Source: Puniceicoccales bacterium
Lineage (GTDB): Bacteria; Verrucomicrobiota; Verrucomicrobiia; Opitutales; UBA9783
DNA length: 64,000 bases
Reading direction: 5' to 3'
Assembly: GCA_031266455.1 (NCBI GenBank)
Contig: JAISBA010000004.1
Location: 9,814-73,813, forward strand
Shown here: positions 1 to 64,000 of the stretch, piece by piece
Layout: the number at the start of each line of letters is the position of its first letter
Position numbering within the stretch: the stretch's first letter is position 1
Notes under the pieces: model-generated
Seen by the model: the letters and a program-made list of their open reading frames with translations, nothing else
Database searches by the model: none
What the model was told of the DNA's origin: nothing
Position numbers and translations under genes: made by a program

Positions 1-396
1 TAAAGTGGACAATATTTGAGCGGCTTTGTGATCGCTAAGGAACCTATATGAATTCTCCTTTAAACAAGCAAGTTCTTGATCAGGAGGTAAAACTGTAATG
101 GCTCCGGCACAATCGGCACCCATTTCACGCAATAGTTCAAAAATGTTATCGGGAGATACCTGAAATAAATGAGCCAACTTTAGGCGAACAAGACCTTCCG
201 GGAGTAAGCCTGAGAAAAATGGTTTTACAACCTCATTTGCGAAAACTTGAATCTGTAATGGTAAAGCAGCCGAAATCGGTTGCGCCTTATCGTAATCCAA
301 ATAGGATTCGTCGTATTGGAAAGATAACTGCACCTTCGACCGAATTAGCTGACCTGCCAAAACATTATGTAGATAAACATACAAAATATCATCCAT
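1..396 (-). CDS. hipA: HipA-family Ser/Thr kinase toxin, N-terminal part only (gene runs off the left edge of the window)
   Basis: Absent from the ORF track because no stop lies inside the window. My minus-strand translation from ATG 396..394 is open to position 1: MDDILYVYLHNVLAGQLIRSKVQLSFQYDESYLDYDKAQPISAALPLQIQVFANEVVKPFFSGLLPEGLVRLKLAHLFQVSPDNIFELLREMGADCAGAITVLPP... The FFxxLLP(D/E) and E.G.D..GA.T..P motifs match the HipA N-terminal domain (E. coli HipA has FFDNLLPDS and EIGRDSVGAVTLIP). The start overlaps the stop of the upstream HTH gene (ATGGATGA). Confidence 0.65.
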   Translation of the reverse strand, partial: MDDILYVYLHNVLAGQLIRSKVQLSFQYDESYLDYDKAQPISAALPLQIQVFANEVVKPFFSGLLPEGLVRLKLAHLFQVSPDNIFELLREMGADCAGAITVLPPDQELACLKENSYRFLSDHKAAQILSTL

Positions 397-640
397 TTTT
401 TAAGCTCCACCGGTTATCGATGCGAACACCCAATCCTAAGGCGGCCAAAACTTTCAACATTTTACCCGTTTGTAACGTTTCTTTACCTTTTTCTAAATCA
501 ACGATAAATCGTCTCGCCGTACCGGAAATTCCAGCCAAATTAACTTGGGATAAATGCTGTGCTTTTCTTGTCAGGCGTACCCATTGACCAATACCTTGCA
601 CATCACGAATATACTCCGTTTTTATTGTGAATGTTCCCAT
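389..640 (-). CDS. hipB: XRE/Cro-type helix-turn-helix protein, HipB-like antitoxin
   Basis: 83-aa ORF. The segment GQWVRLTRKAQHLSQVNLAGISGTARRFIVDLEKGK looks like an HTH_XRE domain. It sits immediately upstream of the HipA-like ORF, with stop and start overlapping, which is the classic hipBA layout. Confidence 0.6.
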   Translation of the reverse strand: MGTFTIKTEYIRDVQGIGQWVRLTRKAQHLSQVNLAGISGTARRFIVDLEKGKETLQTGKMLKVLAALGLGVRIDNRWSLKNG

Positions 641-1090
641 TGTAGCACATTGTTTATTTTTCTACCCTAAGGTCAAGATAAAATTCCCGATCGGTATCTT
701 TTCAGGCATAATATTTATACAAAACCGTAATATAAAGTAGCAGGGCGGGAAGACGTCATGCAAGTGACACCCTTACATCTAATATTTGTATCCTTTGGAA
801 AAGATTTAACAAAAATTCCGATCTCTTTTCAGTTACCGAAACATCTTTTTGAATATTTACACCAAAAATAGATTGTACATTTCCACCAATGTCTGAAAAT
901 ATCGTATCTACAACCACGTATCTTACGTTTTGCCTTTTTCAAATTTCTACTCTCATTTGCATTTTATCCCACTGGGTACGAAGATTTTACATTTGTTGCT
1001 TGCATTATACGGAAAAGGTCTTATAAGAACGCATGAAGCATTTTTATAGGGTTGATGGGGATTTTTTACATAGGGTAGGTTGTTTGTTGT

Positions 1091-2965
1091 ATGGTGCAGA
1101 AATTTTTAAAGTACATCCTGAGGCAGTGGAAAAAGAATGGTCTCAGTGTACTACCCATACATCAAGATTTTTCCCGATACAATCTTGAAAAATTACGTCA
1201 GGATGCTTTTGCAGGATTGAGTGTTACTTTAATTGTCTTTCCCCAAGCTATGGCCTATGCTCTACTTGCAGGCTTACCCATTGAGTACGGACTATATGGA
1301 GCCACGGTGGCCACCTTTGTGGCTGCCCTATTTGCAGGTTCACGTTTTCTCAGTTTAGGGCCAACCAACGCCACGGCAATACTCCTCGCAAATTCTTTTG
1401 CAACGTTAGGTATCCCAGTGGAAAAAATGCCTATTTTTCTTCCTACACTTCTCGTACTCACAGGCAGTTTTTTAATTTTGAGTGCATTTTTTAACCTTGC
1501 AAATATGGTGCAATACGTTTCGCGAAGCGTAATTGCCGGATATGTAACCGCGGTTGTCTTCATAGTGATTGTCAACCAAATACACAATGTTCTCGGATTC
1601 AACCTAGCGACGATTCAGGACAATGCTTTCACATTCATAGATACATGTTCAGCTACCTGGAACAGTTTACCAGGTATTGAAAAATCTTCCGTGTTTATCG
1701 GTTTAATAACCCTATATATCCATCGATTTATAAAAACAAAATTCCCCAAATCTCCCGTTGCATTCACCATCATTATCCTAGCATGCCTTACGTACATTTT
1801 GCAAAAGACAATGGATATTCACGTCCAAGTATTGACACCCATCGATGTGAGTGCATGGCATACATCGTGGGTCGGCTTTAGTTTAGATAACTTAAATCTT
1901 ATGGCGGACTCGGCTTTAATACTAAGTTTTATCTGCCTGGTCGACAGCACCGTCGTGTTGAAAACTTTATCATCGCGTATCGGCCAAAAATCGAATGTGA
2001 ATCAAATGGCTTTCGGATTAGGGCTTGCCAATATTTTCTGCGGTCTTTTTTCAGGCATGCCCGCTTCTGCATCTTTGGTACGATCGTCCACAAATTATAC
2101 CAGTGGTGCCAGGACTTCATTTGCAAGCCTATTTTGTGGGTGCTTTTGTCTCCTGTGCATCGCTTGTTTAGGACCATTTTTTCATTACATCCCCAAGGCT
2201 GGCCTTGCAACGCTCATCATTATTTTAGCTTGTAGCCTTTTGGATAAACATATCCTGAAAGTGGTGATTACTTCGACTCGATCCGACGCATGCGTGTTTT
2301 TTGTAACTCTTATTGCTGCCTTCCTGTTTCCCCTCAGTACAGCCATTTATATAGGGGTATTTTTGTCCATTGCTTTGTTCTTAAAAAAAGCCGCCGTACC
2401 TGCATTTTTTGAATGCATCTACGACGAGAACAATGAAATTAGCGAAGTTGACCTAAATACTCCCCTCCTCAAACAAACAGAAATCACAATCATACACATG
2501 GAAGGTAACTTATTTTTTGCTTCTTCAGAAATCTTTCGGGATCAAATGAGGATGATAAGCGAAAGGCCTTCTTTAAAAATTATTATCCTCAAAATGCGCA
2601 ATGTGATGCATATCGACGCAACTTGTATCCTTGCTTTGGAAGAATTGCTGTATTACATGTACTGCAACAAACGTGTCTTGATTTTAAGTGAAGTTAACAA
2701 ATATATCCTCAAAGCGCTTCAACGCTCTAAGCTAATCGAATTCATAGGATTAGAGAATATTTTTACCGATAAACGCAACCAACCCAATTTATCAACAGCC
2801 CTGGCTTTAAAACACGCACAAAACATTATGGGAGATAAGAATTTCTATGTCCGTGTTTTAGTGGTTAATAATAAAAAGAAATATACTCAAGCAACCGCAG
2901 AAATGTGCTCAGAGCCACAGCAAAAATCATCGCCTCAAAGCATTCAAGGTGCTGGAAAGCTGTAA
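1091..2965 (+). CDS. SulP-family inorganic anion (sulfate/bicarbonate-type) transporter with C-terminal STAS domain
   Basis: 624 aa. The N-terminus DAFAGLSVTLIVFPQAMAYALLAGLPIEYGLYG is the SulP signature region. It has many hydrophobic segments and a C-terminal soluble region (IIHMEGNLFFASSEIFRDQ...) of STAS type. Confidence 0.85.
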   Translation: MVQKFLKYILRQWKKNGLSVLPIHQDFSRYNLEKLRQDAFAGLSVTLIVFPQAMAYALLAGLPIEYGLYGATVATFVAALFAGSRFLSLGPTNATAILLANSFATLGIPVEKMPIFLPTLLVLTGSFLILSAFFNLANMVQYVSRSVIAGYVTAVVFIVIVNQIHNVLGFNLATIQDNAFTFIDTCSATWNSLPGIEKSSVFIGLITLYIHRFIKTKFPKSPVAFTIIILACLTYILQKTMDIHVQVLTPIDVSAWHTSWVGFSLDNLNLMADSALILSFICLVDSTVVLKTLSSRIGQKSNVNQMAFGLGLANIFCGLFSGMPASASLVRSSTNYTSGARTSFASLFCGCFCLLCIACLGPFFHYIPKAGLATLIIILACSLLDKHILKVVITSTRSDACVFFVTLIAAFLFPLSTAIYIGVFLSIALFLKKAAVPAFFECIYDENNEISEVDLNTPLLKQTEITIIHMEGNLFFASSEIFRDQMRMISERPSLKIIILKMRNVMHIDATCILALEELLYYMYCNKRVLILSEVNKYILKALQRSKLIEFIGLENIFTDKRNQPNLSTALALKHAQNIMGDKNFYVRVLVVNNKKKYTQATAEMCSEPQQKSSPQSIQGAGKL

Positions 2966-2967
2966 AC

Positions 2968-4398
2968 ATGAAGCACCCTTCTTTTCTGGAACAATATAGC
3001 CGTTTGGCTCAAATATTTCAGAAAAAGGATTTGGACAGTAGAGTGGTCAATTTTTTAGATACGCATGCGGGTGAAACTTTGTTCGTAGCTTGTTCCGGCG
3101 GATCTGATTCCCTATGCCTCTTATACCTTATAAGGTTGCATTGGCCACAAAATACTTGCGTCTTACTTCATTACAATCATAAAGTGCGACAAGCCTCCGA
3201 TAGGGAAGCAAATCATATGCGTTCATTGGCCCAACAATTGGATGTGCCCATAGAAATTGGCGAACGGGATTTAAGTCAGTCGGCAAAGGATGAACAACAG
3301 TTAAGAAATTTACGCTACAACTACTTTACACACGTGCTCAATCGACATCGAGGTCGATGCTTAATTTTGGGACAGCATCAGGACGATCTGTTCGAAACAT
3401 TTCTCATGCGATTTGTGAGAGGGAGTAGCCTGGAAGGGTTGGTAGCCCCAAAACCTGTTCAGTATTTCCCAAATCATCAAGTTCGATTGCGTCCTTTACT
3501 CACGCTTTCCAAAACCCAAATCACGGAAGCGTGCAATGCACTTAATATACCCTATGTGACCGATGAAACAAATGCGAACACCATTTATTTACGTAACCGT
3601 GTACGACATCACTTGCTGCCTTGTATGGATCGCATTTTTGGGAAAAATCAATGGCGTTCAGGATTCCAAAAAACATGTGAGCTTGTTTTAGAACAACAAC
3701 AAGGTGTAGATACCATTTGCGATCTTTATCGGTTCAAGGAAAAATTAACCCAAACGTCCATTGCAAACAAATGGATTACATCCATGCCACTTTACCTGCA
3801 GCGTAAATTTATTACGGAATGGTTCATGTCTTTTGGCATCAAAACGATTACATTTTCGATGGTCGAAAAAACACTTCGTGCTTTAAAACATGGGATTGAA
3901 TATTATTACCTGACTCTTAATTCCCAATACCGCATTTGCATTAAAGACGGGAAAATACAATGTCAATCGTACTTATCTTCCCGCGGTAACAAGCTGCACA
4001 TGTACTTTCCAATTGCAAGTCACATCTATTTTCCTCATAAAGCTTGCTTAAGTGGATCTTTTAAAAACTTGTCCGAAGCCGATAAAGAAAAAATCTTTTC
4101 TGGATATTATGCGGATGCAGATTGCACATTTTTAGATGCTGAAAAATTAACACAAAAATTGCATGTACGATCTTGGCAACCGGGAGATCGCTATCGTCCC
4201 ATTTATTTCGACCATGAAAAAAAAATTAAAAATTTATTTGTAGAACGTAAAATAAATCATTCCACTAGACACCAAGTGCCTGTTATTTGCGATGATAACA
4301 ACCAAATCATTTGGATTCCAGGATTACCGCCTGCACACTATTTTAAAGTGGAACCGCAAACAAAATTATCTGTTTTTTTAACTTATAAAATTTGGTGA
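2968..4398 (+). CDS. tilS: tRNA(Ile)-lysidine synthase
   Basis: PP-loop motif VACSGGSDSLCL. The length and C-terminal domain are typical of TilS. The track ORF starts at 2905 but overlaps the SulP gene. The ATG at 2968 (MKHPSF...) lies 3 nt after the SulP stop and is the likelier start. Confidence 0.85.
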   Translation: MKHPSFLEQYSRLAQIFQKKDLDSRVVNFLDTHAGETLFVACSGGSDSLCLLYLIRLHWPQNTCVLLHYNHKVRQASDREANHMRSLAQQLDVPIEIGERDLSQSAKDEQQLRNLRYNYFTHVLNRHRGRCLILGQHQDDLFETFLMRFVRGSSLEGLVAPKPVQYFPNHQVRLRPLLTLSKTQITEACNALNIPYVTDETNANTIYLRNRVRHHLLPCMDRIFGKNQWRSGFQKTCELVLEQQQGVDTICDLYRFKEKLTQTSIANKWITSMPLYLQRKFITEWFMSFGIKTITFSMVEKTLRALKHGIEYYYLTLNSQYRICIKDGKIQCQSYLSSRGNKLHMYFPIASHIYFPHKACLSGSFKNLSEADKEKIFSGYYADADCTFLDAEKLTQKLHVRSWQPGDRYRPIYFDHEKKIKNLFVERKINHSTRHQVPVICDDNNQIIWIPGLPPAHYFKVEPQTKLSVFLTYKIW

Positions 4399-4420
4399 AA
4401 TAGTATAAAACTATGTCAAA

Positions 4421-6466
4421 ATGAAAAAAAAGGTAAATAGCTCTGATAAGAACAACCTTCAACAGAAATCGTTTAAGCCTAAAAGTTTTCTCGTATGGGG
4501 AATCATTTTGTTATTTTTGTTACTCTTAAATTCTCTGGCATTGACCCCGGAAGGTAGACTTAATCTCACCGTATCGCAAGTGTTAACGATGGCTCGGCAA
4601 CACCTCATCGAAAATGGTGAAATTCAATCGGATGCCACCGGAGGACATCAGTGGTATAAAATGAAAGGTCGTTTGAAAAATGATGTTGAAAAAATTTACA
4701 GCATTTTACAGGACGACGCCACTAACATTTGGGCTAAGCAAATGAGAGGTCAGGGAACGCGTAACGCAGTTTCGCTGCCCCTTCATTTTGAAGCTACGGG
4801 ACGACTCACCGACGCTCGATTTAATGAGCTGTTAGATGGTAATTTGGGCTTCCAATTTAAAGAGCGTCCCGCGAGTACGTTGTTATCTTCTATCCTTATT
4901 AATGTCCTACCTTTTTTGATTATTTTAGGGGTTTTGTATCTCCTATTTATGCGACAAGTTCGCATGGCCGGGAAAGGGGCCATGGGATTTGGACGCAGTC
5001 GGGCACGGTTATTGCAGGAGGATAAGAAGAAAGTTACATTTAAAGAAGTGGCCGGATGCGATGAGGCTAAAGAAGAGGTGAAAGAAATTGTCGACTTCCT
5101 TAAAAATCCAAAAAAATTCCAAGAAATTGGGGGGCGTGTACCCAAAGGATGCTTAATGGTTGGAGCCCCAGGTACGGGTAAGACACTTTTGGCTAAAGCA
5201 ATTGCCGGAGAAGCCGACGTACCTTTCTTTAGCATTAGCGGCTCCGATTTTGTGGAAATGTTTGTGGGGGTTGGCGCATCACGCGTAAGGGATATGTTTG
5301 AACAGGGGAAAAAGAGTGCGCCCTGCCTCATTTTCATCGACGAAATTGATGCCGTTGGCCGTCAACGGGGCGCCGGACTCGGCGGTGGCAATGATGAACG
5401 AGAGCAAACGCTTAACGCGCTGCTGGTGGAAATGGATGGATTCGAATCGCGGGAAGGGATCATTTTGATGGCTGCGACCAACCGACCTGACGTTTTAGAC
5501 AGTGCACTTTTGCGTCCCGGGAGATTTGACCGACAAATTGTTCTGGACTTACCGGATATTCATGGTCGCGAGCAAATTTTGCAGGTTCACGCTAAAAAAA
5601 TAAAGTTGAGCCCGTCGGTCGATTTGAAAGTAGTCGCTCGCAATACATCTGGATATTCGGGTGCCGATCTTGAAAATCTTTTAAACGAAGGTGCGCTTCT
5701 GGCAGCTCGTCAGTCTAAGAAAGTGGTGGAGCCGATTGATTTGGACGAAGCGCGCGATAAAATCTCCTTTGGTCGAGAGCGTAAAAAATTGATGGATGAT
5801 AAGGACAAGCGCATCGCAGCTTACCATGAGGCCGGTCACGCTATCGTGCAAGGTGTCATTGACGATGGATTGCTTCCCATACACAAAGTTACGATAGTTC
5901 CCAGAGGACAGAATTTAGGGAGTACCATGATGTTGCCTTCAAAGGACATTTTAAATTATTCCAAGCAACAGGCACTCAATCAAATTTGCTGTTCCTTGGG
6001 AGGCCGTATTGCGGAAGAACTCATTTTTAAAGAACAAACGAGTGGCGCTTCTGCCGATATTCGTTCCGCCACCAAATTAGCTCGCAAAATGGTTTGCGAC
6101 TGGGGCATGAGTGATATGGGACCCTTGGCATTTGGCGACAATCAGGATCACATCTTTTTAGGACGCGAAATTGCCCGTGAGCAAAATTATAGCGAGCAAA
6201 CCGCACAAACCATTGATGCAACCGTTGCAAAAATCGTACGCTCTCAATACGATCGAGCCGTTGAGATTTTAACGGAAAAACAAGATTGCCTGGAATCTTT
6301 GGCGCAGGCCTTGCTGAAGCATGAAACGTTGGAAGGTAAGTATGTATACGAAATACTGGAACACGGAACCCTTGTTTCAGAAGTTGTAATACCTCAGGCG
6401 ATTAAAGTAGAACCTGTATCCGACATATCCCTAGTACCCGAGTTGAAACCCGAAGGAGCCGTTTAA
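4421..6466 (+). CDS. ftsH: ATP-dependent zinc metalloprotease FtsH
   Basis: N-terminal TM segments, AAA+ Walker [14 protein letters not shown], Walker B IIFIDEID, and zinc site HEAGHA. The tilS-ftsH neighbourhood is common. Confidence 0.95.
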
Positions 6467-6471
6467 CCATC

Positions 6472-7050
6472 GTGACTTCCGTTCAAATATGTGCGTATGG
6501 CGCACCGGTACTTCGCAAAAAAGCGGTACACGTAAAGCAATTCGATAAACGTCTCCAAGAACAAGTGGATCGCATGCTGCAAATCATGTACAGCGCAAAA
6601 GGTATTGGGCTTGCTGCCCCTCAAATGGGAGAAACGCAGCAAGTCGTCGTTATCGATTTGCAAATGGAACCCAATAACGAAATGGTTACTTTGGATGATA
6701 AACCAATTCCTTTACAATTAGTTCAGCCATTAGTGTTGGTCAATCCCTCCTTCTATCCCGTAGGCGACATTTTAACGTTAGGCAAGGAAGGGTGCCTTTC
6801 CATTCCCAACGTCTGTGGACACGTTAACCGCTACCTAAAGATTTTTGTAAAATACCAAGATATTGAGGGAACATCTCACGAACTTACCTGCGAACGCTTG
6901 CTGGCACGTTGCATCCAACATGAAGTGGATCACTTAAATGGAATTTTGTTTGTGGATCGAATTTCAAAAACGGAACGCAAGGAAAATGCAGCTACTCTAA
7001 AAGCGCTGAAAGTTTGTGGAGGCCTTATTAAATATGAAAATATTCAGTAA
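6472..7050 (+). CDS. def: Peptide deformylase
   Basis: All three Def motifs are present: GIGLAAPQ, EGCLS and HEVDHL. GTG start at 6472. Confidence 0.9.
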   Translation: MTSVQICAYGAPVLRKKAVHVKQFDKRLQEQVDRMLQIMYSAKGIGLAAPQMGETQQVVVIDLQMEPNNEMVTLDDKPIPLQLVQPLVLVNPSFYPVGDILTLGKEGCLSIPNVCGHVNRYLKIFVKYQDIEGTSHELTCERLLARCIQHEVDHLNGILFVDRISKTERKENAATLKALKVCGGLIKYENIQ

Positions 7051-7324
7051 CTAGCTTCATTCACCGCATGATCTCTCTATTCTAAGTAATAACAGATCTT
7101 ATGGGGTTTTCTTCCATCTTACCAAATAACCAGTCATTTTAGACAATAAACATATGTTCCACGACTCTCACTTACCAGCCGCAAAGGCTATTTTTAGATT
7201 CTCTGGTTGTTCGGTGTCGTATCTTATATAGGTACTACTTAAAATTGTGCCTAACTGCAGTTCAAGTTTCACATGTTTTAAGCTTGGCTTTTAAAAAGAT
7301 GAATGATTCAGTAAAATACTGAAG

Positions 7325-7900
7325 ATGGAGGCGATTATCATCAGTTTAGCTATCGGCTATTTCTTAGGAGCTATCCCTTTTGGCTTTTTAATCGCCAAAG
7401 CTCACGGCATTTGTATTTTTCAGACAGGTAGCGGAAGCCCAGGGGCAACAAATGTATTGAGAATTCTAGGCAAAAAAGCAGGGTATAGCGTATTTCTGCT
7501 GGATGCTTTTAAGGGATGCGCAGCCGTTTACTTCGGAATACTCTTTAATGAACCTTATTTAACGCTTTTGGGCGCTTTATTAGGGCATAGATTTTCTTTT
7601 TTTACCTATTTTAAAGGCGGTAAAGGGGTGGCTACACTCATCGGTGGCTTAGCATTTTTAATACCCATTCCACTGATACTAGGCTTGATCGTCTGGTTGA
7701 GCATTTTTAAATTAACCCACTACGTATCGCTAGCCTCCGTCATTTTTGTGGTTACCTTACCGTGCTTTAACTTTCTGTGCAATGAGGCTCCTGTACAACA
7801 AAAACACGCCTTACCTCTGATGGTGTTTGCAGTCATTGTTGTGTGGCTGCATAGGGCCAATTTGAAGCGTCTTTTGTCAAGCAAAGAACACCGTTTTTAG
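7325..7900 (+). CDS. plsY: Glycerol-3-phosphate acyltransferase PlsY
   Basis: 191-aa polytopic membrane protein with GSGSPGATNVLR (PlsY GSGNxGATN motif) and FKGGKGVAT. Confidence 0.85.
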   Translation: MEAIIISLAIGYFLGAIPFGFLIAKAHGICIFQTGSGSPGATNVLRILGKKAGYSVFLLDAFKGCAAVYFGILFNEPYLTLLGALLGHRFSFFTYFKGGKGVATLIGGLAFLIPIPLILGLIVWLSIFKLTHYVSLASVIFVVTLPCFNFLCNEAPVQQKHALPLMVFAVIVVWLHRANLKRLLSSKEHRF

Positions 7901-7908
7901 CGACCCTC

Positions 7909-8622
7909 ATGGCTCTTATTGTACAAAAATTCGGTGGTAGCGTATTAAATAGTGAACGGAAATTTACAAAAATAGCGCACTCCATTGCATCTTTACATCG
8001 ACAAGGGCACCAACTTGTGGTCGTTGTATCCGCACTCAAAGGAATAACCGATCGTCTACTACGTCAAGCCCAACGCATAAATCCTCACATGCCAAAAGGG
8101 CAAAGTTTAGACTTACTCCTATCTCTTGGCGAACAACAATCGTGTGCACTCTTAGGCCTCGCACTCAACGCCTGCGATATACCCATAAATGTAAAAAGCG
8201 GAGCCCTCGTAGGCTTGCAAAGGACAAAAAAACATCAATGGCATGTGGATGTTTCACATTATCTAGAGGTACTCAAGAAAAATGTTATTGTCGTCAGTGG
8301 ATTTCAAGCTTTAGATGAACATAATAATTTAATTACTTTAGGGCGCGGAGGTTCCGATTTAACTGCCCTTATTTTATCACACGCCCTCAAGGCAGACCGT
8401 TGTCAGTTGATAAAAGATGTACCCGGTATCGCTGCAATAGATTCTCAATGTTCCTCCAAAGGAAGGACCTTTTTTTCCCAACTGAGCTTAAATGACCTGC
8501 TCACAATTTCCCAAAGCGGTTCAGACATCGTTCAAACACAAGCAATTCAGTTTGCACAACAATATCACGTTAACTTTGAAGTTACCGATTTACACAATCA
8601 GGGTACGTACGTGTATGCATAA
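7909..8622 (+). CDS. Amino-acid-kinase family protein, aspartokinase-like catalytic domain without ACT domains
   Basis: MALIVQKFGGSV, VVVVSALKGITDRLL, LGEQQS and TLGRGGSDLTA follow the aspartokinase catalytic core order. At 237 aa there is no room for the two C-terminal ACT regulatory domains. Confidence 0.6.
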   Translation: MALIVQKFGGSVLNSERKFTKIAHSIASLHRQGHQLVVVVSALKGITDRLLRQAQRINPHMPKGQSLDLLLSLGEQQSCALLGLALNACDIPINVKSGALVGLQRTKKHQWHVDVSHYLEVLKKNVIVVSGFQALDEHNNLITLGRGGSDLTALILSHALKADRCQLIKDVPGIAAIDSQCSSKGRTFFSQLSLNDLLTISQSGSDIVQTQAIQFAQQYHVNFEVTDLHNQGTYVYA

Positions 8623-8733
8623 ATCAGTATTCTATCCAAAAAAATGATAAAAATATCCCAAGTCTAACTAACTACCTTTACATTTTTCAGAAGAACAGAC
8701 ATGGAAAATACTAAAATATTCAAAATTAATTTA

Positions 8734-8819
8734 TGGTGCTCGGGACGGGACTTGAACCCGTACGACCTTACGGTCAGAGGATTTTAAGTCCTCAGCGTCT
8801 ACCATTCCGCCACCCAAGC
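8734..8819 (-). tRNA. tRNA-Leu (anticodon UAA), type II long variable arm, CCA encoded
   Basis: The reverse complement is GCTTGGGTGGCGGAATGGTAGACGCTGAGGACTTAAAATCCTCTGACCGTAAGGTCGTACGGGTTCAAGTCCCGTCCCGAGCACCA. The acceptor stem pairs GCTTGGG with CCCGAGC. The anticodon stem is GAGGA/TCCTC with loop CTTAAAA, and a GGTTCAAGTCC T-arm is present. Confidence 0.9.
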
Positions 8820-8992
8820 AACACAGTGAACAGAAAAATGAAAAAGCAACTTATTTTCAACGCAAAAAAGCAACTATTTTGTAAGATCTTTTTGCCCAAG
8901 ATCAAATGTCGTAGGCTCCAAATACCTTTCCTTTATATTCAGATGTAAATAGTGCCTTTAATAGTGTTAGTTACACACAAAAATGTTGTCAT

Positions 8993-10396
8993 TTGCAAAA
9001 TTTTATTTGTAATAAAAAAATGGGCTTCCTATTGTACCTAGGTAGAGGTTTTGTATTGTGCGTAAGCATAGGTTGCTATTTTTCCATAGTCCCCGTATCC
9101 ATAGGTTGGGTAGGATTAACAACGTGCGCGTGGCTACACTACTGTTTTGACCAAAAATTTAAGTCAACATTTTACAATTTTCACAAAAGAATACCCTTTT
9201 GGAAACCTGCATATTGCATTGTTTTTGTGGTATTTTTTGGCATTATATATTCTAATGCCCCCTTAGCAGTGAGTAGTTACGGATTTAGAAAATATGCCTA
9301 CTTTCTATTATTTATTTTCTTATTACCCTACTTTTACTACGATAAAAAATCCGCATCCCTATTATTAGGCAGCTTTGTCATCGGTAGTCTATTATGCCTT
9401 CTTTGCAGCGTTTTGTTTCACCGACATAGATACCATATGAATCCAATTGCCGTAAGCTTATTTTTTGCTCTCTTGCTCCTTTGGACTCAATTGATTTTGT
9501 ACCGCACATCTAAACAGCAAACCATTTGCATATGTTTCATAGGAATGTTTTGTTATTATTTACTCTATATCAATACGGAAAAAACAGGGTTCGTTGTATT
9601 TGTAATCGGATACAGTTTAATGATACTTCTTTTTCTAAAAAAGTATTTTCTGCGCTCACTTTTATCCATACTACTGGTTGGCCTAATTGTCGCTTGTGCC
9701 TACAAAAAACCCACTGCTCTATTAAGGCGTGTTCAAAGCTTTGCACACTCACAGTATAATACGATACTTGCTGTGTTAAAACCACAATACAATGCTTGTA
9801 AATTAAATTATTCAAAAGTGATACAGTTATTCAGGCAAAAATTTATGAGGCAAAAAATCTGCTCCCTCAAGCAATCTCTAATCTATCATCTTTATAATTA
9901 TATGGATGTAAAACTTTTTAAACAGTCTTCACCGCACCCGCAATTAAATTATATACACTTAGATTGCTGGGGAATTTCATTTGATGCCTCCAAACAATTT
10001 GATGCCTCCAGTTCAGAACGTTTAAAAATGGCACACCAATGTCTCATTTTAATCAAGCAAAAGCCGCTTATGGGTCACGGGACCCATTCTTTCAGGGCAT
10101 CGCTGATGTGTGAGTACCACCAACCCCACAATGAATGGTTACATATTTGCGTCCAGTGGGGGTTATTAGGAATAATTGCATTTACGTATTGGTTTGGTTA
10201 CAGTTTTTATTATGGCTGGAAACACAGATGTAGTTTTTACGGCCAAGCACTTATTACCTTAAATGGTGCTTACCTCATTGCCGGCTGTTGCGATTCCGTG
10301 TTTTTTTCAGCCAGTTATAGATTCACATATATATTCCTGTTTTGTGCAATCGTGGCAAAGCTCGCAGAGAAAGAGTTGAAAGAAGTTAAGCAGTAA
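8993..10396 (+). CDS. O-antigen ligase / Wzy_C-family polytopic membrane protein
   Basis: About 10 hydrophobic segments. A loop reads GHGTHSFRASLMCEYHQPHNEWLHICVQWGLLGII, resembling the O-antigen ligase H...H.N..L....E/Q.G..G region. The start is uncertain: TTG at 8993 or ATG at 9020. Confidence 0.55.
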   Translation: MQNFICNKKMGFLLYLGRGFVLCVSIGCYFSIVPVSIGWVGLTTCAWLHYCFDQKFKSTFYNFHKRIPFWKPAYCIVFVVFFGIIYSNAPLAVSSYGFRKYAYFLLFIFLLPYFYYDKKSASLLLGSFVIGSLLCLLCSVLFHRHRYHMNPIAVSLFFALLLLWTQLILYRTSKQQTICICFIGMFCYYLLYINTEKTGFVVFVIGYSLMILLFLKKYFLRSLLSILLVGLIVACAYKKPTALLRRVQSFAHSQYNTILAVLKPQYNACKLNYSKVIQLFRQKFMRQKICSLKQSLIYHLYNYMDVKLFKQSSPHPQLNYIHLDCWGISFDASKQFDASSSERLKMAHQCLILIKQKPLMGHGTHSFRASLMCEYHQPHNEWLHICVQWGLLGIIAFTYWFGYSFYYGWKHRCSFYGQALITLNGAYLIAGCCDSVFFSASYRFTYIFLFCAIVAKLAEKELKEVKQ

Positions 10397-10770
10397 AGAA
10401 AATTTACAAAATTTCGGATAAGCATTCACTCAAAGATCAATAGATAACGGCCACAATACATGTTAACATTTGCAAAACAATACAATATTTCTTCTGAAGG
10501 CGCCTTTTTGTGGTTTTATGATGCCCCTACAAGTGAGAAAACTAATTACTCGATTTTTTAAGAGTTCATTTCTATGTTCCTTAGAATCTTTGTATAGGTA
10601 GAAAGTGCTGGACTTTTAACACAAAGGTCAATGCAAACATATGTTTATGTGACGAAGTTCATATTAGTTTCTTAGCTTCATACGCTTTTTGAGTTAAAGC
10701 CACCTTTACTTTTCTTCGTTTATATTTGGCAGAAAGTAAGTTTTTGGACCTAAAGTAACCTCTCCCAACA

Positions 10771-12108
10771 TCACCTTTTCTTCAATGTGAGTGCGAAAAA
10801 TATGCCTCCCAAAATGGATGTTACGACAAATGAAATATAAGCGGCATTCCATCCCCAATACTTGGCAATCGTTGGAACTCCAATACCCACGCATCCACCG
10901 GCCAAATAACCCACCGTGCCCGTTAATCCTGCAGCGGCAGCGGCGGCTTTTTTGGAACCAAATTCGGCACCTGATAATCCGCCTAAAGTCTGAGGTCCAT
11001 AAATCAAAAATCCCGTAACAGCCCAAAACATTGTATCCACAACCGGACTCGACATCCACGCACTCCATAAAGGATCTTGAACAACGCTGGTAAGAATCCA
11101 ATAAATTCCAATAACGACGCCCAATAAAATCATCATGTAAGCACCGCAAACACCTCTTCGACTCGGCATATATTTGTCCGTAAACCAACCCACAAATAAA
11201 CCCCCCAACAATCCACCTGCTTCCAAAATGGCAACTTTACAACCGGCTACCATGACGCTACTTTGTTGCGTCTGGGCAATGATGGTAGGTCCCCAGCAAA
11301 AGTATCCCATTCTTACAAAATAAACAAAAAAGTTGGCAACGCAAACCATCCACAAACGATAATTAAACAGAATATGTTCTTTAAAAACAGTAAAAAAACT
11401 CTCGTGCGCATCTGACAAAGGAATCTCCTCTTCAACTTGCAAACCTTCATAAACTTCTACGGATGGCAATCCCAAAGACTCGGGCGTATCTCTTAAACGA
11501 TCCCACAACCAAATTGCAATGGCAAAGCAAATGATGGACGGAACAATAAAAAGATAACGCCAGGAGTAACATTCCAACAACCAAGCACCTCCCAATAAAA
11601 TGCAGATGCTGCCTAATTGATGCGAAGCGTTTACGATCCCCCACCGCATGCCCAATTCACGTGGACCGAACCACTGGGTTAGGGTTCTGGCAACAGAAGG
11701 CCAACCCATCGATTGAAAACAAGCGCTTATGGCCAACATCAAACCAAACCAAAATGCCGAATGACAGCACCCTGCAATTAAACTGACCAATGCGGCGCAT
11801 GCCAAACCAACGGGCATAAAGTAACGGGCATTGGAACGGTCACAAATAGCTCCACTTACAAATTTAAAAATACCGTAAATAATGGAAAAAACAGAAAACC
11901 CCCAACCCACCGCTTCGGCACTGAAAGGGAATTTCGGAGACGTTTTAGCCATTGAAAAATTTTGTCTTACGAGGTAAAAGGAAGCGTATCCTACGATGAG
12001 GCCGTACGTAAGTCTACGGCGCCAATACGTATATTCCCGACTCACGACATCTGCCGTTTTGCAATTATTTTCGGTTGTTTCGTAAGGACGTACACTTTGA
12101 GACATCAA
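10771..12108 (-). CDS. MFS organophosphate:phosphate antiporter (UhpC/GlpT-like sugar-phosphate transporter)
   Basis: 445 aa with 12-TM appearance. The N-terminal WRRRLTYGLIVGYASFYLVRQNFSMA and the later DRSNARYF and GPRELG are typical of the GlpT/UhpC family. Confidence 0.8.
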   Translation of the reverse strand: MMSQSVRPYETTENNCKTADVVSREYTYWRRRLTYGLIVGYASFYLVRQNFSMAKTSPKFPFSAEAVGWGFSVFSIIYGIFKFVSGAICDRSNARYFMPVGLACAALVSLIAGCCHSAFWFGLMLAISACFQSMGWPSVARTLTQWFGPRELGMRWGIVNASHQLGSICILLGGAWLLECYSWRYLFIVPSIICFAIAIWLWDRLRDTPESLGLPSVEVYEGLQVEEEIPLSDAHESFFTVFKEHILFNYRLWMVCVANFFVYFVRMGYFCWGPTIIAQTQQSSVMVAGCKVAILEAGGLLGGLFVGWFTDKYMPSRRGVCGAYMMILLGVVIGIYWILTSVVQDPLWSAWMSSPVVDTMFWAVTGFLIYGPQTLGGLSGAEFGSKKAAAAAAGLTGTVGYLAGGCVGIGVPTIAKYWGWNAAYISFVVTSILGGIFFALTLKKR

Positions 12109-12240
12109 AAAATCCTCTTGTTTTTTTATTGGCGGTCTTAAATCCTACAATCAAAAGAAATCATAGTTTACACAAAAAACTCTTTGCAAATCTTTTTATT
12201 GAAAATGTGATCTCTGCTCATGAAGAACGTTTTATATTAC

Positions 12241-13479
12241 TTACGCATTGCTTCGCTTCTTCCGAGCAACCTTAGCGTTATAAAAATGGACCCTGGGAGC
12301 TTTTTTAGTCTTTTCACTTTCGGGTACTTTAGCAGGCTCGAAATCGGGCCAAAAAACTTTCGCCGACGTCACTGGAATTTCCTTTTGAATACACTTTTCA
12401 ATATGTCTTAACAGGGATTTTTCTCCAGAATCGCAAAATGAAAAAGCACATCCCCTATTGCCGGCACGCCCCGTTCGTCCAATACGATGCACGTAACCGT
12501 GAGGTTCCTCAGGTAAATCGTAATTAATTACATGCGTAATATCCGCCACATCGATACCGCGTGAGGCCACATCGGTGGCTACTAGGACACGTATGGCTCC
12601 CAATTTGAACTTATTCAACGCCTTTTCGCGCTCCCGTTGCGATTTATCTCCATGGATGGCAGACGAAGCCACCTCCCCTCGCTTTAATCCTTTGCAAACT
12701 CGATCGGCAGCGAACTTAGTACGAGTGAAAACCAACACGCGTTTGCAAGCATCGTGTTTTAAAATATTGTGCAACAGTTCCTGTTTTTGCGATTTCTGTA
12801 CAAAAAATAAACTTTGCTCAATATTTTTGGAAGCCGTTGCAGGTGGTGTGATGTCTATACGTACGGGATGATTTAAAAATTGATCCGACAGGTGTTCTAT
12901 TGCTTTGGGTAACGTTGCTGAAAATAACAAAGTTTGTCGGCATTGGGGTAACTGCTTAACAATACGCTCTATATCCGGTAAAAATCCCATATCTAACATG
13001 CGATCCGCTTCATCTAACACGCAACACTGAACATATTTCAGCGAAAAACACTTTTGCTGCAAAAGATCCAAAAAGCGGCCTGGCGTAGCCACTAAAATAT
13101 CAACCCCTTGATGCAGCATGCGTATTTGAGGCTTTTCATTAACGCCACCAAAAATAACACCGTATGTTAACTTTAAGTATTTCCCATAATCTTTTAGTTT
13201 TTTGTGGATTTGCGCGGCCAATTCTCTCGTGGGTGTTAAAATAATCGATCTGGGCAAATGCCAATTTTTCGAAATAGGGTCTTCGTTTAAACGATGCAAC
13301 AAAGGTAAGACAAATGCAGCGGTTTTACCGGTTCCCGTTTGCGCGATACCTAAAAAATCGCTCCCAGCTAATACATGCGGTATGGCTTGTTGTTGTATCG
13401 GCGTTGGCGTCTTGTAAGATTGTTCCGACAACGCTTTTAAAATAGATGCATCAAGATTTAAATCTGAAAAATGAGTCAT
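12241..13479 (-). CDS. rhlE: DEAD-box ATP-dependent RNA helicase (RhlE-like)
   Basis: Q-motif region TPTPIQ, motif I AQTGTGKT, motif II DEAD, motif III SAT, motif VI HRIGRTGRAG, and a basic C-terminal tail. Confidence 0.85.
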   Translation of the reverse strand: MTHFSDLNLDASILKALSEQSYKTPTPIQQQAIPHVLAGSDFLGIAQTGTGKTAAFVLPLLHRLNEDPISKNWHLPRSIILTPTRELAAQIHKKLKDYGKYLKLTYGVIFGGVNEKPQIRMLHQGVDILVATPGRFLDLLQQKCFSLKYVQCCVLDEADRMLDMGFLPDIERIVKQLPQCRQTLLFSATLPKAIEHLSDQFLNHPVRIDITPPATASKNIEQSLFFVQKSQKQELLHNILKHDACKRVLVFTRTKFAADRVCKGLKRGEVASSAIHGDKSQREREKALNKFKLGAIRVLVATDVASRGIDVADITHVINYDLPEEPHGYVHRIGRTGRAGNRGCAFSFCDSGEKSLLRHIEKCIQKEIPVTSAKVFWPDFEPAKVPESEKTKKAPRVHFYNAKVARKKRSNA

Positions 13480-13515
13480 GGTAACAAATAAAAATTGAAC
13501 CCTGACTTTAAATGC

Positions 13516-14685
13516 TTATTCTGTCAAGTCCATTTCTTGAGGAATAGATAAAGGTATTTTGAAAGGTGTTTGCTGACGAAAGGTACACCATAAACGTGTT
13601 GGCTTATCACTGTAAGCGCTAGAATGACTTTTTTTCCATGGTTTTTTTACGCAATCCCAATGCCATATGACTACATCTCCATTACCAAACGCTTGCATAT
13701 GCTCATTGAACTGTTTTATATCCCCTTGTGAATCCAAAGATACCAGAGAATCCACAGACCGATTATCTCTGATTAATCCAGTCTGAATTCTTCGACGATA
13801 GTCTGCTTCCGTTGGGCTTTCCGGCCAATTCGTTAAAAAAATATATCGCAATTCGGGATCAGGATTTGCATTATACCGTGGACTAAAAAAATATATGCGT
13901 CTTTGCTGCCTCAGAAAATCATCGAAAATAACCTCTTCTTGTGGATTTATTCCTTCTTTACGTTTTCTTTCCGCGTACAATAACAACAATTCATTGAATC
14001 CTTGAAAAACAAAACGCTCCACCAAGCTCTCAATCTTCCAAAAGACAACACCCCCGCTGATGCGGGCAAATCCATGTTCACTGTCTTGATCTATGGCCTG
14101 TGGATCAAAAATATATCGCGTATCAACCCAACCCACGCCTCCGTGTGTTGGAAAGTACAAATTTGCGCCAATGATTTCCTGATCGATACCCTCACATTCA
14201 TCAAATAAAGGAGCTAAACTCTTCACAACGATAAGATCAGAATCCAACCACAAAAAACTATTAATACTTCGTACGCTTTCCGGCAACAGGTCTGAAAACC
14301 AGATATCCGGAAATAATAAGCGTAGATTAACCAATCGACTCCATCCATCGCTTTTAATCCGGTCTGCAAAGTCCATCAAATCTATCTGTCCACCATCTAT
14401 CGTTGGCATTGATTTCCATTGAGGATCCTGTAAATTTACCAGAAAAACCGTACACCGTTCGTCGGACATAGCTTGTAGTTTATCAGCATCTTCGAAGGAT
14501 ACACCATCCATAAAAATAATGACTTGCAAAGTGCTGCAAGGATTGCTGTTTTTTATGGATTGTACAGCAACAGCCGTTGTCACGACATATTTCCCATTGG
14601 TTGTTAACACATAATTTTGGACCGCAGCGACCCAAGTTGTCCATTGCACACACAAGATAACTCCCAATAGAAACGGAATTTTCAT
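13516..14685 (-). CDS. Putative exported GT8-like (GT-A fold, DxD) glycosyltransferase
   Basis: The N-terminus MKIPFLLGVILCVQWTTWVAAV looks like a signal peptide. FLWLDSDLIVVKSL resembles the GT8 'LYLDxDxxV' DxD motif. VIWHWDCVKKPWKK resembles the GT8 C-terminal 'H..G..KPW' motif. This is a motif-level call only. Confidence 0.45.
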   Translation of the reverse strand: MKIPFLLGVILCVQWTTWVAAVQNYVLTTNGKYVVTTAVAVQSIKNSNPCSTLQVIIFMDGVSFEDADKLQAMSDERCTVFLVNLQDPQWKSMPTIDGGQIDLMDFADRIKSDGWSRLVNLRLLFPDIWFSDLLPESVRSINSFLWLDSDLIVVKSLAPLFDECEGIDQEIIGANLYFPTHGGVGWVDTRYIFDPQAIDQDSEHGFARISGGVVFWKIESLVERFVFQGFNELLLLYAERKRKEGINPQEEVIFDDFLRQQRRIYFFSPRYNANPDPELRYIFLTNWPESPTEADYRRRIQTGLIRDNRSVDSLVSLDSQGDIKQFNEHMQAFGNGDVVIWHWDCVKKPWKKSHSSAYSDKPTRLWCTFRQQTPFKIPLSIPQEMDLTE

Positions 14686-14918
14686 GCCTACTTATCAAAA
14701 ATTACCTTACCCACAACGTATGAAAATCTAATCGTTTCATCTTACACAAACAACAGAATATTGGATCCATTTCGCTCATATCCAAGTAATTTTTAAAACT
14801 TATACATTAATAAATCAAACAAATATGTTTGAAATTTTTCATAATAAGTACTTAAATGATCTAGTTTTTATGTTCTGCACACTTCACGTGACTTTCAGTC
14901 ATTGCTCCCAACATACCT

Positions 14919-15206
14919 ATGAATAATTCAACGGATCCACAACAGAAGCAATTAAATCAGGTACACGCGGCTAAAAACTCTACTGAACTTATGAAGCAGA
15001 TCATAAAACCTAATGCGCAGGATTTTAAATGTAAAATCTCCGAAAACATGCAAGCTACCACAGCGACCCTACCACCTCCTAAAGTCACATCTGACATTAG
15101 GCCTGAAAAAGTTAAAATGGCTCAAAAATTGATTCAAAATCCACATTATCCCACACCGCGACATCTGGATGAAATTGCAGACGCTCTGCTGGATGAGGTA
15201 GAATAA
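14919..15206 (+). CDS. Small hypothetical protein with FlgM-like (anti-sigma-28) C-terminus
   Basis: 95 aa with a low-complexity N-terminal half. The C-terminus DIRPEKVKMAQKLIQNPHYPTPRHLDEIADALLDE parallels the FlgM C-terminal pattern (VR.EKV..lK.aI.sG.Y.vd...iAd.ll). Confidence 0.3.
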   Translation: MNNSTDPQQKQLNQVHAAKNSTELMKQIIKPNAQDFKCKISENMQATTATLPPPKVTSDIRPEKVKMAQKLIQNPHYPTPRHLDEIADALLDEVE

Positions 15207-15370
15207 CCGCTTGCATGCCTATGCGTACGACTAAATTACCCAAGTTTTTGCCTGTTCAAAAACAACGCGATGATTGGGCAACATCTAAATTTAGATACCG
15301 ATGAAAGCGCAATAATAGTTGCAAAAAAAGTTAGACATACCCCCCTCATCCAATATAGAAAAGCACTCTC

Positions 15371-16786
15371 ATGAAGATTTATTTAATGGGAATCTGCGGC
15401 ACTGCCATGGCTCACGTAGCCTTATTGCTCAAAGAATTAGGGCATTCAATCGTAGGCAGCGATACGCAATTTTTTGATCCTATTGCCGACCTGCTCGTGA
15501 AAAATCAGATAGAAACCTACACAGGATTCGATGTGCAGCGACTACAAACATTAAAACCCGATTGTATCATCGTGGGGAATGTGATCTCTCGTGGAAATCC
15601 AGAAATTGAATATTTACTCAACGAACCCATTTGTCCCCTTTACTCTTTCCCACAATTTTTAGAACAATACATTATTCCGCAGCGTCCAACTTTTGTTGTA
15701 ACGGGAACCCACGGCAAAACTACCACAACCGCCCTATTAACCTACCTGTTAAAGCAGTTTTGTAACCCAGGCTACCTGATTGGAGGATTACCCAATAATT
15801 TTGAACATGGTGCTTCTTTGGGCGACGCGAAAGCTCCATTTGTATTGGAAGGCGACGAATACGATACGGCATTTTTTGATAAAAAAAGTAAATTTTTTCA
15901 CTATTGGCCGCATACGCTCATCATTAACAACATCGCATTTGACCACGCAGATATTTTTGACAACCTCAAATCCATTCAACGTACATTTTACCAACTGACA
16001 CGTATGGTCCCTTCGCACGGACACATCGTTATGAATGGCGACGACCCGAAAGTGATGGAATTACTTCCATGCGATTGGACGCATACGCATTGCGTAGGGT
16101 TTGAAAATCAAAATGAATGGCAAATTAAAAACTTTACAGACACTCTCCATGGTAGTCAGTTCGACTTATACCAATCGGAAACATGCATCTTTGCCAATAT
16201 TTGTCTCCCTTTATTGGGCCGATTTAATGCCCACAACGCCGCCTTAGCAATCGTTGCCTGTTACGTGAATCAACATACCGCCATAGATATGCAACGCCTT
16301 ACGCTTTTCTTGGGTGTTCGCCGGCGTCAATCCATGCTCTTCGAGTCCGAACAATTGACAATACTGGAAGATTTTGCCCACCACCCAACCGCCATACAAT
16401 CCATGCTGGAAACGCTCAAATTACATTATCCACACCATTACTTGATTGCCTGCTTTGAACCCGCGTGTAACACCAGCGCATCTACCTGGTTTGCGCAACA
16501 AGCTTACCCAACTTTTTATCGCGCCGATGAAGTTTGGATTGCTCCACGAAAAGCAAACATCTACTGCGACCAATTTATTCAACCTTTAATACCCATGGAT
16601 TCTGCTCAAGTTAGGCAAACATTACAACAAAACGGGATTAAGGTAAATACATTCGATTCACTCAATGAACTTATTGCCCGCATTGAAGGATTGACACCCA
16701 TGGCCCCCACACTTTTATGCTGCTTTTCAAATGGCCGACTGTCCACTTTATTGGCCGATATGCAACCTAGAAAGCAGAAGCACTAA
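15371..16786 (+). CDS. mpl: UDP-N-acetylmuramate:L-alanyl-gamma-D-glutamyl-meso-diaminopimelate ligase (murein peptide ligase)
   Basis: The N-terminus MKIYLMGICGTAMAHVALLLKELGHSIVGSD, then GNVISRGNPEIEYLL and VTGTHGKTTTT, track E. coli Mpl closely (ILGICGTFMGGLA...GHEVTGSD, GNAMTRGNP, GTHGKTTT). A MurC paralogue cannot be fully excluded. Confidence 0.8.
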   Translation: MKIYLMGICGTAMAHVALLLKELGHSIVGSDTQFFDPIADLLVKNQIETYTGFDVQRLQTLKPDCIIVGNVISRGNPEIEYLLNEPICPLYSFPQFLEQYIIPQRPTFVVTGTHGKTTTTALLTYLLKQFCNPGYLIGGLPNNFEHGASLGDAKAPFVLEGDEYDTAFFDKKSKFFHYWPHTLIINNIAFDHADIFDNLKSIQRTFYQLTRMVPSHGHIVMNGDDPKVMELLPCDWTHTHCVGFENQNEWQIKNFTDTLHGSQFDLYQSETCIFANICLPLLGRFNAHNAALAIVACYVNQHTAIDMQRLTLFLGVRRRQSMLFESEQLTILEDFAHHPTAIQSMLETLKLHYPHHYLIACFEPACNTSASTWFAQQAYPTFYRADEVWIAPRKANIYCDQFIQPLIPMDSAQVRQTLQQNGIKVNTFDSLNELIARIEGLTPMAPTLLCCFSNGRLSTLLADMQPRKQKH

Positions 16787-16797
16787 TCTTCATCGTC

Positions 16798-17733
16798 ATG
16801 GATAACGACATTTCAAACGCAGCAGAATTGTATAATTCTGGAGAATTGTTTTTTCGAGAACTTTTTGTAAAATGTGGTGAAGATCCTAACCGACAAGGAC
16901 TCCTAAAGACACCTCACAGGGTCGTCCAAAGTTTTCTTGAATTGACACAAGGCTACCATCAATCGGCACAAGAAATTCTTAACGACGCATTGTTTGATTG
17001 CGATAACGATGCGCCTGTCTACATCCAAAAGATTCCATTTTATTCCCTCTGCGAACATCACCTATTACCTTTTTTTGGGCACTGTGATATTACCTATTTA
17101 CCCAACAAAAAAGTCATCGGTTTGTCGAAAATACATCGTATTATAGACATGTTTTCCAAAAGACTCCAAATTCAAGAACGTCTCACATACCAGATCGCTA
17201 ATACGCTGCTTGAACTTACGCACGCCCAAGGTGTACGCGTCGAAATGCAGGCAGAACATCTATGCATATCCATGCGCGGAACGCACAAAATAAATTCCAC
17301 CACTTTTACTTCCAGCTGCTGCGGAAAACCCTGCCCTGAACGTAATCCAACGCATACAGACCTATGGCCTACGGCGGAACTTCAATTTCAAACTAAAGAA
17401 TTTCCTATCTCGCTCGGATGCTTTCCAAAAGAATTTCAGGAGGCCACATCCGTACAAATCCAAGCCGAGGTAAAATTTCTAACACCGCCGCAAGCGTGCA
17501 AGAGCGACCGCATTGAAGATACAATTTGTTACGATCACTTATCTCAACTGCTGTACGCGTGTTGCTTCAAGAAACATTTCAACCTTATCGAACATTGCGG
17601 CTATGAAGCCTACAGTACTTTAAAAAAATTCTTTAAACTCAAGAGCATATCTCACCTCCTGCGCTTAAAATTAACAAAAAAACTAACGCATGAAGACTTA
17701 CAACAAAGCGCTTTTCAGATAGGTGATTTTTAA
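16798..17733 (+). CDS. folE: GTP cyclohydrolase I fused to a C-terminal dihydroneopterin-aldolase-like domain (FolE-FolB fusion)
   Basis: Residues 1 to about 185 are FolE: DPNRQGLLKTPHRV, LCEHHLLPFFG, SKRLQIQERLT, EHLCISMRG. Residues from about 195 to 311 align by eye to FolB. LGCFPKEFQEAT matches IGVYDWEQTIEQ, ACKSDRIEDTICYDHL matches AAKSDDVADCLSYADI, and there is a late LKLTKK lysine. Confidence 0.7.
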   Translation: MDNDISNAAELYNSGELFFRELFVKCGEDPNRQGLLKTPHRVVQSFLELTQGYHQSAQEILNDALFDCDNDAPVYIQKIPFYSLCEHHLLPFFGHCDITYLPNKKVIGLSKIHRIIDMFSKRLQIQERLTYQIANTLLELTHAQGVRVEMQAEHLCISMRGTHKINSTTFTSSCCGKPCPERNPTHTDLWPTAELQFQTKEFPISLGCFPKEFQEATSVQIQAEVKFLTPPQACKSDRIEDTICYDHLSQLLYACCFKKHFNLIEHCGYEAYSTLKKFFKLKSISHLLRLKLTKKLTHEDLQQSAFQIGDF

Positions 17734-17739
17734 AATATC

Positions 17740-17826
17740 TGGTGGTGGGGGAGCGATTCGAACGCTCGAAAGGGAACCCCTGACAGATTTACAGTCTGCA
17801 TCCTTTAGCCACTTGGATACCCCACC
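17740..17826 (-). tRNA. tRNA-Tyr (anticodon GUA), long variable arm, CCA encoded
   Basis: The reverse complement is GGTGGGGTATCCAAGTGGCTAAAGGATGCAGACTGTAAATCTGTCAGGGGTTCCCTTTCGAGCGTTCGAATCGCTCCCCCACCACCA. The acceptor stem pairs GGTGGGG with CCCCACC. The anticodon loop is CTGTAAA, and a GTTCGAATC T-loop is present. Confidence 0.9.
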
Positions 17827-17983
17827 TTTGGCTAAATACGGTAGTTGCTTTTTCCCCTTTGCCAAGTGTTTTTTCCAAAAATCTTATCCACACCCCAGGC
17901 AAGCATTTTGGAGGTTAATTTTCTCATTTATTACAAAAATAAAAGCTTGAAAAAATTACTTGAGACCTATACAGGTATAACGC

Positions 17984-18628
17984 ATGTATACTTGTCATCA
18001 TATCTCTACGTTGGTTGGCCAAAAAGCCCCCAATTTTACCGCAAATGCGGTTATTAACGGTAATCAGATTGTTGAAAATTTTTCTCTAGAAAAGTATTTA
18101 GGGAATCAATACATCGTACTGTTCTTTTATCCAAAAGATTTCACATTTGTATGTCCCACCGAGCTGCACGCTTTCCAAAGAACCATAAAAGAGTTCGAAA
18201 ATCGGTCAACCCAGATCATCGCATGCTCTACCGACAGTGAATTCAGTCACTGGGCATGGTTGCAAATGCCTAAACAAGAAGGAGGCATTCAAGGCGTAAC
18301 TTACCCTATCGTTGCCGATGTTAACAAAACGATCACCAACGATTACGGAATTCTTGCAGGCACTTGTTATTACGACGAACAAGATCATTTGCAGGCGGAA
18401 GGAACATTGGTTGCCTATAGAGGCTTATTTCTCATCGATAAACAAGGTATCATTCAACACCAGATGGTTAATAATATGCCCTTGGGCCGTTCCGTATCAG
18501 AAACCTTGCGCGTGGTAGATGCGCTACAACATTTCGAAATGTGCGGAGAAGTGTGTCCCGTTAACTGGCACAAAGGTGAATCAGGCATACAACCAACCCA
18601 TGAAGATTTAAAAGACTTTTTTAGATAA
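17984..18628 (+). CDS. ahpC: Typical 2-Cys peroxiredoxin (AhpC/Prx family)
   Basis: Peroxidatic Cys motif DFTFVCPTEL and resolving Cys GEVCPVNW. Confidence 0.85.
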   Translation: MYTCHHISTLVGQKAPNFTANAVINGNQIVENFSLEKYLGNQYIVLFFYPKDFTFVCPTELHAFQRTIKEFENRSTQIIACSTDSEFSHWAWLQMPKQEGGIQGVTYPIVADVNKTITNDYGILAGTCYYDEQDHLQAEGTLVAYRGLFLIDKQGIIQHQMVNNMPLGRSVSETLRVVDALQHFEMCGEVCPVNWHKGESGIQPTHEDLKDFFR

Positions 18629-18945
18629 AACGCGCATTTGCCTTTTACATTCCAAAAATCTATAATTTTATACTATAAAAAAGGGAGCGTGCGTTTATTG
18701 ATACCCATGAAGGCAAGTTTCGTTTTCATGTTTACGTACGATCGATCATCCTACCTTTCCTATGTTTTGTTTGGGCGATGTTTTAGATAAGCTATTCCCA
18801 CGATAGATACAGATTTTTGGAATGCTCGTTGAGTTTTTGGGCATTTCTTGAGAAGTTCGTTGCAGAATAGGAGGAGTGGCAAAAAAATTTATTTGAAAAA
18901 ATAGCTTTTCAAGAGGCGTAAAATGCTGTTACAATCCTAAAGGTT

Positions 18946-20142
18946 ATGAGCAGTGTAAAACTGATAAAAGATGTGGCGGTTGAAGGTAAGCGGGTATTTG
19001 TGCGCGTTGACTTTAATGTTCCCTTAGATGCCCAAGGCAACGTATCGGACGAAACGCGTATCGTTGCGGCTTTACCAACAATTCAGTTCTTGTTAGAACG
19101 CGGTGCAAAGGTTATTCTGGCAAGCCATTTGGGACGGCCCAAAGGTCAAGTGGTAGCCAAGTACAGTCTGAGACCCGTAGCCCAAACTTTGGCAACAAAA
19201 CTCAATCAACCGATTTTATTTCTAGAAGACTGCATTGGAGAGGTTGTGGAAGAAGCTGTTCAGGAAATGGCTGAAAACTCAATTGTCTTGCTGGAAAATT
19301 TACGCTTTCACGCAGAAGAAGAAGCCAATAATCCCGAATTCTCCAAATCTTTAGCACGATTGGCAGATGTTTACGTGAATGACGCTTTTGGAACCGCGCA
19401 TCGCGCGCACGCTTCCACCGTCGGCATGGTTGAATTTGTACCTCAAAAAGCCGTTGGCTTTCTCATCGAGAAGGAATTGCAATATTTGGAGCAGAAAGTA
19501 GGGAATCCCGATCGACCATTTTGCGTCATTTTGGGGGGCGCTAAAGTAAGTGATAAAATCCACGTGATCGATGCTTTGCTTGATAAAGCCGATCGTATAC
19601 TGATTGGCGGGGCCATGGCCTACACATTCGCCCTAGCGCAGGGCCAAACGGTGGGAAGTAGCTTGGTGGAGCACGACAAGGTTGAATTGGCGTTGCAACT
19701 TTTGCAAAAAGCTAAAAGCAAAGGAGTTGCATTATGTTTGCCGGTAGATACAGTGGCCACCGATAAAATGGATAGAGAAGGTCGCACTTTGGGTACACTT
19801 AAAACATTCCACGGTTCTATAGATGAAAGTTGGGAAGGCGTCGACATAGGTCCCGAAACGATAGAAATTTATACAAAATTTATTCACGAAGCCAAAACAA
19901 TTTTGTGGAATGGTCCCGTGGGCGTGTTTGAAATAGAAGCTGCTGCCGTAGGAAGTATCAAAATTGCCCAAGCGATGGCTACTTCTACCGGGACCACCAT
20001 TGTGGGCGGAGGCGACTGCGTCAAAGCGATCCACCAAAGCGGATGTGCCCAACAAATATCATTTCTAAGTACCGGCGGGGGCGCTAGCCTCAAATTGCTG
20101 GAAGGTAAGGCATTACCGGGGTTAGAAACCCTAAAACAATAA
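18946..20142 (+). CDS. pgk: Phosphoglycerate kinase
   Basis: [31 protein letters not shown] and STGGGASL motifs. 398 aa. Confidence 0.95.
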
Positions 20143-20170
20143 ATAATTTTTTTATCTAAAGGAGAAAAAT

Positions 20171-20938
20171 ATGCGTCGTTATTTAATTGCAGGCAACTGG
20201 AAGATGAACAAAACAGCGAGAGAGACACAGTCTTTCTTCGAAGAATTGTCATCTCATTTAACGCTTCCCACCCAAAGTGAAATCCTCATTTGTCCACCTT
20301 TTACATCAATTCCCGAAGCTTACCGTCATTTGAGTGGGTCTATCGCATTAGGAGCCCAAAATATTCATGCAAAAGCATCGGGCGCTTTTACGGGAGAAAT
20401 TTCTTTATCCATGTTGGCCGAATGGAGTGTCACATACGTTATCCTAGGACACAGCGAACGTCGAACGTTGTTTAGCGAAACGGATGCATGCATCCATGAA
20501 AAGGTGAAAACTGTACTTCAAGGTCGTCTTAAGCCTATTTTGTGCGTTGGAGAAACGCTGGCAGAAAGGCAATCGAAACAGGGGGCATTCGCGGTGATTG
20601 AAAGAGAATTGACAAGCGGATTGAAAGATATTTCTGCCGAAGATATGCGTGCCGTTACTATCGCTTACGAACCCATTTGGGCCATTGGTACCGGTGAAAC
20701 GGCAACCCCAGAAATTGCACAAGAGATACACCACTTTATAAGACAATGGTTGAATACGCACTACAATGCAGACATTGCGGAACAGGTTCGTTTACTGTAT
20801 GGAGGTTCTCTTAAACCAAGCAACGCAAAGGAATTGTTATCAAAACAAGACATCGACGGAGGTCTTATCGGAGGGGCTGCGCTGGAGGCAAAATCACTTG
20901 CAGAACTCGTTCGCGTTGCCGAAGAACTTTCGCATTAG
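20171..20938 (+). CDS. tpiA: Triose-phosphate isomerase
   Basis: AGNWKMN, ILGHSERR, AYEPIWAIGTG and GGSLKP motifs. It lies directly downstream of pgk. Confidence 0.95.
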   Translation: MRRYLIAGNWKMNKTARETQSFFEELSSHLTLPTQSEILICPPFTSIPEAYRHLSGSIALGAQNIHAKASGAFTGEISLSMLAEWSVTYVILGHSERRTLFSETDACIHEKVKTVLQGRLKPILCVGETLAERQSKQGAFAVIERELTSGLKDISAEDMRAVTIAYEPIWAIGTGETATPEIAQEIHHFIRQWLNTHYNADIAEQVRLLYGGSLKPSNAKELLSKQDIDGGLIGGAALEAKSLAELVRVAEELSH

Positions 20939-21154
20939 ATCCTAATATAACCATTCAATATCACCGCTTACATGCCAAGTTGATAACACGGTTCCTCGAA
21001 TCAATTTAGGAATCTATCGTAAATATTACGTGTAAAATGGCCTCACAGGAGTGCGTCTATTTATTTGCTTTGGGTCGGTAAAGAAAAGAACCATGCAGCT
21101 TTCGCAATAGGGGTAATACGCGTTTTCAAAAATATCCAATGCACTATGATTCAT

Positions 21155-21658
21155 TCATCGTTGGCCAGCACGTTGATCCAAACTGAATAAGGCTGCGGGA
21201 CGATCTCCAACAAACTTCAATTGATCCACAATCATTTGGACCGTATTCTCTTCCTCAACTTGTTCTTTAATGAAGTAATGCAAAAATTCCTGAGTCGCAT
21301 AGTCTTTTTCTTCCACCGACAAAGCGTACAAACGATGAATATTTTGCGTATTGTCTAATTCAGCTTGGTAAGCTTTTTCAAAGGCTTGTAAAGGCGTTGT
21401 TATCATAAAATCGGGCTTGATTAAATCGCGCAAGCAAATTTTGCCGTGACGCTCATTGATGAAGTGATAAAATTTCATCGCATGCGTAAGCTCTTCTTCG
21501 TACTGTTTACGCATCCAATGTCCAAATCCCGTAAATACGGTTGCGTCCAATACCGCAGCCAATCCTAAATAAATGTACGCCGAATCAAATTCGTGATGCA
21601 TCTGCAAATTTAATCCCTCTTCTATTTTTTGACTTAATTTCATATCATTTCTTTCCAT
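21155..21658 (-). CDS. ftn: Non-heme ferritin (Ftn-like)
   Basis: Ferritin-like four-helix pattern: LNLQMHHEFDSAYIYL, EEELTHAMKFYHFINERHG, and the later QAELDNTQ and KEQVEEE. The real start may be the internal ATG at 21643 (MKLSQKIEE...). Confidence 0.8.
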   Translation of the reverse strand: MERNDMKLSQKIEEGLNLQMHHEFDSAYIYLGLAAVLDATVFTGFGHWMRKQYEEELTHAMKFYHFINERHGKICLRDLIKPDFMITTPLQAFEKAYQAELDNTQNIHRLYALSVEEKDYATQEFLHYFIKEQVEEENTVQMIVDQLKFVGDRPAALFSLDQRAGQR

Positions 21659-21839
21659 TATTTATTGTTCTCCATAGGCAAAATTACACGTGAAATACCC
21701 ACCTTGCGAGTAACGAAAACGTGGTAAAATTTTCAGTGATTTCCAATGCTTCCTACCTTAAATCTTTAATTTAAAAAAAGGAAACTTTTTTACAAAAATT
21801 TTTTGACCTTATGGGAGAAGTTGGGCAAAATGCCCTTCT

Positions 21840-23033
21840 ATGATTATAAAACCAAAAGTTCGTGGGTTTATATGCATTACGGCACATCCGGAGGGGTGCA
21901 TGTCGCACATTCAAGAGCAAGTTGACTATGTACGCGCACAAAAGCCGTTTAAAAATGCCCCTCGACGCGTTCTTGTGATAGGCGCTTCAACGGGATATGG
22001 GGTGGCCAGCAGAATCGTTGCGGCCATTGGTGGACATGCGGATACTTTCGGTATTTTTTACGAACGCCCCGGTGAAGATAATAAATCGGCTTCAGCCGGA
22101 TGGTACAATTCGATAGCTTTTGAAAAAGTGGCGCAAGCGTATGGCTTAAAAGCTTTTTCCATGAATGGGGATGCTTTTTCTAAAGATTTTAAAAATAAAG
22201 CCGTTAAAGCATTGAAAGAAAAAATGGGTCCCGTCGATTGCATCATTTATAGCTTAGCGGCTCCCCAAAGGGTAGATAGCACAGGAGATGTTTACAAATC
22301 TGTCCTAAAACCTGTTGGCCAAAAATTTTCCGGAAAAACGGTTAATACCGACAAAGCCGAAGTGTTTGAAACCACCCTTGAATCCGCCACGGAAGATGAA
22401 ATATTGCACACACAAAAGGTTATGGGGGGTGAAGATTGGGAAGGCTGGGTCCGTTTGTTGGAGCAGGAAAAATTATTGGCAAAGGGTGTAACAGCTCTGG
22501 CCTACTCTTATATAGGGCCTGAAATCACGTGGCCCATTTACAAAGACGGAACCATTGGACGTGCCAAAAAACATCTGACTCAAACGGCGGAAACATTAAA
22601 TCAATTTTTGCATAATCGGTTGCAAGGACGGGCACTTATCTCGGTGAACAAAGCGGTTGTTACGCAAGCGAGTTCTGCAATCCCGGTGGTTCCTCTGTAC
22701 ATTTCAATCTTATTCAAGGTAATGAAAGAAAAAAGACTACACGAAGATTGTGTTCAACAAATATACCGCTTGTTTGCTGCGTTGTTTGATAACCCATCCT
22801 TTAAAAAAGAGAGCGAAACTTGTATTAGATTAGATGACTTGGAATTGATGCCCGAAGTCCAATCGGAAGTAAAGGCAATTTGGCAAAAAATCAATTCCGA
22901 TAACCTGCTCACATTGAGTGATTTTCGTGGGTATCAAGAAAATTTTCTGAAACTTTTCGGGTTTGGATTCAAAGCTGTTGACTACGAACAAGATATTGAT
23001 CCAAAGCGTACCTTTTTAAACTTAATGGACTGA
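21840..23033 (+). CDS. fabV: Trans-2-enoyl-ACP/CoA reductase FabV
   Basis: The N-terminus MIIKPKVRGFICITAHPEGC is nearly the canonical FabV start. It is followed by GASTGYG, and the 397-aa length is typical. Confidence 0.85.
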   Translation: MIIKPKVRGFICITAHPEGCMSHIQEQVDYVRAQKPFKNAPRRVLVIGASTGYGVASRIVAAIGGHADTFGIFYERPGEDNKSASAGWYNSIAFEKVAQAYGLKAFSMNGDAFSKDFKNKAVKALKEKMGPVDCIIYSLAAPQRVDSTGDVYKSVLKPVGQKFSGKTVNTDKAEVFETTLESATEDEILHTQKVMGGEDWEGWVRLLEQEKLLAKGVTALAYSYIGPEITWPIYKDGTIGRAKKHLTQTAETLNQFLHNRLQGRALISVNKAVVTQASSAIPVVPLYISILFKVMKEKRLHEDCVQQIYRLFAALFDNPSFKKESETCIRLDDLELMPEVQSEVKAIWQKINSDNLLTLSDFRGYQENFLKLFGFGFKAVDYEQDIDPKRTFLNLMD

Positions 23034-23037
23034 TTGC

Positions 23038-23895
23038 ATGCGGGATGACGTTTGCAAAGAACTAAAAAATTTGCTAAACATTCAAGCAACCCTCTACGAA
23101 AAAAGCACATTTCCGTTAGATGCGGATGTCTTACAAAAATTCTTACAAATAGCCCACGATGCTGTTACAGAAGAATCCGTTTCCGTAGCAAGTCAAACAA
23201 TCTCAATGCCGCCCAACCCACCACCGACGCAGGAAGATTTAATACCTACATCGGAACAATTAATTTTACCCTCAGGTCCCAAACAAGAGCGTTGGCAGTG
23301 GCTAAAAAATCGCGTTTTAGCATGCCCTACTTGTCTATCGCACGTGCATCCGGGCAAAAAAGTTGTATTCGGAAGCGGCAATTTAGATGCGGACCTATTC
23401 TTCTGCGGCGAGGCTCCGGGAGCTGACGAAGAAGAGCAAGGGGAAGTTTTTGTCGGACGAGCCGGGCAACTTTTGACAAAAATTATTGAAGCAATGGGCC
23501 TCCCCCGTTCCCATGTGTACATTGGCAACATTATGAATTGGCGTCCCGAAACTCCCAATAGGATCGGGAACCGTCCACCCACGCAGGCAGAAATGGAATT
23601 TTGCTTGCCTTACCTCAAGGGGCAAGTAGACATTGTCCAACCCAAAGTAATCGTTGCTTTGGGAGCCACCGCGGTGAACGGTCTACTGGGACATGATGCT
23701 TCAAGACGCATGCGCGATTGTCGCGGGCAATGGTTTTCCTTCCACACTATTCCTCTGCTGGTCACTTACCATCCTTCTTATCTACTACGTAATGCCACTA
23801 AAGAAGCCAAAAGAGTCGTCTGGGAAGATATGCTATATGTTATGGAATTTCTCCACATACCCATTTCTGACAAACAAAAACGCTACTTTCTTTAA
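23038..23895 (+). CDS. Family-4 uracil-DNA glycosylase (Fe-S type) with about 95-aa N-terminal extension
   Basis: CPTC...H cluster ligand region, motif A GEAPGADEE, FVGRAGQLL, and motif B TYHPSYLLR. Confidence 0.8.
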   Translation: MRDDVCKELKNLLNIQATLYEKSTFPLDADVLQKFLQIAHDAVTEESVSVASQTISMPPNPPPTQEDLIPTSEQLILPSGPKQERWQWLKNRVLACPTCLSHVHPGKKVVFGSGNLDADLFFCGEAPGADEEEQGEVFVGRAGQLLTKIIEAMGLPRSHVYIGNIMNWRPETPNRIGNRPPTQAEMEFCLPYLKGQVDIVQPKVIVALGATAVNGLLGHDASRRMRDCRGQWFSFHTIPLLVTYHPSYLLRNATKEAKRVVWEDMLYVMEFLHIPISDKQKRYFL

Positions 23896-24424
23896 GAAAT
23901 GTTTTTGCGTACGTAATCCATGTGCACTTGGGTTATTTGTTTAGTTTCAAAATAACACACTTGCGAACCGTATTTATCATCCTCTCTTGGATACGAAGGC
24001 AAAACTATTTGATATTATCTATACTTTTATCTCTATTGAAATCCCATTATAATTCTCGCTTTACCAGACGATAATTTCAGCACACTAAATAATGAACAGA
24101 AAATAAAACTGGAGTACAATTAATATACCTAACAAAATGTAAGTACCGTATACAAATCCGCTGCGAATGCGTTGAGCCCGTGAAGTGTTTTGAGATTTTT
24201 GCACCTTATCAAAGGCAAAGCAATGCGTAATATCTTTTGGGTTCCCCATGATTTTAATAAATAACAGATTGCAGCCATCTCACAAATCAATAATGCCATT
24301 TTTACATTTTCATGTATGAAGTGGTAACAAAAACCAAGTTGTTTTGTGAAAACGCAACATAGAACCCTGGCCAAAGGCATTTTACGGTCTAAAGATTTCT
24401 ACCCACCGAAACAAAGGCTTTTGT

Positions 24425-26959
24425 TCACATTTCAGAAGAAACCAACAGGGTATGAGAAAGATCCGATTGTAAATACACTTTGGATCGCTCAAAAAGTTCT
24501 TCTAAGGATACACTATCGATGGCTTTTGCATAATTCAACCAGGCATCTTGAGGTAAATCAAACAACTCATTGATGCCGGCGTAAAATGCCTTTTTGGCGA
24601 TTGTTTGCAAACGTGTTTGCTGGCTCACTTTAAGATGCGATCGACATAGGTCAAATTCTTTAGAAGATATCTGACGGTCCAAAACACGTTGCGTCGCTTT
24701 GAATATTTCTGCTTCAACTGTCTTCAAATGGGATGCCTGAGTACTTGCAAACAAACACAACATACCTCGATTTAATCCCGTTAAACGCGTGGCTCCAACC
24801 GTATAAGCCAAACCTAATTTCTCCCTGACTTCGATAACAAATTGGCTCGACAAGCCATTGAATAATTCTTCCAAATAGTCGGCCACATAATAGTCTTTTG
24901 AACCTATACCTGCCATTGGGTAAGCCTGGAAAACCATCGATTGCTCTTTGTTTAATTGGCATTCGCAGTACCGTTCGGAAGTAAAAAAGATTTCATCGGA
25001 CACTTTTTCAAAACAATTTTCCGAAATTCCATCACCGATGGGCTCCAATAATTTTATTAACTCATCCGTAGGCAGCGGACTGACCGCCGATATGACGCAA
25101 TTGGGGCCAACAAAAATTTTTCTAAAATAATGCCAACAGTGTTCCAATCGCAGCGCTTTTACGTCGTCCTCAATCCCATACTGACCTACGGCGTAGGGAT
25201 GTTGTCCAAAAAATTGATGACGCATTTTTTTAAATCCCACATAAAATACATCATCCATCATCTCCTGAATGGAAGCCAGTTGAGAAGCTTTTTCAATTTC
25301 AAATGTTTCCTCTTTAAATCGAGGCATACGCAGCGCTTCCCCCAATAAATGACATCCCATAGCCGTGTTTTGGGGTAAAGATTCAAAAGCCAATCCTATG
25401 TGATTAATCCCCGTAAAACTATTAAACTGGCCTCCTATGGCGTCAACGGCTTCCGCAATTTCACGTGCCGTATGCTTTTCGGTATCTTTCATCAACAAAG
25501 AAGCCACCAAATGCGAAATACCTCGTTGATGTTCCGGTTCGTACAAAGCCCCCCCCAAACTGAGTACCTGCACGTGCGTTTTTGGGAAAGATGGATTATA
25601 CTGCATCACCAAACGTACGCCATTGGGTAAGGTTATCGATTCCACAGGCTGCGTACGTATCTCCGTAGATTTTTTAAAAAAAACCTTTTCCAATGCTTTT
25701 GGCTCCAAAGATACTTTGGTGCAAGTTGCTGGCTTTAAATATTTGCTCACAATTGCCTTTACACTTTTTGCATCCAATTGTTTCAATTGTTCCAAATAGT
25801 GCTTCGAGTACTGCAGATCTCCCAGGCAGGTGTCAGCCCATCCTAAATGGTGAGCTTGCCCCGATACCGTTTTTTGAGTATCTATTTCCGATACAATTGC
25901 TTGCTTAAGCGCCTTCTGCACGTGCTTTGTTTCAATAGCTGCTTCCGCCATACACTGCAAATTTTTCGATAAAAATTCCTCCACGCAAGCACGTTTTTCT
26001 CCATCACATACGTACTGTATCCAAAATAATCCTTGATCAGCCATCCAGGTGGATACATCGATGGAATAAACGTATCTTAACTCTTCTCTCAATTTTTGAT
26101 ACAGCAGCGAGCTGTCACCGCAACCCAGTACATTGGATAAAACTTGTAACTTAGCTCCATCCTTGTGACCCAACCCTGGAATTTTAAATGCCAACACTCC
26201 ACGTACCAATTGGTAGTCTCCATAAAAACGTTCCACCCTTTCCGCCATTTGGAAAGGTTCTCGAGTAATTAAAACCGGTTGCAAACTTTTTGGCAAACAG
26301 GTGGAAAAATAATGATTCACCCTTTCTTGAATCCATTCAAACGACAAATTACCCACAATAACCAACGTCATGTTATTGATGGGATAGCGCTTACGCCAGT
26401 ATTCAACCAAATCTTCACGCGTCAATTGTTCAAAAATACTTTTAATGCCGATGATGGGGAATCGATAGGGATGCTTACGAAATGCGTTTTCAAATACCAC
26501 TTGATTGAGTCGATCCTCCGGATCATCGTTGCACATGTCGATCTCACGCAAAATCACCTTTTTTTCCTTAAGCATTTCTTCGGATGGAAATGTGGGATGC
26601 AACAGCATATCGCTTAAAATATCCAAACCCAATTCCGCAGATTCCGATGAACCATCGTAAGTATAAACGGTTCTATCAAACGACGTGTAGGCATTGAGAC
26701 TGGCTCCCGAGGCTTGTGCTTCCGAAAAGATATCCGCGTACGTACGCCGCTCCGTCCCTTTAAAAACCATATGTTCCACAAAATGAGAAATACCCGCACC
26801 CAAATATTTGTCTTCGTGAATACTGCCTGTTTTTACCCACGCTTGAATTGCAACCAAACCGGTGTGATCAACGGGTAAAAAAATGACCTTGAGTCCATTG
26901 GAAAGTGCAAAGCAACACGGATGATAGATCAAAAATTCTTCAAATGAACACATATCCAA
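24425..26959 (-). CDS. M16-family zinc peptidase, double (fused active + inactive M16 halves)
   Basis: HxxEH zinc motif in ISHFVEHMVFKGT, then EREVILREI-like KEKKVILREI. A second half has a degenerate site (ISHLVASLLMKDT). The track start is TTG at 26959, and ATG at 26953 is an alternative. Confidence 0.8.
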   Translation of the reverse strand: MDMCSFEEFLIYHPCCFALSNGLKVIFLPVDHTGLVAIQAWVKTGSIHEDKYLGAGISHFVEHMVFKGTERRTYADIFSEAQASGASLNAYTSFDRTVYTYDGSSESAELGLDILSDMLLHPTFPSEEMLKEKKVILREIDMCNDDPEDRLNQVVFENAFRKHPYRFPIIGIKSIFEQLTREDLVEYWRKRYPINNMTLVIVGNLSFEWIQERVNHYFSTCLPKSLQPVLITREPFQMAERVERFYGDYQLVRGVLAFKIPGLGHKDGAKLQVLSNVLGCGDSSLLYQKLREELRYVYSIDVSTWMADQGLFWIQYVCDGEKRACVEEFLSKNLQCMAEAAIETKHVQKALKQAIVSEIDTQKTVSGQAHHLGWADTCLGDLQYSKHYLEQLKQLDAKSVKAIVSKYLKPATCTKVSLEPKALEKVFFKKSTEIRTQPVESITLPNGVRLVMQYNPSFPKTHVQVLSLGGALYEPEHQRGISHLVASLLMKDTEKHTAREIAEAVDAIGGQFNSFTGINHIGLAFESLPQNTAMGCHLLGEALRMPRFKEETFEIEKASQLASIQEMMDDVFYVGFKKMRHQFFGQHPYAVGQYGIEDDVKALRLEHCWHYFRKIFVGPNCVISAVSPLPTDELIKLLEPIGDGISENCFEKVSDEIFFTSERYCECQLNKEQSMVFQAYPMAGIGSKDYYVADYLEELFNGLSSQFVIEVREKLGLAYTVGATRLTGLNRGMLCLFASTQASHLKTVEAEIFKATQRVLDRQISSKEFDLCRSHLKVSQQTRLQTIAKKAFYAGINELFDLPQDAWLNYAKAIDSVSLEELFERSKVYLQSDLSHTLLVSSEM

Positions 26960-27019
26960 CTTATTTCATTGTCTCAAAAAAAGCCACTCCTGTAAAGTTG
27001 AAAACCTCCTTTTATAATT

Positions 27020-27053
27020 CAAAAAATAAACCCTACGTGTTCTCGTAGGGTTT
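27020..27053 (-). terminator. Rho-independent terminator downstream of the 139-aa Cys/His-rich gene
   Basis: The minus-strand transcript reads AAACCCTACG-AGAACA-CGTAGGGTTT followed by ATTTTTT. This is a perfect 10-bp stem (27028-27037 / 27044-27053) starting 21 nt after the stop codon. Confidence 0.75.
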
Positions 27054-27073
27054 ATAAATTTTGTAAGTCTTCG

Positions 27074-27493
27074 TTACCTATTCGGGCAATCCGGCGTGTG
27101 CACCATTCCTTGTCCTGTGAATATCATTGGACAATGTGGACAATGGTGACTGCGATCAGGATCATTCGGGCAATTTGGACCATGACCTCTTGACATAGGA
27201 ACATGACAATACGGACAATCACGATCAGGATCATTCAGGCAATCCGGCATATGGTTTCCTTCTATCATACCACAATGTGGGCACATCGCATGAGGATCAT
27301 TCGGACAACCCGGCATATGATTTCCCATTGACATGGGAACGTGGCAATGTGGACACATCGCATAAGGATTTTGAGGGCAATCCCATTCATCGTGCCCTTC
27401 TTGACCACAATGCGGACATACTACAGCCAGTCCCGGTAATGTCGCCATTAATTTAAATGCAATTAAACAAAGATATTTTTTCATGCAGTTCAT
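27074..27493 (-). CDS. Cys/His-rich tandem CX2C...H...C (zinc-knuckle-like) protein with putative signal peptide, 5 units
   Basis: The 139-aa ORF starts MNCMKKYLCLIAFKLMATLPGLAVV. Five units follow: CPHCGQEGHDEWDC (exact CX2CX4HX4C), CPHCHVPMSMGNHMPGC, CPHCGMIEGNHMPDC, CPYCHVPMSRGHGPNC, CPHCPMIFTGQGMVHTPDC. It ends in CPNR. Two paralogues lie at 33.6 and 34.1 kb. Its own terminator and a conserved upstream region support a real gene. The start is ATG 27493 or ATG 27484 (MKKYL). Confidence 0.7.
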   Translation of the reverse strand: MNCMKKYLCLIAFKLMATLPGLAVVCPHCGQEGHDEWDCPQNPYAMCPHCHVPMSMGNHMPGCPNDPHAMCPHCGMIEGNHMPDCLNDPDRDCPYCHVPMSRGHGPNCPNDPDRSHHCPHCPMIFTGQGMVHTPDCPNR

Positions 27494-27560
27494 CTTGTTA
27501 ACTTTTTTAATATTAGCAAGCTTTTTGTTAATCTTTTTTATAAATTACTTTTACTAAATT
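27494..27560 (-). repeat. Conserved upstream (promoter-bearing) segment 'P' of the Cys/His-rich gene family, copy A
   Basis: Copy A reads cttgttaacttttttaatattagcaagctttttgttaatcttttttataaattacttttac. It recurs at about 85-90% identity by eye at 33777-33840 and 35610-35670. It contains TATAAA on the gene strand. Confidence 0.7.
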
Positions 27561-27775
27561 AAAACTTTAAAATAAGTTAAATATTCATTAAACACAAATT
27601 ATTTTTCTTACGTTACAACGCCCACCCTAACGCTTATTGAACATTTTTAATGCTTTACCTAAACGCCATATCGCTTTTCTACTTCACATTTCATATTGCA
27701 GTCCGTACATCAATAATCGAAGCTTTCGTTGAAAGACCGTAGGTTTATGAGGAAACTTTTACACATCTTGCTTCA

Positions 27776-29248
27776 TTATTGGGATAAGAGCTCCCTTAAA
27801 AGGCGGTCCACCTCACTTATAGGAACCTTTCCTTGCGTATGCTTTACAACTTGCCCTTTTAATACATTCAAAGCCTTTTCCTTTCCAGAACGAAACTCTT
27901 CGGCAGGTTTGGGGAAAGCATCTATAATTTCCGCACACATTATCTTTAAGGCATCCACATCTACAGAAATTTCTAACCCTTTATCTTTCACAATCTTCTG
28001 TGGATCTTCGCCTGTCTTAAAGGTAGCATCAAATACCTCTTTTGCGCTCTGTTTAGATAGGATACCTGAATCCACCAACTCTACCAACGCTGCAACTTGG
28101 CGAGGATCCATTTTCAAATTCTTCCAGGCTTGATGCATATCTTCTGCGGCAAGTTCTCTCAATAAATCATTTACAATCCAATTGGCAATACCCAGAGGAT
28201 TTTTAGCATAAAAGCCCAAAGCGGATTCAAAAAAATCGCTCAATCTTTTATCGGGGCAAATGACGGAAGTCACCGTATACGGCAATTGTAACGTCCGCAA
28301 ATAACGTTCCTGCTTGTCGAAAGGAAACTCCGGCAAAGTTTTTTTCTGAGCCTGAATATCTGCTTCCGATAAACAAATTGGACATAAATCTGGATCCGTA
28401 AAATAACGGTAATCGTGGGCATCTTCTTTGGATCGCATGACAAAACTCTCAGACTTATCGGCATCCCAGCGTCGCGTCTCCTGCACAACGGCTTGCCCCC
28501 GTTCAATGGCGTACAGTTGTCGATTGATTTCGTGTCGAACACCGTTGCACACCCCCGAAATCGAATTCAAATTCTTCAACTCAACTTTGGTCCCTAAGCT
28601 GGTTGTTCCTTGAGGCCTTACGCTGATGTTTGCATCGCACCGCAATTGTCCTTTTTCCATATCGCAATCGGAAGCATCCACGTACTGCAAATGCATGACC
28701 AAAGATTTTAAATAGGCAAAAACCTCTTCCGGAGAATGCATATCGGGCTCGGATACAATTTCGATAAGCGGTGTCCCCGCACGATTGTAATCGATCCAAG
28801 ATATTTGCCCCAAATGGGTTAATTTACCTACATCCTCTTCCAGATGAATTCGATTCAAAGCTACCTTACGATGTTTTCCTTGAATATTTCTGGCAGGACC
28901 CTCAAGTTCAATTTCGACATGTCCACCGAGACATAAGGGCTGATCGAATTGGGAAATTTGATAATTTTTAGGAGAATCTGGGTAAAAATAATTTTTACGA
29001 TCCCACTTGCATTGGCGTGCAATCTCGCAGTCAAATACCAATCCCACCTGCACCGTTTTCAAAACGGCTGCCTTATTGAGTACGGGTAAAGAGCCTGGTA
29101 ATCCCAAAACAACTTCATCCACCAGGGTATTCGGCTCAACACCATAACGATAAGGTGCTCGCGTAAACAACTTCGATTGCGTCTTTAGTTGAACGTGAAC
29201 TTCTAACCCAATAACAGCTTCGTATTGCGTCATATTAAAACAGATCAA
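27776..29248 (-). CDS. gatB: Asp/Glu-tRNA(Asn/Gln) amidotransferase subunit B
   Basis: YEAVIGLEVHVQL start, a typical GatB core and a C-terminal YqeY-like tail. It overlaps the gatA stop by 4 nt. Confidence 0.95.
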   Translation of the reverse strand: MICFNMTQYEAVIGLEVHVQLKTQSKLFTRAPYRYGVEPNTLVDEVVLGLPGSLPVLNKAAVLKTVQVGLVFDCEIARQCKWDRKNYFYPDSPKNYQISQFDQPLCLGGHVEIELEGPARNIQGKHRKVALNRIHLEEDVGKLTHLGQISWIDYNRAGTPLIEIVSEPDMHSPEEVFAYLKSLVMHLQYVDASDCDMEKGQLRCDANISVRPQGTTSLGTKVELKNLNSISGVCNGVRHEINRQLYAIERGQAVVQETRRWDADKSESFVMRSKEDAHDYRYFTDPDLCPICLSEADIQAQKKTLPEFPFDKQERYLRTLQLPYTVTSVICPDKRLSDFFESALGFYAKNPLGIANWIVNDLLRELAAEDMHQAWKNLKMDPRQVAALVELVDSGILSKQSAKEVFDATFKTGEDPQKIVKDKGLEISVDVDALKIMCAEIIDAFPKPAEEFRSGKEKALNVLKGQVVKHTQGKVPISEVDRLLRELLSQ

Positions 29249-30711
29249 AGATTCGGAATTTTAAGGTTAAAGGGATGATGCTTTTCAAATGTGTACGCCA
29301 TCGACAACAAAGTTGTTTCTTCCCACGGTTTTCCAATGAGCTGGCATCCTATGGGTAACCCTCTATTGGTAAAACCGCACGGAAAAGAAATTGCAGGTAA
29401 TCCAGCCAAATTAACGGAAATTGTATAAAGGTCGCTCAAGTACATTGCCAATGGATCGCTCGTCTTTTCTCCTTTTTTAAAAGCCGGCACAGGTGAAGTA
29501 GGTGTCACTAAGACATCTACTTCCGCGAATGCACGCATAAAATCATTGTAAATAAGCCGCCTTACTTTTTGAGCTTTGCCGTAAAACGCGTCGTAGTAAC
29601 CACTACTAAGGACGTAAGTTCCCAATAAGATGCGACGCTTAACCTCTTCACCTAACCCTTCGCTCCTGGACTGATCGTAAACTTCATCAATATTCTTTGC
29701 ACGTGGACTACGATAAGTGTAACGAATGCCATCGTAACGGGCTAAATTGGAAGATGCTTCAGCGGTGGCGATGATATAGTAAACGGGAATCGCATATTCC
29801 AGGGAGGTTAAATGAACCGGTTTTACAATGTACCCTTGAGCTTCATAAAAATGAATTGCCTTTTCAACCGAAGATTTTACTTCCGAATCCAAGCCTTCTC
29901 CAAAATACTCTTCCGGAACTCCCAATATCCATTTTTTCCCTTCACTGGACTGTACAGCGGCTAAGTAATCCGGAACATGCATGCGTGCACACGTCGAATC
30001 TTTAGGATCGGCTCCCGATAAAACTTGCAAAAGGGCCGCAACCCCTCCTGCGGTGCGCGCCAACGGACCCGCTTGGTCCAATGAGCTTGCATAGGCAACC
30101 ATTCCATAGCGACTGATGCATCCGTAAGAAGGCTTCAATCCTACAACTCCGCACATGGAAGCCGGCTGACGGACAGATCCCCCCGTATCCGTTCCCAATG
30201 ACAAAGAGACCTCGCCTGCGGCAACGGCAGCCGCACTTCCAGAACTACTACCCCCCGGGACTCTATCTAAGTCCCACGGATTACTCGTCACTTGAAAAGC
30301 AGAATTCTCGGAAGAAGAGCCCATGGCAAATTCATCCATATTAAGTCTTCCCCACAAAACAGCTCCGGCATCCTTTAATTTTTTCACCACGGTTGCATCA
30401 TAGGGACTCACAAAATGTTCCAATATACGACTTCCACAGGTCAAACGTTGACCTTTTTCGGCAAAAATATCCTTAAGTCCCACCGGCACACCGTCTAGTC
30501 TACCGAGACTTTGTCCTCTGGAACGACGCACATCGGATGCTTCAGCTTCAGCAAGCGTCTTTTTTTCATCAAAATTCAAAAATGCCTTTAGGGATTTATC
30601 AATCGCGTACGTGCGTGCGATGAAAGCCTTTGTTAACTCAACGGATGAGAATTGTTTTTTCTCCAATCCCTCACTTAATTGTTCAAACGTACCCCAAATA
30701 AGGTTTTCCAT
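29245..30711 (-). CDS. gatA: Glutamyl-tRNA(Gln) amidotransferase subunit A
   Basis: Amidase signature GGSSSGSAAAVAAG and GTDTGGSVRQPAS. Confidence 0.95.
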   Translation of the reverse strand: MENLIWGTFEQLSEGLEKKQFSSVELTKAFIARTYAIDKSLKAFLNFDEKKTLAEAEASDVRRSRGQSLGRLDGVPVGLKDIFAEKGQRLTCGSRILEHFVSPYDATVVKKLKDAGAVLWGRLNMDEFAMGSSSENSAFQVTSNPWDLDRVPGGSSSGSAAAVAAGEVSLSLGTDTGGSVRQPASMCGVVGLKPSYGCISRYGMVAYASSLDQAGPLARTAGGVAALLQVLSGADPKDSTCARMHVPDYLAAVQSSEGKKWILGVPEEYFGEGLDSEVKSSVEKAIHFYEAQGYIVKPVHLTSLEYAIPVYYIIATAEASSNLARYDGIRYTYRSPRAKNIDEVYDQSRSEGLGEEVKRRILLGTYVLSSGYYDAFYGKAQKVRRLIYNDFMRAFAEVDVLVTPTSPVPAFKKGEKTSDPLAMYLSDLYTISVNLAGLPAISFPCGFTNRGLPIGCQLIGKPWEETTLLSMAYTFEKHHPFNLKIPNL

Positions 30712-30712
30712 G

Positions 30713-31003
30713 CTATAAAACCCGTGGGACTACAATTTGTTTTTCTTTCATTTCCGGAGCGTTGCGAGATAAAAAATCAACGCCATCTTCGGGGTATTCC
30801 GGAATATCTTCGGCCCAAAAATTACCCTCGTGAGAAAAAGAATGCACCCTCGGTTCTAAATTTTCCACACCTGCTTCGCATACCTTTGAACAGTATCCAA
30901 CAATATCTTGCAATTGATTTAAAAACGTTTCACGCTTATGCCCGTCGAGCTCAATACGGGCTAACTTAGCCAAATGATCGATATCGATCTCCGAATGCAT
31001 CAT
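30713..31003 (-). CDS. gatC: Asp/Glu-tRNA amidotransferase subunit C
   Basis: 96 aa with IDHLAKLARIEL (GatC N-terminal pattern). It sits immediately upstream of gatA, and its start overlaps the pheT stop by 4 nt. Confidence 0.85.
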   Translation of the reverse strand: MMHSEIDIDHLAKLARIELDGHKRETFLNQLQDIVGYCSKVCEAGVENLEPRVHSFSHEGNFWAEDIPEYPEDGVDFLSRNAPEMKEKQIVVPRVL

Positions 31004-33414
31004 ACAGCCTGCTTTCTTATTTGATAGGTATAATCTTTTTCCAAACAGCCCTGCAATTTTTCAAAAACATCGTTCACTTGCTCATCCGTCAGGGTTCCCA
31101 TATGTGAATCAAATACGAGTGAAAATGCAAGACTTTTTTTCTTACTATGTGTCGTATCATAGAAAACGTCAAAAATGTTTACACATTTCAATTGCATCGG
31201 ATGTTGCATGATTTTTCGAACCGATTTTTCAATATTTTGGCGCACCGCCTCAGCCAATGTATCCGCGTCTACCAACAGAGCTAAGTCCTTACGCACAGCG
31301 GGGTATTCCGAATAGATCTGAAACCATTTGTGATCTTTTATGTGTAGTTTGTCAGGCATCCAACAACATTCGCCCGCCAAAACAACCGCTTCTTTAAACC
31401 ATCGACGCGTAAAATTTAAATTCACGTATCCAAAATTGGCTTCAAAGCCGCGCTGTTCCCATGCACCTACGTTTCCGGCGTAATCTTTCTGCCACAAGGC
31501 ATCCACCTGTTTTGTAGTACTTTGCATTACTTCGTTCGTCCCCCCACAAGCCACCATCATCGAACGCACCCATGCCTGCGCATCGTAAAAGTCAAATGAA
31601 GGGACTTCCTTCCACCGTTTAACGTCGGCCGGACATACCACGAACGCACTCGCAAACAACTCGCATAATTGGCCATCCTTTTGAACTCGGAATATGCGGC
31701 CCGATTCAAATAAACGTTCCACATCGTTGCCGTGGTGTCTGTTATCGCACAAAGCATTCAACAGTCCCGGAATGAGAGAAAAACGTAAACATGCATGCTC
31801 AGCACTTAACGGATTGAATACCTTCAATGCTTCTTTCGGTATTAAATTTTCGCCCAAAGAAGCCGGTTGCAAACTATCCGTGTAGCATTCTAAAAATCCG
31901 TGTGCGGATAAAAGTTGCGCGTGTCTCTTTTTCAAGAGATATGTATTTGAAGTACTCAGGCAACATGCGGGACCTTCAGGCATTTTAGAAGGGATAGAGT
32001 CGGTTCCAAACAAACGCAGAAACTCTTCAACCAAATCCACTCCCTGCGCAACATCGGCCCGATGGGTAGGGATTGCTACTTCCCAATGTTCATTGTCACA
32101 AGGTACAACCTCAAAACCTAATTTTTTTAGGGTGTCGACAAAAAATTTCGGATCCACATGAAAACCTAACAATCTTTCCACCTGAGAAAATTCAAATTTT
32201 ACTTTACGCAACGAAACGGCATCGGATCCCGCAACCACACACTGCTCGCATACAATTTTATCGTCCATGGATAACAATAATTGGACGGCCCTGCACAAAG
32301 CTTCTCGCGCATGCGTTTTATCCACGTAGCGTTCAAAGCGGTAGGAGCTATCTGAACTTAAATCCAATTTGCGAGAGGACATGCGTATACTATCCGCTTG
32401 AAAATGAGCACTTTCCAAAAAAACAGTCGTTGTGGTTGTTTTAATTTCACTTTCCTCACCTCCCATAATACCCGCAATCGCTAATGGCTTATCGCGGTCT
32501 GCAACAAGTAAAGTATTTTCCGGCAAAGACCTCGTAACTCCATCCAACGTTCTAATACATTCTCCCATACGCGCACCCCGTACACAAATACGATCCCCGC
32601 GTATGAGATCCCAATCAAAAGCGTGTAACGGTTGACCTCTTTCCAAGAGTACAAAATTGGTCACATCGACCACGTTATTAACGGGACGTAAGCCCACCGA
32701 TTGCAGTGTATTTTTCAACCAATCCGGACTAGGCCCTACGTGCACGTTTTTCAAAAGGCAACCCGCATAATAATCGCATCCATCCGAATTGAGTTCCACC
32801 GATATATTTTTTATGGGAGGCAAATCCAGCAAACATTCGGGATAAATAATGGGTAAATCCAGCGCAGCACTCAATTCTCTCGCTATTCCCAAATAACTTA
32901 AACAATCCCCACGATTTGAGGTAATGGATAGATCCATAACCGTATCGCTTTGATCCACAAAAAGCTTTGCCAAAGGCTCTCCCACATTTGGATGCAAGTC
33001 ATTGAGAATGTACAAACCTGCACTCTCCTTACCCAACCCCAATTCGTTGGCACTGCACATCATACCGCAAGATTCAACATCTCGTATGCGTGTCTTTTTT
33101 AAAAGGGTCTCTCCCAATTGCGCACCCGGTAAAGCAACGGGGACCACATCTCCTTCTTTAAAATTTGTCGCTCCGCAAACAATTTGCAACGAACGATTTC
33201 GCCCAATATCTACCTCACAAACACTTAGTCGATCGGCATGGGGATGTTTTTCCTTTTTTAGAACACGACCTACAACCAAATCACCCTTGCCGCAATATCC
33301 AATCGCCTCCACATTTTCTACTTCGAAACCCAGTCCTATCAAGATTTCGCACAATTCCATCGAAGACTGCTTAAAATGGACATACCATCTTAAGGTATTT
33401 AAAGCGATTTTCAT
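31000..33414 (-). CDS. pheT: Phenylalanine--tRNA ligase beta subunit
   Basis: 804 aa. It has an N-terminal tRNA-binding (EMAP/OB) domain with VVGRVLKKEKHPHADRLSVCEVDIG, B3/4 and B5 regions, and a C-terminal FDX-ACB-like domain. No pheS is adjacent. Confidence 0.9.
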   Translation of the reverse strand: MKIALNTLRWYVHFKQSSMELCEILIGLGFEVENVEAIGYCGKGDLVVGRVLKKEKHPHADRLSVCEVDIGRNRSLQIVCGATNFKEGDVVPVALPGAQLGETLLKKTRIRDVESCGMMCSANELGLGKESAGLYILNDLHPNVGEPLAKLFVDQSDTVMDLSITSNRGDCLSYLGIARELSAALDLPIIYPECLLDLPPIKNISVELNSDGCDYYAGCLLKNVHVGPSPDWLKNTLQSVGLRPVNNVVDVTNFVLLERGQPLHAFDWDLIRGDRICVRGARMGECIRTLDGVTRSLPENTLLVADRDKPLAIAGIMGGEESEIKTTTTTVFLESAHFQADSIRMSSRKLDLSSDSSYRFERYVDKTHAREALCRAVQLLLSMDDKIVCEQCVVAGSDAVSLRKVKFEFSQVERLLGFHVDPKFFVDTLKKLGFEVVPCDNEHWEVAIPTHRADVAQGVDLVEEFLRLFGTDSIPSKMPEGPACCLSTSNTYLLKKRHAQLLSAHGFLECYTDSLQPASLGENLIPKEALKVFNPLSAEHACLRFSLIPGLLNALCDNRHHGNDVERLFESGRIFRVQKDGQLCELFASAFVVCPADVKRWKEVPSFDFYDAQAWVRSMMVACGGTNEVMQSTTKQVDALWQKDYAGNVGAWEQRGFEANFGYVNLNFTRRWFKEAVVLAGECCWMPDKLHIKDHKWFQIYSEYPAVRKDLALLVDADTLAEAVRQNIEKSVRKIMQHPMQLKCVNIFDVFYDTTHSKKKSLAFSLVFDSHMGTLTDEQVNDVFEKLQGCLEKDYTYQIRKQAV

Positions 33415-33422
33415 GCCTCGAA

Positions 33423-33451
33423 AGTAAAATCTTTGAGAACAATTTTGTCAA
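33423..33451 (-). promoter_or_regulatory. Candidate sigma70-type promoter for pheT-gatCAB (TTGACA-N17-TTTACT)
   Basis: The minus strand reads cgcgTTGACAaaattgttctcaaagatTTTACTttcgaggcATG. The -35 is a perfect consensus and belongs to repeat U. The -10 is weak (4/6) and lies only 8 nt from the ATG, implying a near-leaderless mRNA. Sequence-pattern call only. Confidence 0.3.
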
Positions 33452-33494
33452 CGCGAATTTAAATTGTAAACTATTCGAAAATTTCCTAATCAAC
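33445..33494 (-). repeat. Repeat 'U' copy 1 (50 bp); other copies at 33843-33894 and 35675-35726
   Basis: Copy 1 is ttgtcaacgcgaatttaaattgtaaactattcgaaaatttcctaatcaac. Copy 3 is ttgtcaacgcgaatttaaatcgtaaactattcgaaaatttcccaatcaac. Copy 2 is ttgtcaacgtgaatttaaatcgcaaaccactcgaaagttttccaatcaat. Confidence 0.85.
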
Positions 33495-33533
33495 TAAAAA
33501 ACACTCCTGTACAGTTGAAAACCTCTCTATAAT

Positions 33534-33567
33534 TCAAAAAACAAACCCTACAAAAGATGTAGGGTTT
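33534..33567 (-). terminator. Rho-independent terminator downstream of the frameshifted Cys/His-rich paralogue
   Basis: The minus strand reads AAACCCTACA-TCTTT-TGTAGGGTTT followed by GTTTTTT. It is the homologue of the 27020-27053 hairpin, with a compensated stem change (G:C to A:T). Confidence 0.7.
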
Positions 33568-33589
33568 ATAAATCTTGTAAGCCTTCACA

Positions 33590-33776
33590 TTACCTATTCG
33601 GGCAACCAGGCCTATGATGTCCTCCACGTTCACCACACTGTGAGCACATACGATCAGGACAAATTGCTTTCATTATGCCCATCGTGACCACAATAGGGAC
33701 ATGTCATAGCCATTCCTGGCAGTGTCGCCATTAATTTAAATGCAACTAAATAAAGATATTTTTTCATATGGCTCAT
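33590..33776 (-). pseudogene. Frameshifted two-unit paralogue of the Cys/His-rich zinc-knuckle-like family
   Basis: My translation gives (MSH)MKKYLYLVAFKLMATLPGMAMTCPYCGHDGHNESNLS* and then, in another frame, CPDRMCSQCGERGGHHRPGCPNR*. Removing one T from the run at 33661-33663 (gene strand AATTTG) restores CPYCGHDGHNESNC, an exact CX2CX4HX4C unit, and one continuous ORF. The length is not a multiple of 3. Confidence 0.7.
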
Positions 33777-33819
33777 TCTGTTAATCTTTTTAATATTAGC
33801 AAGCTTTCTATTAATCTTT

Positions 33820-33849
33820 TTTATAGATTACTTTTTACTTACTTGTCAA
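33820..33849 (-). promoter_or_regulatory. Candidate promoter TTGACA-N18-TATAAA of the frameshifted paralogue
   Basis: On the minus strand, TTGACA is at 33849..33844 and TATAAA at 33825..33820. The spacing and boxes are the same as the 35652-35681 copy. Confidence 0.45.
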
Positions 33850-33894
33850 CGTGAATTTAAATCGCAAACCACTCGAAAGTTTTCCAATCAATTT

Positions 33895-33954
33895 CTACCA
33901 ACGAATACGAACACATCCATTCTGACCCACTAAACGTTCTTGCGTCTTGTAATC
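33895..33954 (-). pseudogene. 60-bp fossil copy of the 3' end of the 35727-37625 gene
   Basis: The reverse complement translates to DYKTQERLVGQNGCVRIRW*. The intact gene ends DYKTQERLAGQNGCVRIRW*. It directly follows repeat U copy 2, as in the intact locus. Confidence 0.85.
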
Positions 33955-34040
33955 AATTGGGAAAAATGACCTAGTCCACTGGAAAATGTAAAACAATACG
34001 GGTTATAGGTCAAAAATTCTTCAAACGAACATACGTCCAA
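33951..34040 (-). pseudogene. About 90-bp fossil copy of the 5' end of the M16 peptidase gene (source 26868-26959)
   Basis: The reverse complement TTGGACGTATGTTCGTTTGAAGAATTTTTGACCTATAACCCGTATTGTTTTACATTTTCCAGTGGACT... matches M16 TTGGATATGTGTTCATTTGAAGAATTTTTGATCTATCATCCGTGTTGCTTTGCACTTTCCAATGGACT... The ATG is lost (ATATGT to GTATGT) and there are indels further in. Confidence 0.8.
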
Positions 34041-34112
34041 CTTGTTTTATTGTCTCAAAAAAACCAGTACTGTACAGCTAAAAACCTCCTTTTATAAATT
34101 TTGTAAGCCTTA

Positions 34113-34511
34113 TTACCTATTCGGACACCTAGGCTTATGGTTTCCTCCAAATTTACCACACTGCGGACACTTCGAATTCGGGTGAGTACAATCTCTTGCA
34201 TTATGGTTTCCTTCACAATATGGACATGTATAGCGAGAACACCTAGGCTTATGGTTTCCTCCAAATTTACCACACTGCGGACACATCGAATTTAGATGAA
34301 TACAAGCTCTTGCATCATGGATTTTTCCACAATATGAACATGTAAAGCGAGGACACCTAGGCATATGGTTTCCTCCAAGTTTACCACACTGCGGACACTT
34401 TGAATTCGGATGGACACAAAATTCTGCAGCATGTGTTCCTCCACAATATGGACATGTATAGCGAGAACACCTAGGCTTATGGTTTCCTCCAAATTCAAAA
34501 CACTCTGGACA
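34113..34511 (-). repeat. Intragenic tandem repeat, 114-bp (38-aa) period, about 3.5 copies
   Basis: The protein units are CPECFEFGGNHKPRCSRYTCPYCGGTHAAEFCVHPNSK, CPQCGKLGGNHMPRCPRFTCSYCGKIHDARACIHLNSM, CPQCGKFGGNHKPRCSRYTCPYCEGNHNARDCTHPNSK and CPQCGKFGGNHKPRCPNR*. The DNA motif acacctaggcttatggtttcctccaaatttaccacactgcggaca recurs every 114 bp. Confidence 0.9.
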
Positions 34512-35546
34512 CATCGAATGGACGCAAACTCCCGCAGCATGCCTTTCTTGATCACAATATGGGCATATATAATGAGGACAACAGGGCATATGTCCAACTT
34601 CACCGCACTGCGGACACATGTAGCCCGGACTATTTGGACAATCCGGCCTATGGTTTCTTCCAAATTCACCACACTGCCGACACTTACTTATTGGACAATC
34701 GAACACATGAAATCCTGCCATGGGCCTAAGGCAATGCGGACACATGGGCTCACCGTAGTATGGGTAAATCGGACACCCGCGCACATGAGGTCCTGTCATG
34801 AGAACACGACAATGCGGACATATGGACACCTTGTCGTGTAGGCAGCTCGGACACCCGGATGCATGAGGTCCTGCCATGGGAATATGACAACTCGAACACA
34901 TGGACACATTGTAGTATGGGCAATCGGGCGTATGAGGTCCTGTCATGGGCTCAAGGCAATGCGGACATTCGCGATTAGGATCATTCGGACAATCCGGTAT
35001 ATGTCTTTCCGATATGGGAACATGACAACGCCGACACATGAGCACATTGTAGTATGGGCAATCGAGCGCATGAGGTCCTGTCATGGGCTCAAGACAATGC
35101 GGACATTTGCGATTAGGATCATTCGGGCAATCCGGTATATGACTTCCCAATATAGGAATATTACACTGCTGGCATATCGGATTAGGATAATCAGGACAAT
35201 CTCTTACATTATGAATTTCTCCACAATGTGAACATGTACAGTCAGGACAAGCAGGCCAATGGTTTCCTCCAGATCTACCACAGTACGAACATCTTGAACA
35301 AGTATTCATTCTTTCATGATCTTTCGGATATTCATAGGAAAGATAATCGGACCTATGGCTTTTATAGGAAAGACAATTGAAACTATAGCTTTCTTTATGG
35401 CCACCACAGTGCGAACATCTTGCATTTGGATGGGCACAATCCCTTGCCTCATGCCCTCTTTGACCACAATACGGACACGCATAGTTAGGACAACAGTGCT
35501 TATGGTTAGGTACACATTCACCACAATGCGGACATACTTCAGCCAT
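34113..35546 (-). CDS. Giant Cys/His-rich array of about 24 CX2C...H...C zinc-knuckle-like units (477 aa); leader start codons lost, possibly decaying or cytoplasmic
   Basis: The intact 477-codon ORF has 72 Cys by my hand count. It includes exact CX2CX4HX4C units (CPYCGQRGHEARDC), CX2CX6HX3C units (CPQCGKFGGNHKPRC) and CX2CX7HX3C units (CPHCLEPMTGPHALDC). It ends in CPNR like both paralogues. The region homologous to the signal peptide is in frame upstream but both ATGs are ATA. Confidence 0.6.
   Translation of the reverse strand: MAEVCPHCGECVPNHKHCCPNYACPYCGQRGHEARDCAHPNARCSHCGGHKESYSFNCLSYKSHRSDYLSYEYPKDHERMNTCSRCSYCGRSGGNHWPACPDCTCSHCGEIHNVRDCPDYPNPICQQCNIPILGSHIPDCPNDPNRKCPHCLEPMTGPHALDCPYYNVLMCRRCHVPISERHIPDCPNDPNRECPHCLEPMTGPHTPDCPYYNVSMCSSCHIPMAGPHASGCPSCLHDKVSICPHCRVLMTGPHVRGCPIYPYYGEPMCPHCLRPMAGFHVFDCPISKCRQCGEFGRNHRPDCPNSPGYMCPQCGEVGHMPCCPHYICPYCDQERHAAGVCVHSMCPECFEFGGNHKPRCSRYTCPYCGGTHAAEFCVHPNSKCPQCGKLGGNHMPRCPRFTCSYCGKIHDARACIHLNSMCPQCGKFGGNHKPRCSRYTCPYCEGNHNARDCTHPNSKCPQCGKFGGNHKPRCPNR
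34899..35174 (-). repeat. Intragenic tandem repeat, 138-bp (46-aa) period, 2 copies
   Basis: CQQCNIPILGSHIPDCPNDPNRKCPHCLEPMTGPHALDCPYYNVLM is followed by CRRCHVPISERHIPDCPNDPNRECPHCLEPMTGPHTPDCPYYNVSM. The C..CHVP.S..H.P.CPNDP signature is shared with the 139-aa paralogue. Confidence 0.9.
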
Positions 35547-35651
35547 TCCTGGCAGTGTCGCTATTAATTCAAATGCAACTAAATAAAGATACCTTTTTAT
35601 GCCGTCTATTTTGTTAGCTTTTCTAATATTAGTAAGCTTTTTGTTAATCTT

Positions 35652-35681
35652 TTTATAAATTATTTTTTACTTATTTGTCAA
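35652..35681 (-). promoter_or_regulatory. Candidate promoter TTGACA-N18-TATAAA upstream of the 477-aa Cys/His-rich gene
   Basis: The minus strand reads cgcgTTGACAaataagtaaaaaataattTATAAAaag. The -35 is at 35681..35676 and the -10 at 35657..35652. It is conserved in the 33.8-kb copy. Confidence 0.45.
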
Positions 35682-35726
35682 CGCGAATTTAAATCGTAAA
35701 CTATTCGAAAATTTCCCAATCAACTT

Positions 35727-37625
35727 CTACCAACGAATACGAACACATCCATTCTGACCCGCTAAACGCTCTTGCGTCTTGTAATCCTTTTGTCCATTAC
35801 CTCCATTTCCAAATTGACCTAACATAGCAACCTGCTGCCCGGCATAATGACTCTCACTACCCCTTGTTGCCGGTACACCCATAGCTCCTCCATCACAACG
35901 AATTTCCAAAGAATGAACGTGGACCGTAGTTGCCTCACCTGCAGCTAGCTCTGAGGCTTGCCCGACATGGATGGAAACAATACCTCCACTTTGTACACCC
36001 TCGATTTTCTCCATTCTAAAAGTACCCGAACCTCCACCGTTTCCACTGATGCTAAAATCCGTCAAATATTGTACATCGAGATAGATTCTCATATTTTTTT
36101 GCGATTTTGTCCTCGCATCCATCTTTGACATCCAACTGTTCTCATTTACTTGATTCTCTGTAACGTTATGAGAAAAAGAAACACCGTAAGAATAGACGTA
36201 GTCTTTCTGTTTTCTGTCATTGTATATCATGTTTAATACAAAATTTCTAGTTTCCTTATCTTTAAGTTCCACGCATTGATTAAATCGAGGTAGGTTATGA
36301 GGGTTATCAGTTCTATAGACCAAAAATTCATTACTTGTTGCTGGAAACCTACTCATACGGCCGGTAACATTGGTGATGCGCGCTGGACCTGTCACATATA
36401 TAGGTGTTTTAGACCATATCCATCCTCTCCATGAATGATATTCTAAATTTAAATCACTCGTCTGTTCCACTGGGGTCCCCCAATCCCGATATTGTAAAGC
36501 AGGACTACCGCTTCCGCCTGCACCGATCGCTTCAATCGTAATGGTATGCACGCCTTCCGGAATCGCCCAAAAGTATTTCCCGGGCTGATCAAAAACAACT
36601 TGCCCATGATTTTGTTCGACAACAATATCGGTTGCTTCACAAACATCCTCCTCCATTGATATTTTAAGATCTTCCAACAAATGATCGTACGCTTCACTAC
36701 ATTTGTGCAATTTTTCTAGTTCACACGCAACATTTTGCTCGCGCATGGAAACGTACAACCAAAGTGTAAAAAAAGAATCTACATCGATGCAAAAATGCTT
36801 GTCTTTACAATTACACCACGTGACGTGTGGAGAGAACAAATTTAAATAAGGTTCGCAAAGGGGGTCCAAACGTTGCATTAATTTAACAACGTTACTCGCA
36901 ACATCATCAAATTCGGATAACCGCCTAAAGGCATCCCATGCAATATGACTTATCTTAAGTTTAGCTGAAAACTTGCAAGGGATGAGGATAAAAGTAGAAG
37001 ACTTACACATCAAAGGAAAAGACCAGGTATCGGTTGGGTGCAAAGATAAATCACCGCATTTATCCATAAGCAGATCATTAAAAAAATGCGCCGTGTAGTT
37101 CAGAACATTTAGGAAATCAGCTGCGGATAATAATGAAAGCGCTTCCATTAAGTGCTGTCGATGCGCCCGTATCGGTTCAATAAAATACTGATTCCAAATA
37201 TCGTGCACATTTTGGATATCTTTTTGCGTAATATCCAATGGAAGCCCTACTAAACAATCTTCGTTATCCTGATAGGCATAATGTTGTAACACGCAGTCAG
37301 GTTGCTTTATCAGATGTGGTAATGTGTGCTGAAAATAGGGATATCCCCATACATAATTGGCAATGCTACCACACACCCAATAACTCCCAAACTGAACGGC
37401 AAATGGGGGCGGAGATTTGTATTTTCGGTACAAATTCAGAACGTTCGGCAATTCTTCTGCGGAAAAAGACTTTCTACAAAAAATTTCTGCAGGAATGTAT
37501 AAAAAACCTTTATCTTTTTGATTATTTGAATCTTTTAAAACAAAAGTCGGACAATGGGGAAATGCAAACAGCATTTCGGTAGCCAAACACAAAGCTACAG
37601 TAAAACATTTACTGTACTTAAACAT
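35727..37625 (-). CDS. Hypothetical exported protein; unknown N-terminal about 340 aa plus C-terminal region with GAGGSGS / GNGGGSG / GNGGNG glycine clusters
   Basis: 632 aa. The N-terminus MFKYSKCFTVALCLATEMLFAF is hydrophobic and leader-like. The C-terminal part contains GKYFWAIPEGVHTITIEAIGAGGSGS, FSISGNGGGSGTF and GQFGNGGNGQ, and ends GQNGCVRIRW. This pattern is reminiscent of glycine-rich beta domains of phage, viral or surface fibre proteins. I recognised no catalytic motif. Confidence 0.6.
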   Translation of the reverse strand: MFKYSKCFTVALCLATEMLFAFPHCPTFVLKDSNNQKDKGFLYIPAEIFCRKSFSAEELPNVLNLYRKYKSPPPFAVQFGSYWVCGSIANYVWGYPYFQHTLPHLIKQPDCVLQHYAYQDNEDCLVGLPLDITQKDIQNVHDIWNQYFIEPIRAHRQHLMEALSLLSAADFLNVLNYTAHFFNDLLMDKCGDLSLHPTDTWSFPLMCKSSTFILIPCKFSAKLKISHIAWDAFRRLSEFDDVASNVVKLMQRLDPLCEPYLNLFSPHVTWCNCKDKHFCIDVDSFFTLWLYVSMREQNVACELEKLHKCSEAYDHLLEDLKISMEEDVCEATDIVVEQNHGQVVFDQPGKYFWAIPEGVHTITIEAIGAGGSGSPALQYRDWGTPVEQTSDLNLEYHSWRGWIWSKTPIYVTGPARITNVTGRMSRFPATSNEFLVYRTDNPHNLPRFNQCVELKDKETRNFVLNMIYNDRKQKDYVYSYGVSFSHNVTENQVNENSWMSKMDARTKSQKNMRIYLDVQYLTDFSISGNGGGSGTFRMEKIEGVQSGGIVSIHVGQASELAAGEATTVHVHSLEIRCDGGAMGVPATRGSESHYAGQQVAMLGQFGNGGNGQKDYKTQERLAGQNGCVRIRW

Positions 37626-38315
37626 GCAGAGCTATCATTTTTTAACAAAAAACTTTTTGTCAACTCCTAAAGTTATTAAAAATATTTCAAAAGATAGCTT
37701 TGCCATCGATATTGGTGCACACACAGGAGATACAACCGTTCCTATGGCTATTGCCACTGGATATTAATACTCGGGCTAGAACCCAATCCATACGTTTTTA
37801 AAATTTTGGAACGTAATTCACAACTCAATAAAAATCTTGCGCAGATCATTCCACTGTGCTCTGCTGCCACTTTAGAAAACGGGACATTTGAATTTAACTA
37901 CTCCGATGCGTCTTTTTGTAATGGAGGATTTTTATCTAAAATTCAGACAAAATCCCATCATCATTCTCATAAATTAACGGTAAAAGGCATAAATCTTTCA
38001 ACTTATTTAAATGAAAATATGAAAGCGTACTTACCAAAGTTAAATTTCGTTAAAGTCGATACGGAAGGATACGACAAAGATGTCTTATTGAGTTTAACCC
38101 ATATTATAAAAAGCTATCGTCCCATTATTATGGCAGAGTGTTACAAACGTTTAACAAAAGAAGAACGTTTCTCACTATTTAACATTTTTGAAGATTTTGG
38201 TTCTTACAAACTATTCAAATTAGATGACAATGGTCACGTTTCAACCATTCACATTCCGTCGGGGGAAATGATGCTGAGTGAACCACATTTCAATTTTATC
38301 GCTCTACCCGAGTGA
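37624..38315 (+). pseudogene. FkbM-family methyltransferase, frameshifted (two reading frames)
   Basis: Frame A from ATG 37624 reads MQSYHFLTKNFLSTPKVIKNISKDSFAIDIGAHTGDTTVPMAIATGY* with a stop at 37765. Frame B, open from 37698, reads ...ILILGLEPNPYVFKILERNSQLN...VKVDTEGYDKDVLLSL... The motifs DIGAxxGdtt, EPnP and K.D.EG.E...L are the FkbM methyltransferase pattern. The shift lies near 37759-37765. Confidence 0.7.
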
Positions 38316-38364
38316 TTTAAAATCACGCATCCAATTTAATAATCAAATGCAAGTGGACGAGCAT

Positions 38365-39330
38365 TTATTTTAATTCTCGACGATAAGCATCGTGCAGTCT
38401 AAATAGTCCAACACAATTTCTGCTTTCGTCAAAAACCGGCAGCACGCTCAATTGGCGAGGTCTGTCTTCCATTAGGCGTACCGCATCTCCCAAATGTAAG
38501 GAAGTCGCAACGGTGATGGGATGTGTTTGCATGATATTTTTGGCAAATACCTGCTCTATGTCTTGACAGGATTGCAAGCATCGACGAATATCCCCATCCG
38601 TAATTAATCCCAATAATCGCTTATTTTCATCCAAAACAAATGCCGCTCCCAAAGGTTTTTCTGTCATCTCAATGACAACACGACGTAAAGAAGCTTCCGA
38701 GGGAACGCAAGCCACCTGCGCTAGAGGACAGGTGAATTCGCCCACCGTCTTGCACAAATTCTTTCCCAATTGCCCACCGGGATGAAACTTAAAAAAGTCA
38801 TTCTTTTGAAAGCCTCTTGCCTCCATCAATGCGCAGGCCAGGGCATCTCCCAAAGCTAGGGCAACCGTCGTACTCGACGTAGGTACGAATCCCAATGGAT
38901 CTGCTTCACGAACAATGGAGGCATCCAAAACAAAATCTGCCTGCCTGGCTAAAGGAGAGGCCAAATTACCCACCAAGGCAATAATGGGTGAATTAAATTG
39001 TTTCAAAATCGGCATTAAACGCAACACCTCTTCCGTACTGCCACTGCGCGACAACAAAATGCTTGGATCCCCCTCCGAGTAAATGCCAAAATCCCCATGC
39101 ATAGCTTCAGCCGGATGTAAAAATACAGCGCGCGTTCCCGTACTGTTGAACGTTGAGGCCAACTTTTGGGCAATATATCCTGACTTCCCGATGCCAGTAA
39201 ATACCACCTTGCCCGGGTGATTTAAAATGACGGAAACAACTTTCGCAAAAGATACTTCATCAAAACGCTCATATATTCTTGAAAGGCTGGCAATTTCTTC
39301 GGCTAAAACTTTCTTACCCACACAATGCAT
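38365..39330 (-). CDS. kdsD: Arabinose-5-phosphate isomerase (KpsF/GutQ/KdsD family; SIS + tandem CBS)
   Basis: SIS motif GIGKSGYIAQKLASTFNSTGT and SRSGSTEE, plus a C-terminal CBS pair. 321 aa. Confidence 0.85.
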   Translation of the reverse strand: MHCVGKKVLAEEIASLSRIYERFDEVSFAKVVSVILNHPGKVVFTGIGKSGYIAQKLASTFNSTGTRAVFLHPAEAMHGDFGIYSEGDPSILLSRSGSTEEVLRLMPILKQFNSPIIALVGNLASPLARQADFVLDASIVREADPLGFVPTSSTTVALALGDALACALMEARGFQKNDFFKFHPGGQLGKNLCKTVGEFTCPLAQVACVPSEASLRRVVIEMTEKPLGAAFVLDENKRLLGLITDGDIRRCLQSCQDIEQVFAKNIMQTHPITVATSLHLGDAVRLMEDRPRQLSVLPVFDESRNCVGLFRLHDAYRRELK

Positions 39331-39337
39331 ACAAAGC

Positions 39338-39565
39338 CTAGAAACTTAGCGACGTATTTCTTGTGGAACACTTACGGCAACATTGTTCTTCACAATTATC
39401 CACGTTAAAGTATATTTCGCCACAGTGCTTGCAATAAAAAACATGGCGCAACTTCAATGGGGCATAATCCTTTAGAACGCGTCTTTCAAAACCTGTTTGC
39501 CAAACAACAAATAGAATGATCGTTGCACAATAGAAAAGACTTAAGCAATACTCTAAAGATCCCAT
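39338..39565 (-). CDS. Small hypothetical membrane-anchored zinc-ribbon protein
   Basis: 75 aa with one hydrophobic helix (CLSLFYCATIILFVVW), then CKHC...x18...CRKC. It is wedged 7 nt upstream of kdsD on the same strand, downstream of rplQ. Confidence 0.4.
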   Translation of the reverse strand: MGSLEYCLSLFYCATIILFVVWQTGFERRVLKDYAPLKLRHVFYCKHCGEIYFNVDNCEEQCCRKCSTRNTSLSF

Positions 39566-39637
39566 TTCAATAAAAATCTCTCTCCCCCAAGAGCTCCTTC
39601 AGAATGCTTAATATTCGTTGCCAATAAGTTTTTAAAT

Positions 39638-40123
39638 TCACTTACCCGTAGGATTTTTATCCTCAGAAGCACTTTCTGCTCCACTGACTTCGGCAGGCTT
39701 TAATTTTTTAGATACAGACTTCCTACGGTGTTTTTCGCCCACCTGATGCGATACGTATTCAATAAGACCCATAGGTGCCCCATCGCCTACACGAGGTACC
39801 AATTTATAAATACGCGTATACCCACCTGAACGATCTAAAAATTGCTGAACATCCTCCGTAAATAACTTACGAATGGCTATCCTACTACGTACGCGCGCAA
39901 GAGCCAAACGACGAAAGTGCAATTTTTCCTCCACATTCTCCGCTTTTGAAGCTTTTTTTGCCAAAGTAATTACCTTCTCGGCAAATGGACGCAAGGCTTT
40001 TGCCTTCACCAAAGTTGTTTTAATTCTTCCGTATGTAAATAATTGAGTTGCCAAGTTTGCAATCAAAGATTCACGGTGTTCCTTCTTTACACCCAACTCA
40101 AAACGATGCTTTGTGTGACGCAT
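39638..40123 (-). CDS. rplQ: 50S ribosomal protein L17
   Basis: MRHTKHRFELG...HRESLIANLATQL matches the L17 N-terminus. It follows rpoA and has a roughly 40-aa charged C-terminal tail. Confidence 0.9.
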   Translation of the reverse strand: MRHTKHRFELGVKKEHRESLIANLATQLFTYGRIKTTLVKAKALRPFAEKVITLAKKASKAENVEEKLHFRRLALARVRSRIAIRKLFTEDVQQFLDRSGGYTRIYKLVPRVGDGAPMGLIEYVSHQVGEKHRRKSVSKKLKPAEVSGAESASEDKNPTGK

Positions 40124-40136
40124 AATTTAACACTTT

Positions 40137-41141
40137 TTAAATAATAGTTGAAGTTGTATCCAGCAAACGTTCATCAATTTTCATGCCCAAAGACAACCCC
40201 AATTGCTCTAATTTTGCCTTAATTTCATTCAAAGATTTTTTACCAAAATTTCGATATTTTAACATTTCCGCTTCCGTCTTACGCGCCAACTCACCTACCG
40301 TCAAAATATTTGCGTTGTTTAAGCAATTGGCAGCACGTACGGAAAGTTCAATCTCATTGACGCTCATATTTAATAACTTGCGCAAGCGATTTTGTTCCTC
40401 ACTGACTTCCTTTTTCTTGTCTTCAAATTCAAATTCCTGCATCGTAAAGCGATCGAACAACTTTAAATGATGTAAAAGGATGACCGTTGCTTCCTTCAAA
40501 GCTTCTTCGGGAGTAATGCGACCATCCGTTGTAATCTCCAAATACAACTTATCAAAATCGGTCATCTTCCCAACACGGGTACTTTCAACATTATATTTTA
40601 CCAAACTAACCGGACTAAACAAGCAGTCAATTGGAATAATGCCAATCGGTTGGTCTTCTTCCTTATTGTCATCCGCAAGACGATATCCACGTCCTACAAC
40701 GACTTTCAATTCAGCCCGAAATCGTTGTTCTTTGCTTAACGTACAAATAATTTGCTCCGGATTGATGATCTCCATACCAGGTGCCAATTGAATATCTCCA
40801 GCAATCACTTCACCCCTACGTGTAACATCGATATGCAATACAACGGGCTCACGTTGCGTACTTTTAAGAAGAATTTTTTTCAAGTTTAGTACGATTTCTG
40901 TAATATCTTCAACAATACCCTCACAGCTTTGAAATTCGTGATTAATTCCTTCTATTCTAATGGAAGCAATTGCGGCACTTTCAATGGAACTCAACAAAAC
41001 TCGACGCAGTGCATTGCCTATTGTATGTCCAAAACCTTTTTCAAAGGGATCTGCGATGAAACAAGCAAACGTGGGGGTTGCCGTTTCCTCTACCTTTATC
41101 AATCGGCTGGGTAATTCAAATTTTCCTAATCGTTTAGCCAT
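40137..41141 (-). CDS. rpoA: DNA-directed RNA polymerase subunit alpha
   Basis: GHTIGNALRRVLLSSI in the NTD, and a CTD with ELSVRAANCLNNANILTVGEL. Confidence 0.95.
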   Translation of the reverse strand: MAKRLGKFELPSRLIKVEETATPTFACFIADPFEKGFGHTIGNALRRVLLSSIESAAIASIRIEGINHEFQSCEGIVEDITEIVLNLKKILLKSTQREPVVLHIDVTRRGEVIAGDIQLAPGMEIINPEQIICTLSKEQRFRAELKVVVGRGYRLADDNKEEDQPIGIIPIDCLFSPVSLVKYNVESTRVGKMTDFDKLYLEITTDGRITPEEALKEATVILLHHLKLFDRFTMQEFEFEDKKKEVSEEQNRLRKLLNMSVNEIELSVRAANCLNNANILTVGELARKTEAEMLKYRNFGKKSLNEIKAKLEQLGLSLGMKIDERLLDTTSTII

Positions 41142-41158
41142 GAATTTACTAGTTAAGA

Positions 41159-41764
41159 TTAACGACTGTAGTACTCTACAATCAATTGTTCATTAATTTC
41201 AGGAAGCATCTCTTCTCGCGTAGGATGTCGATTTACAACCCCATTGAAGGCATCCGGCTGTACCGACAACCATGCGGGACAATTACGATAATGAGTATCC
41301 TCCAAATTACGCGTTGCCAACTGCCGTGAAGAAACTTTTTCACTCATTGCAACCATGTCGCCCGGACTGCAGCTAAAGCTAGCGATATTCACCTTGCGTC
41401 CGTTGACGCACACGTGTCCATGCCCTACCAATTGCCTCGCCGCACGTCTGGTTCTGGCAAATCCTAGCAAATAAATCACGTTATCCAAGCGACATTCGAG
41501 CAAACGTAAAAACGCTTCGCCCGTAATACCTCGCATGTTCTTAGCTTTCAAAAAAGTCAAATGGAATTGCTTTTCAGATAAACCAAACATAAAACGCAAT
41601 TTTTGCTTCTCGTTGAGCCCCAGAGAATAATCGCTAACTCGTCTCTTCAAACGGGCCCCATGCATACCGGGCAAATAAGGCTTCTTTTCGTACGCTTTAT
41701 TCAACGGAAAAACAGCCATCTTAAAGCGACGATTAATACGAGTCGTAGGTCCAATATAACGCAT
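41159..41764 (-). CDS. rpsD: 30S ribosomal protein S4
   Basis: MRYIGPTTRINRRF start and an S4 RNA-binding domain (RLDNVIY..GFA.TRRAARQLV.HGH). It sits in the alpha-operon position. Confidence 0.95.
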   Translation of the reverse strand: MRYIGPTTRINRRFKMAVFPLNKAYEKKPYLPGMHGARLKRRVSDYSLGLNEKQKLRFMFGLSEKQFHLTFLKAKNMRGITGEAFLRLLECRLDNVIYLLGFARTRRAARQLVGHGHVCVNGRKVNIASFSCSPGDMVAMSEKVSSRQLATRNLEDTHYRNCPAWLSVQPDAFNGVVNRHPTREEMLPEINEQLIVEYYSR

Positions 41765-41782
41765 CTTAAAAATCTTTAAATG

Positions 41783-42298
41783 TTAAACCCTTCGTCTCTT
41801 GGGAGAACGGCACCCATTATGAGGAACAGGGGTAACATCCCTAATACTCAAAACAGTTAATCCTAACGTTTGCAATGTTCTAATTGCAGAATCACGTCCC
41901 ATACCGGGCCCCTTGACTTCAACTATAATTTCTCTTAAACCGTGCCCCATGGCGATTTTAGCAGCTTCCGTGGTTACCACTTGCGCTGCATAGGCCGTCG
42001 ATTTTCGCGATCCTTTAAAATTACAACGTCCAGCACTTGACCAAGCCAATACATTCCCATGCATGTCAGAAAATGCAACCTTCGTATTGTTAAAGGAAGC
42101 TAAAATGTGACAAACCCCCATGGTAATATTTTTACTACTTTTGGCACGCTTAATTTTTAAACCCTCTTCTAATCCTTCCTGAACCAATAAAGAACTAGCA
42201 CTTTCTTTTTCAACCGTACCTTTTGCATCCTTATCGGAAACCGTAACGGATCCTGCTTCTACTTTTTTTTCAGACTTTAAATTTTCATCCATAAACAT
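41783..42298 (-). CDS. rpsK: 30S ribosomal protein S11 with about 45-aa N-terminal extension
   Basis: The core [18 protein letters not shown]...[11 protein letters not shown]...[11 protein letters not shown] is S11. The track ORF adds an acidic/lysine-rich N-terminal stretch. There is no closer in-frame ATG before the conserved basic segment except M60, which would truncate it. Confidence 0.9.
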
Positions 42299-42313
42299 TT
42301 TTTGTTCACAACG

Positions 42314-42688
42314 TTACTTTTTCGTGACCACGCCCACCGTTTTTCGAGCCCCTTTACGCGTACGCGCATTTGTTTGTGTACGCTGACCACGTACAGGTAA
42401 ACCTCTCAAATGGCGCAACCCACGATAGCACCGAATCGCCTGCAAACGTTTAATGTTTCCAATAATTTCTCGCCGTAAATCACCTTCAATCTTATAACCC
42501 GAATGCGTAATTGCTTCGGTAATCTTATTGAGTTCTTCTTCATTTAAATCACGTGCCCGTTTGTTCGGATCCAACTTGGTTGTCCTAACGATTTCCAATG
42601 CACGCGTTAATCCAATGCCGTAAACGTAACGCAACGAATAAGCCAATTTTTTATTTCCTGGTATTTCAACTCCGAGTAAACGAGGCAT
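42314..42688 (-). CDS. rpsM: 30S ribosomal protein S13
   Basis: [26 protein letters not shown] is canonical S13. Confidence 0.95.
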
Positions 42689-42739
42689 AATAATCTACTT
42701 TTATTCTATAACTTTTGTTGTAATGTTAAAAGGAATGCG

Positions 42740-43504
42740 TTAATTTTTTAGACTTGTCAATATTTCTGGTAAATCTTTTGTAATTAACACGGTATGTTCA
42801 AAATGTGCGCAATAATTACTATCTTGCGTGACAATCGTCCACCCGTCCGATAAAGTTTTTATCGCCGGAGACCCCAACGTTAACATAGGTTCAATGGCAA
42901 TAACCATGCCTGCACACAACAAAGGCCCACTCTGTGGCGCACCGAAGTTAGGCACCTGAGGTTCTTCGTGCATTTCTCGGCCCACGCCATGCCCCACCAA
43001 TTCACGTACAACGCCCAAGTGATTTTTTTCGGCAAAAGATTGAACAGCCCACGAAATATCTCCCACCCTATTGCCTGCACGCGCTTGCTCTATGCCTTTA
43101 TAGAGAGCCTGTTCTGTCACCGTAAGTAAATTTTTAACCGGCTCTACCAATTCCCCTATTCCAACAGTACACGTATTATCCCCAACAAACCCATTGTAAT
43201 TGAGCGCCACATCCAGGCTTACAATATCGCCCTCCTTCAAAATTTTTTCCTTATTTCCAATCCCATGCACCAATTGCTCGTTGACAGAAACACACATGTA
43301 AGCGGGAAATTCCTTGCCTTTGCGACCATAACCATAAGTCGAACTCACGGCGCCACTTTCTTCCATAACTTTTTTGGCAATTTGATCCAAATCGTAGGTG
43401 CTTACCCCCGGCTTAACCGCTTTTTTTACCTGATCAAGTACCCATGCGGCACAAGCTCCCGCTTCCCGCATTCTAGTAATATCTTGATCCGTTTTCGCAA
43501 TCAT
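42740..43504 (-). CDS. map: Type I methionine aminopeptidase
   Basis: VHGIG, the D..D metal ligands (DIVSLDV..NGFVGD), HGVGREMHE and IAIEPM. It lies between secY and rpsM. Confidence 0.9.
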   Translation of the reverse strand: MIAKTDQDITRMREAGACAAWVLDQVKKAVKPGVSTYDLDQIAKKVMEESGAVSSTYGYGRKGKEFPAYMCVSVNEQLVHGIGNKEKILKEGDIVSLDVALNYNGFVGDNTCTVGIGELVEPVKNLLTVTEQALYKGIEQARAGNRVGDISWAVQSFAEKNHLGVVRELVGHGVGREMHEEPQVPNFGAPQSGPLLCAGMVIAIEPMLTLGSPAIKTLSDGWTIVTQDSNYCAHFEHTVLITKDLPEILTSLKN

Positions 43505-43532
43505 CCTAATTTCATTTACTCTGATTCCTTTA

Positions 43533-45047
43533 TTAAAGCAATGTCGTATTTAAAATCCATGCCAACAATCCCATAACAAATAAAACAAGCACCGACATCC
43601 ACAGCAACCGCAAACTTTTGTCTTCCGTATCGGCCAATCTTTGAATTTGGGACATGAAGGTGAACCGTCCTTTCAGCTTACCTTTTGCCAAAAATCCATC
43701 ATAATTTCTTTGCAACAAATAAGTTTCCAATTGCTTGATGGTATCCAATAAAACACCTACCGTAATTAAAGTTCCAGTACCTCCAAAAAATAAGGCCACT
43801 TTGTAAGGTATTTTGTATAAGAAATACAGCAAATCTGGAAATAAAGCTATGACTGTCAAAAATATTGCACCCGCCAAAGTCAATCGGGTCATGACAAAAT
43901 CTAAAAATTGAGCCGTACCGTCGCCAGGTCGTACACCTGGGATATATCCGCCATTCTTTTTTAAATCATCCGCCACTTGCAGCGGCTTAAACATGATGGA
44001 AACCCAAAAATAACTAAAACCCAATATTAACAAACCGTAAACCGTATAATATAATCCAGACCCCTGCATAAGAATCATGGACCATTTTTGAAATACGCTG
44101 ACATCGAATGCGGCTCCCAAATAGGCTAATAGTTGTTGGGGAAACATGATGAGAGCACTGGCAAAAATCACCGGCATTACCCCTGCGTAATTTACTTTTA
44201 GAGGCAAAAACGAACTCTGTCCTCCATACATTTTACGTCCCACAACACGCTTTGCATACTGAACAACAATCTTCCTCTGGGCCTGCGTAACCGCAATCAT
44301 CGCAGCCACTACGGCAAATAGTAAAACAATCATAAGCAAGCCCTGAAAAAGGCCAAAATGTGTTCCATCTTCCAGTCCCAAAGGTTTTACAAACAAACTT
44401 CCAAATAAATATACGCTTTGAGGTAACCCAGATAGTATACCCACCGTAATCAACAGAGAAATACCATTGCCTACACCGCGTTGCGTAATCTGTTCACCCA
44501 ACCACGTCAAAATGAGCGTTCCTGTCGTTAGCAGCAATGTGGATATAAGCAAAAATGAAAAACCACTGGATAAAGCGATGGGGCCGTAGGTATTCACATC
44601 AAACCCCGGAAATAATTTATCCGGGTAATTAGTAAACGCCATCATCAGTAACCATCCCTGAATAAAACAAATGATTAAAGTGAGATACCGCGTATACTGC
44701 ATCAACCGTTGACGCCCAAATTCTCCCTCCTGTTGTAACTTGGCTAGAGAAGGTAGCATGGCCCCTAACAATTGGAATATAATTGACGCACTGATGTAGG
44801 GCATAATCCCAAGACCAAAAATCGCACCTTTTAGAAAAGCCCCCCCCGTAAATAAGTTGTACAATCCTACCAATTGCCCTCCGCCTAGCATTTTTTGACC
44901 TTCAAAAAAAGATTTTAAAGTTGTGGGATCAATGCCGGGTAATGGAATATTACAACCTATTCTTGCAACAAAGAGTAAAGATAAGGTAAACACGATCCTT
45001 TGCTTTAATTCTGGAATTTTTAAACAATTTAAAAAGGCAGCAATCAT
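43533..45047 (-). CDS. secY: Protein translocase subunit SecY, with about 43-aa C-terminal extension containing an extra hydrophobic helix
   Basis: Canonical SecY runs from IPELKQRIVFTL to the usual end LLQRNYDGFLAKGKLKGR. It is then followed by FTFMSQIQRLADTEDKSLRLLWMSVLVLFVMGLLAWILNTTLL. Confidence 0.9.
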   Translation of the reverse strand: MIAAFLNCLKIPELKQRIVFTLSLLFVARIGCNIPLPGIDPTTLKSFFEGQKMLGGGQLVGLYNLFTGGAFLKGAIFGLGIMPYISASIIFQLLGAMLPSLAKLQQEGEFGRQRLMQYTRYLTLIICFIQGWLLMMAFTNYPDKLFPGFDVNTYGPIALSSGFSFLLISTLLLTTGTLILTWLGEQITQRGVGNGISLLITVGILSGLPQSVYLFGSLFVKPLGLEDGTHFGLFQGLLMIVLLFAVVAAMIAVTQAQRKIVVQYAKRVVGRKMYGGQSSFLPLKVNYAGVMPVIFASALIMFPQQLLAYLGAAFDVSVFQKWSMILMQGSGLYYTVYGLLILGFSYFWVSIMFKPLQVADDLKKNGGYIPGVRPGDGTAQFLDFVMTRLTLAGAIFLTVIALFPDLLYFLYKIPYKVALFFGGTGTLITVGVLLDTIKQLETYLLQRNYDGFLAKGKLKGRFTFMSQIQRLADTEDKSLRLLWMSVLVLFVMGLLAWILNTTLL

Positions 45048-45056
45048 GACTCCAAA

Positions 45057-45503
45057 TTACATCTCAACCAACCGACCACCCGCAGCTTCCAGTTTAGACT
45101 TAGCACTGGCGGTAATTTTATCCACTTTAACGGAAAACGCACGCGTAATTTCTCCATCCCCTAGCAATTTTATAGGCATCGTTTGGGTACAGATCAATCC
45201 TGCCTGAAATAAGACATTGCAATCTACAACACCTGAAAAATCTTCGGCTAATTTCTCTTCCAAATCCGCTAAAGAGATCAGTTGATAGTGCGCTTTAAAC
45301 TTTGCATTATTAAAACCTCTCTTGGGGAAACGACGATAGATCGGAATCCCCGAAAAATTAGTAGGCGTAGAATACCCAGAACGGGCATTCCCTCCCTTAT
45401 TTCCACGAGAAGAAGTCTTCCCATGACCACTTCCACAGCCGCAACCCAAACGTTTTACTTTCTTCGAACGGTCCGCAGTTCTTGGCAACTCACTTAACTT
45501 CAT
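45057..45503 (-). CDS. rplO: 50S ribosomal protein L15
   Basis: MKLSELPR...GCGCGSGHGKTSSRGNKG is the L15 N-terminus. I prefer ATG 45503 because the track start at 45554 overlaps rpsE by 29 nt. Confidence 0.9.
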   Translation of the reverse strand: MKLSELPRTADRSKKVKRLGCGCGSGHGKTSSRGNKGGNARSGYSTPTNFSGIPIYRRFPKRGFNNAKFKAHYQLISLADLEEKLAEDFSGVVDCNVLFQAGLICTQTMPIKLLGDGEITRAFSVKVDKITASAKSKLEAAGGRLVEM

Positions 45504-45525
45504 CCCTAAAGCTCCTCCAATCAGT

Positions 45526-46092
45526 TTACACGCTTCCTTGATCAACGCCCGCACTTCTCAGAGCCATCACCTGCTCTTTTGTACGTAATTTCAACAAGGC
45601 ATCCAACGTTGCACGTACCATGGCGAGATGATTATTGGAACCCAATGACTTGGATAACACATCTTTCACACCAATTACTTCCAATACGGCCCGAACACCT
45701 CCCCCTGCAATAACACCGGTACCTGGGCAAGCGGGTTTCAAAATAACATGCCCGCCGTCTGAACATCCCGTGATAACATGCGGAATCGTAGTGTTGAGTA
45801 AAGAAACTTGAAAAACTCTCTTCTTGGCGTTTCCGCTAGCTTTACGAATAGCATCCGATACTTCTTTAGATTTACCCTGACCAATACCTATCAACCCATT
45901 TTTGTTACCCGCTACCACTAAAACTCCAAAACTAAAACGACGGCCTCCTTTGACAACTTTGGCACAACGATTAATATGGACCACTTTTTCGCTCCAACCT
46001 TGAATCGGTTCCGAAACAAGCAATTCAGATTGACTTCTTAAGCCTTCAAATTCTCGCGTAAAACTACTTTCTTCTTTGACCTTCGTAATCAT
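45526..46092 (-). CDS. rpsE: 30S ribosomal protein S5
   Basis: INRCAKVVKGGRRFSF...VVAGNKNGLIGIGQGKSKEV is S5. I prefer ATG 46092 (MITKVKEE...) because the track start at 46140 overlaps rplR. Confidence 0.9.
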   Translation of the reverse strand: MITKVKEESSFTREFEGLRSQSELLVSEPIQGWSEKVVHINRCAKVVKGGRRFSFGVLVVAGNKNGLIGIGQGKSKEVSDAIRKASGNAKKRVFQVSLLNTTIPHVITGCSDGGHVILKPACPGTGVIAGGGVRAVLEVIGVKDVLSKSLGSNNHLAMVRATLDALLKLRTKEQVMALRSAGVDQGSV

Positions 46093-46102
46093 AAATATTT
46101 TA

Positions 46103-46465
46103 TTAAAAATGAATGCCTTGCGCTCTAACAGCCTCCGCAAAAGCTTTTACGCAACCCTGATACGAACGACCGGAACGATCAAAAACAACCGACAGGGTAC
46201 CCTTTGTTTTCAAATAAGCTCCAAAAGCTTTTCCAAAAACCTCTGAACCGGAATAATTAGGCTTCAAATGTTGTTCTTTTAAATCCTTCGACAAAGAAGA
46301 TAACGCTTCTAGAGTTTTTCCAACCGTATCATCTATGCATTGCGCATACATGTGCTTATTGGAAAGACGTAACGCCAAACGGGGTCGCTCCAGAGTACCC
46401 TTTACCTTTGAACGAATTCTAAAACGTCGATTTTTTTCCAAACGCTGCTTTTCAAATAATTTCAT
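46103..46465 (-). CDS. rplR: 50S ribosomal protein L18
   Basis: RRFRIRSKVKGTLERPRLALRLSNKHMYAQ is the L18 pattern. Confidence 0.95.
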   Translation of the reverse strand: MKLFEKQRLEKNRRFRIRSKVKGTLERPRLALRLSNKHMYAQCIDDTVGKTLEALSSLSKDLKEQHLKPNYSGSEVFGKAFGAYLKTKGTLSVVFDRSGRSYQGCVKAFAEAVRAQGIHF

Positions 46466-46473
46466 ATCTTCAA

Positions 46474-47010
46474 CTAAGCCTTTTTCTTACCTTCCTTATG
46501 ACGAACAAATTCACCTGAAATGCGCACCCCTTTGCCCTTATAAGGCTCAACTGGATAATAATATTTAATGTGTGCGGCAACTTGTCCAACCAAATGTTTA
46601 TCGGCACCTTCCACGTGAACCTTCGTACCATCTTTAACTTGAATTGCAATACCTTCGGGAATTTTGTATTTTATGGCATGGGAAAACCCCAAAGATAAAT
46701 CCAATAGGTTGCCATTTAGAACGGCTTTAAAGCCTACACCTTGTATTTCCAAATCTTTAGAAAATACCTCCTGTACCCCGCGGACCATGTTTGCCAGTAT
46801 GGAACGCGCTGTACCGTGCATGGCCTGCGACAGGCGGTCAGATCCCAAAGGAACGACGGTTAACGTATTGGAATCCTGCTGAATCTTAACGCAAGTAGCA
46901 AACGTCTTTTTTAGAACACCTTTAGGTCCTGTTACCGTAACCTCTGAACCCATAATACTTACCTGAACCTTATCTCCCAAAACAATGGGCAGCTTACCCT
47001 TCCTGCTCAT
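46474..47010 (-). CDS. rplF: 50S ribosomal protein L6
   Basis: MSRKGKLPI...V.V.GPKG is the L6 start. ATG 47010 is preferred over the GTG at 47019 used in the track. Confidence 0.9.
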   Translation of the reverse strand: MSRKGKLPIVLGDKVQVSIMGSEVTVTGPKGVLKKTFATCVKIQQDSNTLTVVPLGSDRLSQAMHGTARSILANMVRGVQEVFSKDLEIQGVGFKAVLNGNLLDLSLGFSHAIKYKIPEGIAIQVKDGTKVHVEGADKHLVGQVAAHIKYYYPVEPYKGKGVRISGEFVRHKEGKKKA

Positions 47011-47012
47011 AC

Positions 47013-47402
47013 TTACCACACTTTACAGATTAACTCACCACCCACACGCATTTGTCTAGCCTGTTGCCCGCTTAAAATACCTCTCGATGTAGACAAAATA
47101 CATATGCCTAATCCACTCAACACACTTGGAATTTTATCTTTCCTGACATACCAACGTGCACCCGGCTTACTGCAACGTTTTAGAACATTTAAAACCGAAA
47201 TCCCCTTTACATACTTCAATTGAATTTCCAAATTTTTAAACCCATTTTCGTTGCAAATCTCATTTACATTCGCAATATAGCCTTCTTGTTTTAAAAGCAA
47301 AGCCACCTCTTTACGCATATTTGAAAATTGTGCTTTACACGCCGATTTTTGCGCACGAACCGCATTACGAATTATCGTCAAAAAATCACCTATCGTATCC
47401 AT
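47013..47402 (-). CDS. rpsH: 30S ribosomal protein S8
   Basis: MDTIGDFLTIIRNA, and an ending of ...GGELICKVW. Confidence 0.95.
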   Translation of the reverse strand: MDTIGDFLTIIRNAVRAQKSACKAQFSNMRKEVALLLKQEGYIANVNEICNENGFKNLEIQLKYVKGISVLNVLKRCSKPGARWYVRKDKIPSVLSGLGICILSTSRGILSGQQARQMRVGGELICKVW

Positions 47403-47406
47403 ATTT

Positions 47407-47712
47407 TCACCAAGAAGCCTTTGTTACACCCGGCAGTAAACCCTTCAATGCAAATTCACGCAAAGTTAAACGCGAAACACCAAATTTCCTAAAGTATCCA
47501 CGCGCACGCCCTGTAATTGAACAGCGATTCCGCACACGCACACGTGAAGAATTTCTAGGCAACAAAGACAATTCACGTTGAACTTTAAAAAATTCATCAT
47601 CCGAAACCTCTAAATCTAATAACTTAGACTTCAATGCCTGACGTTTCTCCAAATGTTTCTCAACCAAACACACACGCTTTTTATTCCGCTCGACAGAAGA
47701 TTTTTTCGCCAT
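47407..47712 (-). CDS. rpsN: 30S ribosomal protein S14 (long, non-zinc form)
   Basis: 101 aa ending in [21 protein letters not shown]. It has one Cys only, so it is the C-minus type. Confidence 0.95.
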
Positions 47713-47720
47713 AAAATTCC

Positions 47721-48281
47721 TTACTTCCTAAATACTACGCCTAATCCTTCCAATAAACTTAAACCCTCTTTGTCGGAACGCGCAGTCGTTACGATGGCAA
47801 TATCCATCCCAATATTCTGCCGATTGCTGGATTCCACCTTAATTTCTGGGAAAATAGTATGATCTACTATACCCACATTTAAATTACCTCGACGATCCAT
47901 TTTCTTGGACACACCCCTAAAATCCCGAATCACCGGCAATGCAATGTTGATTAAACGATATAAAAAGTCGTACATGCGATTTCCTCGCAAGGTTACTTTA
48001 ACGCCGTTGGGTACCCCTTGTCGCAGTTTAAAATTTGAAATACTCTTTTTGGCCTTCGTAATCAAAGGCTTCTGTCCAGTTATCAGGCTCACTTCCTTAA
48101 CCAATTGTTCCACATGTGCCTTATCGGCATCCGCATTAATTCTAGAATTTAAAACAACCTTCTCAACCTTTGGCACAACGTGAATATTGCCATAACCAAA
48201 TTGTTTTTTCAAATTTGGAACCACTTGCTTAAAATAATAATCCTTCAATGCAGGTACCATTTTCATTTGATTACTTTCCAT
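47721..48281 (-). CDS. rplE: 50S ribosomal protein L5
   Basis: [34 protein letters not shown] is the L5 pattern. Confidence 0.95.
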
Positions 48282-48306
48282 TTAAAAACATCCTTTATAT
48301 ATCCCA

Positions 48307-48579
48307 TCACTTCACCAAAGGTGCTGACCGCTTTTGAGTTCTTCTCTCCACTTCCGCCAAGGACATAACATTGGAATAATGAATCGGCATTTCTTTTTCC
48401 ACAATGCTTCCCGTAGCATTCTCCTGCGTCTTCTTCAAATGCTTTTTGCGCAAATTGACACCTTCCACAAGCACCTTCTGCGTTTCGCGAAAAACTTTTA
48501 AAATTTTCCCCTTTTTTCCCTTGTGAGCCCCCGAAATAACAACAACCTCACTGTCTTTTTTTAAATTATACTTCATCAT
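48307..48579 (-). CDS. rplX: 50S ribosomal protein L24
   Basis: A KOW motif ([24 protein letters not shown]). It overlaps the rplN stop by 4 nt. Confidence 0.9.
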
Positions 48580-48941
48580 ATAACCTCTGGAGCCAACGAA
48601 ATAATCTTCATAAAATTCTTTTGACGTAATTCACGAGCGATGGGACCAAATACACGTGTCCCCTTCGGGTTGTTATTACCATCAATAATGATGCAGGCAT
48701 TTGTATCAAACCGCAAAAAACTCCCATCTTTGCGAGCAATGGGATGTTTGGTTCTAACAATTACAGCACGCACAACACTTCCCTTTTTTACACTTGCCTC
48801 CGGAGTACTTTCTTTAACGGCCGCAATAATTATGTCCCCCACTTTAGCGGTACGTTTATTTTGACCTAAACGACGGATCATGGCTACATGTTTTGCCCCC
48901 GTATTATCCGCAACCTCCAATCGACTATTCATCTGCAACAT
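48576..48941 (-). CDS. rplN: 50S ribosomal protein L14
   Basis: [17 protein letters not shown], and an ending of ...IISLAPEVI. Confidence 0.95.
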
Positions 48942-48950
48942 AACCCACCT

Positions 48951-49220
48951 TTACGCTTGAACTTTTTCCAATACACGAACAACGCGCCAACGCTTCATGT
49001 GACTCAGAGGACGTGTGGACATAATCTCTACCCTATCTCCCACATTGCAAACGTTATCAGCATCGTGGACATGTAATACCGTTTTACGCTTTATCTCTTT
49101 ACGATAAAGGTTATGGGGCCGTTTATAAAAGAAAACGACCTTAATCGATTTATCTCCCGAACGACTTGCAACGCTTCCCACCAAAATTTTACGCTGCTTT
49201 CTCTCTACCAAACGATTCAT
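48951..49220 (-). CDS. rpsQ: 30S ribosomal protein S17
   Basis: LVGSVASRSGDKSIKVVF...HVHD..N....GD.V.I...RPLS..K.W. Confidence 0.9.
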   Translation of the reverse strand: MNRLVERKQRKILVGSVASRSGDKSIKVVFFYKRPHNLYRKEIKRKTVLHVHDADNVCNVGDRVEIMSTRPLSHMKRWRVVRVLEKVQA

Positions 49221-49244
49221 ATATACAAACGCATTTTCTATATT

Positions 49245-49439
49245 TTAAGCCTGCGTAATCTGCCGAGACAATGCCATCTTCATGCGTGCTATGTCTTTGC
49301 GTAAGCTGCGCATCACCGAAGGACTTTTAAGCTGCCCCAATCCTTTTTTCATTCGCAATTCAAAATACTGTTGCGAAAACTCAGCAACTCGTTCACGCAT
49401 TTCTCCCGGTGTTAACTTTAAAATGTCCTTAGTTTTCAT
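49245..49439 (-). CDS. rpmC: 50S ribosomal protein L29
   Basis: 64 aa. The L29 pattern LRMKKGLGQLKSPSVMRSLRKDIARMK, and it sits between rplP and rpsQ. Confidence 0.9.
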   Translation of the reverse strand: MKTKDILKLTPGEMRERVAEFSQQYFELRMKKGLGQLKSPSVMRSLRKDIARMKMALSRQITQA

Positions 49440-49452
49440 TACAAAATCTTAC

Positions 49453-49884
49453 TCAAAAACGTTGCACCAAAGTTTCTCGACTTAGAAAACGGCACCGAAG
49501 GCCCAATTTTCTATCCGCCAAACTCATGGCTTCCCTGGCTATGGCCAACGAAATTCCCGCCAATTCAAACAAAATAGCACCTGGTTTTGCCACGGCTACC
49601 CAATATTCTACATTTCCCTTACCTTTGCCCATACGTGTTTCAGCGGGCTTCTTTGTGATTGGTTTTTGGGGAAATACACGCATCCACATTTTCCCTTTTC
49701 TTTTTAAATGTCGGTTAATTGCAACGCGCGCAGCTTCCAATTGTGCGGCTGTAATTTTTCCTCGTTCCATAACCTGAATGCCAAAATCTCCAAAAGCTAA
49801 CGCGCTACCCCTTTTCGCATTACCGTATATACGCCCCTTCTGGACTTTACGATATTTTGTCTTAGCTGGAAGTAAAATCGCCAT
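49453..49884 (-). CDS. rplP: 50S ribosomal protein L16
   Basis: [15 protein letters not shown]...FGDFGIQ...RMGKGKG. Confidence 0.95.
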
Positions 49885-49896
49885 ATAAACCCTACT

Positions 49897-50520
49897 TTAA
49901 TTATTACCGTGACAAATCCAACATTTTACGCCAATGGTGCCGTAAACGGTTTGCGCTTCGTTAAAACCATAATCCACGTCGGCACGTAACGTATGCAAAG
50001 GCACACTTCCCGCCCGCTGCGACTCCGTTCTCGCGATTTCAGCCCCACCTAAACGACCGGAACACTGCACACGAATACCTTTGGCACCCATGCTCATTGC
50101 CAATTGAATGGCCTTTTTCATGGCGCGTCTAAATGAAACTCTTTTCTCCAATTGCAGGGCAACATTTTCCGCCACCAGTTGAGCTATTAAGTCGGGATTC
50201 TTAAGATCTTGCACGTCCAACAAGACATCTTTGCACACCAACTTTTGCAACTGATCCTTAATTTTTTCAAGTTCCTGACCTTTCCTGCCGATAATAATCC
50301 CCGGACGACCACTTAAGACGGTAATTCTGATGCGAGAGCCCGCACGTTCCAACAAAACATCTTGTACGGAAGCATAACGTAACTTTTTGTGTAAAAACTC
50401 GCGAATCTTGTAATCTTCGGCAATCCACAAAGCATAACGCCCCCCTGCGGCATACCAACGCGAACGCCAATCTCTACGTACCGAAAGACGAAAACCAATA
50501 GGATTTACTTTTTGTCCCAT
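49897..50520 (-). CDS. rpsC: 30S ribosomal protein S3
   Basis: MGQKVNPIGFRL start, a KH domain and GRLGGAEIAR. Confidence 0.95.
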   Translation of the reverse strand: MGQKVNPIGFRLSVRRDWRSRWYAAGGRYALWIAEDYKIREFLHKKLRYASVQDVLLERAGSRIRITVLSGRPGIIIGRKGQELEKIKDQLQKLVCKDVLLDVQDLKNPDLIAQLVAENVALQLEKRVSFRRAMKKAIQLAMSMGAKGIRVQCSGRLGGAEIARTESQRAGSVPLHTLRADVDYGFNEAQTVYGTIGVKCWICHGNN

Positions 50521-50523
50521 AAT

Positions 50524-50883
50524 TTACTTCTTACCATCTTTTTCAATCTCATCCTTGGAGGTCAATACAATTTTGATATGACTTGTCCGTTTTCGAATAG
50601 GATGGGCTGATCCGCGCGCAACCGCTTGAAACCTTTTGATGGCTGGCCCCTCATTCACAATGGCTTCCGACAAGGTTAACTGGTCCATGGATAAATTAAA
50701 ATTATTTTCAGCATTTGCCACGGCACTTTTTAAAGTTTTAAACATCAAACGAGCCGATTTTCTAGGAATCCATCTTAAACTTTGCAAAGCACCATCCGCA
50801 GACATACCCACTAAATTTTTCGCCAAAGCACGCACCTTTAATGGGGAAATTCGCACGTATTTTGTAATAGCTTGAACTTTCAT
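50524..50883 (-). CDS. rplV: 50S ribosomal protein L22
   Basis: [27 protein letters not shown] and [11 protein letters not shown]. Confidence 0.95.
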
Positions 50884-51155
50884 AAGGCCTTTTGGGTATG
50901 AGGATTATGCGATTTAAAAGTCCGTGTCGGTGCAAATTCACCCAATTTGTGTCCTACCATATTTTCCGTAATGTAAACCGGGAAAAAACTTTTTCCATTG
51001 TGCACATTAAAATTTAAACCCACAAACTCCGGTGTAATGGTGGACCGACGGGACCAAGTTTGAATGGGCTTTTTATTCCCGGATTTTTGAGATAAATCCA
51101 CCTTATCCATCAATTTTGGATCCACAAAAAAACCTTTCTTCAACGAACGTGCCAT
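50880..51155 (-). CDS. rpsS: 30S ribosomal protein S19
   Basis: [12 protein letters not shown]...[20 protein letters not shown]. Confidence 0.95.
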
Positions 51156-51162
51156 AATCTCT

Positions 51163-52005
51163 TTATCCTCTTTTTACTTTCTTTCCATTACGACGTATTA
51201 AAATATATTTATTGGTAACATTCTTACGTTTCCGTGTGATGTAACCTTTCGCAAGTTGTCCCCACGGCGACACCGGATGATTCCCTCCGCCTGTCTGACC
51301 ACCTCCCATAGGATGATCTACGGGGTTCATGGCTACCCCCCTAACACTGGGTCGACGACCCTTCCAACGCTTACGGCCCGCTTTTCCAAGAATTACATTC
51401 TGGTGATCAATATTACCTACCCTGCCAATCGTGGCCCGACAGCGCGCATCCACCAAACGGATTTCGCCACTGGGCATTTTTAAAGAAGCGTATCCATCTT
51501 CAAGACTCACCAATTCTAATCCAACACCAGCTCCACGGGCCAATTGAGCCCCTTTGCCCGGAATCAATTCAACCGCATGCACCTTCATAGCCAACGGAAT
51601 ACACGACAACGGGAAATTCATTCCAATGCGATAATTGGAAACAGGTTTATCCAAACTCACCACGGAATCACCGATCGCCAGGCCTTCGGGCGCTAAAATA
51701 TAACGCTTTTCTCCATCAATGTACTTCAAAAGCGCCAAATGCGCAGAACGGTTTGGATCATATTCTATGGACTCTACTGTTGCGGCAACATTATACTTAT
51801 CTCTTTTAAAATCAACCAAACGATACAAACGTTTGTGCCCACCTCCACGATGACGACACGTAACACGTCCGTAACAGTTACGCCCACGATTGTATTGAAA
51901 ACCCTCCGTTAATTTTGGTTCCGGTTCTTTTTTGGACGTCCACGACTTATTTTTTACCAAAAATCGCTGTCCTGGCGTCAAAGGCATACTTTTTATCAAT
52001 ATCAT
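51163..52005 (-). CDS. rplB: 50S ribosomal protein L2
   Basis: [12 protein letters not shown], and [18 protein letters not shown]. Confidence 0.95.
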
Positions 52006-52018
52006 ACCAATTTTACCC

Positions 52019-52321
52019 TTACATCATATCAATCTTATAGCCTTTTGCCAAAACAACCATCGCTTTTTTCATACCTCCCACATAACCGGGACGAGTACGC
52101 CGCGTGCGACTGCGCCTTACTTTAGCTTTCCTATTTAAAATCCGAACCTTTTTGACCTTCACCTTGAACGCGTTTTCCACCGCCATTTTTACTTCTGAAC
52201 GGTTTGCTTCTCGAACAATTTCAAAGGTATAACATGTATCTTTCGACGTTAATAAGCTTGCTTTCTCCGTTACCCTACTCTCTTTTACTACTTTACAAGG
52301 CTCTATCATAGCAACTTTCAT
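52019..52321 (-). CDS. rplW: 50S ribosomal protein L23
   Basis: TEKASLLTSKDTCYTFEIVREANRSEVKMAVENAFKVKVKKV. Confidence 0.9.
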   Translation of the reverse strand: MKVAMIEPCKVVKESRVTEKASLLTSKDTCYTFEIVREANRSEVKMAVENAFKVKVKKVRILNRKAKVRRSRTRRTRPGYVGGMKKAMVVLAKGYKIDMM

Positions 52322-52328
52322 ATTTCCA

Positions 52329-52952
52329 TCAACCCATTCGATCTAAAAATAAGAGTAATGCACGTTCGGTGACCAATATGCTGGCATAACGGCACAAATC
52401 CAACGCATTCAAAGAGGACGTATCAACCGTATATACACGATCTAAATTGCGCGCAGACAGCAAAATGTTTTTTTCAAATTCGTTATCAATCAACAAAATT
52501 TTACCCTTAACCATCCAATTATGCAACCATTGTACCATTAAAGAAGTTTTAGGACAATCAAACTGCCTTAATCCCTCAAAAACCGATAACTTACCTTCGG
52601 AAACCGTATCAAACAAAGCACGTTGCAGGGCCAATTTTTTTTCCTTTTTATTGATGGAAACAGAAAAATCTCGCGGCTTTGGACCAAAAACAACACCTCC
52701 TCCTCGGCAAATTGGACTTCTTTTTTCACCTCGACGCGCCATGCCAGTCCCCTTCTGCCGGTAGGGCTTTTTCCCAGACCCTTGCACATCACCGCGCGTT
52801 TTTGTACAAGCATTCCCATGGCGCAAATTGGATTGATAAGCCAATATTACATCTTTCAATGTTTGAAGACCCTGATTTTTTTCAAATGTAGGAATGTTGT
52901 ACTCTCGTTCTTCTCGAAAAACGCCATCAACACCATAAAAATTAACCTTCAT
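52329..52952 (-). CDS. rplD: 50S ribosomal protein L4
   Basis: TKTRGDVQGSGKKPYRQKGTGMARRG..RSPICRGGGVVFGPKPRDF. Confidence 0.95.
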   Translation of the reverse strand: MKVNFYGVDGVFREEREYNIPTFEKNQGLQTLKDVILAYQSNLRHGNACTKTRGDVQGSGKKPYRQKGTGMARRGEKRSPICRGGGVVFGPKPRDFSVSINKKEKKLALQRALFDTVSEGKLSVFEGLRQFDCPKTSLMVQWLHNWMVKGKILLIDNEFEKNILLSARNLDRVYTVDTSSLNALDLCRYASILVTERALLLFLDRMG

Positions 52953-52963
52953 ACGCTTTTCCC

Positions 52964-53596
52964 CTATGCTCGCTTGGCTTGCCTTATCATGACGAAACTC
53001 CCTTTAAAACCAGGAATGCTTCCCTTTACCAAGATCAAACCTTTTTCTGGCACCGTTCTAACAATCACTAAATTCTGTACAGTCGTACGTACTGCCCCCA
53101 TATGTCCCGGCATTTTTTGATTCTTGGTGATATGCCCCATGCGACGAAAATGACCAAATCCACCACCACGTCTGTGCGACATGGAGCCGTGAGTAGCGCG
53201 TCCTCCGGCAAAATTATAACGCTTCACAAGTCCCTGAAAGCCCTTGCCCTTCGATTGGGCAATGATGTCAACTTTTTGGCCCTCCTTGAAAAGATCAACC
53301 CCCAATGTCTGCCCCAATGAAAAACGGCCTACATCTTCTGTGGTAAATTCTCTAAAGGAAGCCAATTTATCCTGCACTCCAGCTTTTCCCAAATGACCTA
53401 TAACGGACTTACCCACATGGTTTTTTTCCTGATAGGCAAATTGTATCCCATTGTATCCATCTGTTTTTTTCGTCTTAATCTGAGTAATTTTACAGGGTTC
53501 CGCCAAAATGACCGTAACAGGCAACAAACAACTGTTCTTGTCAAACAACTGCGTCATACCTATTTTTTTCCCTACAATTAATAATCTATCTTGCAT
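52964..53596 (-). CDS. rplC: 50S ribosomal protein L3
   Basis: GKKIGMTQLF...PVTVI, and GKGFQG..KR..F.GG.ATHG. Confidence 0.95.
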   Translation of the reverse strand: MQDRLLIVGKKIGMTQLFDKNSCLLPVTVILAEPCKITQIKTKKTDGYNGIQFAYQEKNHVGKSVIGHLGKAGVQDKLASFREFTTEDVGRFSLGQTLGVDLFKEGQKVDIIAQSKGKGFQGLVKRYNFAGGRATHGSMSHRRGGGFGHFRRMGHITKNQKMPGHMGAVRTTVQNLVIVRTVPEKGLILVKGSIPGFKGSFVMIRQAKRA

Positions 53597-53687
53597 AACA
53601 TTAAGCGGTCTATCGTCGTTTTCCTATACCATACCTACACTTGACACAAAATAAATACACCTTTCCTGTCAACGTTATTTAAAAAAT

Positions 53688-53996
53688 TTAAAGATGAATT
53701 GCAATCTCGATACCTGCGGGCAGATTCAACTTCTTCAAATCGTCCACCGTTTGTGGCGTAGGATCTATAATTATAATCAGGCGACTGTGGGTACGTAGTT
53801 CAAATTGATCCATAGATTTTTTATCGACGTGCGGCGAACGATTCACCGAAAATCGTTCAATTTTAATAGGCATGGGAATAGGTCCACAAATTCTGGAACC
53901 CGACCTCTTGGCCGTATCAACAATTTCAAACGTAGACTGATCGACCGTACGATAATCAAATCCTTTTAACTTTATTCTAATTTTTTGCCCAGCCAT
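53688..53996 (-). CDS. rpsJ: 30S ribosomal protein S10
   Basis: [17 protein letters not shown]...GPIPMP...[21 protein letters not shown]. Confidence 0.95.
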
Positions 53997-54043
53997 CTGA
54001 ATTCTTTCTTTAATTTTTTGCGAATATTTTATCCCACATCCTA

Positions 54044-56194
54044 TTACGACCTTGCCGGTGCGCGTGATACAGTTTCAACAATTTTAGCCAATAAACTTGC
54101 CGGGACCTGTTCAAAATGCGAAGGCTCCATCGAATAAGAAGCACGTCCTTTTGTCAGAGAACGAACATCCGTTGCGTAACCAAACATCATCTCCAAAGGA
54201 ACAAAAGCCATAATAATACCCGCAGTTCCCTTGGTTTCCATTCCTTGTATTTGTCCACGACGACGGTTTAGGTCTCCCATAACATCCCCTTGATATTCTT
54301 CGGGGGTTGCCACTTCAACTTTCATGATGGGCTCCAAAAGAATTGGATTTGCCTTCTTCATCGCATCTTTGAAAGCAAAAATTCCAGCCATTTTGAATGC
54401 CAATTCCGAAGAATCTACCTCGTGGAAACTACCATCCACAATACGAACTCTAAAATCTACGACAGGATACCCGGCCACAACACCATTTTGAGCCCCTTCC
54501 ATAAGGCCTTCCTGCGTCGGTTTTATAAACTCACGAGGGATAACGCCTCCGACAATTTCATTGACAACTTCAATGCCTTTGCCTTTTTCAAGCGGCTCAA
54601 GTTTAATGACAACATGCCCGTATTGTCCGCGACCTCCACTCTGACGAATAAATTTACCTTCACCCTCTGCAAATTGAACAATGGTTTCACGGTAAGCAAT
54701 TTGAGGACGACCCGCATCCGCCTCTACCTTAAATTCACGAAACAATCGATCTCTAATAATTTCCAAATGCAGCTCACCCATACCGGAAATCAACGTCTGC
54801 CCTGTTTCCACATTACTGCTGACCCTAAACGTAGGATCCTCCTCAGCCAAACGTTGTAATCCCATAGATAGACGTTCCTGATCCGACTTGGTTTTGGGTT
54901 CAATGGACATGCTGATAACGGGTTCCGGAAATGTTGGAGGCTCCAACTGCACATTTAAATCTTTATCGCATAAGGTATCCCCCGTCACAACCTCCCGAGG
55001 GCCAATTAAAGCACAAATATCCCCCGAAAAAGCCTCTTCTATGTCCGCCCGTTCGTTGGCTTTCATAACCACCAATCGGCTGATTCTTTCCTGCTTACGC
55101 GTACGTGGATTATATAAAACCATGCCCTTACGAACCACCCCGGCATACACACGATAAAAAATTAATTTACCTACGTAAGGATCCGTCATCAACTTAAATA
55201 CTAATCCCACAGGCTTACTACGATCGTCCGGCAAAATTTCCACCTTTTCTTCATCTCGATTACCTTGCGTAGGGGGCAAATCTAAGGGATTTGGCAAGTA
55301 ATCTACGATCGCATCCAACACCATTTGAACACCTTTATTCTTAAAGGCACTTCCCGGAATAACGCCCAAAAACTTCATCGACAGGGTTGCCCTACGCACC
55401 GCTCCTTTAATCGCATCGATGGATAAAACTTCACCATCGAGATATTTGACCGCCAAATCATCATCGCAATCTGCCAAAGTCTCTATCAATTGTTCTCGAT
55501 ATTGACGCGCCGACGCTACATATTCGTCAGGAATAGCAACGCTCTCGTAACGCATTCCATTGGGATCCTGCTCATCATAAACGTAAGCTTTTTCTTCAAT
55601 CAAATCAATAAGTCCACGAAAATTATCCTCCTGGCCAATGTTCAAAAACAATGGATGCGCATTGCCTCCCAATTTTTCACGAATATCTTTAACGGCATTT
55701 AGAAAGTTTGCACCCGTACGATCCATCTTATTGACAAAAGCCAAGCGAGGGACACGATACTTATCCATTTGCCGCCAAACCGTTTCAGATTGAGGTTGAA
55801 CTCCGGCAACCGCGCAAAAAACTCCCACGGCACCGTCCAATACACGCAGAGAACGTTCTACTTCCGCCGTAAAATCGACATGGCCTGGCGTATCAATAAT
55901 GTTAATACGATGAGGAATTCCTTCAAAAGGGCCTTTTTTATTTGTCCAATCGCAGCTAATAGCCGCCGCTGTAATGGTGATACCTCGTTCCCGTTCTTGC
56001 TCCATCCAATCGGTTACGGTTTCACCTTCGTGAACTTCCCCAACTTTATGCACTACCCCCGTGTAAAACAAAATACGCTCCGTCGTCGTGGTTTTACCGG
56101 CATCAATATGGGCGGCAATACCAATATTACGCAAGTATTCCAATGGATTCTTACGTTGGGGAGAATTTGCGTCGGAAAGATCTTCTTTGCTCAT
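54044..56194 (-). CDS. fusA: Translation elongation factor G
   Basis: G1 [25 protein letters not shown], and full domains II-V. 716 aa. Confidence 0.95.
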
Positions 56195-56216
56195 AATTTT
56201 ACTCTACCTACCTTAT

Positions 56217-56690
56217 TTAAGACCAACGCAAGTGCGCAAATGCGCGATTTGCTTGGGCCATACGATGAACTTCTTCTTTCCTCTTAACAACTTCTCCCGA
56301 ATTGTTATACGCCTCTATAATTTCACTTGCCAAGGTCTCCATCATGGCTCCCTTACGCTTGTTCGCGGTTTGGACTAACCAGCGAAAAGCCAAGCTTACC
56401 TGACGTTCATACCCAACTTCCATGGGAACTTGATAGGTAGCCCCTCCGACACGACGACTTTTAACCTCCAACTTTGGACGTATGTTTTCAAGTGCAGCCA
56501 ACAAAAAGTCCATAGGATCCCCTTTGCCCAAATTTTCGCTTACACGCTCAATGGCACCATATACAATGCGTCTTGCCAAAGATTTTTTACCGGAACGCAT
56601 AACGCGATTCGTCAATTGTTCAACCAATATACTTTTATAACGAGGATCTTCCTTTAATTTTCTACGTACTGCTCTTCTACGACGTGCCAT
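56217..56690 (-). CDS. rpsG: 30S ribosomal protein S7
   Basis: MARRRRAV...DPRYKS, GKKSLARRIVY, and an ending of AFAHLRWS. Confidence 0.95.
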   Translation of the reverse strand: MARRRRAVRRKLKEDPRYKSILVEQLTNRVMRSGKKSLARRIVYGAIERVSENLGKGDPMDFLLAALENIRPKLEVKSRRVGGATYQVPMEVGYERQVSLAFRWLVQTANKRKGAMMETLASEIIEAYNNSGEVVKRKEEVHRMAQANRAFAHLRWS

Positions 56691-56701
56691 AATTTAAAAA
56701 T

Positions 56702-57088
56702 CTACTTCTTTTTACTCTCTTTCGGCCGTTGAACACCATACTTTGAACGGCTACGGTGGCGCTTTTCAACTCCCTGTGCATCCAATGTGCCACGAACAAC
56801 GTGATACCGCACTCCCGGCAAATCGGGAACACGACCGCCACGCACCAATACCACACTGTGCTCTTGCAAATTGTGCCCCTCATCGGGTATGTAGGCAATA
56901 ATTTCCACACCGTTTGTTAAACGGACTTTGGTTACTTTACGAACAGCAGAATTAGGTTTCTTCGGCGTACGCGTCATCACTTGTACGCAAACCCCACGCT
57001 TGAATGGATTTTTTCCCAATGCAGGCGCTTTTGACTTTGCATAAACCCTTGCTCTCGACTTTAAAATTAACTGGTTAATCGTAGGCAT
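56702..57088 (-). CDS. rpsL: 30S ribosomal protein S12
   Basis: MPTINQLI start, PKKPNSA.RKV, and [17 protein letters not shown]. Confidence 0.95.
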
Positions 57089-57183
57089 CTTATATTAATT
57101 CTCAAGAAAATTAGCGTTAGCATCCCATACATTGCAAGTCTTTTTTGATAAAAAAGCAATTAAAGAACTCTTCGCGTTATGCA

Positions 57184-60100
57184 CTATTCAACTCCTTTGC
57201 TTTCAGATTCCTCGGTTGTTTCGCACAAAGACCGAATGGTCATATGGCGATATTTTGCCATCCCTGTTCCCGCAGGAATTAAATTACCCATGATAACATT
57301 CTCCTTAAATCCCTTTAATGTATCCATCTTTCCCAATGTTGCCGCTTCGGTTAGCACGCGTGTCGTTTCTTGGAATGAAGCTGCCGAAATAAAACTATCC
57401 GTTTCAAGGGAAGCTTTTGTAATACCCAATAAGATAGGCTCTCCTTCCGCAGGTTTACCACCCGCAATCAAAACTTTTTCGTTAGCGGCCAAAAAGTCCG
57501 CCCGATCCACCTGTTCTCCCCAGAAATAATCGGTATCACCCGGATCCGTCACGCGTACTTTACCTAACATACGTGCAATGATAACCTCCAAATGCTTGTC
57601 ATCAATGGTCACACCCTGCAAACGATAAACCTTTTGGATTTCCGTCAACAAATACTCTTGTAAGGCGTGTACCCCTAAAACTGTCAAAATTTCATGCGGA
57701 TCTGCAGCACCTTCCGTTAAACACTGACCCTTTTTTACCAAATCTCCCGGATAAACAATTAATTGCTTGCCGTGCGGAATTAAGTGCTCCTCGTTCTCTT
57801 CCGTCTCTGGATTTGTTATCAACAAGCGCTTTTTACCACGGACCATTCCCGAAGCCACCGATACAATGCCTTCAATCTTGGCTATTTCCGAAGCATCTTT
57901 GGGTCTCCGCGCTTCAAATAATTCGGCCACACGAGGTAGCCCACCCGTAATATCTTGGGTCCGAGACGCCGAACGTGGAGTTTTTGCCAGCAACGCTCCA
58001 GGATATATCTCATCGTCCACGTTAACGATGACCTGGGCGCCGACTGGAATAGCGTACGTAGCCAACACCTTATGAGTGTCCTTCTTGTCCACAATTTCAA
58101 TGGAAGGATTCAAATCTTCTTGGTGTTCAATGACAACACTCGTCATTTGACTACTAGAATCATCCACCGCACGGCGGATCGTAATCCCAGACATCATATC
58201 TTTAAAACGAACAATGCCTCCCTTTTCGGATAAAATCGGGATGTTATGCGGATCCCACATGGTTAAAACACTGCCACTTTCAATAAAATCACCGTCGGTG
58301 ACCGTCAAAAGTGAACCCGCAAAGATGTGAATCGTTTCAACTTCACGACCTTCCTCATCAATAATGCAGACGGTTCCCGTCTTGTTTAACACAATGGTTG
58401 CATCATCGGCCGTCTTTACGGTACGTAGTCCGCTATACTTAACTCGCCCCGAATGTCTTACGCGACTTTCTGGAGACTTTAACACTTGGCTTGCAACACC
58501 GCCAACGTGGAAAGTACGCATCGTTAATTGCGTGCCCGGTTCTCCAATCGATTGGGCGGCAATAATACCTACCGAAGTTCCCTCCTCAACCAAATGATGT
58601 GTCGACGGATCCAGGCCATAAGCTTTAGCGGGAATACAATCTTTGTTCATGTGGGTCAATGGAGATAAAACCTTTACGCGGACTATACCCATTTCTTCCA
58701 CTTGTTCGGCCATTTTCTTCGTAATGATTTCACCACGATGAATAATGACTTCTTCTGGATTGATCGGATTTACAACATTTTCACAAGAACAGCGTCCCAC
58801 AATCCGTTCCGACAACTTAACAATTTCCTCGTCACCTTCATAAACAGCTTGCTTCCATACACCTTTATTGTAATCCAAATTGTCGGTATCTGGCACAATC
58901 ACGCAATCCATCGCAACATCGCACAATTTACGCGTTAGGTAACCCGCATCTGCCGTTTTTAAGGCGGTATCCGCCATACCCTTACGAGCACCATGCGTTG
59001 AAATAAAATACTCAAGGACATTCAATCCTTCCCTAAAAGAGGACAAAATGGGCTGTTCGATAATTTCACCGGAGGGCTTAGCCATCAAACCACGCGCTCC
59101 ACACAACTGACGTACCTGTTGACGATTACCCCGTGCTCCCGAGTCCATCATCATGTACACCGAATTCACCTCCCCATCGCGCATATCTTCAAGACCTTTA
59201 AATGCCATCTTGGCAATTTCATCCGTGGCATTCGTCCAAATATCGATCACCTTATTGCATCGTTCACCGTTGGTGATAATACCTTTTTTAAATTGAGATT
59301 CAACTTCTTTAATCTTTTTGCGGCTCTTTTCAATAATCATCGGCTTTTCTTTGGGAACTACCATATCCTCAATGCTTATGGAAGCCCCTATCCTTGTGGC
59401 CATCAAAAAACCCATTTGTTTCAAAGAATCCAACACATGTACGGCCTCCGAACGATCTACCAAATTGTAAGCCAAAGCAATCAACTCGGATAATTTATTT
59501 TTACCTACCGGCTCATTGATAAAACCCATGCGCGTAGGCCAGATAGTGTTAAAGATTGCCCGACCAATCGTCGTGCGAATGAATTTAGCACCTTTATTGC
59601 CAAACTGTGTCGGCTTACCGTAGTCCGGATTTGGCATATCCACCCAATCGTGCAAGGTTAATATACTTTCGGCTTGTGCCATTAGTGCTTCCTGAATGCC
59701 GGACACAACGGGAGCACGAACCATTTTTGCAGGCTTTTCCGTTAAATTTAACGTCAAATAATAAATCCCCAACACAATATCCTGTGAAGGTGTTAAAACA
59801 GGTTTACCGCTCGAAGGAGCAAACATGTTATTCGTTGAAAGCATCAATAAACGCGCTTCCATAATTGCCTCCGTCGATAAAGGTACGTGTACGGCCATCT
59901 GATCTCCGTCAAAATCGGCATTAAACGCAGAACACACCAACGGATGCAAACGAATGGCATCACCTTCAATCAATACGGGTTCAAAAGCTTGTATGGACAA
60001 TCGATGCAATGAAGGCGCACGATTGAGCAACACCGGATGTCCCTTGGTAACTTCAGCCAAAATATCCCATACTTCCGGCGCCTTATTTTCGATCAATTTA

Positions 60101-61302
60101 CGTGCTGAACGCACCGTATGCGCAAACCCTAATTCTTTCAAACGACGAATAATGAACGGCTCAAATAAAATTAAAGCCATCTTTTTGGGCAAACCGCACT
60201 GATGCAATTTCAAATCAGGGCCAATCACAATCACCGAGCGACCACTGTAATCAACACGCTTACCTAGCAAGTTTTGCCGAAACCGACCCTGCTTACCTTT
60301 TAGCATGTCGCTTAACGACTTGAGAGGTCGATTTCCTGAACCCGTTACGGGACGCGCACCGTGGCAACCGTTATCAAACAGTGCATCCACGGCTTCCTGA
60401 AGCATACGTTTTTCGTTGTGAATAATCACATCGGGCGTTTTCAATTGCAGTAAATTTCGTAAACGATTGTTACGATTAATAACACGACGGTACAAATCAT
60501 TCAAGTCACTGGTGGCAAACCTTCCTCCTTCAAGGGGAATAAGTGGCCTCAAATCGGGCGGAATGACGGGAATAACATCCAATACCATCCATTCGGGTCG
60601 AGCACCTGATTGCAGAAAACCGTTCATCATCTTTAAACGTTTTGCCAGCTTTTTCTTAATTTGCTTCGAACGTGTATTGTAAATTTCCATTTGCATCGAC
60701 TCTACTTCAGCCGATAAGTCAATTTGTGACAACAAATCTTTAATAGCTTCAGCACCCATCTTGGCCACAAAAGCGTCTTCTCCAAATTCTTCTTGAGCCA
60801 CCTGGTATTCTTGTTCCGTCAATAATTGCTTTTCTTCCAAAGACGTACGACCTGCATCGATCACAATATAATTTTCATAATAAACGACTTTTTCCAAGTC
60901 ACGCATGGTCATTTCCAACAATAAACCAAAACGACTTGGCATTGTCTTTAAAAACCAAACATGCGCTACAGGAACGGCCAAATTGATATGCCCCATCCAT
61001 TCGCGACGTACACGCGATAGCGTCACTTCCACACCGCAACGATCACAAACAACCCCCTTATACTTGATACGTTTGTATTTACCGCAAGCACACTCATAAT
61101 CCTTAACAGGCCCAAAAATTCGCTGGCAAAACAATCCTCCCGATTCGGGCTTAAATGTACGATAATTGATTGTTTCAGGATTTTTTACTTCACCCTTAGA
61201 CCATCGACGAATGGTATCCGGAGATGCCACCGCAATACTTACCGAATCAAACCCTTGTTCTTCGTCAAAACCAAGTACTTCACGAACTTCTTCTCTAGTC
61301 AT
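57184..61302 (-). CDS. rpoC: DNA-directed RNA polymerase subunit beta'
   Basis: Zinc-binding C..C..C..C near the N-terminus (YECACGKYK...CDRCGVEV), the catalytic [12 protein letters not shown], and 1372 aa. Confidence 0.97.
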
Positions 61303-61310
61303 AACTCCTT

Positions 61311-64000
61311 TTAGAATCGAACGTTTTCTATGGGTTGTTGCTTAGATCCCAATCGTACATCCAAACATAAACCCTGCATTTCCTTTACCAAAACATTGAA
61401 AGATTGAGGTACACCCGCCTGTAGAGAATGATGCCCTTTTACGATAGCTTCGTACACACGCGTACGTCCCTGCACATCATCTGATTTTACGGTCAACAAC
61501 TCCTGCAAATTGTAAGCGGCGCCATAAGCCTCCAAAGCCCACACTTCCATTTCTCCGAAACGTTGACCTCCGTATTGCGCCTTTCCGCCCAATGGCTGCT
61601 GCGTAATTAAACTGTAGGGCCCGACCGCACGCGCATGAATTTTATTGGCAACCAAGTGATTGAGTTTCATCATATAAATGCAGCCCACCATCACTTTTTG
61701 AAAAAACGCTTCCCCCGTACAACCGTCGTACAAGGTTATTTTACCACTCTCCGGCAAATTTGCTTTTTTCAAATACGTACGAATGGTGCCTTCCGAAACA
61801 CCATCAAAAACCGGTGTTGCAATTTTGATACCCAAAACACGACAAGCCCAACCCAAATGCGTTTCCAAAACTTGTCCCACATTCATACGACTTGGAATAC
61901 CGAGTGGATTTAAAATGATATCCACTGGCGTCCCATCGGCCAAAAAAGGCATATCTTGCATGGGCACAATTTGAGCAACAACCCCTTTATTGCCATGGCG
62001 ACCTGCCATTTTATCACCCACTTGAATTTTACGCTTTACGGCAATGTAAACCTTTACATTTTTAATAGTACCCGTTTCTTCACCTTCTTCTTCAACGTGT
62101 TGAATTTTTGCCTCGTATTCTTCTTCCAAAAGTTCAAAACGTTTCTTAAATTGATTTAAAATTTCAACAATCTTAACTTTTACGGGAGATTGCTCTATCT
62201 GTAAACTATCAGGAGCCGAAGCCAAACGACGCAGCAAGGTTTTAGTAATTTTACGATTCGCCGGAATAATAATTTCACCCGTCCCCTGATGGATGATATT
62301 TAAAGGGATTTTTTCACCCAATAAAATATTGGATAACGCTTCCGTTAATTCTTCGCGTAAACGTTCCTTTGCAGTCCTCTGTTCTTCCGTAATTTTCTTA
62401 AGTTTTCGACGATAATCTACCGCTTCAACGGACTCTTCTTCATCTTCCTTATCGGCATGCACCGATGTCCGGACATCCATGACGATCCCCGAACAACCTG
62501 GAGGTGCGATCATTGAAGAGTCTTTAATATCAGCTGCCTTTTCACCAAAAATTGCTCGCAACAACTTTTCTTCCGGCGCCAATTCGGTTTCACTTTTGGG
62601 TGTAATCTTGCCCACCAAAATATCTCCCGGATGCACCTCGGCACCCACGCAGATAATACCGTTGCGATCCAAATTTTTAAGCGCTTCTTCGCCCACATTG
62701 GGAATGTCGCGTGTAATTTCCTCCGCACCCAATTTTGTATCACGCGCAGTCACTTCAAATTCCTCAATATGGATGGATGTAAAAACATCTTCCTTAACGA
62801 GACGTTCACTTAAAATAATGGCATCTTCAAAATTATAACCATTCCAAGGCATGAAAGCGACCAAGACATTACTTCCCAAGGCCAATTCGCCGTCTTGTGT
62901 TGCGGCCCCATCCGCCAAAATTTGACCTTTCTTCACCGCATCTCCCAAGCGCACCAAAGGTCTTTGGTTAAAACAGGTGGTTGCATTGGAACGAATAAAT
63001 TTGTACAAATTGTAGACGTAAATGCCTTTCTTGTGATCCGTCTTTAAAGACCTATCCATGCGCGATGGTAAAGTTCCACTCGTTGCAACAACTATATGTT
63101 TTCCATCGACTTCGACGACTTTCCCATCCGCTTCGGCAACCACCACGGTACGAGAATCTTGAGCTACTTTAGCCTCGAGCCCGGTCCCCACGAAAGGAGC
63201 CTGAGCTCGCAACAACGGGACCCCTTGACGTTGCATATTCGATCCCATCAAAGCGCGACCTGCATCATCGTGTTCAAGGAATGGAATTAGTCCCGTGGCA
63301 ACGGAAATCAACTGCTTTGGAGAAACATCCATATAATTAACTTCTTTGGGGTCCACTTCAATCACTTCAAATCTCCTACGCGCCGTAATTCTTCCTTCCA
63401 GACGACCTTCTTTATTAATGAAAGAATTAGCCTGCGCAACAACCACTTGTTCTTCTTGATCCGCAGTCAAATAGTGAACTTCGTCAGTTACCACACCTTT
63501 TTTAACTACCCTGTAAGGTGTTCCAATGAAACCAAATTCGTTAACGCTTGCATACGTCGTCAATGAATTAATTAAACCAATGTTGGGCCCCTCCGGCGTT
63601 TCGATAGGACAGATGCGTCCATAATGAGAAGCGTGTACATCGCGTACTTCAAAACCAGCTCGTTCGCGGTTCAATCCTCCCGGTCCCAATGCCGACAGAC
63701 GGCGCTTATGCGTTAGCTCGGCCAACGGATTAATTTGATCCATTAATTGCGACAATTGACTGCGCGCAAAAAAGTCACGTACAACGGTTGCCAAAGCCTT
63801 GGTATTCATTAAACGCTGCGGCGTAATGGCGTCCACCGTTTGATCGTACAATGCCATGCGCTCCTTCACAATACGTTCCGTACGCGATAATCCTAGACGG
63901 CACTGATGATATAGCAATTCTCCCACCGGACGTACCCTACGGCTTCCCAAATGATCGATGTCATCCACCACACCATTGCCCTTTTTTAAACTGCACAAAT
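61311..64000 (-). CDS. rpoB: DNA-directed RNA polymerase subunit beta, C-terminal about 895 aa (N-terminus beyond right window edge)
   Basis: The ORF is open to the window end, so the apparent M at 63998 is not the start. Rif-region-like [34 protein letters not shown] and GRHGNKGVV are present. The stop lies 8 nt before the rpoC start. Confidence 0.95.

Follow-up and report, generated by a model that had tools for sequence, protein, structure and literature searches.

A predicted exported array of CCHC zinc-knuckle-like units in a termite-gut lineage of Puniceicoccales

Tandem CCHC knuckles are otherwise a hallmark of eukaryotic and retroviral proteins. What purpose might five such units serve when they stand behind an export-type leader in a bacterium? 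This question is raised by a small gene within a 64-kb stretch of DNA (the whole of it referred to as the window) from a Puniceicoccales MAG. The initial annotation had read an ORF at 27074-27493 as a leader followed by five Cys-Cys-His-Cys units, the first of which displays exact CX2CX4HX4C spacing, and both observations held. The gene encodes, on the minus strand, a protein of 139 aa (136 aa if the second ATG, at 27484, is the start) that consists of MNCMKKYLCLIAFKLMATLPGLAVV, five Cys-Cys-His-Cys units and a C-terminal CPNR, and the exact spacing resides in CPHCGQEGHDEWDC (Table 1). The protein is identical to NCBI LBJ78_00765, a 'hypothetical protein' from a Puniceicoccales MAG. Units 2-5 depart from the knuckle spacing by having 6-10 residues before the His and 3 after it. 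For these, the pattern CX2CX6-9HX3-4C had been proposed; the stretched form stood, while the range had to be extended since the loop of the last unit comprises 10 residues. With three Cys per unit the mature part contains 15 Cys, and the leader adds a non-conserved one. A six-frame scan of the 64 kb for C..C.{3,12}H.{3,4}C yielded 31 matches, 30 of which fell inside the 139-aa gene and its two paralogues (the sole other match is located at 47532). This confinement to three family copies demonstrated that the CCHC array is not a product of chance.

Table 1. Features of the 139-aa gene and of its paralogous cassettes, in window coordinates
Feature	Position	Strand	Description
Intrinsic terminator hairpin	27026..27055	minus	perfect 12-bp stem, 6-nt loop, T-run
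139-aa gene	27074..27493	minus	ORF read, start ATG
Units 2-5	27086..27355	minus	stretched CX2C-X6-10-H-X3-C, Pro usually next; N/D/P linkers prone to indels
Unit 5, CPHCPMIFTGQGMVHTPDC	27086-27142	minus	loop X10 before His, X3 after
Unit 4, CPYCHVPMSRGHGPNC	27170-27217	minus	loop X7 before His, X3 after
Unit 3, CPHCGMIEGNHMPDC	27239-27283	minus	loop X6 before His, X3 after
Unit 2, CPHCHVPMSMGNHMPGC	27305-27355	minus	loop X8 before His, X3 after
Unit 1, CPHCGQEGHDEWDC	27377-27418	minus	exact CX2CX4HX4C; canonical CX2C-G-X2-G-H-X4-C zinc-knuckle pattern
Leader, MNCMKKYLCLIAFKLMATLPGLA	27425..27493	minus	predicted signal-peptidase-I cut after Ala23 (G at -3, A at -1); rule-based
Conserved upstream segment	27494..27552	minus	extended -10-like TGCTAATAT at 27510-27518, ~17 nt before ATG
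Paralogue 2	33590..33776	minus	shared upstream segment and leader MSHMKKYLYLVAFKLMATLPGMAMT; one canonical knuckle, one stretched unit
Duplication scar	33895..34063	minus	copied M16 peptidase 5' end and upstream DNA fused to copied 3' end of 632-aa gene
Paralogue 3	34113..35546	minus	477-aa ORF, ~21 CCHC units from 114-nt and 138-nt tandem repeats
Decayed leader and upstream segment of paralogue 3	35547..35668	minus	start ATG to ATA, Lys to Glu, Met to Ile

Conserved signals flank the gene on both sides. About 55 nt upstream of the ATG are near-identical in seven of eight copies, and the segment recurs within the window as repeat family D3 (3 matches vs 0 expected). It contains no clear Shine-Dalgarno sequence, and the -10-like TGCTAATAT represents a putative promoter element. 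The terminator could act in both directions, as T-runs are present on both flanks; it is kept in the orthologues, and the stem of the paralogue at 33.5 kb shows a compensatory G:C to A:T change. The gene is surrounded by pheT, gatCAB, the M16 peptidase gene (behind the terminator), UDG, enoyl reductase, ferritin, TIM and PGK. Six syntenic orthologues were found in the arrangement gatB-X-M16 peptidase, where the M16 peptidase gene consistently follows downstream. All of them came from the same narrow lineage, two of the six from Puniceicoccales MAGs of dry-wood (Kalotermitidae) termite guts, and scans of metagenome and viral contigs with the family patterns revealed no further members. The family is tiny, fast-evolving and known only from one termite-gut symbiont lineage. 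According to the authors of the termite-gut dataset, related small-genome families of Opitutales are putative flagellate endosymbionts, and the order also includes the intranuclear Ca. Nucleococcus.

Comparison of the orthologues showed which parts of the protein are under constraint. Whole-gene dN/dS amounted to 0.18-0.40 in all ten orthologue pairs, whereas gatB and M16 on either side gave 0.05-0.10. Regional values were 0.19-0.58 for the leader and 0.10-0.35 for unit 1 (GQEGHDEWDCPQNP), the most conserved unit among the orthologues, and reached a near-neutral 0.64-1.47 in units 2-5 outside the conserved C/H/P positions. In the closest orthologue no ligand position of any of the five units has changed, and although overall identity amounts to only 48-69%, the Cys/Pro scaffold does not vary among five orthologues. 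A set of 43 units from six proteins exhibited the consensus C-P-x-C ... H-x-P-x-C-P, with Pro after Cys1 in 34 and after the last Cys in 31 units; the far His and the far Cys were present in all 43. Constraint is concentrated in the leader, unit 1 and the Cys/His/Pro scaffold, and the remainder is near-neutral. Total Cys counts and their parity vary among the orthologues, and in five of the six family proteins the C-terminus lies only a few residues from H-X3-C-P, while P0013 has a longer C-terminal tail. These dN/dS values, together with the conservation of upstream segment and perfect-stem terminator, both of which the initial annotation had pointed out, substantiate its impression of a genuine expressed unit.

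Two further copies of the family lie 6-8 kb from the 139-aa gene. Paralogue 2 is broken by a 1-nt frameshift after unit 1 and carries its own hairpin terminator at about 33541-33570. Paralogue 3 begins with MAEVCPHC and is leaderless as read, its decayed leader offering no ATG, GTG or TTG before the internal ATG at 35546; its product has a net charge of +11. Among its repeats dN/dS was 1.1-1.2 at a nucleotide divergence of 15-23%, with every Cys and His ligand retained, and its frame stays open over 477 codons, the two other same-strand frames holding 7 and 47 stops. The scar located between the two paralogues joins a piece of the M16 peptidase gene (matching 26892-26982) to a piece of the 632-aa gene (matching 35650-35786), which shows that the 27-kb locus gave rise to the cassette and that a tandem duplication followed. 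Decay was seen among the orthologues as well: L009 has a frameshifted array and lost one terminator arm (pseudogenisation), and L007 carries a 32-nt deletion in the upstream segment. The two paralogous cassettes in the window, the loss of the leader in two intact arrays and the pseudogenisation of one relative had been missed in the earlier reading of this DNA.

The leader had been taken to be of Sec type, and rule-based checks agreed. They revealed a positively charged n-region (KK), a hydrophobic h-region (19-residue window, mean Kyte-Doolittle hydropathy 2.0-2.1) with a conserved Lys within the core, and small residues at -3 and -1. Across the copies, Pro or Ser occupies position -4, G or V position -3 and an invariant A position -1, so that a signal-peptidase-I cut after A23 is predicted (MNCMKKYLCLIAFKLMATLPGLAVVCPHC). 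In a low-confidence AlphaFold2 model, residues 3-15 formed a lone helix. A bacterial lipoprotein was rejected, for a lipobox ([LVI][ASTVI][GAS]C) is missing and every copy has V, I, T or M in front of the first Cys. Two otherwise intact arrays lack the leader, which was abolished by a 2-nt deletion in the L005 orthologue and by the ATG to ATA change in the 477-aa paralogue; export may thus be dispensable, or those two copies may be dying.

Searches of Pfam, NCBIfam, PADLOC and PHROGs with whole proteins returned nothing significant, in keeping with the earlier statement that no bacterial family could be named. The zinc-knuckle model zf-CCHC (PF00098) was not listed for the whole 139-aa protein in the Pfam search. 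Unit 1 alone scored 10.6 bits (E=0.65), below the gathering cutoff of 20.8, while canonical units of relatives were borderline with respect to this cutoff (P0006, 20.8 bits; 477-aa paralogue, 19.3 bits) and units 2-5 matched no Pfam knuckle model. A family profile searched against 1.84 billion proteins yielded seven matches outside the family, six of which were bona fide Pfam zf-CCHC proteins; zf-CCHC proteins were reached at E 2e-12 to 8e-4. A word-index homology search with the 477-aa paralogue retrieved nothing at E<=1e-3, probably owing to composition correction of this repetitive query. PDB sequence searches gave marginal matches only (FYVE, TRAF-type, XRN2 knuckle, NCp7, S27ae ribbon), and AlphaFold2 run on a 5-sequence family alignment reached a mean pLDDT of 53 and a pTM of 0.27, too weak to support metal sites. 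Literature searches produced no account of exported bacterial zinc-knuckle arrays. An acidic bacterial CCHC array with stretched loops and predicted export belongs to no described family.

The composition of the mature part offered a first clue to its function. Cys (13%), His (12%), Met (9%) and Asp (9%) are abundant, Lys is absent, the pI is 5.8 and the net charge -8; judged by sequence, this is the profile of a metal binder rather than that of a nucleic-acid binder. The reading that we prefer, at a probability of roughly 0.4, is that the gene encodes an exported string of one-metal CCHC sites and hence a protein that binds zinc or a soft metal outside the cytoplasm. The N-terminal 23 residues would form a Sec signal peptide that signal peptidase I removes behind the invariant Ala, and an acidic polypeptide of ~116 residues would be released to the periplasm or the cell surface. 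Each Cys-X2-Cys...His-X3/4-Cys unit would hold one metal ion by three thiolates and one imidazole, Zn(II) being most likely and Cu, Ni or Co possible, and the product would resemble five small metal beads on a flexible string. Selection would maintain the leader, the first canonical knuckle and the ligand/Pro scaffold, leaving unit number, loops and linkers free to drift. The protein might thus serve in high-capacity buffering, storage or scavenging of zinc or a soft metal at the symbiont-host interface. Since selection acts on the leader, unit 1 and the ligand/Pro scaffold, high-capacity metal binding appears most likely, rather than sequence-specific recognition of nucleic acid, and the combination of three Cys with one His in each unit, along with a Cys parity that varies, speaks for metal ligation rather than for a fixed pattern of disulfides. 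Sequence pattern, conservation, family distribution, paralogy and mode of selection are observed directly; export, metal binding and physiological role are what we infer for the 139-aa protein from its sequence. The gene itself is best explained as an accessory gene peculiar to the lineage of this Puniceicoccales/Opitutales symbiont of termite guts.

A periplasmic Zn/Ni/Cu buffer of metallothionein type was among the ideas of the initial annotation. Neither Pfam nor NCBIfam gave a match to bacterial metallothioneins (SmtA/BmtA), and sequence similarity to them was not found. Likeness to SmtA/BmtA, SmbP and PcoE/SilE consists in small size, a very high content of Cys and His (and Met) and apparent selection for ligands rather than surfaces. 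Periplasmic metal-binding proteins such as SmbP and PcoE/SilE carry leaders. SmtA, however, is cytoplasmic and forms one Zn4Cys9His2 cluster, and SmbP, PcoE and SilE are devoid of Cys, whereas the sites described here are discrete, regular CCHC units. An oxidising periplasm had been held against thiolate zinc sites; this objection loses force for what is presumably a symbiont of the anoxic termite gut. Metal transporters, metal-sensing regulators or riboswitches were not found adjacent to the 139-aa gene, and an Rfam search of 26900-27900 revealed neither a riboswitch nor any known RNA. Other observations also count against a buffer. Unit 1 is so strongly conserved that a specific partner may be suspected, for which a simple buffer has no need, and rapid turnover, paralogue expansion and the host-restricted lineage fit an effector equally well.

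We regard such a host-directed effector as doubtful, yet as the most serious rival. The protein would be exported and would then enter the flagellate host by type II secretion, vesicles or lysis, where eukaryote-type CCHC fingers, knuckle-like in unit 1 and TRAF-like in spacing elsewhere, would bind a host protein or nucleic acid, and an arms race would diversify unit number and surfaces. The putative endosymbiosis of related families and the intranuclear Ca. Nucleococcus are consistent with this scenario, as is the specific conservation of unit 1, whose nearest sequence relatives are zf-CCHC proteins with eukaryote-like architectures. TRAF-type zinc fingers follow the pattern C-X2-C-X11-12-H-X3-4-C-P and form tandem rods in TRAF6 and TRAFD1/FLN29. 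They have in common with the units found here the CCHC ligand order, the H-X3/4-C-P end and a tandem arrangement on 5-7-residue linkers, and phmmer gave a weak alignment to the TRAF-type structure 2d9k (E=0.036). Their loops, however, measure 11-12 residues vs 3-10 here, TRAF proteins are eukaryotic and cytosolic and mediate protein interactions, and Pfam gave no match to zf-TRAF (PF02176) at E<=10; the weak likeness does not establish homology. A conserved leader, hypervariable mature units, expansion and patchy loss are typical of effector families, and the family exhibits them all, including the ~21-unit expansion and dN/dS ≥1 outside the scaffold. In evolutionary mode it recalls conotoxin- and defensin-like families, which share a conserved upstream segment and signal, a fixed Cys framework with a hypervariable rest, and gene duplication and loss; as those are eukaryotic and disulfide-based, the analogy concerns evolutionary pattern, not structure or function. 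Against an effector, a Sec leader reaches the periplasm only, and secretion machinery was not seen within the 64-kb window. Moreover, dN/dS of ~1 outside the ligands is equally explained by absent constraint, the mature protein is acidic and Lys-free, unlike the nucleic-acid-binding knuckles compared, and the intracellular life of this particular MAG is putative. The full scenario, in which a flagellate-dwelling symbiont acquired or invented eukaryote-type CCHC fingers, fused them to an export leader and diversified them (2 to ~21 units) as secreted effectors, we consider unlikely.

It is improbable that the family is a functionless, repeat-prone set of ORFs, duplicated and eroded in a shrinking genome and intact only where not yet broken. 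The frameshift in paralogue 2, the leader losses in paralogue 3 and L005, the defects of L009 and L007 and the confinement to one narrow clade could all be accounted for in this manner. Yet constraint was seen in 10 of 10 orthologue pairs (dN/dS 0.18-0.40), ligand codons were kept among repeats that had diverged by 15-23%, the 477-codon frame remained open against 7 and 47 stops in the other two, and upstream segment and terminator were conserved, the latter with its compensatory stem change.

Quite improbable is a cytoplasmic zinc-knuckle chaperone with an uncleaved N-terminus that binds ssRNA or ssDNA in the manner of CNBP or retroviral nucleocapsid. Unit 1 does share the exact C-X2-C-G-X2-G-H-X4-C of zf-CCHC, the units are arranged in tandem on short linkers, and PDB alignments match the knuckles of XRN2 and HIV NCp7. 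The leaderless 477-aa paralogue would suit this role, being basic (+11) and containing canonical units such as CPYCGQRGHEARDC (19.3 bits on PF00098), and both leaderless copies retain intact arrays. However, Pro is found where knuckles have an aromatic residue after Cys1 (the stacking residue is replaced in 34 of 43 units), the 139-aa protein is acidic and Lys-free, and in this bacterial protein an export-type leader that follows the signal-peptide rules is among the best-conserved parts. The mature protein lacks the basic, aromatic-bearing surface for single-stranded nucleic acid. The eukaryote-like nucleic-acid-binding module suggested by the initial annotation is therefore a poor fit (pI 5.8, charge -8, no Lys, Pro after Cys1, 10.6 bits on PF00098).

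It is very improbable that the protein is a disulfide-cross-linked component of the envelope, comparable to OmcA/OmcB or the Cys/Pro-rich wall proteins of Planctomycetes. With chlamydial OmcA/OmcB the protein shares export (predicted here), Cys richness, a putative intracellular lifestyle and an origin in the PVC superphylum; leader and Pro content would fit as well. This idea, too, had been put forward before, and it is disfavoured by the invariant His and the odd number of three Cys in every unit and by Cys counts and parity that differ among orthologues. There is no homology to OmcA/OmcB, no lipobox (-1 residue V, I, T or M) and no Pfam match to chlamydial OMP families, and the presumably anoxic habitat argues in the same direction.

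A small multihaem c-type cytochrome (CXXCH plus Sec leader) would be far-fetched, and so would a RiPP precursor matured by the peptidase of the adjoining M16 gene: CPHCH/CPYCH occurs twice in the 139-aa protein and four times in P0002, distal His and Met are abundant and the M16 gene is a conserved downstream neighbour, but CXXCH is not conserved (2, 2, 4, 1, 1 and 0 per protein, none in P0013; G follows Cys2 in 16 of 43 units, in contrast to the far His and Cys in 43 of 43), and the M16 gene encodes no signal peptide and lies behind a strong terminator among housekeeping neighbours. Neither a radical-SAM nor a cyclodehydratase, lanthipeptide or similar maturase gene is present within about 10 kb, and what the duplicated cassette contains of the M16 gene amounts to a scar. 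Two further candidates were discarded. A DsbA-like CPHC redox motif is contradicted by the variable X2 (CSYC, CPCC, CPIC, CPNC, CPQC) and by a lack of room for a thioredoxin fold; an alternative register that pairs H-X3-C with the C-X2-C of the next unit is less parsimonious, as all family proteins open with CX2C directly behind the leader and all but P0013 stop close to H-X3-C-P.

With three cassettes in one window, the locus displays repeat-driven birth, expansion and decay of genes together in a shrinking genome. If the effector scenario were true, the family would be the first of 'zinc-knuckle effectors', acting on host proteins or nucleic acids, and a rare molecular entry to the uncultured symbioses of termite flagellates and Verrucomicrobiota. 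If, as we prefer to assume, metal is bound outside the cytoplasm, the family would constitute a novel class of zinc (or soft-metal) proteins that reside in the periplasm or are secreted, and would open an entry to the metal economy of a genome-reduced symbiont and its protist host.

The ORF under study lies between gatB and a two-module M16 peptidase gene. In its product, exactly five Cys-Cys-His-Cys (CCHC) units come after a leader (MNCMKKYLCLIAFKLMATLPGLAVV), and the first unit has X4 / X4 spacing (residues before / after the His). The ORF and the motif scan thus bore out the initial annotation, which was right overall but misjudged the length of the last loop (X10 in unit 5), left the minus strand unstated and overlooked two further cassettes of the family within the window, paralogues 2 and 3. 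A six-frame scan of the entire window found 31 occurrences of the CCHC motif, 30 of them in these three genes and one elsewhere. The perfect-stem terminator and the conserved upstream segment, both described earlier, are present as well: past the stop codon lies a 12-bp hairpin plus T-run, and about 55 nt 5' of the ATG are almost the same in seven of the eight gene copies. This segment carries a putative promoter element; a consensus scan returned no sigma-70 site on the gene's strand. We conclude that the CCHC feature is real and richer than first described.

Features of the CCHC loci in the window; unit spacing is given as residues before / after His
Feature	Position	Strand	Content
M16 peptidase gene	24425-26959		two-module
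Terminator	27026-27055		perfect hairpin and T-run
CCHC gene	27074-27493	minus	139-aa ORF
Unit 1			CPHCGQEGHDEWDC; X4 / X4
Unit 2			CPHCHVPMSMGNHMPGC; X8 / X3
Unit 3			CPHCGMIEGNHMPDC; X6 / X3
Unit 4			CPYCHVPMSRGHGPNC; X7 / X3
Unit 5			CPHCPMIFTGQGMVHTPDC; X10 / X3
Putative promoter element	27510-27518		extended -10-like TGCTAATAT
gatB	27776-29248		
52-nt segment	33444-33495, 33842-33893, 35674-35725		three copies
Paralogue 2	33590-33776	minus	upstream segment and leader of the CCHC gene, one canonical knuckle, one stretched unit
Duplication scar	33895-34063	minus	chimeric remnant between the two paralogues; repeat families D8, D10, D11
Paralogue 3	34113-35546	minus	477-aa ORF, ~21 CCHC units
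Leader remnant of paralogue 3	35547-35600		
632-aa gene	35727-37625	minus	lineage-specific protein

In the profile search proposed initially, the whole protein matched no family in Pfam, NCBIfam, PADLOC or PHROGs. Scored as isolated peptides against the zinc knuckle model PF00098 (cutoff 20.8 bits), unit 1 reached 10.6 bits, the canonical unit of paralogue 3 19.3 bits, and the C-terminal canonical unit of P0006, the family protein of L007, 20.8 bits; the stretched units matched no knuckle, TRAF or metallothionein model. PDB sequence searches gave marginal alignments only, to the XRN2 knuckle, HIV NCp7, a FYVE domain, the S27ae ribbon and the TRAF-type finger 2d9k (E=0.036), and the AlphaFold2 model was too low in confidence for use (pLDDT 53). 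These comparisons suggest that unit 1, which scores below the PF00098 cutoff, may work like a zinc knuckle and may be of knuckle descent. Units 2-5 are a new, stretched knuckle variant: they share the CPxCG start with the canonical form, but their spacing is about two residues longer before the His and one shorter after it.

Paralogue 2 is broken by a 1-nt frameshift, which recurs when the same sequencing run is assembled independently, and has its own hairpin with a compensatory G:C to A:T change in the stem. Paralogue 3, built of 114-nt and 138-nt tandem repeats in a short-read assembly, starts as read with MAEVCPHC and without a leader; its leader region is still discernible, with the start ATG now ATA and two other residues altered. 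Its frame is open for 477 codons, against 7 and 47 stops in the two other same-strand frames. The chimera between the paralogues joins the first ~30 codons of the M16 peptidase gene (MDVCSFEEFLTYNPYCFTFSSGL...) to the last ~20 codons of the 632-aa gene (...DYKTQERLVGQNGCVRIRW and stop). This composition marks the segmental-duplication junction: a cassette of upstream segment, gene, terminator and M16 start was copied from the 27-kb locus to a site upstream of pheT and then tandem-duplicated. The inserted cassettes are absent in the sister genomes L001, L005 and L009. Copies of the 52-nt segment are 81-96% identical; its usual place is upstream of pheT, whose upstream region was co-duplicated with the cassettes.

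The N-terminus of the 632-aa protein is signal-like (MFKYSKCFTVALCLATEMLFAF), and its C-terminal half is rich in Gly; it matched nothing in Pfam or PADLOC and only weakly (E=8e-6) phrog_4474, a PHROG of unknown function. Frameshifts split the L001 and L005 orthologues into two parts each, so erosion of the gene seems to be under way in sister genomes. Third-position GC is 0.33-0.36 in this gene, the CCHC gene and paralogue 3, compared with 0.40-0.41 in housekeeping neighbours, although in overall GC the three genes are close to or above those neighbours. From 24000 to 64000, GC skew stays strongly negative throughout (cumulative skew drops to -4.8) and the minus strand carries almost all large ORFs, among them the ribosomal-protein/rpoA block and those at 54044-63998, consistent with a single replichore arm containing neither origin nor terminus in the window.

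In NCBI, the identical protein is LBJ78_00765, labelled "hypothetical protein", from a Puniceicoccales MAG. When 1.84 billion representative proteins were searched exhaustively by HMMER with the family profile, 11 matched at E<=1e-3, four of them family members; the other seven aligned through unit 1 only, and six of these are genuine zf-CCHC proteins by Pfam, in some cases with a eukaryote-like domain layout (e.g., an RRM plus seven knuckles). A second, word-index search added one member, P0013, and scans of metagenome and viral contigs yielded no further ones. All family sequences derive from short-read MAGs; the members lie on contigs of sister samples, each in the same position between gatB and the M16 peptidase gene. 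Two lie in the GenBank MAGs Cc175_bin121 (JAIRKR) and Ncb351_bin56 (JAITAV), accessions from the termite-gut MAGs published by Mies et al. (mBio 2024, PMC11257099); the host termites of these two, Cryptotermes cavifrons and Neotermes cubanus, are dry-wood species. [quoted passage not shown] Nucleococcus (PMC11257099). From its taxonomy, 42% GC and visible pseudogenes, we infer that the window belongs to this small-genome clade.

The leader satisfies classical signal-peptide rules: its n-region is KK, hydropathy averages ~2.1 over a 19-residue window, and the invariant Ala at position -1 is preceded by G or V at -3 and by a helix-breaking residue at -4. It has no lipobox, which speaks against a lipoprotein leader. 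These features suggest that it would drive Sec export with cleavage after Ala23. Each unit would then form one tetrahedral metal site rather than part of a disulfide framework, since it contains three Cys and one invariant His, total Cys parity is not conserved among orthologues, and extra His, Met and Asp occur along with unconstrained surfaces. We therefore tentatively propose (probability about 0.4) that the protein is exported as a string of five metal beads and, outside the cytoplasm of an anaerobic symbiont, would bind or buffer zinc or some other soft metal. The chief alternative, a host-directed effector, would fit the way of life reported for related lineages, the presence of a eukaryote-type module, the conservation of unit 1 and the dynamics of expansion and loss, but the mature protein is acidic and Lys-free (pI 5.8, net charge -8) and has no known route across the outer membrane, and we consider this reading unlikely.

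Whole-gene dN/dS between orthologues was 0.18-0.40, compared with 0.05-0.10 in the flanking gatB and M16 genes, where dN is ~10x lower; only six genomes carry the family, which makes such tests weak. In three orthologue pairs, dN/dS was 0.19-0.58 for the leader, 0.10-0.35 for unit 1 plus linker, and 0.64-1.47 for units 2-5 without conserved C/H/P, a value that ascertainment inflates, as the conserved sites had been excluded before it was calculated. Repeat copies in paralogue 3, at 15-23% nucleotide divergence, gave 1.1-1.2, yet retained all Cys/His ligands. Pro follows Cys1 in 34 of 43 units and the last Cys in 31. Together, these values and the kept ligands suggest that what selection preserves, besides the leader and unit 1, is the scaffold C-P-x-C ... 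H-x-P-x-C-P; the remainder is free to vary or diversifying, and indels alter linkers and unit number.

In L009, the array is frameshifted, the start is GTG and a terminator arm is broken; in the L005 copy, 2 nt are missing from the leader. The L007 copy (1030-1050 vs window 27494-27552) has a shortened upstream segment, in which 32 nt with the extended -10-like element have been deleted between two direct repeats, AAAAAG(A)TTAACA; its coding region is intact, with the canonical knuckle C-terminal rather than N-terminal. Judging from these lesions, the family is dispensable in some lineages; we give little credence to a wholly decaying, functionless family. In P0006 (L007 1051-1443; ...GNHKPHCPHCHVTGPHKPGC...), the last Cys of one unit doubles as the first of the next (HKPH-C-PHC), and the motif CRCFGPNTPDCP occurs twice; this overlap suggests shared or bridging ligands in some members. 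A cytoplasmic nucleic-acid chaperone, likelier for paralogue 3, which is basic (+11), is quite improbable, and a disulfide-cross-linked envelope protein, given the Cys parity, very improbable. A cytochrome c or RiPP precursor can practically be dismissed, as CXXCH occurs 0-4 times per family protein and no maturase is nearby. The unit type, a CCHC knuckle, is known; what would be new is its architecture, combining an export leader, stretched acidic units, a bacterial symbiont lineage and rapid modular evolution.

What the first reader, a model, noticed from the sequence alone, without database searches (positions are those of the whole stretch)
33415..35726. Mosaic of segmental duplications carrying fossils of two unrelated genes records how the cassette spread
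Reading left to right, the region between pheT and the 632-aa gene is built as follows:
- U1 (33445-33494).
- T, the terminator-bearing 3' flank (33495-33589).
- The short paralogue.
- P, the promoter segment.
- U2 (33843-33894).
- 60 bp identical in reading to the last 19 codons plus stop of the 632-aa gene (33895-33954, one A to V change).
- About 90 bp copied from the first codons of the M16 peptidase gene 7 kb away (33951-34040, start ATG destroyed).
- T' (34041-34112).
- The large paralogue.
- P, then U3 (35675-35726).
- The intact 632-aa gene.

At the 27-kb locus the order is M16 5' end, T, 139-aa gene, P.

The simplest reading is that a block containing the M16 start, flank, Cys/His gene and promoter was copied from the M16 locus into the 3' flank of the 632-aa gene. 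The Cys/His gene plus P plus U unit was then duplicated again in tandem. The junction at 33950-33955 shares only about 4 bp (aatc/gatc), which points to illegitimate recombination.

I see no transposase, integrase or inverted repeats, so the copying mechanism is unexplained.
Basis: seen in the sequence. Interest (0 to 1): 0.7.

Follow-up and report, generated by a model that had tools for sequence, protein, structure and literature searches.

The report
Gene block copied into neighbouring spacer
In this one bacterial lineage a small Cys/His-rich gene, with its flanks and the start of the next gene, was copied 7 kb away into a short spacer and then copied again, leaving dead gene fragments at the joins; this is an ordinary but unusually legible segmental duplication with no mobile element.

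Summary
All modules (U x3, 5' flank P x3, 3' flank T x3, a 60-nt copy of the 632-aa gene's end, a ~110-nt copy of the M16 leader plus first ~27 codons) are recovered by BLAST at 81-97% identity. The window comes from a Puniceicoccales MAG. Five related assemblies have the 632-aa gene followed by a single U and then pheT, so their site is empty. Seven relatives carry a Cys/His gene between gatB and M16. The gatB-M16 locus is therefore the donor, and the pheT-side copies are specific to this lineage. The 632-gene fossil carries substitutions found only in this lineage, so it postdates the split. An independent assembly matches 10.3 kb at 100%, confirming two of the four joins. Copies share no exact match longer than 36 nt, which argues against a chimera. 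One join shows a 3-nt microhomology. Both cassette copies share one identical U|P join, and each is bracketed by a direct repeat of the target (112 and 52 nt). No transposase, integrase or terminal inverted repeats were found. I propose illegitimate recombination or template switching plus homology-guided re-copying; the order of steps is unresolved. It is well documented but of a known kind.

The parts
33445..33496 (-). U1: copy of the native 632-pheT spacer segment. It is contiguous with the native 30-nt pheT-proximal spacer (33415-33444) and carries the invariant GTTGACAA (-35-like).
   Evidence: It differs from U3 at 3 of 52 positions. The motif is invariant across the three U copies and four relatives (L001-L004), and was also read in L005.
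33497..33589 (-). T: 3' flank of the short paralogue, copied from locus A up to the T-run before the M16 leader. It holds an intrinsic-terminator hairpin at 33541-33569.
   Evidence: (hairpin -19.3 kcal/mol, z -3.0)
33590..33776 (-). Short Cys/His paralogue, frameshifted. The 40-aa ORF 33654-33776 keeps the signal-peptide-like N-terminus and one knuckle. The last knuckle plus stop (33590-~33690) read in another frame.
   Evidence: P0006 is the same ORF called from the later ATG
33777..33842 (-). P (short copy): conserved 5' flank of the Cys/His gene
33843..33894 (-). U2: most diverged U copy (7 of 52 differences from U3, all transitions). It is joined to P at the same point as U3.
33895..33954 (-). 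E': fossil of the last 19 codons plus stop of the 632-aa gene. It has 2 transitions (one A to V) and carries the lineage-specific ACGC state.
33955..34040 (-). Fossil of the first ~27 codons of the M16 peptidase gene. ATG is changed to GTA and two 2-nt deletions break the frame. The join to E' lies at the GAT microhomology, 33952-33954.
34041..34112 (-). T': M16 leader plus the 3' flank of the large paralogue. The terminator hairpin was removed by a 38-nt deletion between TTATAAA direct repeats.
   Evidence: (no structure, z +0.8)
34113..35546 (-). Large Cys/His paralogue, a 477-aa ORF with 72 Cys, 41 His and about 21 CxxC..H..C units. It was enlarged by internal tandem repeats of 114 nt (x3.5), 78 nt (x2.9) and 138 nt (x2).
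35547..35610 (-). Remnant of the signal-peptide-like coding segment of the large paralogue. Both ancestral ATG codons now read ATA.
35611..35674 (-). P (large copy): conserved 5' flank
35675..35726 (-). U3: the U copy directly after the stop codon of the 632-aa gene
35727..37625 (-). Intact 632-aa gene with no Pfam family, restricted to this lineage. Its last 60 nt are the source of E'.
26875..27556 (-). Donor block at locus A. It comprises P (27494-27556), the 139-aa Cys/His gene (27074-27493), T with a terminator hairpin at 27026-27055 (26977-27073), and the M16 leader plus first ~27 codons (26875-26976).
31000..33414 (-). pheT, the gene downstream of the insertion site

Best explanation
This is a lineage-specific ectopic segmental duplication with no mobile element.

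**Ancestral state (shown by outgroups).** Locus A read gatB - P - Cys/His gene - T - M16. Locus B read 632-aa gene - 83-nt spacer - pheT.

**Copying from A to B.** In the ancestor of this MAG, about 0.7 kb of locus A was copied in the same orientation into locus B. The block held P, the Cys/His gene, T, the M16 leader and the first ~27 M16 codons. The entry point is a few nt after the invariant TTGACAA of the spacer.
- The block containing the large paralogue is bracketed by a 112-nt direct repeat of the target (60 nt of the 632-gene end plus U).
- The block containing the short paralogue is bracketed by a 52-nt repeat (U).
- Both blocks share one identical U|P join. The second block was therefore generated from the first through homology, not by an independent insertion.

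**Inferred mechanism.** I propose replication template switching or illegitimate recombination at zero to few-nt homologies. GAT is shared at the M16|632 join, and at most 1-2 nt at T|U1. One homology-guided step (unequal exchange, or a switch within U/P/the gene) added the second unit. Few substitutions are shared by the two B copies to the exclusion of locus A. This suggests the steps were close in time, possibly one complex event.

**Later changes (shown).**
- Internal repeat expansion produced the 477-aa gene.
- The T' terminator was deleted between 7-nt repeats.
- The large copy lost both start codons.
- The short copy acquired a frameshift.
- The two fossils decayed.

**Functional reading (inferred).** U probably carries the pheT promoter. 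Only products that restored a U copy in front of the essential pheT would have survived, which would explain the long 'target duplications'. U3 and U2 may now feed transcription into the cassette copies. The large gene has no terminator, so its transcript should read through the fossils to the hairpin at 33541-33569.
For: - **Repeats.** They are real and restricted to the two loci.
- **Empty site.** L001-L005 have only a single U between the 632-aa gene and pheT.
- **Donor locus.** The Cys/His gene, with homologous P and T, lies between gatB and M16 in L002-L008.
- **Timing.** E' shares the window-specific AAGACGCAAGA, against AAGGTGAAAGA or AATGTGAATGA in relatives.
- **M16 fossil.** It keeps ancestral states where the live M16 gene has since changed.
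- **Joins.** Three-way comparisons define each join. The U|P join is identical in U2 and U3.
- **Independent assembly.** A Logan assembly of run SRR14710922 equals window 33922-23628 at 100% over 10,295 nt. It begins 30 nt into the 36-nt exact E/E' repeat, where a short-k-mer (about k=31) de Bruijn assembler would be expected to break; Logan's k-mer size is my recollection, not a tool result.
- **Exact matches.** The longest exact match between copies is 36 nt, and 54 nt inside the large gene.
- **No mobile-element signs.** No inverted repeats bracket the blocks. There is no Rfam hit. Flanking genes in relatives' precomputed Pfam gene lists are housekeeping and collinear, and window ORFs match them, with a subset checked by Pfam.
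- **Promoter candidate.** GTTGACAA is invariant in U across the three U copies and L001-L004, and was also read in L005.
- **Terminators.** A hairpin is present in T and at locus A and absent in T'.
- **Large ORF.** It is probably maintained. P(no stop) is 0.03 to 0.0001 under 5-13% neutral drift, and every Cys and His is kept among the 38-aa repeats.
Against: - **Mechanism.** It is inferred from junction anatomy only. After 13-19% divergence, the microhomology at U|P and T|U1 cannot be read reliably.
- **Order of steps.** It is unresolved. Shared derived sites conflict: big+short share 1-4, while locus A+short share 2 in T.
- **U2.** It matches more distant outgroups at 3-4 sites where U1, U3 and the nearest relatives agree. 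This could hint at an older origin or be homoplasy.
- **Unconfirmed joins.** T'-M16 fragment and M16 fragment|E' are not covered by the independent contig.
- **Regulatory roles.** The promoter roles of U and P, and read-through of T', are untested. The consensus scan found no canonical promoter in P on the gene strand.
- **Expression.** The large gene lacks a canonical start for its signal-peptide segment and is absent from the protein databases searched, so it may not be expressed.
Confidence: 0.8

Rival explanations
1. Assembly chimera. The mosaic would be produced by mis-joining reads from repeated Cys/His loci or from co-occurring strains in the metagenome.
For: The source is a short-read MAG. 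The region is repeat-rich, with 114-nt repeats at 84-89% identity. Only two of the four joins are confirmed by the second assembly.
Against: The copies are 81-87% identical, with no exact match longer than 36 nt between them. That is too short to confuse assembly at the large k-mer sizes I would expect for such a MAG; this window's assembler and k-mer settings were not checked. An independent assembly reproduces E'(part)-U2-P-short-T-U1-pheT through M16 at 100% over 10.3 kb. The fossils have decayed through indels and start-codon loss, which mis-joined live genes would not show.
Confidence: 0.03
2. The insertion is ancestral to the whole group. The five relatives would then have lost it precisely by homologous recombination between the flanking U repeats, so the 'empty sites' are secondary.
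For: U-U recombination would restore exactly the spacer seen in relatives. U2 shows outgroup-like states at 3-4 sites. The P copies form a star with the orthologues (80-86% all round).
Against: This needs at least 2-5 independent precise losses, with no relative retaining any trace. E' carries three substitutions specific to this lineage's 632-aa gene, so at least that join postdates the split. The U2 similarities are all transitions at variable sites, so homoplasy is plausible.
Confidence: 0.07
3. The cassette was moved by a mobile-element mechanism acting in trans. Candidates are an IS or composite transposon, an integron-type cassette, IS91/ISCR rolling-circle one-ended transposition, or a retro-copy of a transcript.
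For: The block resembles a transcription unit with read-through into the next gene, as one-ended or transcript-based copying might give. The rest of the genome is not visible from this window.
Against: No transposase, integrase or reverse-transcriptase gene was identified at locus B or in the roughly 12-kb collinear stretch on either side of the two loci in relatives' precomputed Pfam gene lists; window ORFs match those lists and only a subset was scanned directly. No terminal inverted repeats or attC-like palindrome lie at the block ends. The flanking repeats are 52 and 112 nt of native target, not a short duplication of fixed length. In seven relatives the gene stays at one locus. The copy includes about 65 nt upstream of the start codon and has no poly-A or intron-type signature.
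Confidence: 0.04

Closest known systems
Bacterial segmental or tandem duplication by RecA-independent illegitimate recombination or replication template switching at microhomologies (the class called FoSTeS/MMBIR in eukaryotes)
   Same: It is a same-orientation copy of a nearby segment. One join has 3 nt of homology and another has at most 1-2 nt. The insert is bracketed by a duplicated stretch of the target. No element-encoded machinery is present, and partial genes are left at the joins.
   Different: The donor and acceptor lie 7 kb apart, rather than forming a head-to-tail duplication. The product has two units with different ends, which requires an extra homology-guided step. The mechanism is inferred from old, diverged joins (13-19% divergence), not observed.
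Unequal homologous exchange or gene amplification between short direct repeats
   Same: The second cassette shares the identical U|P join and is flanked by U repeats. This is what an exchange or template switch within U/P homology would produce.
   Different: A pure unequal exchange would give identical unit ends. Here one unit ends T'-M16 fragment-E' and the other ends T|U1.
Repeat-protein gene families that expand by internal tandem duplication in host-associated bacteria
   Same: The 477-aa paralogue grew through 114-, 78- and 138-nt in-frame repeats. dN/dS between repeats is about 1 outside the fixed Cys/His positions.
   Different: There is no evidence here of phase variation, of a large family, or of any host association. 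The family has one locus in each relative examined.
CCHC zinc knuckle (CX2CX4HX4C; retroviral nucleocapsid and CNBP type)
   Same: The first unit of every homologue fits the spacing, for example CPHCGQEGHDEWDC. There are weak sequence matches to HIV NCp7 (E 0.3-0.65) and to a eukaryotic RRM+CCHC protein (E 4e-4).
   Different: Pfam zf-CCHC_4 scores 9 bits, far below its cutoff of 27. Most units have other spacings (CX2CX3-8HX3-4C). The proteins begin with a signal-peptide-like segment. The AF2 model is too poor to compare.

Membership tests
Segmental duplication by illegitimate or microhomology-mediated recombination | An identifiable donor segment elsewhere in the same genome, in the same order and orientation | tested here: met
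   Locus A 26875-27556 matches both B blocks module by module.
Segmental duplication by illegitimate or microhomology-mediated recombination | Relatives have an empty acceptor site and an occupied donor site | tested here: met
   The acceptor site is empty in L001-L005. The donor site is occupied in L002-L008.
Segmental duplication by illegitimate or microhomology-mediated recombination | Novel joins with zero to a few nt of homology between the parental sequences | tested here: met
   GAT is shared at M16|E'. At most 1-2 nt are shared at T|U1. U|P is unreadable after divergence.
Segmental duplication by illegitimate or microhomology-mediated recombination | The joins are physically present in the DNA and are not an assembly product | tested here: inconclusive
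   U2|P and T|U1 are confirmed by an independent assembly at 100% identity. M16|E' and T'-M16 are supported only by lack of long exact repeats.
Insertion sequence or transposon | A transposase gene within or next to the moved segment | tested here: not met
   The only ORFs in the block are the Cys/His genes. Neighbours are pheT, gatCAB, M16, the 632-aa gene, an FkbM remnant and the ribosomal operon. This is based on relatives' precomputed gene lists plus Pfam on a subset of window ORFs.
Insertion sequence or transposon | Terminal inverted repeats and a short target-site duplication of fixed length | tested here: not met
   No inverted repeats lie at the block ends. The flanking direct repeats are 52 and 112 nt of native sequence.
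Integron gene cassette | An attC recombination site at the cassette end and an intI/attI platform | tested here: not met
   The 3' flank holds only a terminator hairpin shared with the donor locus. U has no structure beyond shuffles. No integrase was identified nearby.
CCHC zinc-knuckle proteins (Pfam zf-CCHC family group) | A match to the family profile above the curated cutoff | tested here: not met
   zf-CCHC_4 scores 9.4 bits against a cutoff of 27. The 477-aa protein has no Pfam hit even at E<=10.
CCHC zinc-knuckle proteins (Pfam zf-CCHC family group) | CX2CX4HX4C spacing | tested here: inconclusive
   1 of 4 units in the 139-aa protein and 2 of about 21 in the 477-aa protein have the canonical spacing. 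The rest vary.
CCHC zinc-knuckle proteins (Pfam zf-CCHC family group) | Zinc binding and the knuckle fold | not testable with these tools
   The AF2 model has a mean pLDDT of 53, too low for a fold search.

The most novel reading that the evidence does not exclude
The whole mosaic arose in a single replication accident with several template switches (B to A, A back to B upstream, then B back within B). It survived only because each product kept a copy of the pheT promoter (U) in front of the essential pheT. That would make it a bacterial example of a complex, MMBIR-like rearrangement filtered by promoter retention. It also wired a pheT promoter copy to a new, rapidly expanding secreted Cys/His repeat protein. 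If these MAGs are protist-associated Verrucomicrobia, that protein could be a host-directed nucleic-acid- or metal-binding effector.
Probability: 0.12. Interest if true: 0.5.

Novelty: new member of a known kind. Interest (0 to 1): 0.27.

Why it matters
This is a clean natural example in which the donor, the acceptor, the empty site in relatives and all the joins of an ectopic bacterial gene duplication can be read directly. It includes dead pieces of two bystander genes, which fix the direction of copying.

It shows how a small orphan gene family can start to grow without any mobile element. It also shows how long 'target duplications' may be imposed by the need to keep an essential downstream gene (pheT) behind its promoter.

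It does not reveal a new mechanism. Its value is as a worked case, and as a pointer to an uncharacterised Cys/His-repeat protein family confined to this Puniceicoccales lineage.

Tried and rejected
- **Metagenome scan with the 632-aa protein.** It found no relatives.
- **Second metagenome scan.** A degenerate DNA pattern for the conserved signal-peptide region gave 0 matches. No intermediate states were found that way.
- **Protein search with the 477-aa paralogue.** There were no hits, not even itself. An exact-product look-up was also empty, as it was for the 632-aa protein.
- **Family searches.** Pfam returned nothing usable for the Cys/His proteins or the 632-aa protein. Solved-structure matches were only weak and non-significant for knuckles. 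Rfam over 26-38.5 kb returned nothing relevant.
- **Structure prediction.** AF2 of the 139-aa protein with a 4-sequence alignment gave pLDDT 53, so no fold search was run.
- **Ordering the two copying steps.** Counting shared derived substitutions gave too few and conflicting sites.
- **Gene conversion.** I tested whether E' is anomalously similar to E compared with U2 versus U3. The counts were 2/60 against 7/52, Fisher p = 0.08, which is not significant, so I dropped the claim.
- **U as a structured RNA or terminator.** Rejected, because its folds are no better than shuffles.
- **Literature.** Searches for the source of the MAGs gave no direct description. Any link to termite-gut protist symbionts remains my unverified guess from the isolate names.


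Full report
**Observation**

All genes in the region lie on the minus strand. Read in gene direction, locus B runs as follows:
- the 632-aa gene (37625-35727)
- U3 (35726-35675)
- P (35674-35611)
- a degenerate signal-peptide segment (35610-35547)
- the 477-aa Cys/His ORF (35546-34113)
- T' (34112-34041)
- the M16 fossil (34040-33955)
- E', a copy of the last 60 nt of the 632-aa gene (33954-33895)
- U2 (33894-33843)
- P (33842-33777)
- the short, frameshifted Cys/His gene (33776-33590)
- T (33589-33497)
- U1 (33496-33445)
- the native 30-nt spacer
- pheT (33414-31000)

Locus A runs gatB, P (27556-27494), the 139-aa gene (27493-27074), T (27073-26977), the M16 leader, and M16 (from 26953).

Self-BLAST recovers every module at E values from 1e-18 to 1e-85, and only at these two loci. 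The U and P cores each occur three times, against zero expected. E' differs from the live 3' end by two transitions, one of which changes A to V. The M16 fossil has ATG changed to GTA and two 2-nt deletions.

**Refinements**

- T' is not a terminator-bearing flank. A 38-nt deletion between two TTATAAA direct repeats removed the hairpin, which is present in T (33541-33569, z -3.0) and at locus A (27026-27055).
- The short paralogue is a pseudogene, or at best a 40-aa product.
- In the large paralogue, both ATG codons used by intact homologues (M-x-x-M/V/I-KKYLYL...) now read ATA. The only canonical start lies after the signal-peptide-like segment.
- P is a conserved 5' flank in eight lineages, but the consensus scan finds no sigma-70-type site in it on the gene strand. 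Calling it a 'promoter' is therefore an inference.

**Where the window comes from, and what relatives show**

- The 632-aa protein is found only in a few Puniceicoccales (Verrucomicrobiota) MAGs. The window's own copy is LBJ78_00795.
- In five related assemblies (L001-L005), 80-89% identical for this protein where reported (L001-L004), the gene is followed after 74-84 nt by pheT. That spacer is a single U plus the pheT-proximal 30 nt.
- In seven relatives (L002-L008), a Cys/His gene of 45-130 codons with homologous P and T sits between gatB and M16.
- Locus A is therefore ancestral, and both B cassettes are specific to this lineage.
- E' and the live 632-gene end share AAGACGCAAGA, where all relatives have AAGGTGAAAGA or AATGTGAATGA. 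The copy therefore postdates the split.
- The M16 fossil retains ancestral bases at sites where the live M16 gene has since changed.
- Neither fossil corresponds to a real gene in any relative.

**Is it an assembly artefact?**

- Copies are 81-87% identical. The longest exact match between them is 36 nt (the E/E'-U boundary), and 54 nt inside the large gene.
- A Logan assembly of run SRR14710922 (L009) is 100% identical to window 33922-23628 over 10,295 nt. It starts 30 nt into that 36-nt exact repeat, where I would expect a short-k-mer (about k=31) de Bruijn assembler to break; the k-mer size is my recollection of the Logan pipeline, not a tool result.
- This confirms the U2|P and T|U1 joins independently.
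- The M16|E' and T'-M16 joins still rest on the one assembly.

**Joins and mechanism**

Three novel joins exist.
1. **U|P.** It lies a few nt after the invariant TTGACAA and is the same in U2 and U3, so it was formed once.
2. **M16 fragment|E'.** The parents share GAT (33954-33952). GATCAC and GATTAC match at 5 of 6 positions.
3. **T|U1.** It lies at the T-run that precedes the M16 leader. The parents share at most 1-2 nt.

The block with the large gene is bracketed by a 112-nt direct repeat of the target (E+U). The block with the short gene is bracketed by a 52-nt repeat (U).

No inverted repeats bracket either block. U folds no better than shuffles. There is no Rfam match. No transposase or integrase gene was identified among the neighbouring genes: relatives' precomputed Pfam gene lists are collinear housekeeping genes, and window ORFs match them in length and order, with a subset checked directly by Pfam.

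The minimal history is one ectopic copying event from A into B, making two illegitimate joins, plus one event that re-used existing homology and made the third join. Two orders fit the structure.
- The T'-M16 fragment-E' block came first, and a second unit was then re-copied through U homology.
- A P-gene-T block with a U duplication came first, followed by a duplication that detoured through locus A.

Shared derived substitutions are too few and conflict. Big+short share 1-4 sites, and locus A+short share 2 in T. The P copies form a star with the orthologues. I therefore leave the order open. I note only that the steps were close in time and fairly early in this lineage's separate history.

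The mechanism I propose is replication template switching or illegitimate recombination, followed by a homology-guided exchange. It is inferred from the anatomy, not shown.

**Functional reading (inference)**

U contains the only strongly conserved motif of the native spacer, GTTGACAA. It is invariant in the alignment of all three U copies and relatives L001-L004 and was also read in L005. U is probably part of the pheT promoter.

An insertion between this motif and pheT would probably be harmful unless a U copy were restored in front of pheT. This may be why the surviving products carry long 'target duplications'.

U3 and U2 now sit upstream of the two cassette copies. Because T' has no hairpin, transcripts of the large gene should run through the fossils, U2, P and the short pseudogene to the terminator at 33541-33569.

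**The cargo**

- The proteins begin with a signal-peptide-like segment (MxxMKKYLYLxAFKLMATLPGMA). They then consist of CxxC...H...C units. Cys plus His make up 22-24% of residues, and the large gene has about 21 units.
- The first unit fits the CX2CX4HX4C knuckle spacing. There are weak matches to retroviral NCp7 and to a eukaryotic CCHC protein.
- No Pfam model reaches its cutoff, and the AF2 model is unusable.
- The large gene grew by in-frame tandem repeats of 114, 78 and 138 nt.
- Between the 38-aa repeats, dN/dS is about 1, yet every Cys and His is kept.
- An uninterrupted 477-codon ORF is unlikely under neutral drift (P 0.03-0.0001). The gene is probably, or was until recently, under selection, despite losing its ancestral start codons.

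**Comparison with known systems, and verdict**

This is a member of a well-known kind: segmental gene duplication by illegitimate recombination with later divergence, repeat expansion and pseudogenisation. It fails the defining tests for IS or transposon insertion and for integron cassettes.

Its merit is legibility. The donor, the acceptor, the empty site and the fossils of two bystander genes all survive. Interest is modest.

Noticed in passing
window 37806-38315 (+): A 169-aa ORF matches only the C-terminal part of an FkbM-type methyltransferase (Methyltransf_21). At the same position in relatives, on the strand opposite the 632-aa gene as here, the gene is 278 aa (L002 9065-9901, L005 1115-1951). 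In this lineage it looks like a truncated remnant.
   Followed up: partly
L003 10001-11930; L004 10001-11907; L005 2051-3993: The 632-aa orphan gene is split into two ORFs in three relatives (389+314, 463+170 and 416+224 aa). It is intact in the window, L001 and L002. It has no Pfam family and is known only from this lineage.
   Followed up: no
L002 17905-17935; L003 17920-18100; L004 17900-17945: The locus-A Cys/His genes of three relatives are each disrupted near the 5' end, in a different way in each: a 7-nt duplication, ATG to ACG plus a later frameshift, and a 2-nt deletion. In L005, L006 and L007 the gene is intact. Either the family is decaying repeatedly, or these are assembly errors in A/T runs.
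   Followed up: partly
window 27026-27055; L002 ~18135-18165; L004 ~18345-18375; L007 ~2960-2990: The loop of the terminator hairpin after the Cys/His gene is inverted between relatives. GTATTCTC in L004 is the reverse complement of GAGAATAC in L002, and GTATTTTC in L007 is the reverse complement of GAAAATAC in L003. The stem is unchanged. This is a hairpin-loop flip.
   Followed up: no
window 33843-33954 vs 35675-35786: All 9 differences between E'-U2 and E-U3 are transitions. The decaying copies also show a strong transition excess overall (16 ts to 5 tv in the T'/M16 fossil).
   Followed up: partly
proteins P0008, P0010: The nearest non-family hits are long proteins with many CPECGGxxGKHKxxCSKY repeats behind an unrelated N-terminal domain (E 1e-6 to 3e-4). 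Their origin is unknown. This looks like a separate Cys/His repeat family with a similar unit.
   Followed up: no
window 34113-35546: The 477-aa ORF is absent from both protein collections searched, and no gene with this product is on record. The MAG's locus tags, by my count, leave room for only one feature between pheT and the 632-aa gene. It was probably not called, or was called as a pseudogene.
   Followed up: partly

Follow-up and report, generated by a model that had tools for sequence, protein, structure and literature searches.

Tandem arrays of CCHC-type units are regarded as a feature of eukaryotes and retroelements. The eukaryotic protein CNBP carries seven such knuckles, and in the knuckles of CNBP and of the nucleocapsid protein NCp7 an aromatic residue after the first Cys stacks on bases. 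A zinc ribbon consists of two CxxC knuckles, which together provide four Cys ligands (Cys4). Classical metallothioneins contain about 20-30% Cys, arranged in CxC, CC and CxxC clusters, and few aromatic or His residues. Periplasmic metal sponges of the SilE/PcoE type are rich in Met and His, have no Cys, and are disordered until metal binds. Modular metallothioneins have grown by repetition of a Cys-rich unit. The metal capacity of OdiMT2 from Oikopleura rises stepwise with repeat number, and its copy number varies between populations (PMC8283569). TmMT from Tremella and CnMT1/2 from Cryptococcus show tandem amplification of a 7-Cys unit, and TmMT, at 257 aa, was the longest metallothionein then known according to the same 2016 paper (PMC4755600).

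Here we analyse an ORF of 477 codons in a 64,000-nt stretch of DNA (the window, to which all positions refer). We show that this ORF is a real protein-coding gene specific to its lineage, and that it is a greatly expanded paralogue from a tiny orphan family, which is limited to a small Puniceicoccales clade. We refer to it as the long gene, to the family member at the ancestral locus as P1, and to a two-unit paralogue as P3 (Table 1).

Table 1. Positions of the long-gene segments, the other family copies and the duplicated elements in the window
Feature	Position	Strand	Description
Intrinsic terminator after P1	27026..27055	-	terminator scan
P1, ancestral-locus member	27074..27493	-	leader + 6 units, between gatB and M16 peptidase gene
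Copy 3 of intergenic element	33444..33495	-	ancestral position directly upstream of pheT; sequence comparison
Intrinsic terminator after P3	33541..33569	-	12-bp stem + T-run
P3, two-unit paralogue	33590..33776	-	leader intact; +1 frameshift, extra A at ~33668-33670
Second copy of last ~20 codons of 632-aa gene + intergenic element + cassette start	33811..33954	-	92% identical to 35644-35786
Copy of P1-downstream region	33948..34097	-	includes ~31 codons of M16 peptidase gene 5' end
C-terminal array, 38-aa super-repeat x3.5	34113..34519	-	Gly-type CPQCGKFGGNHKPRC + short-type CPYCxGxHxAxxC; TRF period 114
Central Pro-type array, residues 125-288	34683..35174	-	seven CxxC-x7-H-x3-C units in 69/78-bp + 138-bp repeats
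Degenerate segment, residues 38-82	35301..35435	-	broken units, 24-residue Cys-free stretch, 30-bp x2 repeat (TRF, unit parse)
Remnant of family leader (IDGIKRYLYLVAFELIATLPG), in frame	35547..35609	-	all three ATG now ATA
Promoter-like TTGACA-18 nt-TATAAA at insertion junction	35652..35681	-	direct reading of sequence
Copy 1 of 52-bp intergenic element	35674..35725	-	insertion target; sequence comparison

The long gene encodes an array of Cys-Cys-His-Cys units

The long gene (34113..35546, minus strand) runs from an ATG start to a CPNR* end that is shared with both other copies, P1 and P3. This shared end, the 477-codon ORF and its 72 Cys had all been predicted from the sequence, and all were confirmed. 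The protein also contains 60 Pro and 41 His, giving a composition of 15.1% Cys, 8.6% His, 12.6% Pro and 7% aromatics (35 residues). Cys, His and Met together make up 27% of its residues (27-40% across the family proteins), as compared to 6.9% in neighbouring genes, an enrichment far beyond chance. Its pI is 8.1, the positive charge is confined to residues 361-477, and no RGG box is present in its sequence.

When parsed with the strict pattern C-x2-C-x(1-9)-H-x(1-6)-C, the long protein contains 21 units, which account for 65 of the 72 Cys, and about three further degenerate units. This agrees with the roughly 24 knuckle-like units of the original prediction, whose count of about 23 CxxC pairs becomes 24 distinct CxxC starts (26 with overlaps included). 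The array had also been described as essentially continuous, but it is interrupted by the degenerate segment. The strict units fall into several spacing classes: (7,3) in seven cases, which we call the Pro type; (6,3) in five, the Gly type; (3,4) in four; odd spacing in three; and the canonical (4,4) spacing, C-x2-C-x4-H-x4-C, in only two (residues 24-37 and 328-341). Most units open with CP[HYQ]CG, and in most of them Pro directly follows the first Cys.

No Pfam model matched the whole long protein at E <= 1, scans of the whole protein or locus against NCBIfam, PADLOC and Rfam gave no matches, and no domain other than the Cys-rich units was detected in the family proteins with Pfam, NCBIfam or PADLOC. 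AlphaFold models were unreliable, both for the full-length protein (pLDDT 32.8) and for a two-unit module supplied with a 14-row family alignment (pLDDT 53.5).

Nested in-frame duplications within the array

As predicted, nested 114-bp and 138-bp repeats are found by TRF, the former with 3.5 copies (34125-34519) and the latter with 2.1 copies (34876-35165), along with an additional 78/69-bp period (34703-34927). Every repeat period is a multiple of 3. The C-terminal array is basic, with a net charge of +13, carries Tyr and Phe, and is akin to the two-unit body of P3, and the units of the central Pro-type array are akin to those of P1. These results support the view that the long gene is genuinely coding, that its knuckle-like Cys3His units multiplied through nested in-frame tandem duplication, and that it shares a family with P1 and P3.

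The DNA copies had been called near-identical. We found that they are 76-89% (114-bp), 83-88% (138-bp) and 61-75% (69/78-bp) identical, and that the longest exact repeat between 33381 and 35800 is 54 bp. The inference of a recent expansion nonetheless stands: synonymous divergence is 0.06-0.29 between internal copies as compared to about 0.4 between related genomes, and a 2.2-kb block is missing from three related genomes (see below). Ongoing slippage, as had been proposed, finds no footing in copies that are 61-89% identical and contain no hypermutable simple-sequence tract; rare unequal recombination at the array is possible. Likewise, we found no evidence for the label of a contingency or surface/effector gene. 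The repeat units of 69-138 bp are not the hypermutable tracts of a contingency locus, the only homopolymer feature is an A6 run in the Lys-Lys codons of the leader (A7 and out of frame in L002), and the leader start codon has been lost in the long copy.

A small family with a putative secretion-type leader

The family is known from about six related genomes, with about seven members among 5.8 billion proteins, and the long gene itself was found in one genome only, on a single MAG contig. In family members, which are 62-139 aa long, 2-7 Cys-Cys-His-Cys units follow a conserved, hydrophobic leader of about 25 residues. P1 is 139 aa long from the conserved first ATG and is annotated as 136 aa from the second ATG (MDR1254549.1). 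Its orthologues, which have 2-7 units, are located between gatB and the M16 peptidase gene in L002, L004, L005/L006 and L007, and the first unit is canonical in every P1-locus member except P0004. In-frame duplications have occurred independently in P0004 (99 nt, 93% identity) and in P0002. Mature P1 has a pI of 5.8 and a net charge of -9, and the family as a whole is acidic to neutral; mature P1 and P0002 contain 9-11% Met and 12-14% His.

P1 and P3 had been taken as two paralogues of the long gene. Both do belong to the same family, but P3 is frameshifted; with its frame corrected, it would end in ...CPYCGHDGHNEAICPDRMCSQCGERGGHHRPGCPNR*. The same frameshift is present in Logan contig L003, which was assembled independently from the same reads, and the truncated P3 product is on record as P0005.

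Signal peptides open with a positively charged n-region, which precedes a hydrophobic core and small residues at positions -3 and -1. The leader of this family, with the consensus M-x-x-M-KKYLYLxAFKLMATLPxMA and a mean hydropathy of 1.7-1.9, reads by eye as MxxM-KK, YLYLIAFKLMATL, and then P-[VG]-[ML]-A before VVC. It is a candidate Sec-type signal; a Lys lies within its core. A lipoprotein was rejected, as the A-V-V before the first Cys is not a lipobox.

The conserved leader, together with a core that evolves fast and varies in length, would fit a family of secreted Cys-rich peptides (toxins, bacteriocins, RiPP precursors or disulfide-knotted peptides), of which the long copy would be a by-product. 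Consistent with this, P1 and P3 each have their own terminator, and the conserved downstream neighbour of the family is an M16-family peptidase gene, with sub-threshold similarity to PqqF and YfmH/YfmF. We nevertheless consider this explanation improbable. The neighbouring genes are of the housekeeping kind (gatCAB, pheT, UDG and a fabV-like enoyl reductase gene), no radical-SAM, cyclase, ABC exporter or immunity genes are found near the family genes, and NCBIfam and PADLOC gave no matches. Moreover, the long copy has no translatable leader, yet its ligands are under selection (see below), and the invariant His and odd number of Cys per unit argue for metal sites rather than disulfides. A RiPP cluster in particular was rejected: the leader/core pattern is present, but modifying enzymes are absent nearby.

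Insertion and tandem duplication upstream of pheT

The pheT of the window matches two Puniceicoccales MAGs at 86-88% identity, and the contig is bacterial (a Puniceicoccales MAG). Because the base composition is that of the host genome, there is no sign of recent transfer. The 2.2-kb block upstream of pheT is absent from three relatives (L001, L002 and L004), in which a 635/642-aa gene abuts pheT.

Duplicated elements in this region reveal how it was assembled. A copy of the P1-downstream region contains the 5' end of the M16 peptidase gene, so the long gene derives from a segmental copy of the P1 locus, and the repeated 3' end of the 632-aa gene marks a tandem duplication. Altogether, this shows that a copy of the P1 cassette, about 690 bp long, was inserted into the intergenic element ahead of pheT and then duplicated in tandem. 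One tandem copy decayed by frameshift, while the other grew to 21-24 units via nested in-frame duplications of 69-138 bp.

Because the source is a MAG contig, the repeat number or the cassette join could be an artefact of short-read mis-assembly or strain mixing, and the Logan assembly of run SRR14710922 indeed ends at 33922, in a 36-bp exact repeat, short of the long gene. Such a break is, however, expected of a k=31 graph at a 36-bp repeat. Given that exact repeats are at most 54 bp, which is shorter than a read, and that the copies differ by 11-39%, the read-level or de Bruijn path is unambiguous. Over 10,295 bp, which include P3 with its frameshift, Logan contig L003 matches the window at 100% identity, and the frame and ligand pattern are coherent across all joins. 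An assembly artefact is therefore highly improbable.

Loss of the leader and selection on the ligand codons

The leader remnant in front of the long gene has, besides its lost start codons, a K-to-E change in the hydrophobic core. The long gene has no translatable leader, and its ORF starts at about the predicted mature N-terminus. An ATA-initiated leader is possible in principle but was rejected as being without support. The putative promoter at the insertion junction combines a -35 box from the pheT intergenic element with a -10 box from the P1 cassette; its TATAAA was missed by the promoter scan, which demands T at position 6 of the second hexamer. Downstream of the long gene, the terminator hairpin of P1 and P3 has been deleted. 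Weakened constraint on the long copy is suggested by the missing leader and hairpin, the degenerate stretch and the frameshifted sister.

We found that among the youngest copies none of the 16 ligand columns has changed, as compared to 28 of the 68 other codons (Fisher p = 6.5e-4), and a neutral simulation gave P(no ligand change) = 5e-5. The ligand codons show synonymous changes only. Overall dN/dS between internal copies is 0.7-1.9, with the loops near or above 1. In P1 orthologues it is 0.26-0.30, as compared to 0.05-0.11 for neighbouring genes (the L002 rows of the P1 codon alignment were disregarded). Selection on the ligand codons is real, and the loops drift or diversify. The original prediction had named dN/dS near 1 together with frameshifts as signs of neutral decay. 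Overall dN/dS of about 1 and a frameshifted sister copy do look like decay, but partitioning the sites shows that the ligands are conserved. Plus-strand ORFs (122-143 aa) in the same region were rejected as genes and dismissed as by-products of the repeats, because only the minus-strand frame shows Cys and His codons with synonymous changes alone.

Alternatively, the long gene could be a non-functional, decaying duplicate, the product of runaway amplification in a duplication-prone spot that is open only through its youth. This would account for the three leader ATG codons turned to ATA, the deleted hairpin, the degeneration of residues 38-82, the frameshift in P3 and the range of dN/dS values. 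Under neutrality, the probability that the youngest copies contain no stop codon is a modest 0.15, none of the relatives has the block, and the long gene is missing from the gene calls on record. Neutral drift, however, predicts loss of the ligand codons, and these are intact (p = 5e-5). The 477-codon frame is also open even though 5% of single-base changes in it would create a stop, the repeat periods preserve the frame throughout, and a near-consensus TTGACA-18-TATAAA lies upstream. On balance, we regard decay as unlikely.

Similarity to zinc knuckles and zinc ribbons

The long protein, gatA and the 632-aa protein had no exact match on record, whether or not the stop codon was included in the query. 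Searching with all 477 residues in the manner of phmmer returned 4061 candidates that shared words with the query, but nothing at E <= 1e-3; even its own paralogue was missed, probably an effect of composition correction. With a profile of the C-terminal super-repeat, no relative emerged at E <= 1 in 5.8 billion proteins, and two scans of metagenome contigs, one with the family alignment and one anchored on pheT, gave pattern matches, none of which passed tblastn.

Outside the clade, a P1-family profile found only about 28 eukaryotic PF00098 proteins (E 3e-8 to 1e-3, in 1.84 billion sequences), with matches that lie within profile positions ~23-60 and stem mostly from Cys, His and Gly. The best single unit scored 17.9 bits against PF00098 (E = 0.003), below the gathering threshold of 20.8 bits, and P0002, P0003 and P0004 had no zf-CCHC match. 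Matches to HIV-1 NCp7 were weak. A fungal CCHC array matched with a pairwise E of 1e-8, and shares with the family the variant spacing C-x2-C-x3-H-x4-C. The best match among solved structures was the zinc ribbon of S27ae (E = 0.007), aligned across two adjacent units, and P1 has weak zinc-ribbon Pfam matches below threshold.

The main rival to a metal-binding role draws on these matches. It holds that the long protein is a nucleic-acid-binding poly-zinc-knuckle protein of the CNBP or nucleocapsid kind, which would coat or remodel ssDNA or RNA in the bacterial cytoplasm or, if exported, in a eukaryotic host, and whose fold may come from a eukaryote. In the canonical first unit, the CGQEGH core resembles those of retroviral and eukaryotic knuckles, and the basic C-terminal array with its Tyr and Phe would also suit this role. 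We consider it rather unlikely nonetheless, because 19 of the 21 units are non-canonical, the Pfam threshold is not reached, and Pro rather than a base-stacking aromatic follows the first Cys. Furthermore, the ancestral proteins are acidic and have a putative secretion-type leader, and the acidic-to-neutral character of the family argues against generic nucleic-acid binding. Loop dN/dS of about 1 or more and the free gain and loss of units are unexpected for a specific binding surface, and the host-like base composition shows no trace of recent transfer. Decidedly unlikely is a bolder version, in which the long protein would be the first bacterial poly-zinc-knuckle: a eukaryote-type CCHC module would have taken hold in a narrow Puniceicoccales clade and, in this genome, have been amplified to 21-24 units and stripped of its leader. 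The resulting protein, cytoplasmic or delivered to a host, would have single-stranded nucleic acid or some host molecule as its target, and its fast-evolving loops would be the outcome of an arms race and not of drift.

A proposed modular metal-binding protein

Our best reading, to which we tentatively assign a probability of about 0.45, is that the long gene encodes a modular, multi-site metal-binding protein whose capacity would scale with the number of units. Each unit would coordinate a single metal ion through three Cys and one His and would fold like a zinc knuckle, with a CPxCG turn as its first half. About 21-24 such sites, each independent of the others, would be strung along the long protein, and it is from this independence that scaling of capacity would follow. 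Selection on the ligands, and hardly on the loops, is the pattern predicted for a protein that is selected for metal binding as such. Cross-unit Cys4 sites, as in a zinc ribbon, are disfavoured because the conserved His and Cys would stay unexplained. The ancestral proteins may be periplasmic or extracellular and may bind zinc or soft metals there, as suggested by the putative secretion-type leader and the richness in Met, His and Cys. The long copy, on the other hand, may serve as a high-capacity metal buffer or store in the cytoplasm, since every leader start codon has been lost and translation would start at about the mature N-terminus.

Several observations speak against a metal-binding role: the composition is non-classical, similarity outside the clade is only to eukaryotic CCHC nucleic-acid-binding arrays, and the C-terminal array is basic. 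The signs of weakened constraint on the long copy and its occurrence on a single MAG contig also count against this reading.

To our knowledge, nothing like a Cys3His array of 21-24 units has been described in bacteria, and here a CCHC-type array lies in an unambiguous bacterial chromosome. Each stage of its growth has left a trace in the DNA, from the source locus through insertion, tandem copying and amplification of the units to leader loss and sister decay. If each unit binds one metal ion, the long protein would represent a new bacterial route to a high-capacity metal store, and a natural example of function scaling with repeat number, parallel to the modular metallothioneins. If it instead binds nucleic acids, bacteria would have a first counterpart of the CNBP-like proteins. 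In both cases, the long gene offers a tractable example of how a large new protein arose from a 60-aa precursor within one lineage.

Comparison with known systems

The family shares with CCHC knuckles (PF00098, CNBP) the order Cys-Cys-His-Cys and the head-to-tail arrangement of short units, and the first family units and two long-protein units also share the exact spacing and the CGxxGH core. It differs in its bacterial host, in the (7,3), (6,3), (3,4) or odd spacing of all but two of the strict units, in having Pro in place of the aromatic residue after the first Cys, in the absence of an RGG box or any other domain, and in its acidic, leader-bearing ancestral members. The basic character, the aromatic residue after the first Cys and the RGG or RNA-binding element that would mark a CNBP-like protein are thus not those of this family, and the long protein has about three times as many units as CNBP. 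The original prediction had named CNBP as the only well-known analogue. We find modular metallothioneins to be at least as close (PMC8283569, PMC4755600). CNBP-type spacing occurs in only two of 21 units.

With the zinc ribbons and rubredoxin-type CPxCG knuckles of bacteria and archaea (for example S27ae/eS31), the family has in common the CP[HYQ]CG turn in most units. Unlike in a zinc ribbon, each unit here has an invariant His and a single fourth Cys, and therefore four ligands of its own. With SilE/PcoE-type proteins, it shares small size, a leader, the lack of any further domain and a dense packing of soft-metal ligands; there is no sequence similarity between them, and this family is defined by its Cys3His units.

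No metallothionein model, bacterial ones included, matched in Pfam or NCBIfam, and the composition is not that of a classical metallothionein: Cys stands at 15%, His, Pro and aromatics are abundant, and the family has a putative secretion-type leader. Nor is there any sequence relationship, and the units here are single-site Cys3His motifs rather than CxC/CC thiolate clusters. What the two have in common is that they consist only of Cys-rich modules, that they have grown by in-frame tandem duplication, and that the number of modules differs between close lineages, here from 2-7 units in the orthologues to 21-24 in the long copy. At 477 aa, the long protein, whose metal binding is predicted from sequence, exceeds the 257 aa of TmMT.

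A 477-codon gene built of Cys3His units

The long gene opens with ATG and ends in CPNR*, and its product holds 72 Cys, 60 Pro and 41 His residues. We parsed this protein strictly for units of the form C-x2-C-x(n)-H-x(m)-C, written here as class (n,m), and found 21 units containing 65 of the 72 Cys, along with approximately three further, degenerate units. Seven units are of a Pro type, class (7,3) (e.g. CPHCLEPMTGPHTPDC), five of a Gly type, class (6,3) (e.g. CPQCGKFGGNHKPRC), four of a short type, class (3,4) (e.g. CPYCEGNHNARDC), and three have odd spacings. The canonical zinc-knuckle class (4,4) occurs only twice, at residues 24-37 and 328-341. Cys3His units strung together make up the whole of the long protein. 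All repeat periods in the gene are divisible by three. The ORF reading, the unit parse and Tandem Repeats Finder agree with the original prediction of a 477-codon, knuckle-like array with 72 Cys, a CPNR* end and nested 114-bp and 138-bp repeats. Its description of the array as continuous does not hold for residues 38-82, which are degenerate, and the repeat copies it called near-identical in DNA are actually 61-89% identical. The long gene favors TGT over TGC (62 vs 10) and CAT over CAC (37 vs 4), whereas Cys codons in neighboring genes are far more balanced (roughly 1:1) and His codons less skewed. This bias is most likely a founder effect of amplifying few units, rather than the result of selection.

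Positions in the window of the features discussed in the text
Feature	Position	Strand	Details
P1, family member at the ancestral locus	27074-27493	-	
52-bp intergenic element (pheT upstream region), three copies	33444-33495, 33842-33893, 35674-35725		81-96% identity; flanks insertions
Insertion	33495-35674		2.18 kb, between direct repeats of the 52-bp element
P3, two-unit paralogue	33590-33776	-	leader intact; +1 frameshift at about 33668-33670
Truncated 37-aa product of P3	33654-33776		recorded as P0005
Duplicated segments	33811-33954, 35644-35786		92% identity; include 3' end (~20 codons) of the 632-aa gene
Second copy of the 632-aa gene's 3' end (~20 codons)	33894-33954		now interrupted by a stop
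M16 peptidase 5'-end fragment	33948-34040		~31 codons (LDVCSFEEFLTYNPYCFTFS...); downstream of long gene
Promoter-like TTGACA-18 nt-TATAAA	35681-35652, 33849-33820	-	read from sequence
Long gene	34113-35546	-	477 codons
114-bp period	34125-34519		3.5 copies; Tandem Repeats Finder
78/69-bp period	34703-34927		Tandem Repeats Finder
138-bp period	34876-35165		2.1 copies; Tandem Repeats Finder
632-aa gene	35727-37625	-	signal-like N-terminus, Gly-rich C-terminal part; kept in relatives
FkbM-family methyltransferase gene	37806-38315	+	169 aa, TTG start
75-aa ORF	39338-39565	-	between kpsF-like gene and rplQ

The long gene is known from a single MAG contig, and the original prediction had raised the possibility that its repeats are a collapsed assembly artefact. 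The longest exact repeats within 33381-35800 are 54, 46 and 36 bp, each shorter than a read. A Logan assembly (L003, run SRR14710922) matches the window at 100% identity over 23628-33922, P3 frameshift included; it terminates within the 36-bp exact repeat, as expected of an assembler with k=31, and so stops short of the long gene. Neither the exact-repeat lengths nor the comparison with L003 gave any sign of collapse or chimerism, and we consider an artefact extremely improbable.

A leader-bearing family at the P1 locus

Genes in the window include gatCAB, pheT, rpoBC and those of a ribosomal-protein operon. For pheT, identity to the copies in two Puniceicoccales (Verrucomicrobiota) MAGs is 86-88%. 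Flanked by gatB on one side and an M16 peptidase gene on the other, P1 is on record as hypothetical protein MDR1254549.1 (locus tag LBJ78_00765) from a 102-kb Puniceicoccales MAG contig. In contigs of related genomes, the same position holds genes of 62 aa (L002), 126 aa (P0002, in L004) and 107 aa (P0003, in L005/L006); in L007, a family gene of 130 aa (P0004) follows gatB, and the contig stops short of the downstream neighbor. Common to all family members is the hydrophobic leader M-x-x-[MVI]-KKYLYLxAFKLMATLPxMA, followed in all but P0004 by a canonical first knuckle, C-x-x-CGQEGHD-x-x-x-C, beyond which the number (2 to 7) and type of units vary. Because P0004 and P0002 each have their own in-frame internal duplication (99 nt at 93% identity, and 60 bp x2.8, respectively), unit turnover is a trait of the whole family. 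That these leader-bearing genes encode a secreted Cys-rich peptide or RiPP seems to us very unlikely.

The P1 orthologue of L002 (15910-15945, MAG Pcl387_bin165) carries an ATGAAA insertion and A7 instead of A6 in the Lys-Lys codons of the leader, which is thereby out of frame; its sole in-frame ATG is at MAVVC, matching the start position of the long gene. The A7 run could be a slippage-prone site that switches the leader on and off, or an assembly error. Elsewhere in the window, the conserved 75-aa ORF, also present in L001 and L002, has a hydrophobic N-terminus and a Cys-rich tail (..CKHCGEIYFNVDNCEEQCCRKCS..) and no kinship with the CCHC family. The 632-aa protein has no significant match in Pfam, NCBIfam or PADLOC, and its L004 counterpart (2051-3993) is split into ORFs of 416 and 224 aa. 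The FkbM-family gene encodes 278 aa in L002 and L004, and relative to L001 and L002 the window lacks ~236 bp over its 5' end, near 37680; it is probably a truncated pseudogene.

Stepwise origin of the long gene

In L001, L002 and L004, pheT follows the 635/642-aa counterpart of the 632-aa gene after ~75-85 bp. DNA alignment places the insertion at this site, and no transposase or integrase is found near the inserted cassettes. By sequence, the inserted DNA was copied from the P1 cassette (the gene with its flanks): identity to P1 is 84-86% over the upstream region and leader, and 86-88% over the downstream region. A second step, a tandem duplication spanning the cassette and the final ~20 codons of the 632-aa gene, gave rise to P3 and the long gene. 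The original prediction had two paralogues sharing the CPNR* end; one of them, P3, is frameshifted. BLASTP aligns the long protein to P1 with 38-39% identity (E = 9e-18). Comparison of the DNA repeat pairs D5 and D6 shows that the Pro-type units of the long gene are akin to P1 units, and its Gly-type/short-type super-repeat is akin to the two-unit body of P3. Because synonymous divergence is 0.06-0.29 between internal copies versus ~0.4 between genomes, the amplification is younger than the split from the nearest sampled relatives, yet not very recent.

At both insertion junctions, on the minus strand, a spacing of 18 nt separates the cassette TATAAA from an upstream TTGACA (-35) of the pheT element, the two together forming a putative near-consensus promoter with no counterpart at the native P1 locus. 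Our promoter scan missed both, as it accepts a second hexamer only if position 6 is T. Strong intrinsic terminators follow P1 and P3, and the hairpin is lost behind the long gene. Among seven aligned upstream regions, the first leader ATG is present in all but that of the long gene, where ATA replaces it and two more ATG codons; the ORF therefore starts at ATG-GCT just before the first Cys. This start appears to fall near the predicted signal-peptidase cut point of the other members (after P-x-[ML]-A). The missing Shine-Dalgarno motif is uninformative, because genes of this genome generally lack one.

Selection acts on the ligands

The original prediction had taken dN/dS near 1 as a mark of neutral decay. 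Averaged over all sites, recent copies do give dN/dS of 0.7-1.9, but once sites are partitioned, ligand codons differ only synonymously. Across three 38-aa and two 46-aa copies, none of the 16 ligand columns is variable, compared with 28 of the 68 non-ligand columns (Fisher p = 6.5e-4). When the 48 observed substitutions were placed at random in 20,000 trials, all ligand codons stayed unchanged in a fraction of 5e-5, and the reading frame remained open in 15%. We judge a decaying duplicate to be quite unlikely. At the P1 locus, orthologues show dN/dS of 0.26-0.30 versus 0.05-0.11 for gatB and the M16 peptidase, with dN about ten times higher. The ligands are the sole strongly selected positions in the array, and unit number is free to change.

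Relatives in sequence and structure databases

The whole long protein had no match among 5.8 billion clusters, and its C-terminal super-repeat had none even at E <= 1. A P1-family profile searched against 1.84 billion representatives returned only P0002-P0005 and ~28 weak matches (E 3e-8 to 1e-3) that align to the knuckle region only. Those named to taxon are all eukaryotic (Dunaliella, wasps, fungi, tortoise), and the four scanned against Pfam are all PF00098 zinc-knuckle proteins. These exhaustive protein searches found no other bacterial relatives. Among Pfam, NCBIfam, PADLOC and Rfam, the bacterial members matched nothing save for one isolated canonical unit (PF00098, 17.9 bits, under the 20.8-bit cut-off), and by threshold the element belongs to no curated family. 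Public records include the truncated P3 product among called genes, but not the intact 477-aa ORF. In one fungal CCHC array (P0011, Mycena crocata KAJ7175181.1, residues ~60-265), canonical knuckles are interspersed with C-x2-C-x3-H-x4-C units (CPICGADHWLTDC, CPRCGGEHWLRDC) and CPNRPCPHC linkers, so short-type spacing is also found in eukaryotic arrays.

AlphaFold models were unusable for both the full-length protein (pLDDT 32.8) and a two-unit module with a 14-row family alignment (pLDDT 53.5). The top match among solved structures was the Cys4 zinc ribbon of ribosomal protein S27ae (E = 0.007), followed by weak matches to HIV-1 nucleocapsid (E = 0.3-0.65). Because the S27ae ribbon aligns over two adjacent units, Cys4 ligation across units is an alternative to Cys3His ligation within them; cross-unit ligation would not account for the invariant His or the fourth Cys in each unit.

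Tandem arrays of the CCHC type are known essentially from eukaryotes. The element described here is real, coding and bacterial, with no bacterial counterpart found among the billions of proteins searched, and its DNA lets us follow, step by step, how a ~60-aa module gave rise to a 477-aa protein.

A candidate modular metal binder

Cys, His and Met make up 27-40% of family residues versus 6.9% in neighboring genes, with Met at 9-11% in mature P1 and P0002. The element most resembles a zinc-knuckle or metallothionein-type modular metal binder. Our tentative reading, at a probability of about 0.45, is a multi-site binder in which each Cys3His unit would hold one metal ion, so that more units would give greater capacity. 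The ancestral, leader-bearing form would be exported, and the long form, whose leader is untranslatable, would therefore stay in the cytoplasm. The main rival, a CNBP-like nucleic-acid binder, would account for the canonical first knuckle, the eukaryotic profile matches and the basic C-terminal array (the long protein is basic only at residues 361-477, +13). It is nonetheless unlikely, given that 19 of 21 units are non-canonical in spacing, Pro stands where a base-stacking aromatic residue is expected, loops are unconstrained, and the ancestral proteins are leader-bearing and acidic (mature P1, pI 5.8).

If the array does bind metal, modular metallothioneins are the best functional analogues. 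The capacity of Oikopleura OdiMT2 increases in steps as repeats are added, and its repeat number differs between populations (PMC8283569); TmMT and CnMT1/2 are products of tandem amplification of a 7-Cys unit (PMC4755600).

Follow-up and report, generated by a model that had tools for sequence, protein, structure and literature searches.

A large CCHC-repeat gene copy in a Puniceicoccales genome that may have lost translation of its leader

The 64,000 nucleotides of DNA analysed here, from an uncultured Puniceicoccales bacterium of the termite gut (the window; GenBank assembly GCA_031266455.1, contig JAISBA010000004.1, positions 9,814 to 73,813) carry three related copies, A, B and C, of a gene predicting a protein made of small Cys/His units. 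The 5′-end of the largest, C, raises the question of whether its product is made without a leader, with a leader from a non-canonical codon, or not at all. The sequence of A begins ATG AAC TGC ATG AAA AAA TAT CTT (27493 downward) and that of B ATG AGC CAT ATG AAA AAA TAT CTT (33776 downward). The corresponding segment of C, from 35609 to 35544, is ATA GAC GGC ATA AAA AGG TAT CTT TAT TTA GTT GCA TTT GAA TTA ATA GCG ACA CTG CCA GGA ATG, and in an alignment of the three copies its first 21 codons align codon for codon with the leaders of A and B. These 5′-ends, as quoted in the initial annotation, were reproduced exactly from the minus strand, and the claim of an in-frame leader-homologous sequence upstream of C in which two ATG codons have become ATA (35609-35607 and 35600-35598) was borne out. 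Both changes are real but they are not the only ones, as a third Met codon, previously recorded simply as M to I, is also ATA (35564-35562). The K to E change described for the hydrophobic core is present as GAA at 35570-35568, and ccAGGA does directly abut ATG 35546.

The C frame is open for 40 codons upstream of ATG 35546, and this stretch includes no ATG, GTG or TTG, as had been stated; however, the stop that bounds it is TAA (35669-35667) and not TAG. A TAG at 35729-35727, in the same frame as C, terminates the 632-aa gene upstream. Near-cognate codons in the open stretch are four ATA, three ATT and one CTG. Counting all three frames, no ATG lies between the presumed -10 box and ATG 35546. 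The features of the three copies are listed in Table 1.

Table 1. Features of gene copies A, B and C and of their surroundings (window coordinates)
Feature	Position	Strand	Remarks
Terminator of copy A	27026-27055		Intrinsic
Copy A	27074-27493	-	139 aa; leader MNCMKKYL...; 4-5 CCHC units; ancestral locus, with gatB on one side and an M16 peptidase gene on the other
Terminator of copy B	33541-33569		Intrinsic
Copy B	33590-33776	-	Leader and both ATGs intact; one 1-nt frameshift near 33660-33668
Duplication scars between C and B	33895-34040	-	Two joined gene fragments
632-aa gene, 3′-end fragment	33895-33996	-	Within the scars, joined to the M16 fragment
M16 peptidase gene, 5′-end fragment	33930-34040	-	Within the scars
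Deletion junction downstream of C	34091-34100	-	40-nt deletion; removes the intrinsic terminator hairpin
Copy C	34113-35546	-	Intact 477-codon ORF from the sole canonical start
Leader codon 22 of C, ATG	35544-35546	-	Conserved in 6 of 7 family leaders
Vestigial leader of C	35547-35609	-	IDGIKRYLYLVAFELIATLPG, 21 codons in frame; homologue of the signal-peptide-like leaders of A, B and orthologues
Leader codon 16 of C, ATA (M to I)	35562-35564	-	Also ATA in the L004 orthologue
Leader codon 14 of C, GAA (K14 to E)	35568-35570	-	In the hydrophobic core of the former leader
Leader codon 6 of C, AGG (K6 to R)	35592-35594	-	AAA to AGG
Leader codon 4 of C, ATA	35598-35600	-	ATA also in L008; GTG in L006
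Leader codon 1 of C, ATA	35607-35609	-	Replaces the conserved initiator ATG of the family
Putative promoter of C	35652-35681	-	TTGACA (35681-35676), 18-nt spacer, TATAAA (35657-35652)
Nearest in-frame stop upstream of C, TAA	35667-35669	-	Bounds the open stretch

A is represented in NCBI by MDR1254549.1, a 136-aa form whose annotated start is the second ATG; the entry comes from a 102-kb contig of a metagenome-assembled genome of a "Puniceicoccales bacterium". B, with its frame restored, would predict ~62 aa with two CCHC units, and the C array comprises ~22 CCHC-type units containing 72 Cys and 41 His. An exhaustive HMMER search of 1.84 billion representatives matched four clusters, one being the first ORF of B (P0003) and three being homologues on other contigs (P0001, P0002 and P0004). 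All family homologues found in this way sit at the position of A, between gatB and the M16 peptidase gene. A pheT scan of genome contigs recovered two syntenic relatives (L003 and L004) of ~88% nucleotide identity, both termite-gut-type Puniceicoccales assemblies, in which only a spacer of ~75-85 nt separates the orthologue of the 632-aa gene from pheT, and B and C are absent. In the window, the spacer that precedes pheT occurs three times. Because of the scars, the triplicated spacer and the absence from relatives, B and C are considered to be lineage-specific segmental duplications of the A cassette upstream of pheT.

The family has so far been found only in a few termite-gut Puniceicoccales assemblies. 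C together with its leader had no homologue at E <= 1e-3 in a database of 5.8 billion proteins, and exact look-ups in a public gene collection recovered neither C, as 477 or 398 aa, nor the 139-aa A, nor the 632-aa protein. A look-up of the B ORF, aimed at the annotation of C on the 102-kb contig, led only to the short Logan contig. A scan of genome contigs with A recovered no relatives, and a degenerate leader DNA pattern that fits all known family loci gave 0 matches in a collection of metagenome contigs that apparently lacks these termite samples. The verrucomicrobial "Nucleococcus cluster" of termite guts includes intranuclear symbionts of gut protists (PMC8204192), but to propose an effector role for the family via this link would be speculation.

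Seven leader sequences, those of A, B, C and four orthologues, were compared. Among the six from outside C, pS is 0.15-0.66 and pN is 0.04-0.15, the differences being mostly synonymous and in third positions, and the pN/pS of the orthologue leaders is ~0.2-0.3, with pS of 0.3-0.6 and pN of 0.06-0.11. As the substitutions are mostly synonymous, the conserved 5′ region is coding, and the leader outside C has the characteristics of a translated peptide under constraint. This agrees with the earlier view that the 21 codons upstream of C are a leader remnant. A riboswitch or other leader RNA was dropped as an explanation for the conserved region, given this substitution pattern and a search of positions 26500-36500 against Rfam in which no RNA family was matched. 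In the leaders of A, B and the orthologues, the basic n-region is MKK; hydrophobic residues (YLYLVAFKLMATL) and a break at Pro/Gly come next, and P(G/V)(M/L)A, then xVC, complete the peptide, with V/G-x-A ahead of the first Cys. Though the h-region is interrupted by Lys (Thr in L008), this organisation suggests a Sec-type signal peptide. ATG 35546 would then lie two residues before the putative signal peptidase site (..PG-M-A↓xVC). A lipoprotein leader processed by signal peptidase II was rejected, as the lipobox [LVI][ASTVI][GAS]C is missing; the residues preceding the first Cys are A-V-V, A-M-T, A-V-I or A-E-V, with V, T or I and not G, A or S at position -1.

The leader of C differs from that of B at 11 of 66 positions and from that of A at 14 of 66. 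It has ~5 nonsynonymous nucleotide changes at otherwise conserved positions, including K to E, and B has 0. At the family-typical omega of 0.2, at least 5 such changes would have a probability of ~0.002, and the count fits neutrality, so that constraint on the leader of C seems to have been absent over much of the history of this copy.

The ATG to ATA changes themselves had been called a striking coincidence. However, for two of the three, orthologues that are normal in other respects also have ATA or GTG at the same codon; leader codons 4 and 16 are tolerated Met/Ile/Val positions. The codon 1 change alone is confined to C; in the other six sequences (A, B, L004, L005, L006 and L008) this codon is ATG. 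ATG to ATA is the sole third-position transition of the Met codon and, the GC content of the window being 42%, is taken to be mutationally favoured in an AT-leaning genome. The pattern does not convincingly exceed chance, and translation of the leader would be abolished by no more than a neutral Met4 to Ile change and, after it, one G to A transition in codon 1. Reassignment of ATA was rejected. It is an ordinary Ile codon in this genome (11.8 per 1000, and aligned to Ile in pheT of L004), and recoding at the ATA codons of C is excluded on this basis.

The array downstream has evolved differently from the leader. C includes tandem DNA repeats of 114, 138 and 78 nt that share 71-88% identity. 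Whole-unit dN/dS among the three 114-nt units is ~0.8-1.1, but the encoded amino acid differs at 0 of 27 Cys/His codon pairs compared with 35 of 87 other pairs (Fisher P = 2e-5). In the youngest duplication, that of 138 nt, all 3 changes in ligand codons, counted as those specifying Cys or His in both copies, are synonymous. Nonsynonymous and synonymous sites in these codons number 24:3, and by our own arithmetic the probability of 3 out of 3 under neutrality is (3/27)^3 = ~0.0014. At non-ligand positions pN/pS is 1.2-2.5, which is not significantly different from neutrality (binomial P > 0.3), and diversifying selection at these positions was rejected as not significant. The constraint detectable in the C array is all on the Cys/His ligands, and the array looks to have been under selection until recently.

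When neutral substitution was simulated on the C ORF, which is rich in TGY and TAY codons, the probability that no stop arises was 0.43 at 2%, 0.20 at 4%, 0.04 at 8% and 0.017 at 10% divergence. It is unlikely that 477 codons would survive neutral drift at 8-10% divergence, but survival would be unremarkable if loss of the start was no more than 2% old (P = 0.43). One unit, at residues ~45-80 and including a 30-nt tandem repeat, is degenerate. A hidden frameshift in this unit was ruled out, as there is no Cys motif in the other two frames.

Whether AUG 35546 could serve as the start was assessed from its context. The poor Shine-Dalgarno arrangement had been held against it, but an SD-like motif precedes only 5 of the 42 genes called with confidence in the window, and the ATGs of A and B lack one, so the argument carries no weight. 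RNA folding, measured over -30 to +30 around start codons, is less favourable. The local fold at ATG 35546 is -10.8 kcal/mol against a mean of -6.9 for 41 real starts of the window, 93% of which are less structured, and arbitrary or internal ATGs have a mean of -8.7 kcal/mol. The native starts of A (-3.2) and B (-2.6 kcal/mol) are very open. Given its local RNA structure, ATG 35546 resembles an internal Met pressed into service rather than an optimised start. The first two leader ATA positions of C fold at -5.8 and -6.1 kcal/mol, typical of real starts.

Transcription signals are partly retained. The putative promoter of C appears to be composite, the -10 hexamer deriving from the A-type cassette and the -35 hexamer from a duplicate of the spacer in front of pheT, and B is arranged in the same way. 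A promoter scan requiring T at position 6 of the -10 box missed it, and the hexamers were read from the sequence. A, B, L004 and L008 all retain the terminator hairpin after the stop codon, whereas C has lost it.

The initial annotation framed the question soundly, if too dramatically. Of the three outcomes that it put forward, leaderless translation and silencing remain, and initiation at ATA finds no support, as the orthologues have ATG at that position. Ranked by probability, a leaderless array comes first, followed by a young pseudogene, near-cognate initiation and, last, an assembly or population artefact. The first, to which a probability of roughly 0.45 is tentatively assigned, is that C is translated from AUG 35546 to give a cytoplasmic array of ~22 CCHC units without a leader. 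A would be a small gene for a signal-peptide-bearing protein of CCHC (Cys3His) zinc-knuckle-like units and C its lineage-specific duplicate. Once the duplicate had arrived in the spacer in front of pheT, its array would have grown to ~22 units. Translation of the leader would then have ceased, the ATG of codons 4 and 16 drifting to ATA, with Met conservatively replaced by Ile as in some orthologues, and a single G to A transition then removing the initiator ATG. Canonical translation would thereafter be possible from AUG 35546 only, and the product, all but identical to the mature domain, would be kept in the cytoplasm. Use of AUG 35546, the Sec nature of the leader and zinc binding by the units are the steps that we infer from the sequence.

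A leaderless C that still functions is favoured because the leader seems to have been unconstrained while the ligand framework was preserved, although the site counts are small and the loss is undated. In addition, ATG 35546 is the sole canonical start, the promoter hexamers are intact, and the absence of a Shine-Dalgarno motif is normal in this genome. Set against this are the structured context of ATG 35546, the lost terminator, the degenerate unit and the lack of a C product on record. The family also decays readily, as B is frameshifted and a 7-nt duplication frameshifts the leader of the L004 orthologue.

A young pseudogene is the strongest competitor, somewhat less probable than a functional leaderless C. 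Here, loss of the initiator after a neutral Met4 to Ile change would have silenced a gene for a secreted protein too recently for stops or frameshifts to accumulate. The start codon is lost and the next ATG is in a poor context, the terminator is deleted, and C lies among duplication debris (the frameshifted B and the fragments of the M16 and 632-aa genes). The L004 orthologue, too, has a disabled leader, non-ligand positions of the array are at pN/pS >= 1, one unit has degenerated, no gene product is on record, and at 2-4% divergence the probability of no stop is still 0.2-0.43. However, ~5 nonsynonymous changes in the leader against 0 in B suggest that constraint has been absent for a long rather than a brief time, and over comparable divergence the Cys/His codons of the array changed synonymously only, while a 1.4-kb ORF with 72 Cys codons stayed open. 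Of the usual marks of a pseudogene, frameshifts and premature stops are absent from the 477 uninterrupted codons of C, though B is frameshifted; loss of the initiation codon and of expression signals is seen (codon 1 ATG to ATA, terminator deleted), with the promoter hexamers kept.

It is improbable that C is still made with its leader at a low level from a near-cognate codon (ATA 35609 or 35600, ATT or CTG), an arrangement that would throttle production of a large secreted array. No stop interrupts the frame of the leader from 35666 onward, local RNA structure at the ATA positions is weak, and the charge of the n-region is retained (K-R). However, the six other family members all have ATG as codon 1, so that the family has no conserved non-AUG start. 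ATA is a normal Ile codon here and, in E. coli, supports initiation at roughly <=1% of the level of ATG. The K14 to E change places an acidic residue in the hydrophobic core, and the leader changes look unconstrained.

Least probable of all is that the leader or array of C is an artefact in which short-read metagenome assembly has fused strain variants or repeat units, the leader in the real genome having an ATG: the window does match a metagenome-assembled genome, but the ATA codons are in neither paralogue and could not be created by an A-B chimera, the C leader differs from those of B (11/66) and A (14/66), the flanks are unique sequence collinear with relatives, and repeat units of only 71-88% identity can be assembled with long k-mers. 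The state of the C leader is known from the window's own assembly only. The housekeeping proteins of the window are found, 100% identical, on Logan contigs of SRR14710922 that end either side of C, and two of these contigs (L001 and L002), 100% identical elsewhere, break before the C leader. The breaks in this independent assembly flank C, falling at 33922 and 36766 of the window, and leave the 5′-end of C without a second witness.

A further proposal is that removal of the three in-frame ATGs upstream of Met 22 was adaptive, converting a secreted or periplasmic Cys3His-repeat protein to a cytoplasmic one whose array then expanded ~five-fold, to ~22 units, for another function inside the cell, for example metal buffering or nucleic-acid binding. 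This is unlikely; if true, erasure of start codons would have brought about neofunctionalisation in a bacterium, within an orphan family restricted to termite-gut Puniceicoccales. Expression of C from AUG 35546 would provide a clean natural bacterial case of a duplicate switching compartment by point mutations in start codons, with a large repeat expansion following or accompanying the switch. If C is a pseudogene, it represents routine gene decay in a duplication-scarred region and is of value chiefly as a warning for annotation, as gene callers would take an internal Met for the start of a 477-aa protein. Either way, a well-known evolutionary process has acted on one copy of a recently duplicated orphan gene. 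The analysis also flags an undescribed family of small, leader-bearing CCHC-knuckle-like proteins for which neither Pfam nor NCBIfam has a model.

No Pfam or NCBIfam family matched A, C or the orthologues, and for C there was none at E up to 10, which also removed a bacterial metallothionein of the SmtA/BmtA type from consideration. PF00098 (zf-CCHC) gave no match to whole A, C, P0001, P0002 or P0004, and the best single unit (CPYCGQRGHEARDC) scored 17.4 bits where the gathering threshold is 20.8. A profile of 8 double units matched HIV-1 NCp7 chains marginally (E = 6.6e-4 to 1.5e-3), and MLV NCp10, Air2 and the Xrn1 knuckle more weakly. The exact C-X2-C-X4-H-X4-C spacing is found in 2 of 21 pattern-scan units in C and 1 of 4 in A; the remaining units have X2 / X2-X9 / X2-X6 spacing, and the ligand order C-C-H-C is kept throughout. 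The units are marginally CCHC-knuckle-like, below the curated threshold, and it is plausible that they form zinc thiolate, Zn(Cys3His), sites.

Among known systems, the units are like the CCHC zinc knuckles of HIV-1 NCp7 and CNBP-like proteins in having Cys-X2-Cys...His...Cys ligands in a tandem array, and the best of them (CPYCGQRGHEARDC and CPHCGQEGHDEWDC) have the exact X2/X4/X4 spacing and a G-x-x-G-H core. Most, however, have longer loops than the canonical knuckle, with X6-X8 before the His. NCp7 carries a nucleic-acid-contacting aromatic residue after the first Cys (CFNC and CWKC in the alignment), whereas the family units have Pro. The signal-peptide-like leader of the ancestral family proteins is also unusual for classic knuckle proteins.

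Natural AUU initiation in infC is regulatory and conserved across species. C likewise has an AUN codon at the initiator position but, unlike in infC, its ATA is unique to one paralogue and the orthologues have ATG. The resemblance to start-codon-loss pseudogenes of host-associated bacteria is closer, extending to the initiator transition, a frameshifted neighbouring paralogue, truncated fragments and loss of the terminator, but the 1.4-kb ORF of C is intact and the ligand codons in its youngest repeats are under apparent purifying selection. Relocalisation of duplicate genes by loss of an N-terminal targeting sequence has been described mainly in eukaryotes. C differs from those cases in that a start-codon substitution in a bacterium, and not exon loss or an alternative promoter, would be responsible. 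It is like them in that A keeps its leader while C would have lost translation of its own, with the mature part open and apparently constrained and a pre-existing Met near the predicted cleavage site as the candidate start.

The sequence between C (the 477-aa copy, with ATA for ATG at the leader start codon) and the frameshifted copy B includes two gene fragments fused head to tail. One corresponds to the first ~25 codons of the M16 peptidase gene, which is complete at 24425-26959, and the other to the last ~20 codons of the gene for a 632-aa protein, which is complete upstream of C. These fused fragments are scars preserving the order of duplication. The TTGACA hexamer that precedes pheT is part of a ~50-nt spacer, and the point at which a cassette of the type of A (the 139-aa ancestral-locus copy) was inserted is directly 3′ of this hexamer. 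Hence, the -35 box in front of B and of C seems to be one captured from the pheT upstream sequence. The spacer copy before B is far more divergent than the copy before C. In relatives, this spacer separates the 632-aa protein gene from pheT; in the window, one copy is located 5′ of each of C, B and pheT.

Positions in the window of the genes, fragments and junctions described in the text
Feature	Position	Strand	Remarks
Gene for 632-aa protein	35727-37625	minus	upstream of C
C stretch lacking the Cys/His pattern	35306-35410	minus	C residues ~45-80
Deletion junction (40 nt)	34091-34100		3′ of C; compare terminators at 27026-27055 and 33541-33569
pheT-type spacer copies (~50 nt, n=3)	33440-33494, 33842-33894, 35674-35726	minus	
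Copy B	33590-33776	minus	
Two gene fragments, fused head to tail	33895-34040	minus	between C and B

A strong terminator hairpin (12-bp stem followed by a T-run) is retained after A, B and the orthologues, but is absent after C due to the 40-nt deletion, and a short repeat, TTATA, flanks both sides of the deleted segment. Transcription of C could consequently continue past its end into B and in the direction of pheT. Copy B resembles the first and last units of a C-type array joined together, and may have arisen from a longer array by internal deletion. The leader of B is perfectly conserved. The frameshift is a single nucleotide inside a T-run near 33661-33663, and was seen again in an independent Logan contig (L002). 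Within the array of C, a 30-nt tandem repeat (35334-35392) lies in the stretch that has lost the Cys/His pattern (HKESYSFNCLSYKSHRSDYLSYEYPKDHERMNT). No hidden knuckle (the CCHC unit of the array) was found in the other two frames of this stretch, which could be a linker or the result of local decay.

The N-terminus of the 632-aa protein is hydrophobic and its C-terminal part is rich in Gly, and the protein has no significant match in Pfam or NCBIfam. It is retained in two contigs from related Puniceicoccales, L003 (642 aa) and L004 (635 aa). The stop codon of the gene shares its frame with C.

Shine-Dalgarno-like motifs were detected upstream of only 5 of the 42 long ORFs in the whole window, and the ribosomal-protein genes likewise lack them, so that this lineage appears to depend on SD-independent initiation. 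The annotated start of A in NCBI [MDR1254549.1] is the second ATG, giving 136 aa (start region 27484-27493). Comparison of orthologues identifies the first ATG as the conserved start, and codon 4 is not ATG in the related contigs L006 and L008. In the A orthologue of MAG Pcl387_bin165 (L004, 15915-15975), a 7-nt tandem duplication of AAAATGA directly after leader codon 4 shifts the leader frame into a stop, and the knuckle part could therefore start only at a GTG or ATG just 5′ of the first Cys. This duplication is either a second, independent disruption of the leader in the A/B/C family or else an assembly error.

Distant matches to A in the search of representative protein clusters (P0005, P0006 and P0007) are 500-1000 aa long. 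The two sequences read, P0005 and P0007, each have an unrelated N-terminal domain, followed by a C-terminal half in which units of the CPECGGxxGxHKxxCSKY type form a long tandem array. These two proteins represent a different lineage with a similar knuckle repeat.
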